A DNA stretch of 64,000 bases from Cycas panzhihuaensis (GCA_023213395.1 CM041465.1:87365741-87429740), one strand, 5' to 3'. Counted from the first letter of the stretch, positions 1-64,000 are shown. Notes: a model not told the origin generated them from the sequence alone. Program-made: numbers and translations.

Positions 1-809
1 CACCCAGCCTACTCAAGCAAGGAGGATCGAACCTCCCCTTGTGAAGAGGTGGAGTTCCAACCACGGGGAGTGTTTCCATGGCGATGCGCGCTGTCGGGCA
101 CAAAGACCCACGCGACACCCAAAGACCCACGCCGACTCGTCCCCCAGCGAGCATCGAGGCCTAACCTCGACGCCCCGTTCATAGAGCCCGTTCCCCGAGC
201 ATGGGGAACGGGTCGCATGTCCAAAGGAACAACCGGAATGGGATAGGTCTCCCGATCCCCGCCCTTAGCGTGGCGGAGGGAAGGGCGCAAAGGCCACCTT
301 CCCTTCGCGATCCCACCGCTGGCGCTCCGTCACCTCCGCGGTCGTAATAAGGGAAAGAAGGTGATCCGGATGCTTGAGACCACTCCCCTCTGCGTTAACC
401 CTGGTCCCAAGCGCGAAGGAGGCGGCGGGTCCCTCCGCGTCTACCTCGCAGCTTGATCCTCCTCCGAGACCACTCCTCCCGAGATTCCCCCCGACTTCCC
501 AAGACCATTCCGTGCGCCCGGGCGATTCGACTTTAGGAGAGCCCTTACCCAACCCACGGGAAGGGTAAGCCTTTCTCCGTAGTCGAGGAGCTCCTTACCG
601 TCGCCGAGATGTCCATTATGGATGTCTTGAGAAGCCGCCCAGCAGGCACTCCTCTTGGAAGCTCTTGCCGAACGATGCATCCGCTCACGCCTTGGGTACG
701 ACCCCTGCGGTGAGCCCATGATTTCCTTCGATCCTGTGGATCTTCCCCATCCGGTGGAAGGGCGCCATGGAACTTCCCTTTTACCATCACGATCGACACT
801 CCGATTGCG

Positions 810-3800
810 TTGCGGAGGACCGTAGTGAACAGCGGTTCTTCGTCAACGCTATGCCCTTGCGCGTTATGCAAGAGCTTGGTGTTTCTGCCTTGGAACCCGT
901 TCCATGGCGTTGTCAAGGCTATGACGGTACCGAGAAGACTCCCTTGGGATGCGTCACCGATACCCCTTACCCTCGAGGATAAGGCGGTGCGTTCCGACAT
1001 CGTCATCCTCGATGTCGATGTCGACTAACAACTGGCCTCTCCGGTCGACCATGGCTCGACCAAATGGGAGCCGTGTGTTCCACCCGGTGGGGGCAACTCA
1101 AATTTGTTCATAATGGACAAATGAAAGTTGTCCTCCATGACGATCGCCGCCAAGCCGCCTAGGCTTCACCGTGCAAGCCATGGGCATCAAGGGAAACAAA
1201 CGCCCTTACTATGTCTCGGCTTGCTCCATCCAATTCCGATTCCTCTCAGGAGAAGAAGGTCCCACGCCTTCCTCTCCGTTGACGCTGCTTTTGCCCCTAT
1301 TGGCGTCGGCGGTATGGGTACCTCGGCGTGTTTGACGACGACGAGTCCCATAGTGAGGAGGAGAACCTTCCTCATCCGGTTTCGCTCCTCCCGCTTGTGC
1401 GGGGCACCTTCCTAGTCCTAAGCGTACTCCTATAACCCCTTTTGTTGGCGGGCCGGGTCACTTTCACACGTCACCTGACATTGCGCATGCTGACCTTCGT
1501 GCCCCGAGCGCTTCCGTTCCATCACTCCCGCAGTGATGATGATGTTGGGAGTTTTCCTCTTGCTTTTACGAGGAACCCCTCCTGCTTCTCCTTCAGTCCT
1601 CTCGCGGATGGCGGGCGGTCTCGAGCCATACCCCTATTCCTCAGCGCCATCCTTCGCCTCGCCCTTTCAAGTGGTCCTCGATGGAGTGGACTACTTGAGG
1701 ATGACGAGGCCTTCTTTGGAACACTTAAGCGGGCTCCACGCCGAGTTTGCCTCCTGTCACCACAAGCTTGGCCCACTGAAGGTCTTAGCGATTGGGTCCC
1801 GTTAGGCGACCCAATCCCTCTCCGCTTCCTCCCTTGGGTTGATCTCGCCTCCATTTTGAGGAGGAATGCCATGTGCATGGGGGCAACCCAGACATAGTCC
1901 TTGCCCCGAGAGGGTCATCAAGGTAGGAGCGGAGTGTACCCCTGACGAGGTGAGGGAATACACCCTCCTGTTCCAGGAATTCCGCGATGTGTTCGCGTGG
2001 GAATACTCGTACATGAAGGGCATTAGCCCCTCCATCGTCACGCACAACCTTACGACCTTCCCTGACGCGCCCCCCGTGCGTCAGAAGCAGCGTCCCCTTC
2101 ACCCAAAGCTTTCAACTGCCGTTAAGATGGAAGTTGAGAAGCTTTTGGAGGCGGGGCTTATTTCCTCTATCGATTACCCCAAGTGGGTATCGAACATAGT
2201 TCCCGTTGCCAAAAAGAACGGGACCATCCGTATTTGTGTCGATTTTCGCGACATAAACAATGCTTGCCCTAAGGACAACTTTCCTCTCCCTTTCATCGAT
2301 CAGATAATCGGCCGAATGCAGTAGGGTTCGGGTTATGTCCTTGATGGATGGCTTCTGGCCACAACCGTATCAAATTTCTCCGAAGACCGCCACAAGACGG
2401 CCTTCACCACGCCATGGGGTGTCTTTGCCTACAAGGCAATGCCCTTTGGCCTTAAAATGCAGGGCTACCTATCGAGAGCCATGCATTTTATCTTCCACGA
2501 CCTCATCAACAACACGATGGAGGTCTTCATGGACGACATGATGGGTCTCTCTCGCACTGAGCCCATCACCCTCCGACTTACGCCATCTTCGCAAGATGCC
2601 GTAAGTACCATGTTAGCCTAAACGCTAAAGTGTGTGTTTGGTTACCTCGGGCAAACTTCTTGGTTTCCTCGTGTCTCAACAAGGAATCCAAATCGACCGA
2701 GGAAAAGGTCAAGGCGATCCTTGACATGCCACCTCCTAGGACCCAACGACAAATTAAGTCGTTCCCGGTAGGCTTGGTTTCTTGGCGTTTCTTGGCGGAC
2801 TTTGCCATAAACGCTAAGCCTCTCACGAACCTATTGAAGAAAGGAGCCCTTTGTCCGGCCTGATAAGACCCAAAAGGCCTCGTGGGGCTCGAGGAAGCAC
2901 TCATTTCGCCCCTACTGCTGGCGCCTCCTCGCCTGACGTGCCTTTCATCCCGTATACCTCGGCAACCGATGAGTCCACAGGCGTAATGCTCTCGCGGAGG
3001 ATGATTCGAGGCAGAGGGCCATTACTTCATCACCACTCTCGTTGCCCAATCGAACTATCCTCCGTAGAAAGGAATGCCTCTCCTTGGTCCACGCGACCAA
3101 GAAATTTCGGCATTACACCTTTCGGCAATACGACCAAGGTGATCGTGCAATCCGATCCCTGCGTTACTTACTCACCGATTCGGTTGACAGTGGGGCGGGA
3201 CGTTGGGCCCTGCTTCAAGAATTCGACTTGCAGGTCGTTAACAGGAAGTCAAAGAAGGGGATGGTAGTGGCGGAACAGTTAGCCGACGCCGCTATTCCCA
3301 ACGCGAGCGACGCTCCTGTTGATGACTCCTTCCCGGATGAGTCCATTATGACCGTCGAGGAGGCTCTTCCTCACCCACTCGCCGATAGCGAGTGGTATGG
3401 CGACATAGTGCGATATTTGACTCAACAGGAATATCGCCGGCCGATAACAAAGTTAGGTCGCGATCCGCTATCGCTAGGCAACACCTCCTCGTGGACGGTG
3501 TTGTACAAGAGGTCTTTGACGGATTACGCTTTCACGTCGCTCGACGAAGCGGACCAAATACTCGCGAGTGCCACCATGGCATTTGTGGGGGCCACTTGGG
3601 CCAATCCATGGCCCAAAGGATCCTCGCATGGGCTACTCTTGGCGTCCTTATTCAAGGACGCCCATACTTGTGCCCTTAGATGCGGCGTTGTCGGGAACAC
3701 GTAACGTCTCCCACGTGCCCTCGGCGTTACACCCTATCGTGTCTCCGTGGCCCTTCTCGCAGTGGGGTTTGGACCTCATTGGGGCTATATCACGCCATCT

Positions 3801-4590
3801 TCCGCACAACATAAATTTATTCGATCGCCCGAGTACTTTACTAAATGGGCGGAGGCAATCCCCATCCACTACCCACAGCAAGACGATAGCCACCTTCGTC
3901 TACCAAAGACATTATCTGTCGCTTTGGGATCCTGAACATTCTAATCACGAGATAATGGAACTCCCTTCTGTAATAAGGAGATGGACGAATTATGTGAGAA
4001 GTTCAAAATCTCGCATAAGACGTCGTCCCCTTATTACCCCAAGCCAGCAGGCGGTCGAGTCTTTCAACAAAACGCTCATTGGCATTTTGAAGAAAGCGCT
4101 GCCCGGCCTCAAAGAGGCTGCACATCCGACTCCCGCCTGCGGGCTTCGCACCTCTATCCGGACGGCCACGGATGACCCCATTCTCGTTAGTGTACGGGCG
4201 GGCGATACTCCCGTTGGAAGTGGAGATTCCTTCTCTTCGGGTTTCCCTTCGAGGCCTCATCGATGAGGAGTCCATTCGCCAGGCTCGCCTCCTCGACCTC
4301 GAAGCCCTGGATGAGAAGCGCTTAGTGGCTTACCAGGCGAACCTTGCCTCGAAAGCCCGTCTTCAAAGGACATACGATAAGCACCTCCGTACTCGTCCTT
4401 TGTGTTCTGGGGACCATGTCCTCAAGTTGGAATATCTCTACGATCGCTTGGCCAAATTCGGGCCCAAGTGGGTGGGTCCCTTCGTCGTTCTCGACAGCCT
4501 CGGCAACGGCGCATATAGGATCGCCACCTTGGACGGCTTGGAGTTTGAAAAAGCGGTCAATGGGAAATTCCTCAAGAAGTTCTGGCGTGA
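810..4590 (+). pseudogene. pol: pol of copy A (protease, RT, RNase H, integrase), broken by many small deletions
   Basis: PR: RRTVVNSGSS/VNAMPL. RT: YPKWVSNIVPVAKKNGTIRICVDFRDINNACPKDNFPLP, MPFGLK, VFMDD. RH: YTSATDES, KECLSLVHATKKFRHY. INT: CHHGICGGH, WPFSQWGLDLIG, TPFSLVYG, KFGPKWVGPF, VNGKFLKKF. Confidence 0.93.
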
Positions 4591-5269
4591 TTTCCTCACC
4601 GGTGCTCAAACGAGCCTAAACTACCATTATAAACCGCTCTTATTCTTCCCAACCGCGGGTAGGATGGCGGTTTAAGATGGATTTCTTTTTTGTTCTTCTT
4701 TGTCTTCGGGTTCCTCCTTGAGAACCCGTTCCGCGTGCTCTTGGGAACACTGTGTCCTCTATTTAGGCATTCCCCAACTAGGACGACGCTAGGAGTATCG
4801 TTACTCCCTCTTAGTGCTTGTTTCCTTCGCATATTCCGCTATGCTCCCTCAGCAGACGTGCATGTCGCCTCATCCTCTAACCTCACACCTCTCAATCACC
4901 TCGCTTCACGGTGGATGTGTGTGTGCCCATTAGACATATGGCCATACATGGAAGGAAACACATGCATATTACAACAAAATATTTACAACAAATATCTACA
5001 ACATATAAACATTTGCAAACATACAAAATACTCATTTACGAAATAAATCATACATGCTACCTCTATCAGACATGATACCGCCATTTCATGTCAAAAGTGG
5101 GGTTCCAATCGCCCCATGTGTATATATATCAAAATGTCATAGTACATCGTGTATGTGGGAAGGCAGGATCCTTGCGAGGGGTACAATCATGTGAGCCTAC
5201 ATATGACCCCACAGGCCGCGCTTTCTCGTCAAAATCTATACATATGCATACCCACACTCTGCTGGCCAC

Positions 5270-7484
5270 GATCCCGGTTCCGCCCTCAGTGCAGTGTGAT
5301 CCTCGCCTGGGACCACATCCTGCGAGGCTCCTCCTGAGCCTCATGGCCGCACGCCTCGCTCTCTCCTGGAGGCCGTCTGGGAGTCGTGGCCCGTGTGTGT
5401 GTGTGTCGGCTCGGCCGACCTCGAGACCATCAGGCCACCGGTAAGTCGTAGCGGACTGGATGCGGTCCCTCTCGCCTCGGAGTCCCTCCTCGGCGACTCT
5501 CGCCCTATCCTCCAGATGCCTTAAGGCGCTCCTCTAGGGGCCGAGGCGAGTCTTGATCCCTGTGTCCCCTCTGGCCTCGGCTCGTCCCGTAGCTCATCTC
5601 GCTCGCCCACAGTGGCGTCGAGCTCTCATTGTTGCCCGAGAATGCCATGTGCTCCGGGTCTGCAACCGGATGTCTCGTACTCTCACCATTGGGGCGCTGC
5701 ATATAGGCTCACTGTCGATCTGCGCATCTTACGCACTCGATGGGCGGTTGCCCTCTGCGTGAACTGAGGGAACAACTCTCTCGGCAGCCTCGACTAGCCT
5801 CAGACCTCGCTACACCGCCAATGCAACATGCCATGTGTCGGTGTGTACCCTCACATGCGTATAAGAAAACGAAATCAAAGCTGCATCTAGATGTCAAATG
5901 ACTAAGGAAGCGGTTAGGTCTCACTGCTGTGGTCCGGTCCCTCCGCCGGGCGACATCCTCCTCTCTGGCTCCCCACTTGTTGGTGCCTCATCCTCGTGCA
6001 CGTCCTGCCTCTGCCTCATCTCTAGGACGGCTCTACCCTCGTCCCTCGGAGCTCCTCACGATCCGAGCACAGCCTTTGGTCCCCGCGCCTGCTTTCGTCT
6101 CGCAGACTCTGATGGACCCGCCCCTCCGGCGACTCGGATGGTCTGCTGCGTCCCCGGTGTTGTGGTGGGCCTGCCCCTTCTCTCCCATCATCGCCGTCAT
6201 CATCCCCGTCGTCTCTGTCCTCGATGGGTGCTCCTCCTCCTCCTGGCGGGTCATCGCCGCCCACCTCACCTGTCACGGATCCGCCACGTAGTCCGTCGGG
6301 GTGAGGAGGTCAGTGATGTCGCGTCGGCAAGCCAAGCGGACATGAGGTGGTCCTCCGTCCCTCGAACCTCGTCGCACACTGTGGACCATCGGGGCCCACC
6401 TCGATATGGGAACGGTCCCCTAGCTGGTGCCAGCTGCAAAGACATGTATGAGAGTCCTCCTCTGCCCGACCTCCTGATAGCATCTGGTTGAGCGACGAGG
6501 TTCGCCCAACTAAGTCGCCCAATCCATCCTCTCAGGCCTCACCCCGTCTGCGCCCACCCATCCTCCGGGATCTCTCCGTAGTTGTTTCGGAGATTTGGAA
6601 CGAATGCATAGTAAAATAAGTTTCCTCGCAGGAATCCTGACAAGGGTATGCGGAGGGAGCTCCCCTCACGCCATCTGGTTCCCCGTGAGGCGAGGCGCCT
6701 CAGGTGTGTCTTTGCCTCGGTCTTGGCGGCCCTCAGCCTCACGGGTCTCCCGGTCGCCGGCACCCCCAGGATCCGTCTGACATCCTCTGGAGTAATGGTG
6801 ACATCTCCAATCTGCGGTAAGTGGAATACGTGCCTCCTCCTGTCCCAGTGCGACACTATGTCCACTAGGAGTCTCTGATCCGATGCGGGGGTCTTGGGGC
6901 CTTATACAGGCCGCATCTCTTCAGGACCGCCCTGTCCTCCTCGGTCGACATCTCCATCCAACTCAAGATGGGCATGCTGACATTCTCATGATTATCCATG
7001 CAGAATCGCCCAACCAGTGAAAATCAGCCGAAGTTAGTCTCCTAGCGGTCACCTAGGCTCCTAGCTGCCTCCCAATTGTTTTTTCTGAGTTTGGGAGCCT
7101 TTTGGGGGCTCCCGTTCTTTATTACAACTTTACGCTGCGTCAGCCTAAACTTAATGCAGCTAAGTTTGGGGCGAGCCCATGGCGATTCCGTCTCACACTG
7201 CGATCCGCGTCCAAGATCGGCAGACTGCAATCTTTCTTGCAGCACGGCAACCCCTCCGAAAGAGGGTTTCGCCCAGTCGAATTTTTGTGGTGGACCCCGT
7301 GGGACCCACCGGACCGGGCCGCTAATGCCCAGTCCGCCTCTTCCGGGTCTGTTTTGAACTCAGGAGGCCTCTAATCGCCCATAAGGCGAAAATGCATTAA
7401 AATTAATTTAAAAGCAATAAACTTTGAGCTTTGAAACGACTAGGATATCGTTGGATCCACTCCTTTGGGTCGACGGCCGGCCAT
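5270..7484 (-). pseudogene. Antisense plant-mobile-domain (PMD, aminotransferase-like) gene of copy A, probably 3 exons
   Basis: ORF 6539-6865 reads DIVSHWDRRRHVFHLPQIGDVTITPEDVRRILGVP, matching the PMD motif W..HTFHLP.GE.TITLEDV..LLGLP. Upstream is MDNHENVSMPILSWMEM. A short first exon MAGRRPK starts at 7484. A GTGAGA donor lies near 5924-5919. The 3' end is approximate. Confidence 0.75.
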
Positions 7485-7605
7485 GGGCGTCTCGGGATCG
7501 TGGCGACTGTCCCTCGCCGAATCCGACGGTCGGATCGTCCTCGTGCCTCGAAATCGGGTGGCGCTCGCGTCGTAAGGAAAAGGCTCTAGTTTAAATGCGA
7601 GGCCG

Positions 7606-7646
7606 GTGAAAATGAATCCGGTTTTCATTGATTTTTCCTTATATAG
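7606..7646 (-). promoter_or_regulatory. TATA box (CTATATAAG) and conserved GTGAAAA-N-TTTTCA inverted repeat, promoter of the antisense PMD gene
   Basis: The same block is conserved in copy B at 33421-33460 (GTATATAAAGG). In both copies it lies about 160 nt upstream of the PMD ATG. Confidence 0.65.
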
Positions 7647-8161
7647 GCGGGGGCCCCGGTGGGCACTTCTTCCGCTTTAGCCGTGACGGTCGTTGGGGAC
7701 CGTCTCGTCATGGGTCACCTTTCCTTCCGCCCTGTCGCCCATTGTGCTCCATGGACGCCCTTCTTGCTTCCCCGTGCGAAGGCATTTATGGCGCTTCATG
7801 TTTACGCTTTTTGGAGGGCGTTTTGCATCGTTTCTTGCCACTGCTCCGTCGTGCCGAGTTTATACTCGTTTGGCTCGTCTCGCTCTGGACTCATTGCACC
7901 CTTTTTCACTCCTGGGGCCCCCAAAGGAAATGCTCCTCCCGTCCGGGGGCATGTTTTGCTTCCCGAAGTAACTCTTGGGGACTCTGGGGCGCCCGTCTTC
8001 CGCTCACTCCCAGTCAGTGCCCTGATGATTTGCTCTTGTTCTCGGGTAGCCTCATTGCTAGGTCCTCCTACCCTTCGCGGCCCGCTTCGCGTTTGTTATT
8101 CGAGTCTCTGTGTTGCTTTTATTTCTATTGGTGTTTTATTACTAAAGCCTAACATCCAGTC

Positions 8162-8575
8162 ATGTCTCTCCTTATTTTCACCGATGGCGGAAGTTGCGGC
8201 AACCCCGGACCCTCCGCCGCTGCATGGATTCTCCGTAGCCCCTCCGGACACGACTACCTGCGTTCCGGAGTCTTTCTTCCCGAGGCCACCAATAACGGCG
8301 AAAGCACACGGCGTTATTGAGGCCCTTCTGCTCTTCGCTTTCATCGCGGTTCCATTGTGTTGTTTTGCGATTCTCAGGTCGTGGTGTCCCATCTCACCCA
8401 GGTTTACCAGGTGCGGTGCCCTCACCTGAGAACTCTCGCGTCTGCCGCCAGGTCCCTTCTGGCCCGTTTCTCATCAGCGGATATTCAGCATATCCCGAGG
8501 CACCTCAATCTTTGGAGGCGGCCTCGTCCGCCTCATCCTTGAGCGTCGCCTTCCTCTCCTTGATGATCGCCTCGA
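8162..8575 (+). pseudogene. Stand-alone archaeal-type RNase H (aRH) ORF of copy A
   Basis: ATG at 8162: MSLLIFTDGGSCGNPGPSAAAWIL...TNN..A..VIEAL...LFCDSQVVVSHLTQVYQVRCPHLRTLASAARSLLARFSSADIQHIPR. These are RNase HI motifs (DG.S.GNPG, TNN.AE, DS, HIPR..N). Confidence 0.85.
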
Positions 8576-8919
8576 GACTTGCTCGCCACTCGTGCCCAAG
8601 TTTCCGGTTGTTGTCAGTCAGCTGTTCTTGTTTTACTTTGCTAGATGCCTCTCACTCCACGTTGCGCCCAGCGAGGCATCCTTTCACTTGTTTATTCCAT
8701 CGCGGTCGATGCACAGGCAGCGTGGCGACCCCTACGTTGTCTTCGTCTCTGTCTCCCTTGTCCACGCATTCCGCCACGACACTTGCCTATGCCCTTGGTC
8801 CACGTGCTGCTCTTTATTGCTTTTCTTTATATATATGCATGTGCTACTCATGTTTCTTGATTGCCAGCATTCGCCATCACATTACGCTTCCGAGCAGTGA
8901 GGCTCTGCTGCCGAAGCAA

Positions 8920-11410
8920 TGTTTCCCGGTAGTGGAATGGACTCGGGATGCATCGACCAGTTTGTTCGGTATATGTTTTCACTTTTCTTACTTACGATTG
9001 CTAAGGTAATTTGGAGTAATTTGGTGACATATGCACCCTACATGCATTGTTTGATTGCTTCATAATGCATGTGCCTAACGGCACCCTTCAAATTCTATGG
9101 CGACTCACAGTGATGGGCATCCATAAGCGGATGCGACACCCCGTATGGCGCCCAGCCACTCACGATGTCTCCATGGTCTCTCAGGATGCTCCTGCCAACT
9201 CGTTTGTCCTTATTGCCACGTGCCACTCATGTTGCAAACCCTTCCTAAGCATGGTTTAACCCTTAGCTAGGGCTCTTTGCATCGTTGGTGCCTTGCTTGC
9301 ACAGGCCTTCCCGATTGATATATTTCAGGCCTAGCCCCTACCTTTACCCTAAAAACTGATGTTTATGACTTTTATAATGTATTTTTCTTCCTTTTTTTCT
9401 TTTTTCTGAGTTTTGATGCATCATGGTAAACTAAGCGGTACCGCGGAGTTTGCCGCAGATCGCAGTTTGCCGCGGTACGACTGTTTAAAATTTGAAAAAA
9501 AGAAACCACGCGACAGTGGCCGCGTTTTTTCGTGGAACTGCCGCGTGGCTCCGTACGATTGGAGGCGCCCCAAGGCCCCCAACGTTCACTTGCTATGCCC
9601 AAGGCATAAAAGCCTTTTTCCTACTCATTGGCCTCATTCTTCACTTCAATTTTTCAAGCTTTCTAGAGCACTCTTCAAGAAAAAGACAAGGAAAATACAC
9701 ATTAAAAGAGGAACTCCTTTTACAGCAGTGGGACAAAGGTGAAGGGGGCTATTACCAGCTGGAGTTGCAGGCCATCACGCCCCTACGCCTCCATCACAAG
9801 CTTCACCTTCTCTTACGAATACTCAAAGATCTAAAGCATTTCTTCACAAGAAAGACTACTCCAAAGGACAACTTCTAGCTCCCATCTTGCACGGAGCTTC
9901 CTCCTTCCATCTTCTTGCAAAGGACACCAAAACCAAATTTTAGACATTGCTTGTCCGCTCCAAGTAGTCAAGGTGCATGCCTGCATGCTCTCCTTCATTC
10001 GAGGTATTTCTTGTCTCTTGTTGGTGCATTTTCCTTGCTTTTTGTTGTTCTAGTGCAATTTCCTTCCTCTCTTTGCATATACTTGCTTTGGGATCTTCTT
10101 TTTGTCATCGGATGCAAGTAATCTTGGCTAGTGGTGACTTACTATAGCCACCTTAAATTGGTTATATTTCTTTGCATTTCCTTGAAACTTGTCCTTCCCT
10201 TTCTAGCTTTCTCTTCACCATTTTCTAAGCTAGTCAGTATAAAGGGTTTCACGCGAGGATTAGAGGGAGATAGGCGGGTTAGTCCCCCATCGCCATCCTT
10301 CTCCCCAAGGGTTCCGCCCTTGTCCTCTCTCTCCCTTTATCACCCGCTTTTTTAGGAAACTGTTAAGGAAGCCTAAGAGGGTCGGTTTGAGTTCTTTTCC
10401 TTTGGTGTAGGCAACTGTTACTACCTGTCTCACCTCAGAGCCTGCTAGCATTACCTTCCGGACCCCGTGGAGACCACTCGTGGGTGAGTTAGCCATCCCG
10501 AGGCTACACCCAGTCCCATATAGTGCATTTTGTGGTGCTTGACAGTTTGTATGCTTATCAAGCAGATGTTGTTTCATTTTCTACACGTGTTGGCGTAACT
10601 TGGTTTCTTTAGTTTAGTTGATTTCATTTCAGTATATACACATATATCTTGTTGTGCTTCGTGGCCTCTCCCCCGAGAGGAAGGCATTCCCTCTGTTTGT
10701 TTGCAGGATCACGTCAGAGGGAGTGGTGCGCGAGATCAACCTGCTTCTTGGCCGGCTCTCGCACTCAGATCTCTTCTCCCTTTCGCTTCGAGCTTTGCTT
10801 TTCGTCTTCGTTTTATTCGCCTTTGCATGCCTTAGGGGAGGTAAGTAAACCCCCTTCGTCGCCTCTAACCGACGTTGCATGCGTGGAGGAGAGAGGAAAG
10901 GAGCGCAACCCAGAGAGAGGATCCACTTCATCCTCAACCATGGGATCCGTGTATTCTCGCGTTTCCTTTTATTTTTTCCTTTTATCATTCTTGCCTTTTT
11001 ACATGCTTAATAGGTAAAAGAGAGAATATAAAGAAAAGGAATATAAGCTATTTTACGCTTACTTTTCTCGCACTGCTTTTACATTGCATTACGAGACAGA
11101 AGACCCATTTACGCTGTATTTCCCAACCCATGCCTTACTTCACGCCTGCTGCACGTTGAGTTTGTTGCCCTCGTTGCTTCTCATTACCTTACCTTGAGAA
11201 GGCCGCATTGAGTTCCTTTTCCTTCCCGGCCATCCGAAGGGTAGGAAGGCCTCGTCTTGCTCGGCTACCTGGAAGCAACCAGGCACCTTGCGATCCGTAC
11301 CGCTCCCAAGATGGGCGACCCGAGGTGAGATCCTCATTGCCCAGCCCATCGTGTTGTGTTTTGTATTTCTTTGCTAGACGTAGGATCGCATTCCCGCGGA
11401 GAGCGTTTCA
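8920..11410 (+). repeat. 3' LTR of copy A (~2.5 kb)
   Basis: Starts TGTTTC after the family pre-LTR motif GAGCAG(T/C)GAGGCTCTGCT and ends GCGTTTCA. The next bases, GAAGG, resume a chromovirus RT frame. Confidence 0.85.
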
Positions 11411-14123
11411 GAAGGTCCAAGCAATAATAAAATGGCCAACACCAAAGAATGTCACGGGAATTCGTAGCTTCTTAGGAGTAGCCGGATACCTCAAGAAATT
11501 CATAAGAGGATATGCTAACATAGCAGCTCTACTTACGGATCTGATAAAAATGGATGCTTTCACATGGAATGAAATGACCAATAAGGCCTTTGAAGAACTA
11601 AAAAGCGCAATGGTAAGAGCCCCAGTTTTAGCAAATCCTGCACTTCTCAAAACCATTCATCTTGGAATGTGATGCTTCAGGGTTTGGCATAGGAGATATC
11701 CTATTACAAGACAAAAGACTGATAGCATACGAAAGTAGGAAATTGAATAACAGAGAAAAGTTAAAGCCCATCTATGATAAGGAGATGCTAGCAATAATCC
11801 ATGCGATCAACTAGTGGAGACAATATTTACTAGGCAGCTCCTTCCAGGTATGAACAGACCACGACAGTCTCAAATACTTCTTAAATTAGAAGACACTGTC
11901 ATACGAATAACAAAAGTGGGTGAGAAAACTACAAACATTCGATTTTTCCATTGTGTACAAAAAGGGCAAAGACAATGTCATAGCAGACACCCTCTCAAGA
12001 ATTTTAGAAGAAACTCACCAGAAACCAGCACTATATACAATATCAATGGCTACTCCAACTTGGCATGAGTCATTAAAGAAGGAATACGACAATTATCTGA
12101 AGTACAAATAATTGATCAACAAAGTAAGGGAGGAAAAAACTGGCTCATATGAGATACAACAGGGAGTAATACTTAGGAAAGGAAAGATCTGCATTCCTAG
12201 AAGGTCAAGGCTAAAGGAGATAATATTACAAAAAGGGCATTCCACATCGATAGTAGGTCACACAGGGATTGACAAGACATACAGGAAGATAAGAGCATCG
12301 TTTTACTAGAAATGATTAAAAATAGACATTCAAAAGTTCGTGGCATAATGTGATACCTATCAATGAAATATGATCGAATGTATAAAAACACTAGGGTTAC
12401 TCTAGTTGTTGCCAACACCAGAACAAAAATGGGATGAAATATCCATGGATTTTATAATCGAATTACCTTGCTCGGAAGGAAAGGATGCAATTCTAGTCAT
12501 CATAGATTGCTTCACCAAATATGGCCACTTCAGAGGACTGAAATCGACAACTAAGGCCAGTGACGCGGCAGAACTATATATGAAGGAAATCCATAGGTTA
12601 CATGGTTTTCCTAAAGCAATTGTAAGTGACCGTGACCCAAAATTTACTAGTAAATTTTGGCAGGATCTATTCAAAATTACGGGCACAAAACTCAAGATGA
12701 GCACATCATACCATCCTCAGACGGATGGCCAAACAAAGATTGCTAACAAATGCTTAGAAGGATACTTGATAAACTTATGCTCAGACAAACAAAAATAATG
12801 GCATCAATGGTTATATTTAGCAGAATGGTGGTACAATACCACATATCATTCTTCAACAAAAATGACACCTTTCCAGGCTTTGTATGGCTACATGCCACCA
12901 TCATTATTAACCTGGAATAGACCTTCACGTCTAGGCAAATAAGAACATCGAAAGCAAATGGAGGAAACCATCAACAAATTAAAGGATAACCTAGCAATTG
13001 TATAAAACATAATGAAACAACAAGCTAATCTAAAATGCTCAGAATGACAATTTGAAGTAGGAGATTGGGTCTTCTTACGCCTTCAGCCATACAAACAGAT
13101 GTCCTTACAGAAAAGAAACAATCAAAAGCTAGCACCTAGATACTTTGGTCCTTACAAAATCACTTCCAAAGTAGGTGAAGTCGCCTACTAGTTAGAACTC
13201 CCAGAAAACACAAAGGTTCACAACGTTTTCCATGTATCCTGTCTAAAGAAGAAAATTAAGGAAAAGATCTTTTCTCAATCCAACATACTAGAGCTCGATG
13301 AGGAAGGAAAGATGACGCTAGAACCTGAAGGAATCTTACAATCCCACACCCGATCTCTTAGGTCAAAACAGATCAAAGAGCACCTAATCAAATGGAAGAA
13401 CCTGGATATTAAAGACGCCACTTGGGAAAACGACCAATGGTTAAAACAATTTCTGGGCCTGCTAGTGCTTTGAGGGCAAAGCACAATTTCAAGGGGAGGG
13501 GACTTGTAGCACTCCAAAATATGGTTAAAGGTATAGCATATGAGCATTCAAATGAAAGGCCTCTGAATAACCATTTCAAGGGTTTAGATGAAAGTCAATT
13601 CTGACATCCTTATCAAAAGTTATGACCATTTAAAGATAGCCTGCCAATTTTTAGAAAAGTTGTGGCCAACTTCTCATGTTTATATTGGGCGCACTCCTCC
13701 CTCCTCTGGCTGACTTCATTTTGTCCTAGTTTATGTGCCTATATATAAGGACTTTGAGATCATTCGAAATTATCCAGTGGTGAAGCTTTTCCTCCTCATT
13801 TTTGGCTTTAAGGTAAGTGTAGATTTTTGGCCTTAGGGCTGCAATTTCTGGGAGGATCCCCACCTCAAAGGGTTTGGTGATTGTTGCAGGTAGTACAGGT
13901 ACTTTGTTGGAACTCTACTTATATTTTGTACACTTTGGTATCGTATTTTTGTATTTAATCTATAATTGGAGATATAATTTTGGATCAAAAGGTGTTTGCC
14001 ATCTATGAATTCGCTCTATTTGGTTTTAGTATTTGTGGTCTTTTTCTCTATTATTGTTCTATTTTTGTGAATTCGCCCTACTCTGCTCTATTTTCTGTCC
14101 AATTAGGTAAAGTACTCGCTACA
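11411..14123 (+). mobile_element. Ty3/gypsy chromovirus (Reina-like), 3' half: RT end, RH, INT, chromodomain, PPT, 3' LTR
   Basis: KVQAIIKWPTPKNVTGIRSFLG; ECDASGFGIG; GHTGIDKT; WDEISMDFI; VSDRDPKFTS; YHPQTDGQT; LQPYKQ..KLAPRYFGPY; chromodomain HLIKWKNLDIKDATWE; PPT AAGGGGAGGGG. Confidence 0.9.
13505..14123 (+). repeat. 3' LTR of the chromovirus (619 bp)
   Basis: Terminal inverted repeats TGTAGC...GCTACA directly after the PPT. TATA box CTATATATAAG at about 13739-13749. Confidence 0.88.
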
Positions 14124-15525
14124 GCTATGTACGTTGATATCTAGCACAGGCTTGGGTCTCACCAACTCCTAGTTTGCTCAAGGAAAGCACGAGCCCAAGA
14201 GAGGAAGGATGGGAAGGGGTTTGCCCTTGCGGAGTAGGTCTAAAAGGCATGGATCCCGCCTTAACTCCTTTCACCCAATCCTTATGCACCCTCTCCTATA
14301 GCTTTCTTGAGAGAAACTAGCGAAGAATGGGAGAAAGCTTGAGGTATTGAAGCCAAAGACAAGAAAGAGCAGTCCCTTTTACAACAAAAACACAAAAAAG
14401 GGAAGATAGTTTGCTTTTAAACAAGCTCTAATGGAGTAAATATGTGCTAAAACATAAAACCAAGGCAAGGGGTACCTGCTGGGCTATGTTAGGGGTAGAT
14501 CTACCCCTACAAATAGTGGAAGATGGCAGGTCCTGCAAGGTTTATAGGGTACCTCACAAGGTGGAGTTGCAGGAGACACTTGCTGGGTGAAAACTGAAGG
14601 ATAAACGTGGAGATCTTGCTTGGAAATGCTTAGTGGAGAGTCCTCTGCCATGTATTAGAGCTACTTCAGGCATATCCCTAGCTGGAATGGAATAACTCCA
14701 GCGTTGCAGATGTAGCTTTGAAAAGAGAGGAAGGAGAGAGAAAAATTGTAGCAATAGGAAGTATTGTTGGAGAGCTAAGAGAGGTAAAATGAGGTCTTTT
14801 TGGGGATATATATACCCATCTAAGAGAGGTGAAATGATGTCTTTTGGGGGATATATACCCATCCCAACCCTAACCGAGTGATTAGGGTTTAAATAGGGCT
14901 AACTTGGCAACCTATCCACATGGCAGTTCTGCAAAAAGAGCGAGAATTACCACGGCGGATAAAAAAAATAGTGAGCAATAGTTGCACTACAGTAAACTTC
15001 GCGGTACCACTTAGTTTACAGTGGTGTAAGACCAGAATGCTAAAATAGCAATGGAGAGGGTTCTGGGAGCCCTAAATGGAGATGTCTTAGGTCTAAGAGG
15101 GGTTGGACCTCCTATCCAGGTGCCTGGGGATAGTCTGAGTGACATGTAGGCTAGACCAAATGGGACATCGGGAGTTAGGATTCCCAGAAATACCATGAGA
15201 GGATGCAAGATCAAGGTTTGAGTGGGTTATACACGTTAGGTGAGGCTTGAGGCAACGTGGAGGTGGTGTGAGGGGTTGTAGAGTGCCATGGGGATGCCTG
15301 CCTCACGGAGAGGCAGGTCCCACAGGTCGTCATAGGCTAAAAATATAACAAATAGCATGATCAAGCAATAGATGCAAGGTGATCACTCAAATATGGTAGT
15401 CAATCATGCAATGAGGGCATGCTTCTATCAACCTTTCCAAAGAAACAGTAAGGTGAAAAAAAAGAAGCATACCTGCACTTACTTGAGTCGACCTGTCCAT
15501 ACCCTTTCTCAATAACCAGGAAACA
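14124..15525 (-). repeat. Tat-family LTR (element E), 5' 1.4 kb, minus strand
   Basis: Reverse complement starts TGTTTCCTGG at 15525. Layout matches the B/D LTRs: GCGGTACC palindrome at 14992-15019, telo-box and TATA-like motif at about 14870-14900. Confidence 0.8.
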
Positions 15526-15539
15526 AAGTCTTAAAGTAA

Positions 15540-17920
15540 GAAGAATTGTATGAGCTTAGCTCTAGTTCATATGACTCTGAAAACAAATATGTAGCAAAGG
15601 GGCTCATACAGACCCCTCTGAATTATACCACCCTGAACCGAAAAATAAGAGATATTAATTTTAAGTGGTGGTTAGAGTCTAAAGAAAAGGAAAGACAAAT
15701 CAAATAAGTCAAAAGGTAACACTAGAAATTAATCAAATCCAGGGAAGGACAAAAGGAGGCAAGCCCAAGGGCAATAGTCCTACCACACACATCCAATGGA
15801 TTGTACATAAAATATAAATATAATGACTCATTTGAGCTCAAAACTCTCTTAGATACTGGATGTACATATAATATGATACATGAGTCTTGTGTCTCTAGGA
15901 CCCTACTGGTAAGACTAAACTTCCCTATTTCCACTTATGGGATGAAGGGGCAAAAGTCTACCAGTACATATGAATGCACTCTTTCTGTGGAAATGGGAGC
16001 TTGGACATATGATATTCACTTCATTGTAAACAATGATATTTCTAAATATGTAGTTCTAAGACAAGAATTTCTCTCCTAGTTTCTCGAATATACTATAAAA
16101 AATTCTAATTCAAGGCTCGACATTGTTTACCCCTCTAGATTCGTGAATAAGGTGACTTTCTTATCTCAGATCCTGAAATTTTATAGTGAAATCTGCATAA
16201 AGGAGCCAGAAGGACCCACGGTAAAGTAGATAAAAGAATTAGAGGCAGAAATTCCTGCAGAAATAAATGAGGGCGACATCAATGAAATAGCCTTACATCA
16301 CACATAGCTAACTACAACCAAGCTCAAAAGAAAATAGATATGGCTAGAACAAGGTAATGGAAGAACATGACAGCAACAGAACCTCCCAAACTTTAAGGAT
16401 TGCTATCACCTAAATCAACAAGCATTTTGATGAACTGCAAAATAGTTCTATAAGATAAACACCCTGCCAGGAGCATCAACCTATGAAAAAGTTATCCCAA
16501 TCAGCCCGAAAGATCGAAAGAATATGGAAGCTGCACTAGATGAATTATTAAAATACAATCTAATTAGGCCATCCACATTAGATTTCCCCTATTCTGCATT
16601 CATGGTAAACAAGCATAATGAACAGAAGTGGGGAAAGAAAAGAATGGTGATCAACTACAAGCCACTCAATGCCATCACAATAAAATTTAGATATCCCATC
16701 CCTCACAACGATAATCTCCTAAGGAACTTAGTAGGTTACAAAATTTACTCTAAGTTTGACTGTAAAAGCGGCTTTTACCAAATTAAAACAACCCCTAAAC
16801 ATATCTATAAGACTGCCTTTAGTACTCCCTAAGGATAATATGAGTGGATGCTTATGCCATTTGGTCTATGCAATGCACCCAACTACTTCCAAAGGTGGAT
16901 GGACTCAATCTTCAGGCCGTACTACTCTTTTATTCTTGTATACATAGATGATATCATGATCTATTCCTTCTCATTAGAGAAACACCGAGAGTATCTGAAT
17001 AAGTTCCTCGAGTTGGTCAGAGAAATAGAATAGTACTTTTAGATTAAAAAATGACTTTGGCACAATCTGAGATCAAATTCTTAGGGCTTCACATTAAGGA
17101 GGGATGAGTGCAGCCACAACCCCATGTAGTTGGACACATAGTAGAATATCTTGATAAGATCGTAACTCCTAAACAGGTCCAATCCTTTTTAGGGTGCATC
17201 AATTACCTGCTGCCCTTCATTAAAGATTGCAGCATTCAGAGAGCAAGACTATAATCGCTATTGAAGAATAATTCTTTTGACTGGACCAACGAGCATACAA
17301 AACTGGTACAGGAGTTAAAAAGAATGTGCTAAGAACTCCCACCATTAAGGATTCCCACAGGAAATGGAAAATTTACTGTCCAAACATATGCCTCTAACAC
17401 AGGATGTGGAGTAACATTATTTGAAAATGGGTAGGTATACCGATATGCATCAGGCACATGGACTGATGCAGAAAAGTGCTACCACTTTACAGAGAGGAAA
17501 ATACAAGCTATCGTCAAGGCATTAAAGGCCTTTAAACTTTATCTGTTATCCTCTCACTTCACTATCCAAAATGACTACAAGGGGTTAGCCAGATTTAAAA
17601 ATAGGAATATTGATCCCCTATTAGACAAGCATGGCAAATTAACCAGATGGCAGAGCTTTGTGCATAAATTCTTATATGACATAAAATATATTCCAGAAAT
17701 CACTAACATCCTTACTAATAAATTGTCCAAGAAACATGATGGCACAACTGGAAGCGTAGTGGACCCTATTTCAACAAGCAATCCAGAATCTTCCTCACCA
17801 CCTCCAAATGAAGATTTGTCACGACACCAAAGAAGACTACTATCTATAACTAGCCGTCTGAATAAACGTAAGAGCACATTATCCTCATCTCCAAGAAGAA
17901 CACGCGATGGATTTAGATAA
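15540..17920 (+). pseudogene. Caulimovirid polyprotein, C-terminal part (aspartic protease, RT, RNase H)
   Basis: ORF pieces 15801, 16524 and 16848 share one frame, separated by point stops; the RNase H piece 17660 is in another frame. Motifs: KTLLDTGCTYNMI, MPFGLCNAPNYFQRWMD, VYIDDIMIYS, AIVKALKAFKLYL. Confidence 0.88.
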
Positions 17921-18491
17921 TGCAGATCCATTTAGGTAGGTCTATGATCCCAAATATGAATATATTAAAGTTACATCACCCAATATCACTTTTAGAGACT
18001 TCAAGGAAATTTTGATACTTGTTAATGCCAAAATTATCAAAAATATTGGGTTTGCTTTTACACATTCTGGACGTGGATCAAGATGGTGGTACTTACTAAT
18101 ACATTTATTCGCAGGCTCATATTATAGAAGCATTCTGCCTTAAAAAATCCACTTTGTACATCTATACAATAGTAGAATCATTTTTAGCAGAAGAATTTTT
18201 GGCATCCATCACATAGAAGATGACCCCCTGAATGTCTACTACAATGCCAGAGAAGCTAGTCCAGACATAATGAGGGAAATATTTGAATTTGAAATTGACA
18301 ACGTACTAAATGCGAATTACTTTTATGGATACTTATGGGTTGAAGATGGGATACAATGGTAGGACCCAACTTTTGAACAGAAGCTTGAAGAGGTGGATAG
18401 TGAATCGGATGAGTACATCCTACGTGGAGGGGGATGTCCTCCACACCATCCTAGTAAAGGGGGATGTCCTTTACATTTTGACGTGTCCTAG
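17736..18491 (+). pseudogene. Putative caulimovirid ORF2 (~250 codons, +1 frame overlapping the end of ORF1), function unknown
   Basis: ATGATG at 17736. My translation stays in one frame to the TAG at 18489-18491, with 6 internal stops and an acidic tail (EQKLEEVDSESDEY). Confidence 0.5.
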
Positions 18492-18685
18492 TGAAAGGGG
18501 ATGTCTTTCACACGTAAAAATATAAAATATTATAAACTCAACCCTCAAGGACTGACATACTGATGAAAAAGACATTCACTCACCTCGAAGGGTAGATGCT
18601 CCTAGATGTTCTCCCTTAATTAATATTTTATGTCTCCACTGACTTCTTCAGGAAGTTTTCCCTAATAAAATAATACGAAAATCTT

Positions 18686-18720
18686 CCTATTAAGAGGGAG
18701 CCTCTCCTCATTTGTAAACA
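18686..18720 (+). promoter_or_regulatory. Caulimovirid pregenomic-RNA core promoter
   Basis: CCTATTAAGAGGG...CTCATTTGT resembles the CaMV 35S TATA...TCATTTG layout and lies about 470 nt upstream of the PBS. Confidence 0.5.
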
Positions 18721-19162
18721 CACTTAGGGAAGCAAGGAGACAAAGAGTAAGGAAGGAAGGAAGAGCAAAGGGAGAGAAGGAGGCTTAGAACTTTTGTAAT
18801 ACCTTTTGAAGTATAATACAAGGTGTGATTTCTGAAATATTTGCATCTCTTAAAACTTTCTTCTATTTTATATCTTACTATCATGCTGTCGGAGTATTCG
18901 ATATAAAAGTATACTCTTGCCTCGCCTGTCATAGGATCTTGGTAATTAGAAATTATATCGGATCCTACCAGTCTAAATATTCTAGTTATTATTGAACTTG
19001 CATAGAGACATTAGAATGTGTTCTTGTATTGCCATGTTATTATTTTGAGTTATGGCTACATACTACATAAGATCTCTATTGAATTGCAAGTGCCCAGCCT
19101 TTCAATCAGATATAAAAGGCATTGGTGGCTTGGGGTAGACTACTAGTAGCTAGGGTTTTGTG

Positions 19163-19174
19163 TGGTATCAGAGC
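19163..19174 (+). other. tRNAi-Met primer-binding site of the caulimovirid
   Basis: TGGTATCAGAGC is the 12-nt complement of the plant initiator tRNA-Met 3' end. Confidence 0.9.
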
Positions 19175-20104
19175 ATAGCGAAGGAGGACTCCATCAAAGG
19201 ATCTTTTGTACAACACCTCCTCCATGAGGAAGTACTGCCTAGTAGTAGCCCTAATGCATGACCTTACCTTGTCACTAGCATCGAGACGATACTACTATTC
19301 AGTAAGGTATCATACAATATCCTCATACTATTTACTATTAGCCAATGGATGGGGGAACGCATCTTGAACAGAGAGGATATGCTCGTCCGGCAAGGAATCA
19401 TTAACATGAGTGTTTGAAGAGTTAGGGATGGGGGCATTAGCTAGCTACTCAACAACCACCATTCCCTTCTTTGACTTCCTATTAACGATTTGGAGATTAT
19501 ATTCTTGAAGGAGGATGGCCCACTTGCCAGTCATATCGGTCAAGTCAGATTGGGTTAGGAGGTATCTTAAGGGATCAGATTGGATGATCACTTGAGTGGT
19601 GTTACCAAGCAAGTAATCCCTGAATTTCTTAGTGGCGTGCACCAAGGTGAAGCATTCCTTCTCGGTAGGGGAATAGTTGAGCTCATCAGCAACTAAGGTG
19701 TGACTAATAAAGTAGATAGCCCTCTCAGATCCCGAATCATCCTCTTGGGCAAGTATAGCCCCTAAAGATTCATTAGTAGTTAAGATGTAAAGGATAAAAG
19801 ATCGATTAAAGATGGAAGGTACCAAGATCAGGGTGGAAGCCAAGGCTCTTTTGAGCTCTTGGAAAGCTTCATGCACCTTTGGAGACCAAATGAATAGGGC
19901 CCCCTTCTTCAATAAGTTAGTGAGGGGTTTAGTGTTTATGGCGAAGTTTTTTAAGAAATGCCTGAGGAAACCCAAACTACCCAAGAACGACTTGATTTCC
20001 TGTTGAGTCTTGGGAGAAGGCATGTCAAGGATGGCCTTGATTTTATTGGGACCAATCCAGATTCCTTGTTTTGAAACAAGGAAACCCAGAAGTCTGTTGG
20101 CTAT
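19175..20104 (-). mobile_element. Tat element D, RT end / RNase H / start of integrase region (left piece)
   Basis: ORF 19445-20023 (MPSPKTQQEIKSFLG...EKECFTLVHATKKFRDY) is homologous to the A/B RNase H. It resumes at 38151 across the B insertion. Confidence 0.9.
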
Positions 20105-23100
20105 TGTTTCCTAGCTATCAGGAATGGACATTGATAACTCACCTTAGGTAAGCATAGCTACGTATCTATCCTCACTTTCATTGGCTTCAGGATGTTATTG
20201 GATTATGGATAGATACACATTACTGATTGATTGATTGATTGCATGATCATTGTGCTTGGTTTAACTACATATTCATGTTTGCACATAATATTCTAGCCTA
20301 TGACGACTTGGGACAAGCATCCCATGACATCTTATGACCCTCTGCCATGTCTCCATAATGTCTCCAAGTACTTTTGGCTCCCATAGCCTGTCTTTTATCA
20401 CTTCTTAGCATGATGTAACCCCTGGCGGCCCATTTAGGCCTGGTTGTCACTCTTGTTTGCTACTTATTTCTCTTTGGGGCCTTGTTGCCACCCCTTTCTC
20501 GTTTATCATGGTCTCTCTAGGTCCTATAACCCCTCTTGGCACCTCAGCATTGTATTATTGTCCTTTCAGGGTCTAGGGCCCCCTTTTTGGGAAGCCTTCT
20601 AGGCTCCCCTTTTTTGTTTTTAGCTAGTTTTGAGTGCACAACTGCAAATTCTGCGGTACCACTATAAGCTCCATGGTACCGTGATGTTTGTCGTGGTATG
20701 ACTGTTCAAATTTATTTTTTTGTCTGGCCACAGTCAATTTCACATTAAATGCAAAATTGACATTTGGCACTTGGTTATTTATCGCCTAGGGCAAGCCTTA
20801 GTCGCCCGTTAGGCTAAGGTTGGGTTTAAAAACCCAAATTTTACTGCATTTCTCTTCTTCTTCCTCCTCATCTCTAAGAAAACTTTTTGAAACAAAAGCT
20901 CTCACCTGTTGTACCTATCCTCCAATCTAGCCATCATCTTCCTTAGGGTATAATCCTAAGTTATAGGTCTGTAACAATGAGCTTTGAGATAGATCTCCTC
21001 CATAAGTACTTCATTAAGGCACAAGCATCCAATTTGTTTGTAGGTCAAGCTCTCTCATTGCGTCATTGCAGAGGTTCTCCACCACTTTTTAAGGGAAACT
21101 TTCTTTCCAGCCAACATACAAGGTAGACTCACCTTAGATCTACTTTTTTCAGGTATTTACAGATATGCACATCATTCTTTTCCTTAAGCATAAGGGTTTT
21201 CTTGCTTACTTTTAAGTTTTCTGTGTGAAACTACGTCCTATTTATCTATTCTGTAAGGTAAACCCTTCCCTTTCTCATGCTTATTCCCTTACACCTTGAG
21301 GTTTCCCTCGGGTCCACTCAAGGAGGTAGAGAGAAAAGAGTCTAGCAAAGAGAGAAAGGAGTTTCAGGCAGGGTTCTGTACCCTTTTGCCATCTCCTCAA
21401 GGGTAGCCCCCTACTCTTCGCTCATTTTCCTCTCTTAATATCTCTCTTGTCCACTCAAAAATCCTTGGGGTAGGGAGCCTTGTTAGTTGTAGCATTAGCA
21501 GCACCTTGCTATGCCTACAACTAGCCTTCGTAGCTTCACAAAATCTGGTTTTTAGTAGTAGCTCCTTCGATTTACATAGTCTTACCTCTCCTTTTGTAAA
21601 ATCTTGCAAAAGTTACATAATGCAACTTATGCAACTTTTACATTTCCCTGTAACTTTTCCGTATACAAAGTTTGTTGCTCTTTTACCATTAGAAAAACTT
21701 GGCTTATGTCCTTATTTGCTTGCTTGAGTACTTGGGAATATGGAGACACCCCATTAGGAGGGTTAGTTATTCTGAGGCTACCCTTCTCTCTTCCTTCTAC
21801 CCCCTTTCTCACAATCATTAGAACATTTTGTTTGCATAATAAGTAAAACTAACATTGTACATGGTGTTTATTTGGAGGATGTTTGTATAAGGTTACTCTC
21901 ATTTTTTTCCTTTTCCTTTTGATAAGTATATGTACATAGGTTTACTCCCATGCATGCCTAGTGCCCCTTGGGAAAGGGCAAACTATTTGTCGTGCATGTT
22001 TCTCCTTTTTGGAGCAACCTAAGGCCTTTACGAAAGGTGCACATACCTCTCTTGTTGTTATTACATTATTTTAAAACTTCATTGTAAGCAATTCTTTCTT
22101 TTTCCTTTTGTTCTTTTTGCATTTGGACCTTGGGGAAGGTAAGGAAGCCTCGCTAGTGTTCCTCTCGCCATATTGATCGCGACAAGGAGCGTTGGTTAGA
22201 TGAGCATGGATCGCAAAGAAAGTGAAAAGGCCTCTACACCGACCATCCAGTTTCCAAGTGCACTATTTCTATCCTATCCTCTCGCTCATTCCTTCCCCTC
22301 CCTTTTTACTCCCAAAAGAAAAAAGAAGAAGAATAAAAGAGAAGATAATTTTGTATTTCATTATTTGTTGCTCAACTTGTTTGATCATATAGGGGGGAGG
22401 GTAATTACTTTGTACAAGTAGGTGTCAATCTCCATTAGTTGCATCTTTACCTCCCTCTCTTGGCTCAAACTCTCGTATTCGCCTGAGGTTGAGTGCAAAG
22501 GGTTGTGAGTCCCTCTATTCCCAACCTATTCTTTTTTACACGTACCATTAGGTTGACTTGCATTAATCCCTTGCATCCTCTTCTTGTGCTTCCTGCTTAC
22601 TTATTTCCTTTTATGCTTATAAAAAGATAAAAAGAGAGAGGCTCGGATCTAGGAAGAGAGAGTGAATTGTTATCTTTTTCTTGTTTACTTCTTTTTTAAT
22701 CTAAATATAAACTATAAATAACAACAGCTTATAGAACTATCCTATCTCATTGTATAACGAAAACAAAGAAACAAGATACATTGTGTAACTCCACCTACAT
22801 CTAGTCATTTGTTTCAGGTGTAGGCATCTTAGGGGCGTTCCCCCCTAAGGTCTTTCTCCCACCTTTCGGTGAGGCCTCACTTTGCCTTACCTCCATTTAG
22901 AAGTTGACATCTTTCAGCCCAACTTCCCCTTCTCATCTACACTACTAGTCACGTGTCACTTGCTCGTAGGTACTTCCTCTTTCAGTTAGGACCTACCTCT
23001 CTCGTTCCCTCTCGTTGGGAAGGGTGCATCCATCTCAACCCTCCTTCCTTAGCTATCCAAGATAGGAGGTCCCTTGAGTCTATTTAGCAAACTGAGGGAG

Positions 23101-23309
23101 CCCCCCTTTGTCCGCTTCGAATTAAGGAGGTGATCACCTTGAGGGGGAGTTTGTGCACTATTTGCGGGTCCTTGAACCTGCATTTTGATGCACGGATGCC
23201 CTTTGTGGGTAATCATTTCCCTTGCTTCTATATATCCTTTAGCCCTATGACTATCGATTGTATCAGCTTGATCTCTTCGTATCTGGTGATCCCTAGAGGT
23301 ACGCTTCAA
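20105..23309 (+). repeat. 5' LTR of B
   Basis: Direct repeat of 34948-38150. In one sample (21481-21600 vs 36323-36442) I counted 7 differences in 120 nt, all transitions. Confidence 0.92.
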
Positions 23310-23310
23310 C

Positions 23311-23328
23311 TAATGACCTTGCTGGGGA
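23311..23328 (+). other. Degenerate primer-binding site of B (tRNA-Arg type)
   Basis: TAATGACCTTGCTGGGGA. With D (43094-43077) and F (~62217) it gives a consensus TGGCGACCTTGCTGGGGA, like Ogre/Tat tRNA-Arg PBSs. Confidence 0.65.
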
Positions 23329-24449
23329 CTTGTCAATAAGGGGTCTATTCTAGTCCCTTTTTATCAGTAAGGGGTCCATCCTGGTGACAACACCCATGAG
23401 GATTGCCCTGTAGGGTCTGCTTCATATGGGGATCCTTCGACCTTATATGAGCAAGTGGATACCCCTCCAACGGATGTGGTGGGAGTGCTTAATTAGTGCT
23501 TCTAAGGGGCTTGCCTCTAACCACCTCCTAAATGGTTGAATAGCATCTTATGAAGCATGGCACTCTTCTCCTCCACATCTGCATTTTCACATTCATTCCA
23601 CTCGACTTTCCTATCTACAACGGGGACATCCCTCATTATGTCTTCCTCCTCTTGTGGCCCGTATTCCTTAGGGGCCACCTGAGGTATACCCACTCCCCAA
23701 CTTGGGTTAAGTATACCTCCTTCTAGCTAAGCAACTATGCCTCAACCGATCGTATTCCATCCACCTCCCGTTAGATCTAGGTGACTTACGTATCCCCCTA
23801 CTTCTAGGTACGTGGGACAAATTCATGTGCATTCCCAAACTCAACCTAGGGATTCTTCCCTCTATGTACCCCCGGCATATACTTCCTAACCATGGGGGCA
23901 TGGTAAAGGGAATCCTCTCCTCATCTATGGGGTGGACCCCTTATATCCATATGGTGTTACACCACCTATCGGTGGCCCATATGCGCAAAATCTGATTCCA
24001 CACCCATCTATAACTTCTTCTTATGTTTCTCCTTATGTGGTGCCTTCGCAAGGAGGGAAAGCCCATTCTCAAGGCACCTTTTCTCAAGTCCCCTTTCAAT
24101 AAGGGACACACCCTCAAGGAGGGATGGACTTGGAAGGTATGGCACCAAAATTGGAATCTGAAATTGGAATACCAATTATGGCGTACTCCTCCTGTTCGAA
24201 CCGGGGTTTGGATCTTGCTTACGAAAATGCGGAGGTTTTTCCCTACAAAAAGGAAGAGAAAGATCGGATTTCCCTCCTACCCATCCGCTTCTTTTTTTAT
24301 CCCCTCATATTTGGGATTAGTTCCCTCCCAGCAAGCGAGAGGAAGTTTATATCCCCTTTCAGGCCAACTTTTCCAAGGAGGATTTGGGCATCCTTGCCCA
24401 CCTCATCCTTCGTCCTTCGTTGACCCTATAGTCCAACCAAGGGCCCATC

Positions 24450-25030
24450 CCTTCATGGACTATAGGTCAACTCCTTTATCCATTGAGGTGTTAAGAACTA
24501 TTTACCGCCTCACCCTCTTGAGGTACCTAAGTTTGACGGGACCTCCTCTAAAGACCCAACGGAGCATGTTAGAAGTTTTTTTATGGTGTGCATCGATCAT
24601 GAGGCATACGATCATATTCTGATGAAACTTTTTTCATGTTTACTGCAAGGCGATGCCCTCAAATAGTTTTATCACCTTTCTACATACTCCATCCACTCAT
24701 TCCAGCAACTCATCGACAAGTTCGTCAATTATTTTGACATCGCTCATCCCTTCGAGAGTAGAATGAAGACTCTTTTGTCCCTCAAACAAGGTCATGATAA
24801 AATGAATTATGACTTTGTGAGGTGTTTCCACAATCTTCTCCACTCCACGAAGGCAACATTACCTGAGGAGTTAAAGAGGGATTTTTTTGTAAATGCCCTT
24901 CATCCTGAAGTGCATATTGAAGTCCTCAAGATGGGGGCAACAATATGTGATTCCACCATAGTCAAATGTTTGGCTCTAAAGGCTATCGAGATCCAAGTAG
25001 GTCTCAAGAAGCCTCTTAGGTCATTGCAAT
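24450..25030 (+). pseudogene. gag: gag (retrotransposon capsid domain) of B
   Basis: EVPKFDGTSSKDPTEHV...ILMKLFSCLLQGDALK*FY...IHSFQQLIDKFVNYF...LKQGHDKMNYDFVRCF. Confidence 0.8.
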
Positions 25031-26049
25031 GATACGAGGTACCTCCTTTATCTCGCGATACCAAAACCCAACAACCTCCTAGGTCTTCGACTCATTCGAT
25101 GGAGAAGACCTTGGACACTTTAACTTCTGCTATACGTTCTTTTGAACGTACGATGAAGGAGCTCAAACTCCAAGCTCCTTCATCACTTACTTCTCACAAA
25201 CCCATTCATCAAGCCTCTCAAGTTGCGCCTCCCAAGAATGGAAATACCCAAGACGAAGTCTTCCTTGGAGAAGAAATAGGGTTCCATTCATAGTGAGTGC
25301 TTTCATGAGGACTTGTAATATAGGGTGAAAAATCCCAAATCTGCCCCACATTGTGACTCCTCTCCTAAATGGGCATCTAGGCCCAATCTAGGTCAACCCA
25401 TTCATAAGGATCCTTTTCCCAAACACGGGGAATGAGATCACCATACCTAGCAAAAGGGCAATCAAAATAGAGGGAAGTCCCCTAACCCTTACCCCACACA
25501 AGCCAAGGGAAAGGGGATAAGGAACTCTTCCTCCTCCTCTGATTCCCACCGCTAAATTCCTTCTCCCTCTCGATCTCGAAACAAAGGAAAGAGAGTTATC
25601 CAGATGCTTAATACCACACCATCATATGCCTTGAACTGGTTTTAAGTGGCCAAAGAAGCCATAAGTGTTTTTATTATTCTCATCTTCATCCTCCTTTAGA
25701 GAATCCTCCTTCAGAGATCCCATTGCTTCCCAAGATGATCCCTATTTGCCCTGGTCGCTATGATTTCCAAAGGGCGCTTCCCCAACCTATCGTGAAGGGG
25801 AAGCCCTTCTCTATCATCGACGAGCTTCACACCATGGCTGCGAGAATGTCCATGATGGATGTCTTGTGAAGTTGTCTAAAGCAATGTGCTCTCCTCCTAA
25901 AGATTTTGGGGTTAGTTGACGCTTCCATTCGCACCTTGTGTATTGCCTTAAGCTGCAAACCTGTCATCTCGTTCGACCTTAAAAATCTCCCTCCAACCGG
26001 TGAAAGTAAATGCCAGTGGTACTACCCTTTTACTATATCCATAGACAGA

Positions 26050-29000
26050 CCTGAATGTACCCTTCAAAGAACTATCATAGATAATGGTTCTTCCATCAAT
26101 ACTATACCCTTGCAAATCGTGCAAGAGTTAGACATAGTAGCTCTCTAGCCCATCTCGTGGTGTTGTTAAGGCTACAATAGTAGTGAGAAGACACCCTTGG
26201 GATTGATCTTCATTCCTCTTACCCTCAAGGATAAAACCATCCTCACTGACATCATAGTCATCAATGTAGACATGGATTACAACCTTTTGTTGTGATGTCC
26301 ATGGCTTGATTAGATAGAGGTCGTATGCTCATCATGTTGGGGGCAACTCAAATTCATTCATGAAGGGCGAATGAAGGTTGTTTCCCATGAGCCTCCTCCC
26401 ACTAAACAATTGCATCAACCCCATCAAGCGATTCGTGACTAAGCGAAGGGCAACAAGGGCCCATCTGCCCACGCTCCTGCTTGCTCTTTTGACATTCCTA
26501 GTTCGTCACATTCAGAAGAAGACCCTTCCCCTTCTTCCTTAGCTTATTCGTTTTGCCCCTATTGGTGTGGGGAGTTATGGGTACCTCATCATATTGAGTG
26601 ACGATGAGTTCGATGGTGAGGATGAGGACCTCCCTCATCCCATATCCCTCCTAAACATGAGTAGGGGGTGCTCCCTTCATTTCAGGTCTCAACCTAAAGC
26701 CTCTTCCATTAAGGATCCTAGTCCTCCTCCAGAGTCACATATCATTACTTCCATCTCTCATGTGACTTCCCATCTTGCTTCATCTTCTACCTCCTCACCC
26801 TCCTTGAGCAATGGGGCGAGGGAACCTCCTATCGTCTATCACATGAGATCACCCTTCGACTCTTCCAAAGAGTCTCTTGACTATGTTAAGCAGTGGGTCG
26901 ACCACTATGGTCCAGTCGCTCCTTCTATTCCTCATTCCTCATCTTCTCCAAGTGTAATTATCCATGGGATAGATTGCTTTGAGAATGACGAGGCCTTATT
27001 AGAGCATCTAGCAGGCTATGTGCCCAATATCCCTCTTGGTCACTATAAACTTGGTTACCAAAGGATTTTAGCCCTTGGGTCACACTTAGCTGACCCAAGT
27101 CTATCTTCTTCTTCTTCACCCTTTCCTATTGACCAAACCCTCCTTCACTTCAAGGAAGGGAATGCCATGTGTAAGAGAGCGACCAAGGACATCATCCTTG
27201 CTCCCAACAAGGTCATTAAGGTGGGAGCGAAGTGTTCCCCTAAAGAAATGAAGGAGTAAACCCTTCTTTTTCAGGAATTCCATGACATCTTTTCATGGGA
27301 TTATGCCAACATGAAGGGGATAGACCCTTCTATTGTTATCCATAACCTTATTACCATTCCAGGCACTTGCCCCATGCAGCAAAAGCAGTGCCCCCTTCAT
27401 CCTAAACTTTCAGCTGTCGTAAAGATGAACATTAAGAAACTCTTGGATGCAGGGTTAATCACCTCCATCGACTACCCCAAGTGGGTCTCAAACATCATTC
27501 TTATTGCTAAAAAGAACGAGACGATTCAGATATACATTGATTTTCGTAACATTAACAATGTGTGTCCCAAAGATAACTTTCCTCTACCTTTTATCAATCA
27601 AATCATCGATCGAACTGTTGGATTCAAAGTCATATCCTTGATGGATGGCTTCTCTGGGTACAACTAGATCCAGATCTCTCCCGAAGACAGTCGTAAAATA
27701 GCCTTCACCACTCTTTGGGGTACCTTCGCTTACAAAGCGATGCCCTTTGGACTCAAATATACAAGCGACACTTACTAGAGGATGATGCAATTCATCTTCC
27801 ATGACCTCATAAACTAAACCCTTGAGGTCTTCATGGATGACATGATGGGTCTTTGCGTATAAGGGCCTACCATCCTAGCGACTTGCGAGCCATCTTTATG
27901 AGGTGTCACAAATATCACGTGAGCTTAAACTCTCTTAAATGTGTGTTTGTTATAACAACTAACAAACTCTTTAGCTTTCTTGTTTCAAAACAAGGAATCT
28001 AAATTGATCCCAATAAAGTCAAGGCTATCCCTGACATGCCTCCTTTTAAGACTCAATGATAAATCAAGTTGTTTTTAGATAGATTAGGCTTCTTCAGGTA
28101 TTTCTTGGCAAACTTCGCTATAAACACTAAATCCCTTATAAACTTATTGAAGAAGGGGGCTTCTTTTGTATAGTCTCAAAAGGCCCAAGAACCTTTCAAA
28201 GAGCTCAAAAGAGCCTTAGCTTCTGCCTCAATCTTAGCACATCCCTTCTTTGATCAACCTTTCATCCTTTATACCTCAGCTACCGACGAATCCTTAGGGG
28301 TTATGCTTGCCTAAGAGGATGACTCAGGAACTGAGAGGGCCATCTGTTTTATCAATTATACCTTAGTTACTGTTGAGCTCAACTACTCCCCCGTCGAGAA
28401 GGAATGCCTCGCCTTGGTGTACGCCACCAAGAAGTTTAGGCATTACTTACTTGGTAACACCACTCAAGTGACCGTTCAATCTAATCCCTTGAGGTACCTT
28501 CTAACTCGATCTGACTTGACAGGTAGGACCGGCAAGTGGGCCATTCTCCTTCAAGAATTCGATCTCCAAATCATCAATAAGAAATCATAGAAAGGGATGG
28601 TGGTTGTTGAAGAACTAGCTGACACCCCCATCCCTAACTCTTCGAACACTCTTGTCGATGATTCCTTGCTGAGTGAGCCTATCTTTTCCATTCAAGACTC
28701 GTCCCCCCATCCATTGACGGATAGTGAATAGTATGGGGATATCATACGATACCTCACTAAATAATAGTATCGTTCTGATGTTAGTGATAAGGCAAGGTCA
28801 CGCATTAGGGCTAATGCTAGGTAATACTTTCTCATGGAAGGGGCATTGTACAAAAGATCCTTTGATGGGGTCCTCCTTCACTCTGTCAACCTTGATGAAG
28901 TGAACTAGATACTTCGTGAGTGTCACAATGGCATTTGTGGGGGCCACTTTGGGGGTCAATCTATGCCCCAGAGGGTCCTTCGGATAGGTTACTATTGGTC

Positions 29001-29973
29001 GTCCCTCTTTAAGGACGCCCATGCATATGCATTGCAATGTTGTAGGTGTCAGGAACACACTAATGTCATCTGTTTGCCTTCCAAGACCCTACACCTTATT
29101 ATCTCTCCATGGCCTTTCTTTGAATGGGGGTTAGACCTCATCAGGGCCATAACCCCTCCTTCTTTGTAGCAGTATAAGTTTATCTTAGCTGTGATGGAGT
29201 ATTTCACTAAATAGGCTGAAGTGATTCCCTTGTCTTCCACTTCTGGTAAGACAATAGCTACCTTCATCTACTAATACATTATCTGTCGATTCAGGGTTCT
29301 TGATATCTTGATCACAGATAATGAAACTCCCTTTTGTAATAAGGAAATAGATGAGCTTTGTAGGAAGTTTTGGAAATCCCACAAGACTTCTTCTCCTTAT
29401 TACCCTTAGGCCAATGGCCAAATCGAATCCTTCAATAAGACTCTCATAAATATCTTAAAGAAAACTATTGCTTAATCCCAAAAGAATTATCACCTTCAAC
29501 TTCCCTCTACCTTATGGGCATACTGCACTTCCATCCGCACGGCCACAGGGATGACCCCGTTCTCCCTTATGTATGGAATCGAAGTAATCCTCCCTTTGGA
29601 AGTTGAAATTCCCTCCCTGTGTGTTTCCCTTTGAGGTCTTATCGATGAGGAATCCTGTTGCCAGGCCTGCCTCCTTGACCTTGAAGCCTTAGACGAGAGA
29701 TGTTTGACTATGTATCAAGCGAATCTCGCCTCCAAAGCTAAGATGCAAAGAATATATGACAAGTGCCTTCACCCTTGCCCTTTGCATCTAGGGGATCATG
29801 TCCTCAAATTAGAGTATCTCCACGATTGCTTGTCCAAATTCAGGCCTAAATGGGTTGGTCCCTTCATCATTCTCGAAAGCCTCGACAATGGCACTTATAG
29901 GATTGCAACCCTGGAAGGTCTCGAGTTTGAGAAAGCCATCAACGGTAAATTTCTAAAGAAATTTTATGCATGA
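26050..29973 (+). pseudogene. pol: pol of B (PR, Ser/acidic linker, RT, RH, INT); no aRH between RH and INT
   Basis: IIDNGSSIN; LMDGFSGYN; VFMDD; WPFFEWGLDLI; KWVGPF...AINGKFLKKFYA*. Many transition-type stops. Confidence 0.92.
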
Positions 29974-30789
29974 TCTTCCCTACTCCCGAGTAGATTAGGC
30001 ATACCCCTTCCCCTTCTTCGCTATGAAATGAGCCTAAACTATCACTCTAAGCATGTTTCCATTCCCCCTAACCACAGGTGGGATGGCAGCTTGGAATGAC
30101 CTCTTATCTTTATGGTTTCATCTCTTGCATATCGTCTTTTGTTTCCCTTCCAAGAGAAACCTCTTCTCCTAGTTGGGTGTGTAAGCTTCCTTTACTCCCG
30201 AGCTCAGAACTGCACCCCAACTAGGACCTCTTGTTGGGGTATTTATACTTCCTCTTTGTCATTGTTTCCTTTGCATATTTGTTATGCTCCTTCGATGGAC
30301 ATACATGGTTCTCCCTCTCTTAGCCTCACACGTGCCTATCACCTATACGCAAAGTGGTCGTGTGTGCTCGCTACGAGCATGATACTACATGAAAGGAAAC
30401 GCGTATATCATCCATATGATCCAGCAACAGAAATCCATATATAACAATCAACTAAAACCATCATGATGCATAGTCCCTCGTGCACCTGTGCACCCATATC
30501 TCCATGCATCCATCTCTCTATGCATATGCATAAACAAATAAGTAAATAAACAATATAACAACATTATAAACCATCACAACACCATCATCATGGGTCAAGT
30601 GGGATGTCAATTGGCCCCCGTCTCTCTATATATAAATCATATTATACAATATTATATGGTACATCATCCTCAAGAAGTTGGAATCCTTGTAGGGAGGAGT
30701 ACAATCATGTGTCCACTTATGGTGTGACTCCCTGGAGGTCCAATGCTTTCCTGCTTAAAACTAATCATGCATCTAGCTCATCGACGCCT

Positions 30790-33291
30790 TGCCCTCAGGG
30801 GGTATCGTCTCCTCATCTGTGAGATCCCTCACTAGGAGACCACATACATCCTAGGCTCCTCTTGTGTTGCTGTGAGCTCCCCACCTCACTCCCATCGTCC
30901 TGAGGCCTCCTGTGGGTCACCGTCGTCATATGCATATTAGACTTGCTCCTTGACAACCTGGTCGCGACTTGCTCCACTAGTTGATCGTATCTTGCTTGGA
31001 TACGATCCCTCTCCTCCTCTCCGCTCTAGAGTCCCTCCTCCAGCATGGTGATCTAGATCTAGCTCCCTATATCCCTGCCTGCTACTCCTCCTCTCTAGGC
31101 CTCTAGTACCTAGACCTAGCCTTGTAGGGTATTCCTCTCTGCGACTGCCTGGTCCCTCTCTGTGCGGAGTCCATCTAGCTCTTTTTGCAGTTGTCCTACC
31201 CTCGCCTGGTGTCCTTAGGACTCTATCGCCCACATATCTCTGGCCATGATCAATGGGACAAATGATGTCGTGTGCGCCCCCGTCAATCGAGGCTCCTCTT
31301 CAGCCTAGATAGGAGGTTGTCCCCCTGCATAGATTTGGGCGAATAACTCCTGGACTACTGCTTCCATTAACCTCCTCATCTCCACTACTCCTGCCAAACC
31401 ATACATACGATGTGTTAGTTTAATGCACATATGTATATATCAAAGCATTGAAATTAAATCAAAGTAAGTTATTTAAGTAGCTAGTGGTTGAAAGATGTCG
31501 AGTAAGGATAGTGTCTCATCTCCTGGAATGACTGGCTCCTCCGCTCTAACGACCACCTCCTCCATAGGAGCTCCCTCAACTGCTGAACCGCCCTCCTTTG
31601 CCTCTAGCACCACCTCTCCTACATCTCGGATTGCTGGGACATCTTTTACCTCATCTCCTCTATCTATCGCGGCTATCGTCGCCTCTGCTATTACTACCAT
31701 GGCCACCACTTCTGCAGGAGCCCTACCTGTCGGTGTGCATGGTGGCCTATCTCCTCTCGTAGCCCCTGACGGACCTACCTCTCTTCTTGTAGCTCCTGAT
31801 GGGCCTACCTCTCCTCTTATAATCCCTAATGGGCCTGCCTCTCCTCCTGCGGCTCCTGATGGGCCTACCCCATTGCCCCAATCATTACCTCCACGCTCGT
31901 CGGGGTCATCTCCCAGCTCTCTCGTCATATTGTCACTCTCCTAATGCACCCCTCTATATGGGTCTACCATATAGTCTGCCAGGGTGAGAAGGTCGAGTGA
32001 CGTCACCTCCACTAATCTCCAAACGTAGACCTGATCCTCGGTTCCCTTGAACTGAGTCTACCACTTGTGTACAATGGGCGCTCGTGTCGAGATGGGATGC
32101 AGTCCCCCTGACGGTGTGACTACTCCGAAATGGTCAAAGAACCGTTACTATAGTAGGGTGTAATATGAGAAACCACCTCTCCTTGCCACTCAGATTGTGT
32201 CTAGTTATACCACCATGTTTACCGCTATTAAGGCACCCTAATCCAACCTCTCTCTAGCCTTACACCTTTTAACTATGGTTATCAACCTGCCTGGAATGTC
32301 TTTGTAGTTCTATTTCTGGGAGATTTTGAACATAATGCCCAGTGTGATAAGCTTCCTCACCCGAGCAATCCGTGACATCACCATAGCCTACACCAACACC
32401 CCTCATCGATCCCTCCTACCTTAGCCTATGAAATATGTTATCGCCTCCGTGTGTACAGTGTCTGTGCTAGGTAATGTGCCCAATGATGTTGGCACTCCTC
32501 CTATCGGCAACCTTAGAATCCTCCTGATGTCTCCTAGTATGACAGTGACGTCTCCTACCTAAAGGAGATGGAAGACGTGTCATCGTTGATCCTAGTAGGA
32601 GACTATATCCACTAGGAGGTGTTGATTTGAGGCATATTGGGGCATCCCGATGACCTTCAGGAGCCTGCAATTTCTTAATATCCCTTTGTCCCTTTGTGAC
32701 ATCATCTCTATAAAACTTAACATAGCCATTCTGATATTCTCGCGGTTATCCACCACGATAACCACCTATAAAAACACCTAAATACCAGTCTAAATCCTCC
32801 TCATACTATGCCTAGCTCCCCTTAGGATGCCTCTTGCTCCACTTGGATGAGCTAGCCATCCTTTCAGGCCTCTTTTCTTCTTTTTTCCACCATTTCCTCT
32901 CTTCCTTGCATCAAACTTTGCAGTACCACAAAGTTTGATATGGGCCCCACTAAGATTTTTGTGTCCTCTCAGTGGCCCTGAGGCAAACTCTGTGGCACCA
33001 TGATCTTTACCGCGGGGCCATTGTTTCCCCCTTGAAAAAAGGAGTGAGGGTGCCTAAAAATCCCCAAAAAATTTCTCTAAGTGTGCCAAGGCTTGGCCCA
33101 CTAGGACCAGGGCTACCTAATGCCCTGGTCCTCCCCTTCTCTAGGCCTCATTCGAGCTTTAGAGGGTCCCAAATCACCCTTAAGGGGCCCAAATTAAGAT
33201 ATAAAAACCTTAAAAAGTCACTAAATGCAAACGATGAAATGAAGAGGGTAAGGGGCGATCCACTCACCAGATCTGGCCTCGCCACCATCAT
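30790..33291 (-). pseudogene. Antisense 3-exon PMD / low-complexity / coiled-coil gene of B
   Basis: Exon 1 33291-33268 encodes MMVARPDL, followed by GTGAGT. Intron 1 is 33267-32766 (TTTTATAG acceptor, phase 0). Exon 2 reads VVIVVDNREN...DIVSY*DQR*HVFHL..VGDVTVILGDIRRIL. Intron 2 is 31519-31391 (donor decayed to ATGAGA, ACTAAC branch, TTTGGCAG acceptor, phase 1). Exon 3 has heptad-like QLQKELDGLRTERDQAVAERNTL. Confidence 0.78.
31745..31870. repeat. 30-bp tandem repeat (~4 units) encoding EVGPSGATRG-like decapeptides in the antisense gene
   Basis: CCTGATGGGCCTACCTCTCCTC-like units. ORF 31473-31928 reads VGPSGAAGGEAGPLGIIRGEVGPSGATRREVGPSGATRG. Confidence 0.8.
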
Positions 33292-34028
33292 CTCGTCGTC
33301 TCAATCACATTAGTTGTCTCCTTTACCTCAATCCAATGGTTGAATCTCTCGCTGTGTGCTCCTGAAGTCGGGTAGGGCTCCGCTATGTAGAAGAAACGGC
33401 TCTAGATCGATCACAAGCCCGTGAAAATGAATCTCGTTTTCACCCTCCTTCCTTTATATACGCCGGGGCCCCGAGGGGTACTTCCTCCTTTTTCTTCACC
33501 GTGACAACCCTTAAGACCATTTTCTTAGCCTCATTATCTTTATCTTCAGGGCGCATCCCCTATTTCACCTCTATGGCCTCCTTTTTTAGCTTTTTGGCAT
33601 ATTTTTTATGACCCCTTCAATCTCCCACAGATCCCTTTTATCTCGTTTTTTGTGTTGCTCCAAAACATACCCATATTTATACTCCTATGACTCGTTTTGC
33701 AATTCTAGATCTGTTCTTGTTACCTATTCAAGCCTTTAGGGCTACCAAAAGAAGCGAGTCCCCTTTTCTGGGCCTCATCTTAGTCCTTTTAGCAACCTTT
33801 GGGGCCCTAAAAGGGCCTTTTTGCCACTGTTTCCCTACCTCTTCGCTAGGTCAATTCCCTTCTCCCTGAGTAGCCTCTTTTTAGGACTCTCCTGTCTTTC
33901 ATAATGCATATTCATAGCCTTCTGAGTGATTTTTAGCCCCATCGCTACCTCTCCTCCCTTCTCTCCACCTATTGACCCTGCCATCATTATTCCTTTTGCT
34001 GTTTGATGGGGATCCTCACTTCTTCATC

Positions 34029-34472
34029 ATGGTATTGCTCATCTTTACTGATAGAAGAAGTCGTGGTAATCCAGGACCTTCTACTGCCACATGGATCCCC
34101 TGTGACTCCTCTAGATATGATTACATGTGTTCTAAAATCTTCCTCCCTAAGGTCGCTAATAATAAAGTTAAGTACATAGCCGTCATTGAGGCCCTTACCA
34201 ATGCATTATGTTTTTACCATGGTTCCATCATCCCTCTTTCTGACTCTTAGATCATCTTATCATAGCTTACCCAAGTTTACCTGGTACATTGCCCGTATTT
34301 GAGAGCCCTCACTTTGACCACTAGATTTCTCCTATCTTGTTTCTCCTCTGTGGATATTCAACACATTCCTCGAGACCTAAATGCTAAGGCAAACAATCTT
34401 GTTTGTCATATCCTCGAGTGTCATCTCTCTCTTCTCGATGATCCTCCTGGAGGAGCCTATCAAGATGCCTAA
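34029..34472 (+). pseudogene. Stand-alone archaeal-type RNase H ORF of B (147 codons, one frame, 2 internal stops)
   Basis: MVLLIFTDRRSRGNPGPS...ANNKVKYIAVIEAL...LSDS*II..LTQVY...DIQHIPRDLNAKANNL. Confidence 0.88.
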
Positions 34473-34947
34473 TCACCCAGGTTCTGGGATTGTCTCTTCT
34501 TCTATTTTGCGATCTGTTCGTACCTCTAAAAGCTGGACACTAATGAGGTTAAACTATGGTGACCACCAGGTTTGTTTCTTCACCTTGTCCTTCATACCAC
34601 CCATGGTGCAAAGCCTATGTATGTCGATCCCCTCTTGTACATACTTTCCGTTATGTAATCACACTTTTTGTTATGCTCATGACTATCAACATCTTTTACC
34701 TCGCATAGATGTGATGGGGGCATCTCCCTCATCCACTCTCCTCTCTTCATTAGATTCTAGAGCGATGCATAGGCATCCCCTATGCACCCCTCTTTCCTCC
34801 CTGTCCATGCGTTCTGCCACAACACTTGCCACCACCCTTGGATGATGACACCACTATACTTTAATGCTCGATACTAACCTTTGTGTTGACAGCATTCACC
34901 ATCTCATCATGCTTTTGAGCAGCGAGGCTCTGCTACTAAGGGGGCAA

Positions 34948-37900
34948 TGTTTCTGAGCTACGGGGAATTGACATGGATGACTCACCTCAAATAAGCGTAG
35001 GTATGTATCTATCCTCACCTTCATTGGCATTAAGATGCTATTAGATTATCGATAGATATACGTTGCAGATTGATTAATTAATTGCATGATCATTGTGCTT
35101 GGCTTACCTGCATATTCATGTTTACACATAATATTCCAACCTCTGACAACTTGGGACAGGCATCCCATCACATCTTACGACCCTCTACCATGTCTCCACA
35201 ATATCTTTAAGTGCTTTTGGCTCTTGTAGCTCGTCCTTTATCACTTCTTGGTATGACGTAATCCCTGGCGGCTCGTTTAGGCCTGATTGTCATCCTTGTT
35301 TACCACTTGTCTCTCTTTGGGGCCTTGTTGCCACCTCTTTCTCATTCATCATGGTCCCTTTAGGTCCTATAACCCCTCTTAGCACCTCGACATTGTATTA
35401 TTATCCTTTCGGGATCTAGGGCCCCCTTTTTGGGGAGCCTTATGGGCTCCCCTTTTTGGTTTTAAGCTAATTTGAGCGTATCATTGCAAATTTTGCGGTA
35501 CTGCTACAAATTCTATAGTACCATGAAGTTTTTCACGATGCAATTGTTTAAATTTATTTTTTTGTCTAGCCATGGCCAATTTTGCATAAAATGTGAAATT
35601 GACACGTGGCGCTTAGTTATTTCCCACCCAGGGCGAGCCCTAATCACTCGTTAGGCTAGGGTTGGGTTTAAAAACACAAAATTTGCCTCATTCCTTTTCT
35701 TCTTCCTCCACATCTCTAAGAAACATTTCTGAAATGAAAGCTCTCACCTATTGTACCTATCCTTCAGTCCAGCCATCATCTTCCTTAGGGTACAACCCTT
35801 AGTTGTATGTCTATAGCAGTGAGCTTTAGGACATATCTCCTCCACAAGCACTCCATCAAGGCATAAGTATATAGTTTGTTTGTAGGTCAAGTTCTCTCCT
35901 TGCGTCATTGCAGGGGTTCTCCACCACTCCTTCAAGGGAAACTTCCTCCCCAACCAACACATAAGGTAGACTCAACTGAGATCTATTTTTACTAAGTATT
36001 TACAAGCTTGTACATCATTCTTTTCCTTAAGCATAAGGGTTTCCTTGCTTACTTTTCAGTTTGTTGCGTGAAACTACCTCCTATTTGTCTATTCCAAAAG
36101 GCAAACCCTTCCCTTTCTCTGGCTTATTCCCTTACACATTGAGGTTTCCCTAAGGTCCACTCAAGTAGGTAGAGAGAAAAGAGTCTAGTGAAGAGAGAAA
36201 GGAGTTTCAGGTAGGGTTCTATACCCTTTTGCCATCTCTTCAAGGGCAGCCTCCTACTCTTTGCTCCTTTTCCTCTCCCAATACCTCTTTTGTCCACCCG
36301 GAAATCCTTGGGGCAGGGAGCCTTGTTGGTTGCAACATTAGTAGCACCTTGTTACGCCTACAACTAGCCTTCGTAGCTTCACAAAATCTGGTTTTTAGTA
36401 GTAGCTCCTTCGATTTACATAGTCTTACCTCTCTTTTTGTAAAATATTACAAAAGTTGCACATTACAACTTTTTTAACTTTTACATTTCATTGTAACTTT
36501 TCTGTATACAAAGTTTGTTGCTCTTTTACCATTGGAAAAACTTGGCTTCTATCATGATTTGCTTACTTGAGTACTTGGGAACGTGGAGACAAACCATTAG
36601 GAGGGTTAGTTATTCTAAGGCTACCCTTCTCTCTTCCTTTTACCCCCTCTCCCACAATCATTGAAACACTTTATTTACATAATAAGTAAAACTAACATTG
36701 TACATGGTATTTATTTGGAGGATGTTTGCATAAGGTTACTCTCATTTTTTTCCTTTTCCTTTCGATAAGCATATGTACATATGTTTGCTCCCATGCATGC
36801 CTAGTGCCCCTTGGAAAAAGATAAACCATTTGTTGTGTAGGTTTCGCCTCTTTTGGAGCAATTGAAGGCCTTCATGAAAGGTGTGCATACCTCTCTTGTT
36901 GTTATTACATTATTTTGAAACTTCATTATAAGTAATTCTTTCTTTTTCCTTTGGTTCCTTTTGTGTTTGGATGTTGGGGAAGGTAAGGAATCCCCACTAA
37001 TGTTCCTCTTGCCATATCGATTACGACAAGGAGCGTTGGGTGGACATGTGTGGATCGCAAAGAAAGTGAAAAGGCCTCTACACTGACTATCTAGTTTCTA
37101 GGTGCACTACTTCTATCCTATCCTCTCACTCATTCCTTCCCCCCCTTTTTTACTCCCAAAGGAAGGAAAGGAAGAACAAAAGAGAAGATAATTTTGTATT
37201 TCATTATTTGTTGCTCAACTTGTTTGATCATATAGGGGGGAGGGTAATTACTTTACATAAGCAGGTGTCAATCCCTACTAGTTACATCTTTACCCTCCCT
37301 CTCTTGGCTCAAACTCTCATATTCGCCTGAGTTTGAGTGTAAAGGGTTATGAGTCCCTCTATTCCCAACCTATCCTTTTTCCCACATACCATTGGGTTGA
37401 CTTGCATTAGTCCCTTGCATCCTCTTCCTGCGCTTCCTAACTGCTTATTTCTTTTTATGCTTATAAAAAGATAAAAAGAGAGAGGCTAGGATCTAGGAAG
37501 AGAGAGAGAGTTGTTGTATTTTTCTTGTTTAATTCTATTTTAATCCAAATATAAATCAGAAATAACAACTCATAGCACTATCCTATCTCATTGTATAACG
37601 AAAACAAAGAAACGTGATACATTGCATAACTCCTCTTACATCTAGTCATCTGTTTTAGGTGTAGACATCTTAGGGGCGTTGCCCCCTAAGGTTTTCCTCC
37701 CCTTTTCAATGAGGCCTCACTTTGTCTTACTTCCATTTAGAAGTTGACCTCTTTCAGCCCAAATTCCCCTTGTCATCCATACTACCAATCACGCATCACT
37801 TGCTCGTAGGTACTTCCTCTTTCAGTTAGGACCTACCTCTCCCGTTCCCTCTCCTTAGGAAGGGTGTATCCATCTCAACCCTCCTTCCTTGGCTATCTAG

Positions 37901-38150
37901 AATAGGAGGGTCCCTTGAGGCTACTCGGCAAACCAAGAGTGCCCCCCTTTATCTGCTTCGAATCGACGAGGTGCTTACCTTAAGGGGGAGTTTGTATGCT
38001 ATTTGTGGATCATCGAACCTACGTTTCGACACATCGATGCCCTTTGTGGATAATTATTTCCCTTGCTTCTATAGATCCTTTAGCCATATGACTATTGATT
38101 ATATTGGCATGATCTCTTCGTATCTAGTGAACCCTAGAGGTATGCTTCCA
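34948..38150 (+). repeat. 3' LTR of B, preceded by PPT AAGGGGGCAA (34938-34947)
   Basis: TGTTTC...CTTCCA, a direct repeat of 20105-23309. Confidence 0.92.
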
Positions 38151-41100
38151 GTTGTTATAACAAACACACATTTAAGAGGGTTCAAGCTAACATGGTATTT
38201 ATGATACCTAATAAAGATGATGCGCAAATCATCGAGATGTTGGGCCCTTTTACGTGAAAGACCCATCATGTCATCCATGAAGACCTTGAGGGTTTTATTT
38301 ATAAGGTCATGAAAGATGAACTGCATCACCCTTTAGTAAGTGACGCCTACATTTTTTAGTCTAAAGGGCATTACTTTGTAAGCGAAGGTACCCCAAGAAG
38401 TGGTGAAGGTCATTTTGTGACAATCTTCAGGAGAGATTTGGATCTGGTTATACCCATAGAAGCCATCCATCTAGGACATGACTTTGAATCCAACAGTTTG
38501 ATCAATGATTTGATCGATAAAAGGTAGGGGAAGTTATCTTTGGGACATGCATTGTTAATATCACAGAAATTAACATATATCTAGATCATTTCATTCCTTT
38601 TAGCAATGGGAATGATGTTTGAGACCCACTTGGGGTGATCGATGGAGGTGATCAACCCTATGTCAAAGAGTTTCTCAACTTCTATATTCATGGTGGCGGA
38701 TAGTTTAAGATGGATGGGGTGTTGCTTTTGCCACATAGGGCGAGTGCTCAAAATAGTAGTAAGGTTATGGGTGACAATGGAGGGGTCTATTCCCTTCATG
38801 TCAGTGTAATCCCATGCGAAAACATCATAGAACTCTTGAAAAAGAATGGTGTATTCCTTTATTTCTTCAAGGGAACAATCCACTCCTACCTTGATGACCT
38901 TGCTAAGAGCAAGGATGATGTCCTTGGTTGCCCCCATGTACATGGCATTCTCTTCCTTGAAATGAAGGGGGGCTTGGTCAATAAGAAGGGGTGAAGAAGA
39001 GTTAGGTAGGCTTGGGTCAACTAAGGGTGACCTAAGGGCTAGAATCTTTCAGTAACCGGGTTTATGGTGACTAGGGAGGTTGGGCATGGAGCCTGCTAGA
39101 TGCTCTAATAATGCATCGTCGTTCTCAAAGCAATCGATCCCATGGATAGTTATGCTTCAAGAAGATAAGGAATGAGGAGTAGGAGGAGCAGCGGGACCAT
39201 AGCGATCGACCAACCACTAAATATAGTCAAGAGACTCTTCAGAAGAGTTAGAGGGCGACCTCTTATTACAAATAATGGGAGGTTCCCTTGCCTTATTACT
39301 CGAAGAGGGCGATGAGGTAAAAGATGAAGTGAGATGGGAAGTCACACAAGAAACGAGAGTAGTGACGTGTGACTCGGCAAGAAGGCCAGGCTCCTCAACA
39401 GAAGAAGCTTTAGGTTGGGACTCGAAACGAAGCAAACACCCCCTACTCAGGTTCAGGAGGGATATGGGATGAGGGAGGTCCTCATCCTCACCGTCAGACT
39501 CATCGTCACTCAACATGGCGAGGTACCTATAACTCCCCACACCAATATGAGTGAAATGAATGAGGTTGGAGGAAGAAGAGGAAGGGCCCTCTTCCGAACA
39601 AGACAGACTAGGAATGTTAATAGAGCAAGTGAAAGCAGGGGCAGATGGGCCCTTGTTGCCCTTTACCAGGCCACAAACCGCTTAATGGGATTGATGCGAC
39701 TACTTGGTGCGAGGAGGCTCCCATGAAACAACCTTCATTTGCCCTTTGTGGATGAACTTGAGTTGCCCCCAACGAGACAAACACATGGCTCCCATTTGGT
39801 TGAGCCATGGATGTCCCAACAAAAGATTATAGTCCACCTCTATGTCAAGGACCACGATGTCAGTGAGGATGGTTTTATCCTTAAGGGTAAGAGAAATAGA
39901 GATAGACCCCAAAGGCATTTTCTTGCTACCATTGTAGCCTTGACAACGCTATGGGACTGGCTTAAGAGCCGCTATGCCTAACTCTTGCATGATTCACAAG
40001 CACATAGTATTGATAGAAGAACCCTTGTCTACAATAGTTCTTCGAAGAGTACACCCGGGAGTGTCTATGGATATAGTGAAAGGGTAGTGCCATTGGCGTT
40101 CACTTTTGCTAGTCAGGGGGAGATCTTTAAGGTCAAATGAGATAACAGGTTTATGGCTTAGGGCAACACCCAAGGCGTGAATGGAAGCATCGGCCAATCC
40201 TAAAGTCTCAAGGAGGAGAGCGTGCTGCTCTTGATAGCTCCTCAAGACGTCCATCATGGACATCCCTGCAACCTCGGTGTGAAGCTTGTTAATGATAGAG
40301 AAGGGATTTCCCTTTCCAGTGGGTTGCAGAAGCACTCTTCAAAAATTATAATGACTAGGGCGAACAAGAATTATCTTGTGGAGCGGCGGAATCTCTGAAA
40401 GAGAATTCTCTAGGAGGATCAAGCAGAGAGGAAGAAGAGGCTCCTATGGCCTCTTTGGCTACTTCAGACCAAGTCAAAGCGTATAAAGGCATGGTCTCAA
40501 GCATCTGGATAACTCTCTTTCCCTTATTTCTGGATTAAGAGTGAGAAGGGGTTTGGTGGCGAGAATCAGAAGAGGAGGAAGAGTTCCTTATCCCCTTCCC
40601 CTTAGCTTGCATTGGGCAAGGGTTAGGGGATCTTCCCCTATTTTGATTCCCCCTTTGCTGATCTCATTCCCTGTGGGTATGTTGATCTCATTTCCCATGT
40701 TTGGGGAAAGGTTCTCTATGAACAGGTTAGTCTAGATTAGGCTTAGATGCCCATTTAGAAGAGGAGTCATGATGCATGGTAGATTTGGAATATTGTGCCT
40801 TGCATTACAAGTCCTCATAGAAACACTCGCTATGAATAGAGCACCATTTCTTCTCTAAGGAAGAGTTCATCTTCCTCGCTTGAAAAGCATGGGTATTTCC
40901 ATTCTTAGAAGACGCAGCTTAGAAGGCTTGATGAACAGGTTTATGAGATGTCGACGATGAAGGAGGAGCTTGGAGTTTAAGCTCCTTCATCGTACATTCG
41001 AAAGAATGTATGGTAGAATTCAATGGATCAAAGGTCTTCTCTATCGAGTGGGTCGAAGACTTAGGAGGTTGTTGAGTTTTAGTGTTGCGAGATGGAGGGG

Positions 41101-44100
41101 GTGCCTCACATCATTACGATGACTTAAGAGGTTTCTTGAGACCCACTTAGATCTCAATAACCTCAAGAGTCAAACATTTGGCTATGGTAGAGTCACATGT
41201 AGTTGCCCCCATCTTGAGGACCTCAACATGTACTTTAGGACGAAGGGCATTCACAAAAAGATCCATTTTTAACTCTTTGGACAGGGTTGCCTTTGTGGAG
41301 TAGAGGAGATCATGAAAACGCCTAATAAAGTCATGATTCATTTCCTCGTGATCTTATTTGAGGGATAAAAGGGCCTTCATTCTACTTTCGAAGGGGCGAG
41401 TAACGTCAAAGTAGTTAATAAACTCATCTACGAGCTGTTGGAATGAGTGAATTAAATGCATAAAAAGGCAATAGAACCACTTGAGGACATCGCCTTGCAA
41501 GGAACACGAGAAGAGCTTCATCAAGATATGACCATAAGCCCAATAGTCGATACACACCATAGAAAAGCTTATGATATGTTCCATTAGGTCTTGAGAAGAG
41601 GTCCCATTGAACTTGGGTACCTCAAGAGAATGACGCAGTAAGTTAGTCCTTAGCACCTCGATCGATAAGGGAGTTGACCTATAATCCACAAAGGGACGGG
41701 CCCTTAGTTGAACTACTGGGTCAACGAAGGATGAAGGATGAAGTAGGCCAAGGTGCCCAAATCCTCCTTGGGAAACTTGGCCCAAAAGGGGATATGAACT
41801 TCTTCCCACTTAGTGGGAGGGAACTAATCTCAGGTGTGAGGGGATTAAAAAGGAGCAGATGGGTAGGAAGGACCTATGCCCCCTTGAGGGTATGCCCCTT
41901 GTTGAAAGGGGGCTTGGGAGAGGGTGCCTTGAGAAGGGGCTTATCCTCCTTGTGAAGGCACCATATATGAAGAGATGTGAGAAGAAGGAATAGATAGGTG
42001 TGGGACCGAATTTTACCCATATGGGCCACCTGTAGGTGGCACAACACCATATGGGCCACCTGTAGGTGGCACAACACCATATGGATGAAAGGGGTCCACC
42101 TCATAGACGAGAATATAATTCCCTTTACCCTGCCCCCATGGTTGGAAAGTATATCCTAGGGGTACGTAAATAGATGAATCCTTAGGTTGAGCATGGGGGT
42201 ACGTGGGGATTTATCCTACATGGCTGGAAGTAGGGGGACACGTAGGCCCCCTAGGTCTAACGGAAGGTGGATGAACCATGGTTAGCTGAGGTGTGGTTGC
42301 ATGACTAGGAGGAGGTATACTCAACCCAAGTTAGGAAGTGGGCATACCTCGGGTAGCCCCTAAAGAATATAGGCCACTAGAAGAGGAAGAAGCAACGAGG
42401 GACAGCCCCATTGCAGATAATAAAATTGAGTGGGATGAGTGCGAGGGTGTGAATGTGGAGGAGGAGGGTACCATACTTCGCAAGATGCTTTCCAACCACT
42501 TGGGAAGAGGTTGGAGACTAGCCACTTAAAAGCACTGATTAAGCACTTCCACCACATCCATAGGAGGGGTTCCCACCTGCTCATATGAGGTTGAAGGATC
42601 CTTATATGAAGTGGACCCCACAAGGCGATCCTTATGGGCATTGTCATAAAGATGGTGATACCTCATGGGGGAAGAAGCTTCTACATCATGGGCGGAAAGA
42701 TTATGGACATGTGAGTGCTCTTGATCACCTGAATAAAAGATGGGGTCTTCACCCTCTTGGGTGGGACCTTAGAAAGAGGTTAAAGGTTGATTGGTTTAAA
42801 AACCATAGGCGTGGTATACCCAATCCGAAGAGAATCCCTCCGTAGCTGGTTTAGAATCAGACAACGGAAGGAGGAAATAAGGTGAGTCTTCTAAAGAAGG
42901 AGGGAGACCTCGCAAACGATAAGAGAATCGTCGCATATAAGTCCCTCCTAAGATTTGGAAGAAAGAGAAATGACAGAATGATAAATATTGGGGGTTTCTC
43001 AACGAATCAAGAAGAACTACCAAAGGAGAGGTAGCGCCAAAAGAAAGGAAACTAACATAGACCCTTTACTGACGAGTCCCTAGTATGGTCGCTAGTGAAA
43101 GCGCACCTCTGGGGGGTCACCAGATGTAAGGGGATCAAGCCTATACAATCGTCAATTACGGGGCTAAAGGATCCTTGGAAGCAAAAGAAAGGATTACCCA
43201 TAAAAGGTGTTTGTGCATCAAAACATTGGTTTGAGGACTCGCAAATGGTGCACAAACCTTCCCTTATGGTGAGTACCTTCTCAGATTTAAGATGGGCAAG
43301 GAGCTCCCTTGGTTTACTAAGTAGCCTCAGAGGTACCCTCCTATCCTAAATGGTCAAAGAAGGAGAGTTGAGATGAAAGGCGCCTTTCCCATGAAAGAGG
43401 GAAAGGAGGTGGTAGACCCCAATGGAGAAAGGGGTACCTATAGATAAGAAAGGAATGGTGGATAGTGAGGGTGCAAAGAGGAGGTTGGGTGGAAAAAGAC
43501 CAACTCTTAAATGGAGGTAGGGCAAGATGATGCCTTATCAAAAAGGAGCACCTTGAGGAGGATGCTCCCAAGATGCCAACACCTTAAGCGGATAGCTGGA
43601 TGTGTGGGGCGTTATGCAAGGTATCTTTTATTTTGTTTTATAATGAATAGGGTGGTGTTATGAAGTGTTGCTATTTCTGATTTATCACAAATTAAAAGGA
43701 GAAGGAAAAGAATAATAACACTCTCTTTCGATTCTTACCTCTCCCTCTCTTTTCTTTTACAAATATCAATAAAAGCAAAGGAACCAAGAAAGTTGGAAAT
43801 CATACGAAGAGAATATAACAACTAGTGCAAGCTACCCTGGTAGTGCATGGGGAGAAAAAAAAATGGTAGTGATAGAGGAGCTCACAACCCTTTGTACCCT
43901 TAGCCTAATAGATGTGAGGGTCATGCAAGAAAAGGGGAACGAAATGCAATAAAGGTAGGACATTGCTCCATTAGTAGGGTTAATACCTACACATACAAAA
44001 TAGTGGTTTCTTTCCCTAATGAGCAAATCAAGAAATCTGCAAGCAACAGAGTATGTGTAACCTTTTCTTTTTCCTTTTTTCCTTCTTTAGGAAATGGGGG

Positions 44101-46279
44101 AGAAGGGTGAGTAAGAAGATAGGGTAGGAAGAGGTGCACCTGGAACCAAGATGGCCGGTGTAGTAAACCCTTCTCTTTTCTCACGATCCTCTTTCGTCTA
44201 CCTAGTGCTCCTTACCATAGTTGGTGTCATAGGGGAACTACCAACGGGGCTTCCTTATCTTCCCCAAGAACTAGTACTGGAAGAAACCAAAAGAAAAAAA
44301 AGAGTTGCTCACAAAGAACGTTTAAAGCAAAATAGTGAAAATAAAAAAGGTGTACGTACCTTCCACGATGATCTTCGCTTGCTCCAAAAGGTGAGACCTG
44401 CACAACAAGTTATTTCTCCCCTTCCCACGGGTGCTAGATACACATAAGAATAAATGTACACTCATATATGTGCGTGTATGCTTATTGAAAGAAAAAGGAT
44501 GTGATCTTATATAAATGTCTTTTAAATAAACACAATATGTGATCTAAACTTTGCTTTGCATGCATGTAAAATGCTCTAACAACTATGGGAAAAGGTGGCT
44601 AAAAAGTGAGAGAAAGATGGCCTTGAAATGGCTAGCCCCCCGAGTAAGGTACTTCCACACATCTAAGTGCTCTAGACCAATGGTTCAAGCAAGAAGTTAA
44701 AGATTTCAAGTGTCAGAAAGGCAACAAGGCTTGTGAGTAGTAAAAGTTGTAAAAATCGTAAAAGTTATAAAAGTTGCAATATGTAACTTTTGCAAAATTT
44801 GCAAGATGAGGCTAGAAGCTTGCAAACTACAAAGACTTGTTGTAAAAATCAGATTTTAATGGAATATAAAATCTAGTTACAAGCGTTGCAAGTAGTTGTG
44901 AATGCTACAACCGGCAAAATCCCTTCCCTTAAGGGTTTTTGGGTTCACAAGAGAGGTATAGGGTGAGAAAAGTTGCAAAGGATAGAGGATTGCCCTAGAG
45001 GAGATCGCCAAGAGGGTCAAAACCTTAGCCTCAAACTCCTTTCTCCCTTTGCTGCAGCCTTTTCTCTCAACCTTCTTGGTAAGAACCTAGGAGAAACCTT
45101 AAGGCATGGAGGAAATGAGCTGGGAAGAGGAAGTGTTTGCCTTCCAAAAGAGAAGTGTATGGCAGGGTTTACAAAAGAAAACTAAAATAATATGCAAGAA
45201 ACCCTGTTGCCAAGAGAAAGAGATGACCAAACGCAGGTCTAAAAATCCCTCCTAAAATTGGTTTAAAATAATTTTACCTCATGAAGTGGTTGGGAGAGAA
45301 GGGTCTCCCTAGAAGGATAGATGAGAGATCCCTGCAACGATGCTAGAAAGAAGTGAAACCTATAAGAAAACTTGATACCAATGACTTGATGGAGCACTTG
45401 GGAGGAGGACCTATTCAGATCAGGCTACTATAGACCTGTGACTTAGGGTTTTTACCCTAAGGAAGGAAGAGACGAGAGTGAAGAGTAGGAGGGGCTAAAG
45501 AGAAGCTTTCTTTTTTCCAAAAGTGAGTCAAGAAGAGGAAAAATGAGCTAAATTTTGGGTTTTTAAACCTAACCCTAACTTACTGGGCGATTAGGGATCG
45601 CCCTAGGCTGGAAACAGCCCAATGCAGCGTGTATGTTTCACGTTTAATATGAAACTAGTTGTGGCAGGCCAAAAACTAAAAGTGGACAATCGCACCACGC
45701 CAAACTTCATGGTATCACAAAGTTTGTCGTGGTACCACGAATAATGCAGTGATGCGCTTAAAACAAGGTGAAAACAAAAGGGGAGCCTAGAAGGCTCCCC
45801 AAAAAGGGGTTCCTAGACCCCAAAAGGCCAAAATAATGAGTTGTTGGGGTATCTAGGGGATTTTAAGAGTTGGTGAGACCATAAGAAGCGAGGAAAAGGT
45901 GGTAACTAGGCCTCGTGAGGAACAAGTGGCAAGTGAGGATGGTGATCAGGCCTAAACGGGTCGTTAGGGATCACATCACACCAAAAGGTGGTAAAGAACA
46001 AGCTGCAGGAGCTGAGAGTACTTGAGGATGATGTGGAGGCATTATGGAGGGCCATGAGGAGCCATGGGATGTTAGTCCTGAGTTATCATAGGCTAAAGTA
46101 GTTGATGCAAACATATGCAAGCAAGCCAGGCATAACAATCATGCAGTCGATTAATAACATGCCAAATGTGTCTAATGACAATTCAATTACATCTTGAAGT
46201 CAATGAAAAGTGAAGATAGAAATATACTTGTACTTACTTGAGAGGTGCCATCCATGTCCATTCCCGTGGCTAAGAAACA
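38151..46279 (-). mobile_element. Tat element D, 5' LTR / PBS / gag / PR / RT start (right piece)
   Basis: Minus-strand ORFs: gag 41354-41809 (EVPKFNGTSSQD), PR 39994-40335 (TIVDKGSSIN), RT 38581-38943 and 38099-38329 (VFMDD). LTR at 46279-43096. Confidence 0.92.
43096..46279 (-). repeat. 5' LTR of D (~3.18 kb)
   Basis: Reverse complement reads TGTTTCTTAG...GCGCTTTCA and is followed by the PBS. Same family as the B LTRs. Confidence 0.88.
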
Positions 46280-49200
46280 ATACCTAAGAAATCAATTGTA
46301 TGCTTGTAAAATGACAATTAATGTCTTTATCTTTGTCCATTTACAAAGACTTAAAGAGATTAGAGATCTATTAATCGCTATAGGTAAAAAGCGTTAAGGA
46401 GAGTGAATTGGTGAGCATAACCTTAAATAGCCTCCATAAAGGCTATCATATTTTTGTTACCAATTTATGCTTAACAAAGAGATCATGGCCTTTAATATTT
46501 GAAGAGTCAGTCAAACTTATTTTGTATGAAGAGTAACTCATGGGTGGATATGTTGGTAGTAGTGGTAGTACGGTATTAACCCGTAATTTAAGAAGAAATT
46601 ATAGTTGAATACTCTAAACCAACTCACACACTCTCTCCTAGCACAAGTGAATCGAAAGGAAATAAGGACATCACATGCACTTATTGCAAAAAGGTTGGTC
46701 ACTTTGAGAAAAACTATTGAAAGAAAAAGCTAGATAAAAAGAAGAAGAGTACTGATAAACCCATATCTCTATCTGTTGATGATAAAAAAGTCTTTATGTT
46801 CAATGATATTTGAGGCACTGTAGGTTCATAGTATATTGATTCAAGAGTTTCAAACCATATCACTTTTCATAAGGAATGGTTTAAGGAACTCAAAGGTGGA
46901 AATAGTTCAATCATAATTCATGGTGATAATAGTCAACACAAAGTAGTAGGTAAAATTATAATTATTTTTAGGCAATCTAGTAATAAGATTTGTATCTCTA
47001 ATGTGTTGTATGTATCATCTTTTAGATATAACTTACTTTCTGTAAGTCATATAACTAAGTTGAATTTGAAAGTGGGGTTTGATGTTGTGAAATATGTCAT
47101 CAAAGATGATAATTTTGTAATTATTTAAGGAGTCTAAGAGAATGGTTTATATAAATTCTTTGGCTTACGTGAGCATAGTTTTATTACAACTTTATTTGAT
47201 GCATTATGGCATGCTCATTTTGGTCATTTGAACTACCACAACCTTTACTTGTTAAATAAGCTAAAGATAGTATATGATCTTTCTCTAGTATAAAAGTGCA
47301 ATAAAATCTATAATGCTTGTGCATTATGAAAATAACATAGAGAAATTTTTCTGAAATCTACTTGGTGAGCTAAAAATAAGTTGGAGCCAGACACTTAGAT
47401 TTATGTGGACTAATCACTAATTTTATTTAAAGGAGTAAGATATTTCATGATCTCCATTGATGACTTGACCAAGAAGATATAGATTTATCTTCTGAAAAAC
47501 AAGTCAAAAGCAATTGTAAAATTTAAGGAATTCAATGTTGAAGCAAAATTTTTTTCTAAAAATAAGATTAAAATTCTAAGAAGTAATAGTGGAGGTGAAT
47601 ATCTCTCATTCGAGTTCATTACATTCTATAAGAAATATGGCATCGAAAGACAATTAACAACATCTTATACCCTACACCATAATGGTGTTGCTGAAAGAAA
47701 AAATCACACCATTGTTGAAATTATGAGATGTATGCTCAAATCTAAAAACGTGTCTAATTGCTTATGGGCTAAAGCAGTGAACACAATAATGTATATTTTA
47801 AATAGAAATTTTATAATAGTTGTTCGAAATATGACTCCTAAAGAGGCTTAGATAGGAAAAAAAAATCCTCTATTAATCTTTGTGTCTTTAAATGTACTGC
47901 TTATGTTTATATACTTGATGAAAAGTGACAGAAACTTAATGATAAAAGTTGCAGGTGTATTTTTGGAGGATATAGTAAGTTGTCCAAAGCTTATAGACTT
48001 TGGAATCCTTTATAAAATAAGATTGTAATTAGTAGGGATATACTCTTTTCTCAGCTTGATAAGAATATAATTCTTGTTATAATTATTAATGTTGAAAGTA
48101 CAAAGGTAAAGAGTGAAACTAGTGTGAAGAAAGAAGAGAGCATAGAATTACTTGTGGATATTTGAACTTCTTTAAAATTACCTAAATGTTATACCCAAAC
48201 TATAAAAGATTCCATGATTAGTAATATTGACATTAGTTTAGGTGTGCAAACACATAACAAAGTAAAATTTATCTTTGATATCTAATGTCTTAAATATAGG
48301 TGAACCTGAATTTTTTACTGAAGCTAAAGATGTATCTCATTGGCAGTTAGCAATATAAGAGGAATATAACTCAATATTGAAGAATGATACTTGAGATCTT
48401 ATTGAGCTTCCACTTGGGAGGAAAGTAATTGGTTACAAATGGGTATACAAGGTGAAGTATCAATTAAATGGCGATATTGATAGATACAAGGTTCGACTTG
48501 TAGCTAAAGGTTATGTTCAAATTGAAGATGTATATTTTGAAGAAACCTTTGCACCGGTGGTAAAATGACTATCATCCGATTACTAACTACCCTTGCATCT
48601 CAATTTGGTTGGAAACTTCATTAAATGGATGTTAAGAGTGAATTTTTCGTGACATTTTTATGAAGAAGTTTATATCGAGAACCTATAAACTTTGTATAAA
48701 GCGGCTAGGAGAGACTTGTATGCAGGTTAAAGAAATCTTTATATGGGTTGAAATAGGCACCAAGAGCATGGTATACTTGTATTGATGAATATTTCTTCAC
48801 TTCTAATTTCATACATTGTGAATCATATCACAATTTATACATCAAACATGAGAATGATGAAATACTTATTGTTGTTCTTTATGTTGTGTTGGGTAATGTG
48901 ATAACAATAGTTGGAGGCTAAAATTTTGACATGTTGGTAGCGCAGTTCCCCCCAAACCTTCCTTGGGGGGTTCTAAGGGGGGAGCCCCATTGTGAGGAGT
49001 GCGGGTGTGGGCACATGAGGGGTTTCAGGGGCAATAGGCCTCGACCCAAAAATTTAACACTAGAAGAATATTAAATTGTAAAGAGAATCATGGTCGTTCA
49101 CTCAAAATACCCTAGATTCTACGGTCGAGATTTGTGCCTTGGATGATGCTCTCATATAGCCTGATTTAGGACATTTTTCATTATGTTGATAGTGTTCAAT

Positions 49201-50738
49201 GTACTGTGAGGAGTTCGACAGCTGGTTGTTGTTGCTGTCAGCACTCTGCTACAAGATCATGTACATTTTCTCTATTCTGTGAAAATAAAGATCGATACCT
49301 TTCTTATGTAGGCGTTTCCCTAGCACACTGTTAGGGTTTTATCACGTTATATCAGGTGTATTTGTGTGCTTGGCTTTCTTGTTCAGTTTATTGTTTTATC
49401 TCTGGTTTAAAAACTTGCATGTAATTTTTAATTTCGATTTTTGTAACTAGTTACAAGAATAGTTTAGATCTTGGTGGCAGTTTAAGGGTTGGGACCTTGT
49501 CTTCTCAACATGTTGATGATCTTATTTTCACTTGAAGTAGCACTTCTTAGATATAATCTCTTAAAGAAGACATTTCTAAAGTCTTTGAGATGTCTGATTT
49601 TGGTATTCTGCATTATTACCTTGGTTTGAAATTTTGGTAGAATGAAGACACCATATTTGTTTCATAGTCTAAGTATACATATATTTTGATAAAACATTTT
49701 CATATAGAAGATTGTAAGTTAATGGCTACACTTATAGAAGTTGGCCCTAGGACTATTGATGGCACATTGTACAGACAATTAGTGAGAAGTCTCATTTATC
49801 TCACTAATACTAGACCTGGTATTAATTATGATGCTAGTATTATAACTCGTTTTATGAATGCTCCTTTCATTAGAAAGCAACTAAGTGCATATTGAGGTAT
49901 ACCAAAGGCACTATTAGATTTAGACTTTTATTCTCAAGAGCTTATGAGTTCAAGGTGCATAATTATACTAACTTAGATTGAGATGGAGATGTTGATGATA
50001 AAAAATCAATGACATAATTTTTATTTATATTTGGTTTTGGTTTGATTTCTTGGTGCGGAAAAGTAGACTACCATCTCATTGTCTTTTATAGAAATAGGAT
50101 ATAAATTCAACTGTTGCAAGCGCATATGAAGCAATTTGGTTAAGGAAGTTACTTGAATATTTTAAGCTTTTTCAAGATGAGCCTATACAATTGTTTTGCG
50201 ATAGTTAAAGTGCAATTCAATTATTGAAGAATCTAATATTTCATGCCGTGACAAAGCATGTCTAGGTATATTATTATTTTATTTGAGAACAAGTGCAGAG
50301 TAAAACAATTGAATTGCTATAATGTTTAACAAATGACCAACTTATAGATATTTTCACTAAAGTTTTAAGTCGTGAGAAATTTGAGAGGTTCAAGAAGCTT
50401 TTGTTTGTTAAAGATAATAAATTATACATTATGAGGGGGTGACAAAGTAATGCATATTTCATTAATAAAGTGTAATATTTATAATACATTTTATGTTGGA
50501 TTAATTAATGAGAGGATTAGTTACTTCTATATAACTTTTCCAGCTCTTTGATTCTCTTTATAAATTAAGGAGTGAATCAATGTTCTTTAGAAAAATTCAA
50601 ACTATGTATTTGAAGGATGATTGCATTGGAGATTTTAGAAGAGCTTTGTGCATGTGTTATAGGTGATATAATAAAAATTATTTTTTATCTTTTTTATTGC
50701 AATCTCATCATTCTTGCTTACTCCTACTTCAATTCACA
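46280..50738 (+). mobile_element. Ty1/copia LTR retrotransposon, decayed (gag C-part, PR, INT, RT, RH, PPT, 3' LTR)
   Basis: Zinc knuckle CTYCKKVGH; YIDS..SNH; LWHAHFGHLN; HLDLCG; KWVYKVK, RYKVRLVAKG; YVDD (split by an insertion); LIDIFTK; PPT GAGGGGG at 50433-50439. Probable LTR TGACA(50440)...TTCACA(50738); the end is less certain. Confidence 0.9.
48887..49510. mobile_element. Solo LTR (624 bp) inserted in the copia RT YVDD codons
   Basis: Termini TGTTG...CAACA, with the 5-bp TSD TGTTG at 48882-48886 and 49511-49515. Confidence 0.88.
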
Positions 50739-51735
50739 ATGCAGTCCTAATTTCTTTGACAATGATAATACTCTTTTAATGATAATTTTCTAGTTAAATT
50801 TGGTTTACTAATTTTATATAATGAAATCTTCCATTCTTTCTAAGTTTATATATTAGAAATATACTTGATTAAATATGAATGAGAGATTTGTGTATATATG
50901 TGTACGCATGCAAAAACATAGATCATATATTCTTTCACCCTTTTTTGTGATAAAGGTTGCTAATATAATATAATATCTTATCTTATTATATTACATTATA
51001 TTATATTTTATGGTATTGCGTTATATTTTATATTATTGGTCATAATTATGTTAATGTAAATTAATGCTTTCTTAATAATTATATATTTTCTCTATTTATT
51101 AGGGTCAATGATGTGAAACTCCATTTTTTCACCATAGTTCACATTAATATAATAATATATCATTGATAATTACTTGTGACAAATTCAATCTAGATAGATT
51201 AAAACGTGGAAAAAGCTTGTTTTAAATTTCAACTTGATTATGCATGCAACATGTTATGGCCACTTAAAAATGGTTTCATTCAAGCTACATGCCATAACCT
51301 CCTACACCTTATTTTTAGTACATATTTGTATTTTTTAAAACTCTAAAGTGAAAAGTTCCATGAACATATCTTTATTATATAAAGAATTCCTTTACCAGTG
51401 TTTCATGTCTATCTTGTGCTTTTGTAAATGTTTTGAACACGTAGACATTTGGGGGCGAATGTGTTGAACACACATTTAAATTTAAGGAATGGTTTAATCA
51501 CATCTAATGCTTCCTTTACCTCTAAAATCGTACCACTCCACCGACCATACATGTTGCACACGTTTACTTTTTGACTAATTAATGTTAGAAACGTAAAGTC
51601 GTGGACACCCTGAATTGGTAAAAGTAATTTAAAATAAAAAACCGGAGATTCGATGGAGAAAAGACAAGAATTAGGGTTACATGTGGTTAGGAAAAGCAGA
51701 GGATGTCTCTAAATTCGTGGGTAGTCTTTGCAGGA

Positions 51736-51850
51736 GGAGAAGGGTTAAGTAGTGGGTGGTTGTGGCATGTGGTCTGCAGTAATGGAGAATGGGAGCAGAA
51801 GGAAGTCTTTCTTATGCCTCCCATTTCCATGGCCTTCTCCACACATCCGT
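51736..51850 (+). ncRNA. MIR482: MIR482/2118-family hairpin 1; candidate mature UCUUUCUUAUGCCUCCCAUUUC (51806-51827) or a 2-3 nt shifted register
   Basis: 51782-51804 pairs with 51808-51830. The reverse complement GAAATGGGAGGCATAAGAAAGA differs from GMGGIGK codons (GGAATGGGAGGCATAGGAAAGA) only at two G:U-compatible positions. Confidence 0.7.
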
Positions 51851-51910
51851 TTTCAATTTGCACGCTCTGTCTTCCTTTTCGTCGGATGATTTGATGGCAG
51901 AGGGTTTCTG

Positions 51911-52073
51911 TGGATTTTGAGAAGGGATGTCTCTGTAGTCTGAGGGCTTTCTGGCTTGGGCGGAAAGGGAAAACTCAATTCTTTAACTCGGTAATATCGT
52001 GAACTGAGGAATGCTAGTTTTACCTGCACCGCCCAAGCCTGTTGCTTTCGCTACACATCCTTTTCTTTCCACA
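51911..52073 (+). ncRNA. MIR482: MIR482/2118-family hairpin 2; candidate mature UUUUACCUGCACCGCCCAAGCC (52018-52039), star 51955-51975
   Basis: Long fold-back with lower stem GAGAAGGGATGT/ACATCCTTTTCT and a 22/21-nt duplex with an asymmetric bulge. The mature reverse complement GGC TTG GGC GGT GCA GGT AAA A encodes P-loop GLGGAGK(T). Confidence 0.88.
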
Positions 52074-52100
52074 TTCACGATTCCGTTTCTCCTGTCGAAC

Positions 52101-52109
52101 AAGGTAGGA
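52101..52109 (+). promoter_or_regulatory. 5' splice donor of the pri-miRNA (AAG|GTAGGA)
   Basis: Canonical donor about 30 nt after hairpin 2, followed by T-rich intron-like sequence. Confidence 0.55.
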
Positions 52110-54307
52110 AATTTACGTCATGTTTTACTGGCTTTCGTTTTTCTCAGTACACGATAAATGTAGTTTTCTCAGTTTGTGATCTGGGAAAGTACAGGGTGTT
52201 CTTTTGATCTGTAGAAGATTTTCTGAGGCTATATCTTTTAGATCTGTAGTTGATCTCGTTATGGGTTTAACGTGATAGTCTTTTGTTAAGATTTTGTGTC
52301 ATGTCTTTTATGCGGTACGTATGCATCGTTTCAGGACGGGTAGTGTGTTTGTTATTCCAGGTTTTAGCTTTTTCCTATTTCCAGATATTTCTCTCTGCTA
52401 TTTAATAGGGATTTTGTAAATTCTTGTTTTCTGAAGACTTAGGCGCTAGACATTATTTCAGGTCTTTTCGAAACTTTCTATTGTTATTTCTAGAGGGTTG
52501 TTTTTCTAACGCGTGTATTTGCGGTTTTTGCTTGTGTTTGCCTTCATTCCAACCGAGACTAAGTTTGCAAGCTAGGGTTGGACATTTTAGAGTAGGGTTC
52601 CAGTTGATCACAGGTAGTGCGTGTACACAATTTTTATGTGTCGAGTTCCAGCTTTACTTTCGATGGTAGTAGGATGTAATACTATACTATATTGGGATTC
52701 AGGCCAAGTCTGCCAGGTTAGAGTTGGATTTCTTTTCCCGAGGGCAGGGTTTCGGCTTATCCAAGTTAGTCGATGTATATGGTTTTCATGCACTCAGCTG
52801 CATTTAAACATGCAGTAGTATTTAGAGTGCATTATTATGTTTGGATTCTTTTATTTGTTTCTTTAATTTTATTTAACTGCTATTTTGAATGGCCATTATT
52901 TTGTTGAGTCTAAATATTTGCTTTTAATTTTGATCTTGTTTAGATCGATTCCTTTCAGCCAATGAGAAATTCATTCGACTTAAGAGAGAATCATTTTGGC
53001 TGTGTTTCTGTACATTCTGATTTCAGCAAATACTAATTTGTTAGCCTTAATCAGAAGTTGCTAACAAGGGATTGAGATTAGCGGATTGCTTTTCAGTAAG
53101 TCTGTTGAACTGTTCAAGCAATCGATCATCTATAACACAGAACGCATACCTAAAAATGTATCATGGTTTGTTGCATATGAAATTTTCTGTTATGTGAATC
53201 TTGTACAGAAGGGTGTTCCTCTTCGGAAATGTATGTTGCATTTGCTGCCTCGATGGATAAACATAGCCATTTTCCTTATGGCAGTTGCTCCAAGGCTAGA
53301 GAATTTTTATAGGTTGTAAGCTTCTGTATGCCAAGGGAATGAGTCCTGCTTCTGTTGTGGCAAGTGTTTGATTAGCGAGTCCAAATATGCTGGTATTTTC
53401 CATTCTGTGTAGACTGCATGGAAGACTTTGGTATTCTGTACAGGTCTGAGTTGGGTCATTGTGCACCTTTACAAATATGCTAGTGCCAGCTAGGTTTCTG
53501 AGAGAAATGGATCTCCTCCTACTGTCTGACACAAAAGTTGGCTGTTATGTATCAGGATTTTATCCATGGTTAACTTTGAAAGTATTTATTTCTTGTCATC
53601 GTGCCTATAGAATCACAACGAAGTTCAAGAATACAGAAATCAAAGTCTTATATTCAGACTCTCAGAGGGAGTTTATTTGTATCTCATTGATACACTTAGC
53701 TTGAGGAAATGATGAATCAGTAAGCTAAATCAGAACAAATGTAGCATGCAAAGCGAGAAGGCATAAGTTTTGAAACTCTTAACCATTAGTTTCTAATAGG
53801 TTGTGCAATTCAACATTCGTCCTAGATCTCTTAAATACCAGCCAAATAGGGGGAAAGTTGTAATTATAAAGACTCTTTTTCAAATGTAAAATGTGTTTTA
53901 ATTCAAAAAAATTATATTAAACATTTTGTGAACCATAAAATTTATTGCCTTGGTTATTTTGAAGTTTTGAGTTTGAAGTGCCTAGTCTTGTTTAAGTTTT
54001 TGATGTGCATGGTAAATTGCGGAAGAAATGTTGGACTACTTCACTTTGGTACTAGTCCAATGCTTTTATTGATTCATCCATGGAGGAGATTTCTGAGTAC
54101 ACATTACAATTGGATCATTTGGTGTTGTAATTATTAGTTTTACCTCACTATTTTTGTTCCTAACTTGAAATTGTTGTGATACAAAAGGGCTAGACTTCTA
54201 AAGTTATACCCATCAATGTTCTAATAAAATGTCGTAAATAGAATATATATGATTTGCCTAGTCAAAAGCTTTGAAACAAATTTAAATATGTAATTTCACT
54301 ATTGTTG

Positions 54308-54551
54308 TATAACATCATTTAGTAGGCATTATAGCAAATGGAAGTGTGCAATCACTCCTTGTAGCATAACATCATTTAATAGGTGTTTAAGCAAATGAAA
54401 GTGTAGAATTATTGGCACTAGATTTTGATAAAGATAAATGAATGATTGAATTTTGAGGATTGAATGGGATTGACTTGTTCCTTAGGCATTAGATTTTGAT
54501 AAAGATAAATGAATGAATGTTGAAGATGATATGGGATTGACTTGTTCCTTT
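54308..54551. repeat. Two adjacent tandem duplications (~58 bp x2 and ~70 bp x2)
   Basis: ATAACATCATTT..AGCAAATG(G/A)AAGTGT occurs twice. TAGATTTTGATAAAGATAAATGAATGA...ATGGGATTGACTTGTTCCTT occurs twice. Confidence 0.75.
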
Positions 54552-54991
54552 TATCCTTTTGAAAGTCTAAGGAAGGGAGGGTTGAGAGGTTTTGTGATGG
54601 ATTCTTTATTGCAAAATTCATATGCTTCAAATGATTGACATTTCCCCTTCTCTATAGGAAGAGTGGGGTATATCCTTTTTCTTTGTTAATGTGTTTCTAA
54701 ATATTTTTTTTGCCTTGTATTTGGTTTGCTTTTTTGTTTTTTTCTAAAATTTTCATCTCTTTTTTTAGTAAAATATGTAGCCCATCATTTTCATCACTAG
54801 GGGCTCTTAAGGTTGGGCTAGTGATTTTTGTGTAGTCAGGGAATATATGGAGTAAAACTCTTCTCGTGTATATTTCCCAACAACCTTGAAGATAGTGGAA
54901 GTTACGCTGTATAGTTACACTTTGTGTTGGAAGGGGTGTTTTTTAATTAAGCATGGGAAAAGAAGTTAAATTATGGTGAACTAATATTATA

Positions 54992-55228
54992 TTTAACAAC
55001 CTCTATCCTCTCGTATGGTCTCTTGAAGAATGAGCGAAAGTAGTATGGACACCTATTTTTTTTGGCAAGGTTGCATTTAAATTAAAAGGGAAAGTTTTTT
55101 TCAATATTTTCTTCTCAAACACAACAGATTTGGATAAGGTTTTATACGAAGGTCCCTAGTTCATGCGAGACTCGAATCTAGCCCTTCAACGATGGTCATC
55201 TATGTTTGATCTGAGTAACCCAGGGCTG
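54992..55228 (+). repeat. Displaced duplicate of a LINE ORF1 segment (copy of ~55852-56088)
   Basis: Near-identical sequence, including GGATAAGGTTTTATACGAAGGTCCCTAGTTCATG. Confidence 0.85.
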
Positions 55229-55512
55229 CACACTATTGCATGTGCTTGTACGAGACGTTTTCTCATTGATTTGCAACTGAGTTTCTTGGTTAGGAGACTA
55301 GACCTTGTATCAATGCTTGAGCTTTTCCTCCTCTTATCTAGGTTGCATGTTGTTGCGTGTCGATATTAGAGTTTGCATGTGTATTTTTCGCTTAGATTTG
55401 CAACCAAAGTCCTTGGATTATAGGTAAGTATTGTTGACCCTTTTAAAAATTTTCTCATCATCAGTTCTTTTTCTTTTTCTTTTTCTTTGTTTTTCTCTAG
55501 TCTTTAATCCCA

Positions 55513-58500
55513 ATGGAGGTAGGCTTTGCTCCAATACAAAATAATAGGTAGGATTTGAGGCCCTAATCAATTTAGGCCTAAGAATCCCTTTAGGATTGCC
55601 TTAAAAGGAAATACACAACTTAGTTTATCAGTCATGCAACAGAATAATCTTCTCAATGAAGTTTGTGACTTCTTCCTCCTCAATCCTCTTGCACTGGCAT
55701 CTCAAGCCTAGGTTCTACAATTTGAGAACTAGAACAAGGTTACAGATGAGGACCTCTTAACCACATTATTGAGAATGGTGGATTATGAAACAAATGCCAT
55801 TACCTTCTCGATTGAGGACATTGAAAGCATCTACATGGAATTATTGGCAAATTTAACAGCCTGTATCCTCTCATATGGCCTCTTGTAGAATGGGCGAAAG
55901 CAATGTGGACACCTATTCCTTCTGGCAAGGTTGCATTTGAACTAAAAGGAAATGTTTTTTTCAATATTTTCTTCTCAAACACAATAGATCTGGATAAGGT
56001 TTTATACGAAGGTCCCTAGTTCATGTGAGACTTGAATCTAGCCCTTCAATGATGGTCTTCTATGTTTGATCCGAATAACCTAGGGTTGTTAAAAATCTCA
56101 GTTTGGATCCATTACCGTTCTTGTTTGATGAGTTTAAAGAATGGGAACGTTTAGTCAAAATTGGCTCCATGTTGGGTAAGGTTATTAAGTTAGACTCGAA
56201 CACCTTAGAGCACACTACCGGTGGTAAAGTGTGTGTTGAGTTAGATATAAGTGAATCGCTTAAAGAACACTTATTTATTAAAGTTGCAAATAGGTGAATC
56301 AAAATTAATCTAGACTATGAAAGAGTCTTGTTCAGATGCACTGCATGTCATAACATTGGACGTGTATAAATTTTGTCATCTATTTCAAGCGCCTCATACT
56401 TTAGATCCTTGGAGAGATGGAAGTCATTCTAGACCAAAGGCCCACTTCCTAGCTAGTTAGCAATAAGGTAAGCAAGGAGGAGCAACAATTGACAGGGAAC
56501 AACTCTATTAACAATGAGGAAATTTGGCAAATTCATACTGAAATGAATACTCATAAGCAAAACATAGCTCTGCGTCAAGCAAGAGAAGAAGAAAGATGGA
56601 CTCTAGTAACTAGTCGTTCATGAAACAAAGAAAAAGGTCACCTTGCGAGTGCATAGGATCTGCATGTAGATTTCAATGATTCTAGAGATCAACTTAAGAA
56701 AATGCTGAACATTGCTTTATTGATCCAAAGGCATACCTCTGAAATGGATGCAACCCCTATGTCAGGGCTCCCTCGAGACAACTCAGTTGATATGCTCATA
56801 GAGGAAGTAGAATCTTTGGATCATGTTTCAAAAACCCAATGGTCAAGATCTCCAAAGGAGAATGACTATCAATTATAACAACGTATGCCCAATAATGAAG
56901 ATACTCCACATCACATTTGATTTAAATCTCTAGCTTGCATCAATTCTTTCTAATCAAATGGACAAAAATAACTTTTTAAGAATGGCCTCGAACATTAGGG
57001 GTATTGGTCTCCCCAACTTTCGCAAATGCAAAGCTACGTTTAGTTTGACAACATCATTCTCATTTTTTAGTTATGTTAGAAACTCATAGTGTTTGAAAGT
57101 GATATGTAGCGCACTATCCGTAGTATCTGGCCCTTGGCTCAATGGAAAGCAATTTTTCTAGTTTAACCCGTTGGAGGGCTTTGTATTCTAATAGAATAGC
57201 CAATGGAAGATGCTTCAATATATTGAGAGCGCTTTTTAGGATTGGATATGTTTGAAAATGGAAAAGGATCAATTCGTTTGTTGGGTCATTGGGGTCTATG
57301 CCTCTACTAATGCTAGTGTCAAGCACGATTCGTGGCAAGTTTTGGCAGAAGCTCTAAATAACAATTAGCTAGATTAGGACCACATGTTAGTATTGGGGGA
57401 TTTCAACTTTGTGGAATACCCTAATGAAAAATCAAGCAATAAATTCAAAAGGCCTTATCAAAGAGATAATTCATTTTTTGCCAATCTTAAAGATGCCCTA
57501 GGTCTTTCCAAGCTTCTTTGGAAGGGGCCTCTGAATTTTACTTGGACCAACAATAGGCAGGGTAGCAGTTGCATAGTTGAAAGATTGGATGTAGTATGCA
57601 TATCAAATTCCCTTAGCCAACTCATTGATCAATACCAATGTATTTTGATAAATGCAGCCATGATATCTAATCATATGCCCATCAAAATTTAATTTTCCAC
57701 AGGGGTTGGCTCCTCTACCAAAGGGAAGACAATTTTCAAATTCAACACAAGTTTGCCTAAATTGGAGGACTTTAGGACTGGCTTGTAACAATGGTGGGAG
57801 GAATTGTATACCAACCCAGATGGTTTAAACAACCCTAGTGCTTGGTGGACGACGTTTATGAAGGGTCTCAAATCTTACATCAAGATGTTTAGTAAAAATC
57901 ATAAATGCCAATTTGAGGAACAAAGGGAATCTTTGTTGATTACAATTCGTGTTATCTAAAAGGAATTTGAAGAAGGAAAAGGTTTGCCCAATCTCTAATT
58001 AAAACTTATTGACTTGAATGACCAATTTCTTTTAATGCAAAAACAAGAAGCAGAAAAATGGAGAGGTTGGTCCAATATTCAATGGAAGTTGCACTCTGAC
58101 TAGAATTAAAAACATTTCAATCACTATTCTAAAACATTTCAACATTAATTCTCTTAAGTGCCTGCATGTCTTCCCTGCAGAGACCACGTATTCGCAACAC
58201 AAAATTCAAGGGAAGATTTTTCATCACTTCGACAAATTGTGGACCACTAAAGGCTTCTTTATTGTTAGGGCCAAAGCCGCCCAAATCATTCTCTCTAAGG
58301 TGAATCTTATCCCTGAGGAGTGTAGCAAAAATCTAAATGACTCTCTCAGGAGATTGATTATTAAGGAGGAAAATATAGAAAATCATGATGAAGCTTTCCA
58401 TAGGTAAATCTTCAGGTTCAGATGGAATGCCTGTGGAGCTCCTATTGGCTATAGACTCTGATGAGATGCCTAAACTTTTAGCAGGAGCAGAAGAGCTTCG

Positions 58501-60320
58501 TTGTATGGGTAAAACGCATCCAGTTATCAACGCAACCATGGTCTCTTTGATCATTAAAAGTGGTACTCTGTCCATTCATCAATGGAGTCCCTTAAGCTTT
58601 AGAAACACTGTGTATAAGATAATAGCCAAAGTCTTAGCTAATTGGCTCAAAGAGTTTCTTCCTCAGGTTGTGAATGAAAATCAAACATCCTTCATAAAAG
58701 GTTGTCGTATAGTAGACAATATAACAGTGATTATTGAGGCTCTTTATACTATATAGACAAAAAGGCAACAAATAGCCCTACTCAAATTGGACATTAACAA
58801 GGCTTATGGCATAGTGGAATGGGACTTTCTTTTAGCTAATCCCTTTTTGAAAGGGATTACAAAAAGATCATATTAGTTGGTTCAAAGCCATGATCTCTTC
58901 GGTTTCAATGGCCATAAGAATCAATGGCTCAATCGATTGCCTCATTGATACTAGCAGAGGAATTTGCAATGGATGCCCCTATTTTCTTATCTTTTTGTGA
59001 TTGCCATAGACGACCTCTTTTCTCTATTAGTTTGGCTCCAATCTATGGGTCTTCTCTAAGGGGTTTCTATTGATGGAACAAAGGCTACAATGCGCCAGAT
59101 CTTTGCAGATGATACCACATTATTAGGCTATCTTTCATATAGAAATCAACATCTAGAGTTAAGTGTTTAGTTTTTTTGGTCTCACAATAGAGATGAAGAT
59201 TAATCACAATAAATGCACTATTATTTTCAACGAAATAGATATAGAGGGCTGATCCACTTTGGTGACAACCTTGGGAGTTCCAATCGCCCCTAGATCTGCG
59301 ATTTTCAAATACCTAGTTATCCATATAGGCCTCTCTAGATTAAAAATTGTTGATTGGCATTCTTATATTTTAAAAATCAAGAAGAAGCTAGATGCTTGGA
59401 TAACTAGATCTCTTAACGGAGTCTAATAGAATTGACCATGTCCCAAATGCCTAATTACTTAATGTCCATCATTCAAGCTCTCAAAGTTGTGCTATTAGTA
59501 ATTCGAAGTTTGTTCATTAGATTTCTCTAGAACGAAAGTGAAGTCCTATTGCCTAGTGAAGTAGAGCACAATGTCTAATCATAAGGGTCGAGGTGGCCTT
59601 GGTCTCAAAGACCCTTTTATCATGGGAAAGGCGAGGGGTAAAGCGATTGTGGGACTTATGGAACAGAGAAAACGATAAATGGATCTGCATTATTCGGAGG
59701 ACGTATTGTTTAGCGCTTTCGGCTAAAGATTTTTCTAGAAACCTTGGTCAACGGAAGCGAAGTCCTATTGCCCAGTGAAGTGGAGCACAGTGTCTAATCA
59801 CAAGGGTCGAGGTGGCCTTAGTCTCAAAGACCCTTTTATCATGGCAAAGGTGAGAGGGGCAAAGCAATTGTGGGACTTGTGGAACAAAGGAAATGATAAA
59901 TGGACCTGCATTATTAGGAGGAAGTATTGTTTAGCGCTTTCAACTAAACAGCAGCTAGCAGCTTCCAACCATCTAAACAAAGGATCCATGATTTGGAATC
60001 ACATGGTGGCAACTTGGGACAATCTCCACTATAACACTATATATTCTTCAGGATCAACATGTCTTCAAGTTAATTTTTGGACAGACAAATGGTTTCCTTG
60101 AGGGTTTTCTTTGTTAGTCAATTAGGAGGATTTCACTCCTTTAGCTTAGTTCTTCAGTTCTCATAATTGGCTTACTGTTGCTCAGTTCTAGGACTTTAAT
60201 TAGTGTTGGTGGAAGGATTTTGTTGAACTTGTGATAGGGATTAATCTTCAGCCTAAACCTTTGCTCTTGCAGAACGTTGATAGACTCAAATTTTTTATAC
60301 GGCAAATGGACCCTCTCGTT
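55513..60320 (+). mobile_element. L1-clade LINE, decayed; ORF1 (DUF4283-like plus zinc knuckle) and ORF2 (endonuclease plus RT from ~56958)
   Basis: ORF1: KIGSMLGKVIKLD, KVCVELDIS, LDYERVLFRCTACHNIG. EN: SNIRGIG, VLGDFN, FTWTNNR..ERLD, SNHMPI. RT: KSSGSDG, YKIIAKVLAN, KLDINKAY, IFADD. Confidence 0.9.
59519..59947 (+). repeat. ~210-220 bp tandem duplication inside LINE ORF2
   Basis: GAAGTCCTATTGCC...AAGGGTCGAGGTGGCCTT...GTATTGTTTAGCGCTTTC occurs twice. Confidence 0.85.
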
Positions 60321-60324
60321 GCCT

Positions 60325-63300
60325 CAAAGGATCTAGAGGAGGAGGAAGGACTCAGGGTTCTATAGATAGATATAGATGCTTTATTGTAGTTAACTTGGCA
60401 GGTAAAAGGAGCTCTTCAAGGCTTTTATTTGTGGGTAGTGGGAACGTAAAACTTGGAACTTCATTTTCTCCTCTTCTTTTCTCTCTCTTTTTCTCTATTT
60501 TTTAAAATCATTTGGTGCTTATAGGGTAGAGAAAATTTTACTTAATATTCCCCATGAGATACTTCAAGATATACTTCATCTCAACTCATGTTTTCTAGCG
60601 ATTTGAAGTCTTTTAACATTTTTTTTTAAATCATCGAGAAGCGGTTGGACTAGTTGTTATGTTGTCGGAATTCACTTAAAATCTTTTGAGTGCATATTTG
60701 TTATTTCATTGAGGTTGAGAGTTGTGTATGGAGAAGGGAAGATTGCCAAAAACTTTTGACATTGTTCCTCAAGGTATTACCTTTCTAACCCCCTTTTTAT
60801 CAATTTCTTGCATTTTCATTATGCCAATAAGCACCTCTAATTGACTTTGTGCGTGAATATTTACTCTATGCCATGTTACAGAAGTAAATAAAAATTAAAA
60901 AACCGAAAAAAAATGGAAAGGAAAATACTCTCCTATTAAATACTTATTTGTTAACATGTTGGCATTGGGCAACAAAGATAAAGTGTTACTTTTATAAGTG
61001 TTATTTGGCGCTAAGTCCCCTACGTGTGCACTAGCGCACGAGGCAGGTGGTGGTCCTTCTCTTGTCGATGTTGCTCAAACAATGATAATGTCTACTACCT
61101 GAATTACGTTTATACAACTTTATCTATCGGCACATTCAGACTAGCAAAGTTTGCATTAATAGAATAATAAGAAATTGTTTTTTGTCATAAGTCCATTTGG
61201 TAGATTCGAATGTTGTCAAATTTTCTATACATAGTTTTTTTCTTCTCTTTGCATTCTTGTATGGTTTTTTTCTTCTCTTTGCATTCTTGTATGGCGTTTG
61301 ATAACTCATCCACCAAGTTGGCTTTATAAGAAAGAAACATTGGAGGGAAGGGCAACTCTTCATTGAGGTTGTAAGCGTATTTCAAAGTACCCCTCTTTGC
61401 CCCTTTCTTTTCTTTTGTTTTTATTTTATCTTTAATTTAAAAAAGAACTAACAAAGACAATTTTTGGCCTAGAAGGCCCTTTTATACTTCAATCTACTTT
61501 ATTATAAAAACAAGAAAAGAGAAAGAACAAGGCTATTTCTCTTACCTTCCTTTGTTTACCTCAAAGAGACGAAACAAATAAAGGAAAGTGCTTCTCCAAA
61601 TTTCTTTGTTTCTTACCCCTTTTTTTCTGTGCTACTTCTATTTTGAAAAGAGAGAGAAGAATAAGCGAGAGGGAGGAGAGTGGAACACTTCTTTTGCCCC
61701 CCCTTATTTCTTAAAAAATAGAAGCAAAAGAAAATAAAAAGATTAACAAAAGAGGGAGCGTGCTTTTATGTTTGTTTGTGCATACGTTAGTTTGCTTGTC
61801 CCTTTCTTTTCTCTTTGTTCATATAATCCTAATCAGGGAACCAAGAAAAAAAAGTAAAACAAGATACTTGCATCTTATAGGTGTGTTTGTTAGTGAGACT
61901 AAAGAGGGTACAAGGGTTGCATCTAGTGTGAGTCTCCAAACTTGCAAGCTCTTAGGTGTACATTTAATTTAGGTTGAGTATTGCTTGCATTGAAATCAAA
62001 TAAGCATATAACCACATTATAACCGTGTGTTTTGATTTCTCCTTGTGACCCCTTGTTCGACCTGGACTATTGTTTTTGCCTTTGTGATTGTGTCCAAGTA
62101 GCACATACGGTGTCTGAGAGAGTTTGCTCTCTCCCTTATTGGGCAAGAATCTCCTTTACCTTGGATTTTTTGTAGAGTTGTATGAGAGGTCATCCTCTCT
62201 TACAGGTTACACTTTCTAGTGACCTTATTAGGAACTTGCCAGTTGGGAGGTTGGTGGTATACCATTAGCCTTCTCTCGTATATTACATTTCAATATTCAC
62301 TTTAGGGTGGCTCATTTGGTGCGGCCTTATTGAGTTTGTAAGTATTACTTGCCATCTTGTTTGCTTCCTAAGGTGACAAGTGCACCCCTTTGTTTGATCT
62401 TGCCTCTTACTTTTGAGGGTAGTCCCTTGTATGCCTTGATATTCTCGAAGTTTACAAGGCCTTCCTCCCTTGGATCCTTATCCCTTGTCTCTTCACCCAT
62501 CAAGTATACTTCGATGGTGGAGCAATCCCATCAACTTTGGGTCATTGACCCCTTTGCTACCCAAACACCTGAGTGGTCCTAAAAAGTCAAAGATGCTTAT
62601 GCCTTTCCTCCACACCACCCTATTGGAGTATATAGATCTTACCCACCACACAAGCTTGATTCAATTTATCAAAATCCGGTAGGATCCCCTACACATATTA
62701 TTGGAACCACCCAAGTGCAGTTTATTATGTCTTCATCTGAGCCATTGGCCTACACATCCTAGTAGGATCTATGACGCGTAGCCATATCATATCTCTAACT
62801 TATTCATACCTTGAAGAAGTCCTTCAAGATCATTACCTCATTGAAGGCATGCTTCAATGGGATTTCTTTGGGTTCAACATCTTCTACTCCTAACTTCTCT
62901 TGGATCACTCATATGTTTAACGTCATAAGTCTTGGGACAAAGTGTACCTCCATTTGTATCTCAACCCCAACAGGAGGTAGCCATCCAAGTCGCTATGTCG
63001 TCCCTTCAAGCTATAGTTGCAACATCAACCCCTACCTTAACTAATACGAGATTGATCCTACCCTCATAGTTTACCCCACTTGTCCTATCGACTTTGGAAC
63101 TTCACTCATCCATCACCCAACCTTTTGGGGTTTGGGCAAACCCTACTATTCCACCTCATTTAATACCCCAACAATTTATTGTTGGGGGTATGGCAAGTCT
63201 TATCCCACAATCTACTCAAATTGTGGTGGGGTGTACTCCTACCCCGCATGTCTTAGTTGGATACATACCCAAAAAGTGGGGGTATGTTGGGCCTCAACCC

Positions 63301-64000
63301 TATCACATATACAATGTGAATTTGATTCATCTATATGGGATAGCCCCTCCATTTGGGGGCCTATATGGTCAAAACCCATTTCAACATCCCTCTGTTTATC
63401 CTTCTCCTACACCTTTGAATATGATTTCTATTAAGAAACTCTTGTGTAAAGGGGAATGCCTCACCAAGCCCAAACCACTATTAATGCATGGTAAACACCC
63501 ACTTAGGTCGCTCAAACCCCTCTTACCTACACCTATTTCCCTAGGAACCCTAGGTGTAGAGGAAATATACCTCATGCAGCCAACCCACCTCTAGTTGGGG
63601 GCAATCCTTCAACCCGTTCAACCATATCAAGCCTACCATCAGGGGCCTCGCCTCTATGGTGCTATTGAAGGCCAATGTCCTTATGAATTACAACTTTTAC
63701 CTATGGACTCATAGGCCCAACCTACAACATGCTCGTACGTTGACTATATGAGTAGTTCATTGTCCCTCGACGTGCTTAGGACCAACTTGTCACGCATCCA
63801 CCTCAAGTTCCTAAGTTGTTGGGACAACTCAACAAGATCCTACGAACCATGTTAAAGCTTTTACCATGGCATGTATGGATTACTTACCCTATGATATTAT
63901 GATGAAGTTATTCTTGCACTCCGTCCATAGGGATACTCTTAAATGGTTTTATTGTCAACCCCCACATTCTATTCACACCTTCCAACAACTAGTTGACACT
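60325..64000 (+). mobile_element. Tat-like element F: partial 5' LTR, degenerate PBS (~62217-62234), Pro/Tyr-rich leader and gag running off the window
   Basis: SLDVLRTNL...FTMACMDY...IMMKLF...TLKWFY...IHTFQQLVD at 63760-64000 matches the B/D gag. The left boundary is approximate. Confidence 0.72.

What the first reader, a model, noticed from the sequence alone, without database searches (positions are those of the whole stretch)
30790..34472. Tat retrotransposon 3' cassette: spliced antisense PMD gene with its own promoter, head-to-head with a stand-alone archaeal RNase H
Seen: in both B and A (5270-8575), about 4-5 kb between pol and the 3' LTR holds two extra genes. One is a minus-strand gene with a conserved TATA box, a tiny first exon and two phase-consistent introns, encoding a PMD, a low-complexity linker and a coiled coil. 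The other is a plus-strand aRH ORF with its own ATG. Known: PMD ORFs occur in some gypsy elements and in the host regulators MAIN/MAIL1. Antisense introns survive because the genomic RNA is the opposite strand. Inference: this is a multi-gene, independently transcribed accessory module, reminiscent of complex retroviruses, conserved across subfamilies of very different age. I cannot confirm whether this exact architecture is published.
Basis: partly seen in the sequence, partly recalled or inferred. Interest (0 to 1): 0.82.

Follow-up and report, generated by a model that had tools for sequence, protein, structure and literature searches.

The report
TatIII retrotransposon's split antisense PMD gene
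Two decayed copies of a known plant retrotransposon type (TatIII) carry its published extra genes, an antisense plant-mobile-domain gene and a separate RNase H; what seems new is that the antisense gene likely has its own promoter and two introns, which no RNA has yet confirmed.

Summary
The cassette is real, and its gene content is published. Copy B (20105-38150) is a complete Ty3/gypsy element. Its pol lacks the additional RNase H, which sits in its own ORF about 4 kb past the pol stop. An antisense PMD gene lies between them. This is TatIII: Ustyantsev 2015 lineage III and Biryukov 2023 structure #3. Copies A and B differ mostly at third codon positions in PMD, exon 3 and aRH, but not in the proposed introns. 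TATA-to-initiator spacing is identical in both. Both copies are broken, and B's PMD passes no Pfam threshold. The one available run (RNA status guessed, strand unknown) listed no joint at either junction, and its deepest intron-1 contig keeps both intron ends. No promoter for aRH was found. I found no report of introns in this gene or of a coiled-coil exon in lineage III (10 searches; two key papers unavailable). Verdict: known lineage; likely, unproven new gene anatomy.

The parts
20105..23309 (+). 5' LTR of element B (end approximate), followed by a decayed PBS-like stretch
   Evidence: blastn to 3' LTR 86% over 3.2 kb; K2P 0.148
23310..29973 (+). Leader and gag-pol of B (gag, RT, native RH, INT), broken; no additional RNase H inside; native RH appears to lack the first catalytic Asp (motif recalled)
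   Evidence: Pfam; RH end 28561 to INT start 28894 leaves 333 nt
30795..31390 (-). Predicted exon 3 of the antisense gene: charged, predicted coiled coil; broken by stops; true stop uncertain (30815 or 30797)
   Evidence: third-position excess vs A, p=0.006; heptad scan
31391..31519 (-). Predicted intron 2 (129 nt, phase 1, 68% AU); acceptor canonical, donor non-canonical in B; branch-point-like CTAAC
   Evidence: no RNA support
31520..32765 (-). Predicted exon 2: PMD (about 32750-31900), then a low-complexity linker with 30-bp tandem copies (31750-31869)
32766..33267 (-). Predicted intron 1 (502 nt, phase 0), GT..AG in B; its donor is the only GTRAGT on the minus strand of 30790-33430
   Evidence: no RNA support
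33268..33428 (-). Predicted exon 1: 5' UTR from the predicted start (33428) and 8 codons (33291-33268)
33428..33490 (-). Predicted internal antisense promoter: GC-rich motif, TATA at 33460, initiator-like TCA 32 nt downstream
34029..34472 (+). Stand-alone additional (archaeal-type) RNase H ORF, broken
   Evidence: Pfam RVT_3 E 6e-9; third-position excess p=8e-9
34948..38150 (+). 3' LTR of B, preceded by a purine tract; flanked by a decayed 5-bp target duplication (20100-20104, 38151-38155)
5270..7645 (-). Same antisense gene in copy A: TATA 7645, first ATG 7484, predicted intron 1 7463-7015, exon 2 7014-5925, intron 2 5924-about 5817, exon 3 to about 5270; many 1-nt gaps
8162..8575 (+). aRH ORF of copy A (frameshifted); preceded by a U-rich tract, CTAAC and an AG 2 nt before the ATG
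8920..11410 (+). 3' LTR of copy A

Best explanation
This is the 3' accessory region of a TatIII Ty3/gypsy retrotransposon, holding an antisense PMD gene that is likely transcribed from its own TATA promoter and likely spliced at two introns, and a separate sense RNase H ORF that would replace the apparently degenerate RNase H of pol. How it works, step by step. (1) Shown: two diverged copies keep both ORFs in the same order and orientation with third-position-biased divergence, so both were under protein-level constraint while these subfamilies were mobile. Both copies here are now broken. (2) Inferred: RNA polymerase II starts about 32 nt below the TATA box, reads against the element, and the mRNA loses two introns to give a roughly 620-aa PMD-linker-coiled-coil protein. 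(3) Follows from the replication cycle: the packaged genomic RNA is the other strand, so these introns are never removed and are copied into every new insertion. (4) Inferred by analogy, untested: the protein is a nuclear, trans-acting anti-silencing factor for its own family, like Arabidopsis MAIN/MAIL1, which hold off Polycomb at promoter motifs, and VANC. (5) Inferred: aRH is made from a separate mRNA and acts in trans during reverse transcription. A spliced or leader-intron mRNA is slightly more likely than a divergent TATA-less promoter (about 0.4 vs 0.35).
For: Lineage: domain order gag-RT-RH-INT, then aRH equals structure #3; the 5-bp TSD fits REXdb TatIII. Coding constraint, mismatch at codon positions 1/2/3: PMD 0.34/0.25/0.52 (p=3e-7), exon 3 0.38/0.30/0.50 (p=0.006), aRH 0.37/0.13/0.58 (p=8e-9). 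INT control: 0.21/0.12/0.52 in its true frame. Proposed introns: 0.43/0.48/0.40 and 0.33/0.45/0.30. Introns: each of the 4 sites is canonical in at least one copy; intron 2 is AU-rich against its exons (B 68% vs 46-50%, A 55% vs 36-39%) and differs between copies by non-triplet gaps; CTAAC lies before A acceptor 1 and B acceptor 2. In A the only ATG between the predicted start and donor 1 is in phase 0. Distant relatives P0016/P0019 join an ALKBH8 N-terminus to a PMD-linker-helix ORF, in two sources, which suggests a working acceptor upstream of a related PMD (inferred from proteins only). Function by analogy: bioRxiv 10.1101/2024.09.27.615353, PMC5418596.
Against: Only 4 of 8 splice dinucleotides are canonical. 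In run X1 none of the listed joints matches either junction (15 of 28 joints shown; 5 listed). Its deepest contig there (depth 461) keeps about 50 nt of one end and 30 nt of the other end of intron 1; strand and RNA status are unknown. Intron 1 is barely more AU-rich than exon 2 in B (53% vs 50%). Intron 2 is a multiple of three long in both copies (129 and about 108 nt). B has a start-stop ATG upstream of the exon-1 ATG. The linker shows only p=0.053. Intron controls were tested in one frame each, with few columns for intron 2 (61). Only two copies were compared. Neither window PMD passes the Pfam cut-off. The anti-silencing role rests on PMD-C proteins, not retrotransposon PMDs.
Confidence: 0.62

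Rival explanations
1. The antisense gene is unspliced in its coding part. Translation starts at an ATG just inside 'exon 2', 'exon 1' is non-coding leader, and 'intron 2' is a decayed in-frame piece of the linker.
For: A has an in-frame ATG five codons into exon 2, and relatives P0003 and P0006 are called from that point (gene-caller starts only). Intron 2 is a multiple of three long in both copies. B's donor 2 is non-canonical. X1 lists no junction. P0016, P0019 and P0022 run from PMD to the terminal helix in one ORF, but these contigs may be spliced mRNA.
Against: Intron 2 has stops in the through-reading frame of both copies, non-triplet gaps between copies, no third-position excess and raised AU content. 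A canonical donor (A) and acceptor (B) sit exactly where the AU-rich stretch begins and ends.
Confidence: 0.2
2. aRH is not a stand-alone gene. The sense RNA splices out the whole antisense gene as one large intron and joins aRH to the end of Pol, as in the 2015 picture of a C-terminal aRH.
For: PMC4408406 places lineage III aRH at the C-terminus of the putative Pol. A has an acceptor-like sequence just before the aRH ATG. PMC10508981 asks how aRH could work from a separate ORF.
Against: Pol ends at a stop at the same place in A and B. The one donor-like site near the end of B's pol is not kept in A (by eye). Both copies keep an ATG at the same place before aRH. B lacks the AG.
Confidence: 0.08
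3. The antisense unit acts mainly as RNA, forming double-stranded RNA with the genomic RNA to limit copy number; the protein is secondary.
For: Proposed for antisense ORFs in general (PMC7264820). The non-coding stretch between pol and the gene's 3' end is well kept (67% identity).
Against: Strong third-position bias in PMD and exon 3. The predicted transcript points towards pol but its ORF ends about 800 nt short of it.
Confidence: 0.07

Closest known systems
TatIII / Tat lineage III (Ustyantsev 2015, PMC4408406; Neumann 2019, PMC6317226) = structure #3, clusters H and I (Biryukov & Ustyantsev 2023, PMC10508981)
   Same: aRH after INT in a separate ORF, antisense PMD ORF in the 3' region, 5-bp TSD, apparently degenerate native RH.
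   Different: In the text I read, these papers describe no introns, promoter or coiled coil for the lineage III ORF (2015 says PMD alone), and do not say that the PMD gene lies between pol and aRH; I could not see their figures. B is 18.0 kb against a REXdb range of 12.7-17.3 kb.
Ogre / Tat lineage V antisense PMD-coiled-coil eORF
   Same: Antisense, 3' position, PMD followed by coiled coil; 431 of 434 REXdb PMD hits are 3' antisense in Ogre.
   Different: Ogre carries aRH inside pol between RH and INT; its known intron is in the sense gag-pol RNA.
Maize Grande gene23 and Retand antisense ORFs
   Same: Antisense accessory gene with its own internal promoter and a nuclear product (as reviewed in PMC7264820).
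   Different: Transposase_28 domain rather than PMD in Retand; no introns mentioned in the reviews; no separate aRH. The primary paper was not available.
Arabidopsis MAIN/MAIL1/MAIL2 (PMD-C) and VANC anti-silencers
   Same: PMD domain; a model for a motif-bound anti-silencing role.
   Different: Host genes of another PMD clade. The window's PMD groups apart from PMD-C-like sequences in a small tree that carries long-branch warnings.

Membership tests
TatIII / structure #3 | Ty3/gypsy order RT-RH-INT between LTRs | tested here: met
TatIII / structure #3 | aRH downstream of INT and absent from PR-RT and RH-INT positions | tested here: met
   RVT_3 hit only in the 3' ORF; RH-INT gap 333 nt
TatIII / structure #3 | aRH in a separate ORF | tested here: met
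   4 kb past the pol stop, own ATG in both copies
TatIII / structure #3 | aRH of archaeal type (conserved Arg; archaeal-like clade) | tested here: inconclusive
   Both copies keep an Arg in the HIPR motif, and RVT_3 scores above RNase_H; no RNase H tree was built, and equating this Arg with the published residue is recalled
TatIII / structure #3 | Degenerate native RH | tested here: inconclusive
   Ser at the place of the first catalytic Asp in both A and B, read by eye against a recalled motif
TatIII / structure #3 | Antisense 3' ORF with PMD | tested here: met
   A PF10536 E 1e-6, below cut-off; B by alignment to PMD proteins
TatIII / structure #3 | 5-bp target site duplication | tested here: met
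   flanks match at 3 of 5, each one transition from a common 5-mer that restores the frame of the host element
TatIII / structure #3 | tRNA-Arg primer binding site | tested here: inconclusive
   a decayed PBS-like stretch follows the 5' LTR; compared only with a recalled motif
TatIII / structure #3 | RT/INT phylogeny within TatIII | not testable with these tools
TatIII / structure #3 | Gymnosperm host | not tested
   host not given; inferred from the lineage's published range
Ogre or Retand | aRH between RH and INT | tested here: not met
TatI / TatII | aRH between protease and RT | tested here: not met
   no RVT_3 or RNase_H hit there in 9 frames of three elements; decay could hide a weak hit
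PMD family PF10536 | Score above the gathering threshold (34.9 bits) | tested here: not met
   A 28.5 bits, B 12-14 bits; intact distant relatives reach 86-87 bits; both window copies are broken

The most novel reading that the evidence does not exclude
TatIII elements express spliced mRNAs from both strands, like complex retroviruses: a two-intron antisense PMD anti-silencer from an internal promoter, and aRH from an env-like spliced sense RNA. Intron 1 is also ancestral. It lies in the same phase and 66 versus 67 codons before the PMD core motif as an intron in a non-retrotransposon-like PMD gene (L002). That would mean a Gypsy ancestor captured a host PMD gene with its introns in antisense orientation, which bears on the open capture-or-domestication question of Ikeda et al. 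2017.
Probability: 0.18. Interest if true: 0.72.

Novelty: new variant of a known kind. Interest (0 to 1): 0.42.

Why it matters
Plant LTR retrotransposons are said to lack introns, with Ogre and EVADE as notable exceptions (PMC12786077), and a 2020 review asks for searches for antisense and spliced transcripts (PMC7264820). A spliced antisense accessory gene would explain why ORF scans found a 3' antisense ORF in only 18% of REXdb TatIII elements and missed a coiled coil in this lineage. It gives exact junctions and a promoter to test. Intron positions could show whether PMD moved from host to Gypsy or the other way. How aRH works from a separate ORF is an open question in PMC10508981. The gene content itself is not new.

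Tried and rejected
No whole genome is held, so no family-wide splice-site or dN/dS test was possible. The sequencing-run search listed no RNA holder; one same-species run, X1, was added by label. The first homolog search with B's frame among longer proteins gave 0 hits in 2,072 candidates. The metagenome scan gave 2 loci from 101 pattern matches, both multi-intron PMD genes outside this family. dN/dS from tblastn segments was saturated and crossed frameshifts (pS 0.73-0.78, pN 0.25-0.46), and wrong-strand controls also showed pS above pN, so I used codon-position counts instead. No solved PMD structure was found. The AlphaFold model of relative P0016 was poor (mean pLDDT 52), so no fold search was run. 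The bacterial promoter scan does not apply to a plant. No third copy of the cassette lies in the window. Exon 3 has no profile-level identification beyond a weak Pfam coiled-coil hit (E 0.04). Earlier scan notes: nothing. Steinbauerova 2011 and Gomez-Orte 2013 are not held. Rejected: the X1 joint 7066-7433 as a splice junction, since its ends are not GT-AG on either strand and it keeps both intron ends.

Full report
Setting. The window holds nested Ty3/gypsy elements. Copy B runs 20105-38150 (18,046 bp). Its LTRs are 86-87% alike (K2P 0.148; 325 transitions, 93 transversions). It sits in the RT of an opposite-strand relative, C, with a decayed 5-bp duplication. Copy A (1-11410) lacks its 5' end in the window. 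A has unreduced CpG (o/e 0.91-0.97 against 0.43-0.47 in B) and many 1-nt gaps: 21 against 2 in RT-RH, 7 against 2 in INT. X1 contigs also show extra bases against A. I read these gaps as likely long-read errors in a young repeat (inference). B is broken mostly by stops; in its PMD, 10 of 12 stop columns are Trp, Gln or Arg in relatives, as methylation decay would give.

Gene content. Pfam finds gag, RT, RH and INT in B's pol and no second RNase H there. An RNase H ORF lies 4 kb past the pol stop in both copies (RVT_3 E 6e-9 and 9e-9; PDB RNase H1 E 3e-12), starting at a matching ATG. On the minus strand A hits PMD at E 1e-6, below the cut-off. B alone gives E 0.02-0.11. B is 51-61% identical to five unnamed relatives and aligns over about 290 residues (E 6e-12) to P0019, which passes the PMD cut-off. 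The full-library profile search returned 16 proteins at E 0.001 or better.

Constraint. Aligning A and B as DNA and counting mismatches by B's codon position gave third-position excess in PMD (p=3e-7), exon 3 (p=0.006) and aRH (p=8e-9). The linker was borderline (p=0.053). There was none in intron 1, intron 2, the spacer or the 3' non-coding stretch; the INT control behaved as coding. The non-coding stretches were tested in one frame each.

Promoter and introns. Both copies have a minus-strand TATA with an initiator-like TCA 32 nt downstream. This is the top blastn match between the cassettes, and 5 of the 25 best ungapped 40-mers fall there (28-31 matches; shuffles reach 23-25). B's donor 1 is the only GTRAGT in 2.6 kb of that strand. 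The exon phases join into 622 codons with 23 internal stops. Only 4 of 8 splice dinucleotides are canonical: B's donor 2 and A's donor 1 and both acceptors are not. Each site is canonical in one copy. Intron 2 is AU-rich and differs by non-triplet gaps, but is a multiple of three long in both copies. Intron 1 is hardly AU-rich in B.

RNA. One run was listed, X1 (contigs; RNA status guessed; strand unknown). It was laid on A twice and never on B. None of the 15 joints shown (of 28) or the 5 matches a predicted junction. A depth-461 contig keeps both ends of intron 1. That fits sense RNA, pre-mRNA or DNA, so it neither shows nor excludes splicing, but it is the only direct look and it is not supportive. 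Indirect support comes from P0016 (JGI) and P0019 (Logan). They carry an ALKBH8 N-terminus up to the point where ALKBH8 relatives and P0020/P0021 continue differently, then a PMD-linker-helix ORF. This reads as a host exon spliced into a related PMD gene (inference; DNA not seen; the join lies 26 codons before the conserved start, against 4 in B).

aRH expression. No plus-strand TATA lies in the spacer. A has a U-rich tract, CTAAC and an AG 2 nt before the aRH ATG; B keeps the tract and a similar branch-like motif but not the AG. A spliced or leader-intron mRNA is therefore at least as likely as a divergent promoter. Both are untested.

Mechanism. Most likely the antisense gene makes a nuclear PMD-coiled-coil protein that keeps its own family transcribed. 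This rests on analogy with MAIN/MAIL1, which counteract Polycomb at promoter motifs and resemble VANC in predicted structure (bioRxiv 10.1101/2024.09.27.615353, passages). Its introns persist because the packaged RNA is the other strand. aRH would supply in trans the activity lost from native RH.

What is known. PMC4408406 (parts 1-4 of 6, supplement legends and table rows; figures not seen): gymnosperm lineage III has an antisense 3' PMD ORF and aRH after INT; a coiled coil is reported only for lineages IV-VI. PMC10508981 (whole text, supplement parts 1 and 3 of 3): structure #3, INT then aRH in a separate ORF, in Pinaceae, Cycas and Ginkgo. Its main text says 'upstream of pol', but its table gives INT.aRH. 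PMC6317226 (passages and supplement rows): TatIII, 39 elements, 5-bp TSD, 3' antisense ORF in 18%. PMC7264820 (parts 1-2 of 3): Grande gene23 has its own promoter; the retroviral accessory-gene analogy. PMC11963269, PMC5418596, PMC9289625 and PMC12786077: passages only. Ten searches listed no paper on introns in a Tat antisense PMD gene, judged from titles, abstract starts and the papers opened. Steinbauerova 2011, Gomez-Orte 2013, all figures and the bioRxiv supplement were not seen and could already hold this.

A lead on origin. L002, a multi-intron PMD gene outside this family, has an AT-rich GT..AG phase-0 intron ending 67 codons before the PMD core 'FH'; B's intron 1 ends 66 codons before it (counted by hand). 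The region aligns poorly and MAFFT opens an 8-residue gap there, so this is only a lead. The tree sets the window's family apart from those genes but warns of long branches.

Verdict. The gene content is published as TatIII. The exon-intron structure, internal promoter, coiled-coil exon and gene order are likely (about 0.6), unproven, and not found in print. Interest 0.42.

Noticed in passing
window 5100-9750 (copy A), run X1: Summed contig depth is 80-1,050 over the 3' cassette and start of the LTR but 4-40 over gag-pol. This might be an abundant derivative lacking gag-pol, or a subgenomic RNA. Contig depth cannot rank parts, and strand and RNA status are unknown.
   Followed up: partly
proteins P0016, P0019 (with P0020, P0021, P0023, P0024): ALKBH8-like N-terminus joined to a PMD-linker-helix ORF in two independent sources; likely a host-exon/transposon chimeric transcript or a young chimeric gene.
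   Followed up: partly
window 8120-8164: Acceptor-like sequence (U tract, CTAAC, AG) 2 nt before A's aRH ATG; the AG is absent at the matching place in B.
   Followed up: partly
window 33681 and about 7864, minus strand: A second TATAAA is kept in both copies about 220 nt upstream of the main antisense TATA.
   Followed up: no
window 19174-20104 and 38151-46282: Element C, an opposite-strand relative (79-81% to B in pol), is split in its RT by B; its 3' cassette is not in the window.
   Followed up: partly
window 29975-30790 vs 4590-5270: The non-coding stretch between the pol stop and the PMD gene's end is 67% identical between A and B, higher than the coding exons, with no codon pattern; possibly RNA signals.
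   Followed up: no
window 11411-12900: A is inserted into another Ty3/gypsy element (RT-RH-like sequence right after its LTR; integrase-like hit at 12223-12888).
   Followed up: no
L002:176-303: AT-rich phase-0 GT..AG intron at nearly the same distance from the PMD core as B's intron 1.
   Followed up: partly
window 54978-56088 and 59531-59948: Direct repeats of about 240 bp (860 apart) and about 200 bp (220 apart), 87-91% alike.
   Followed up: no
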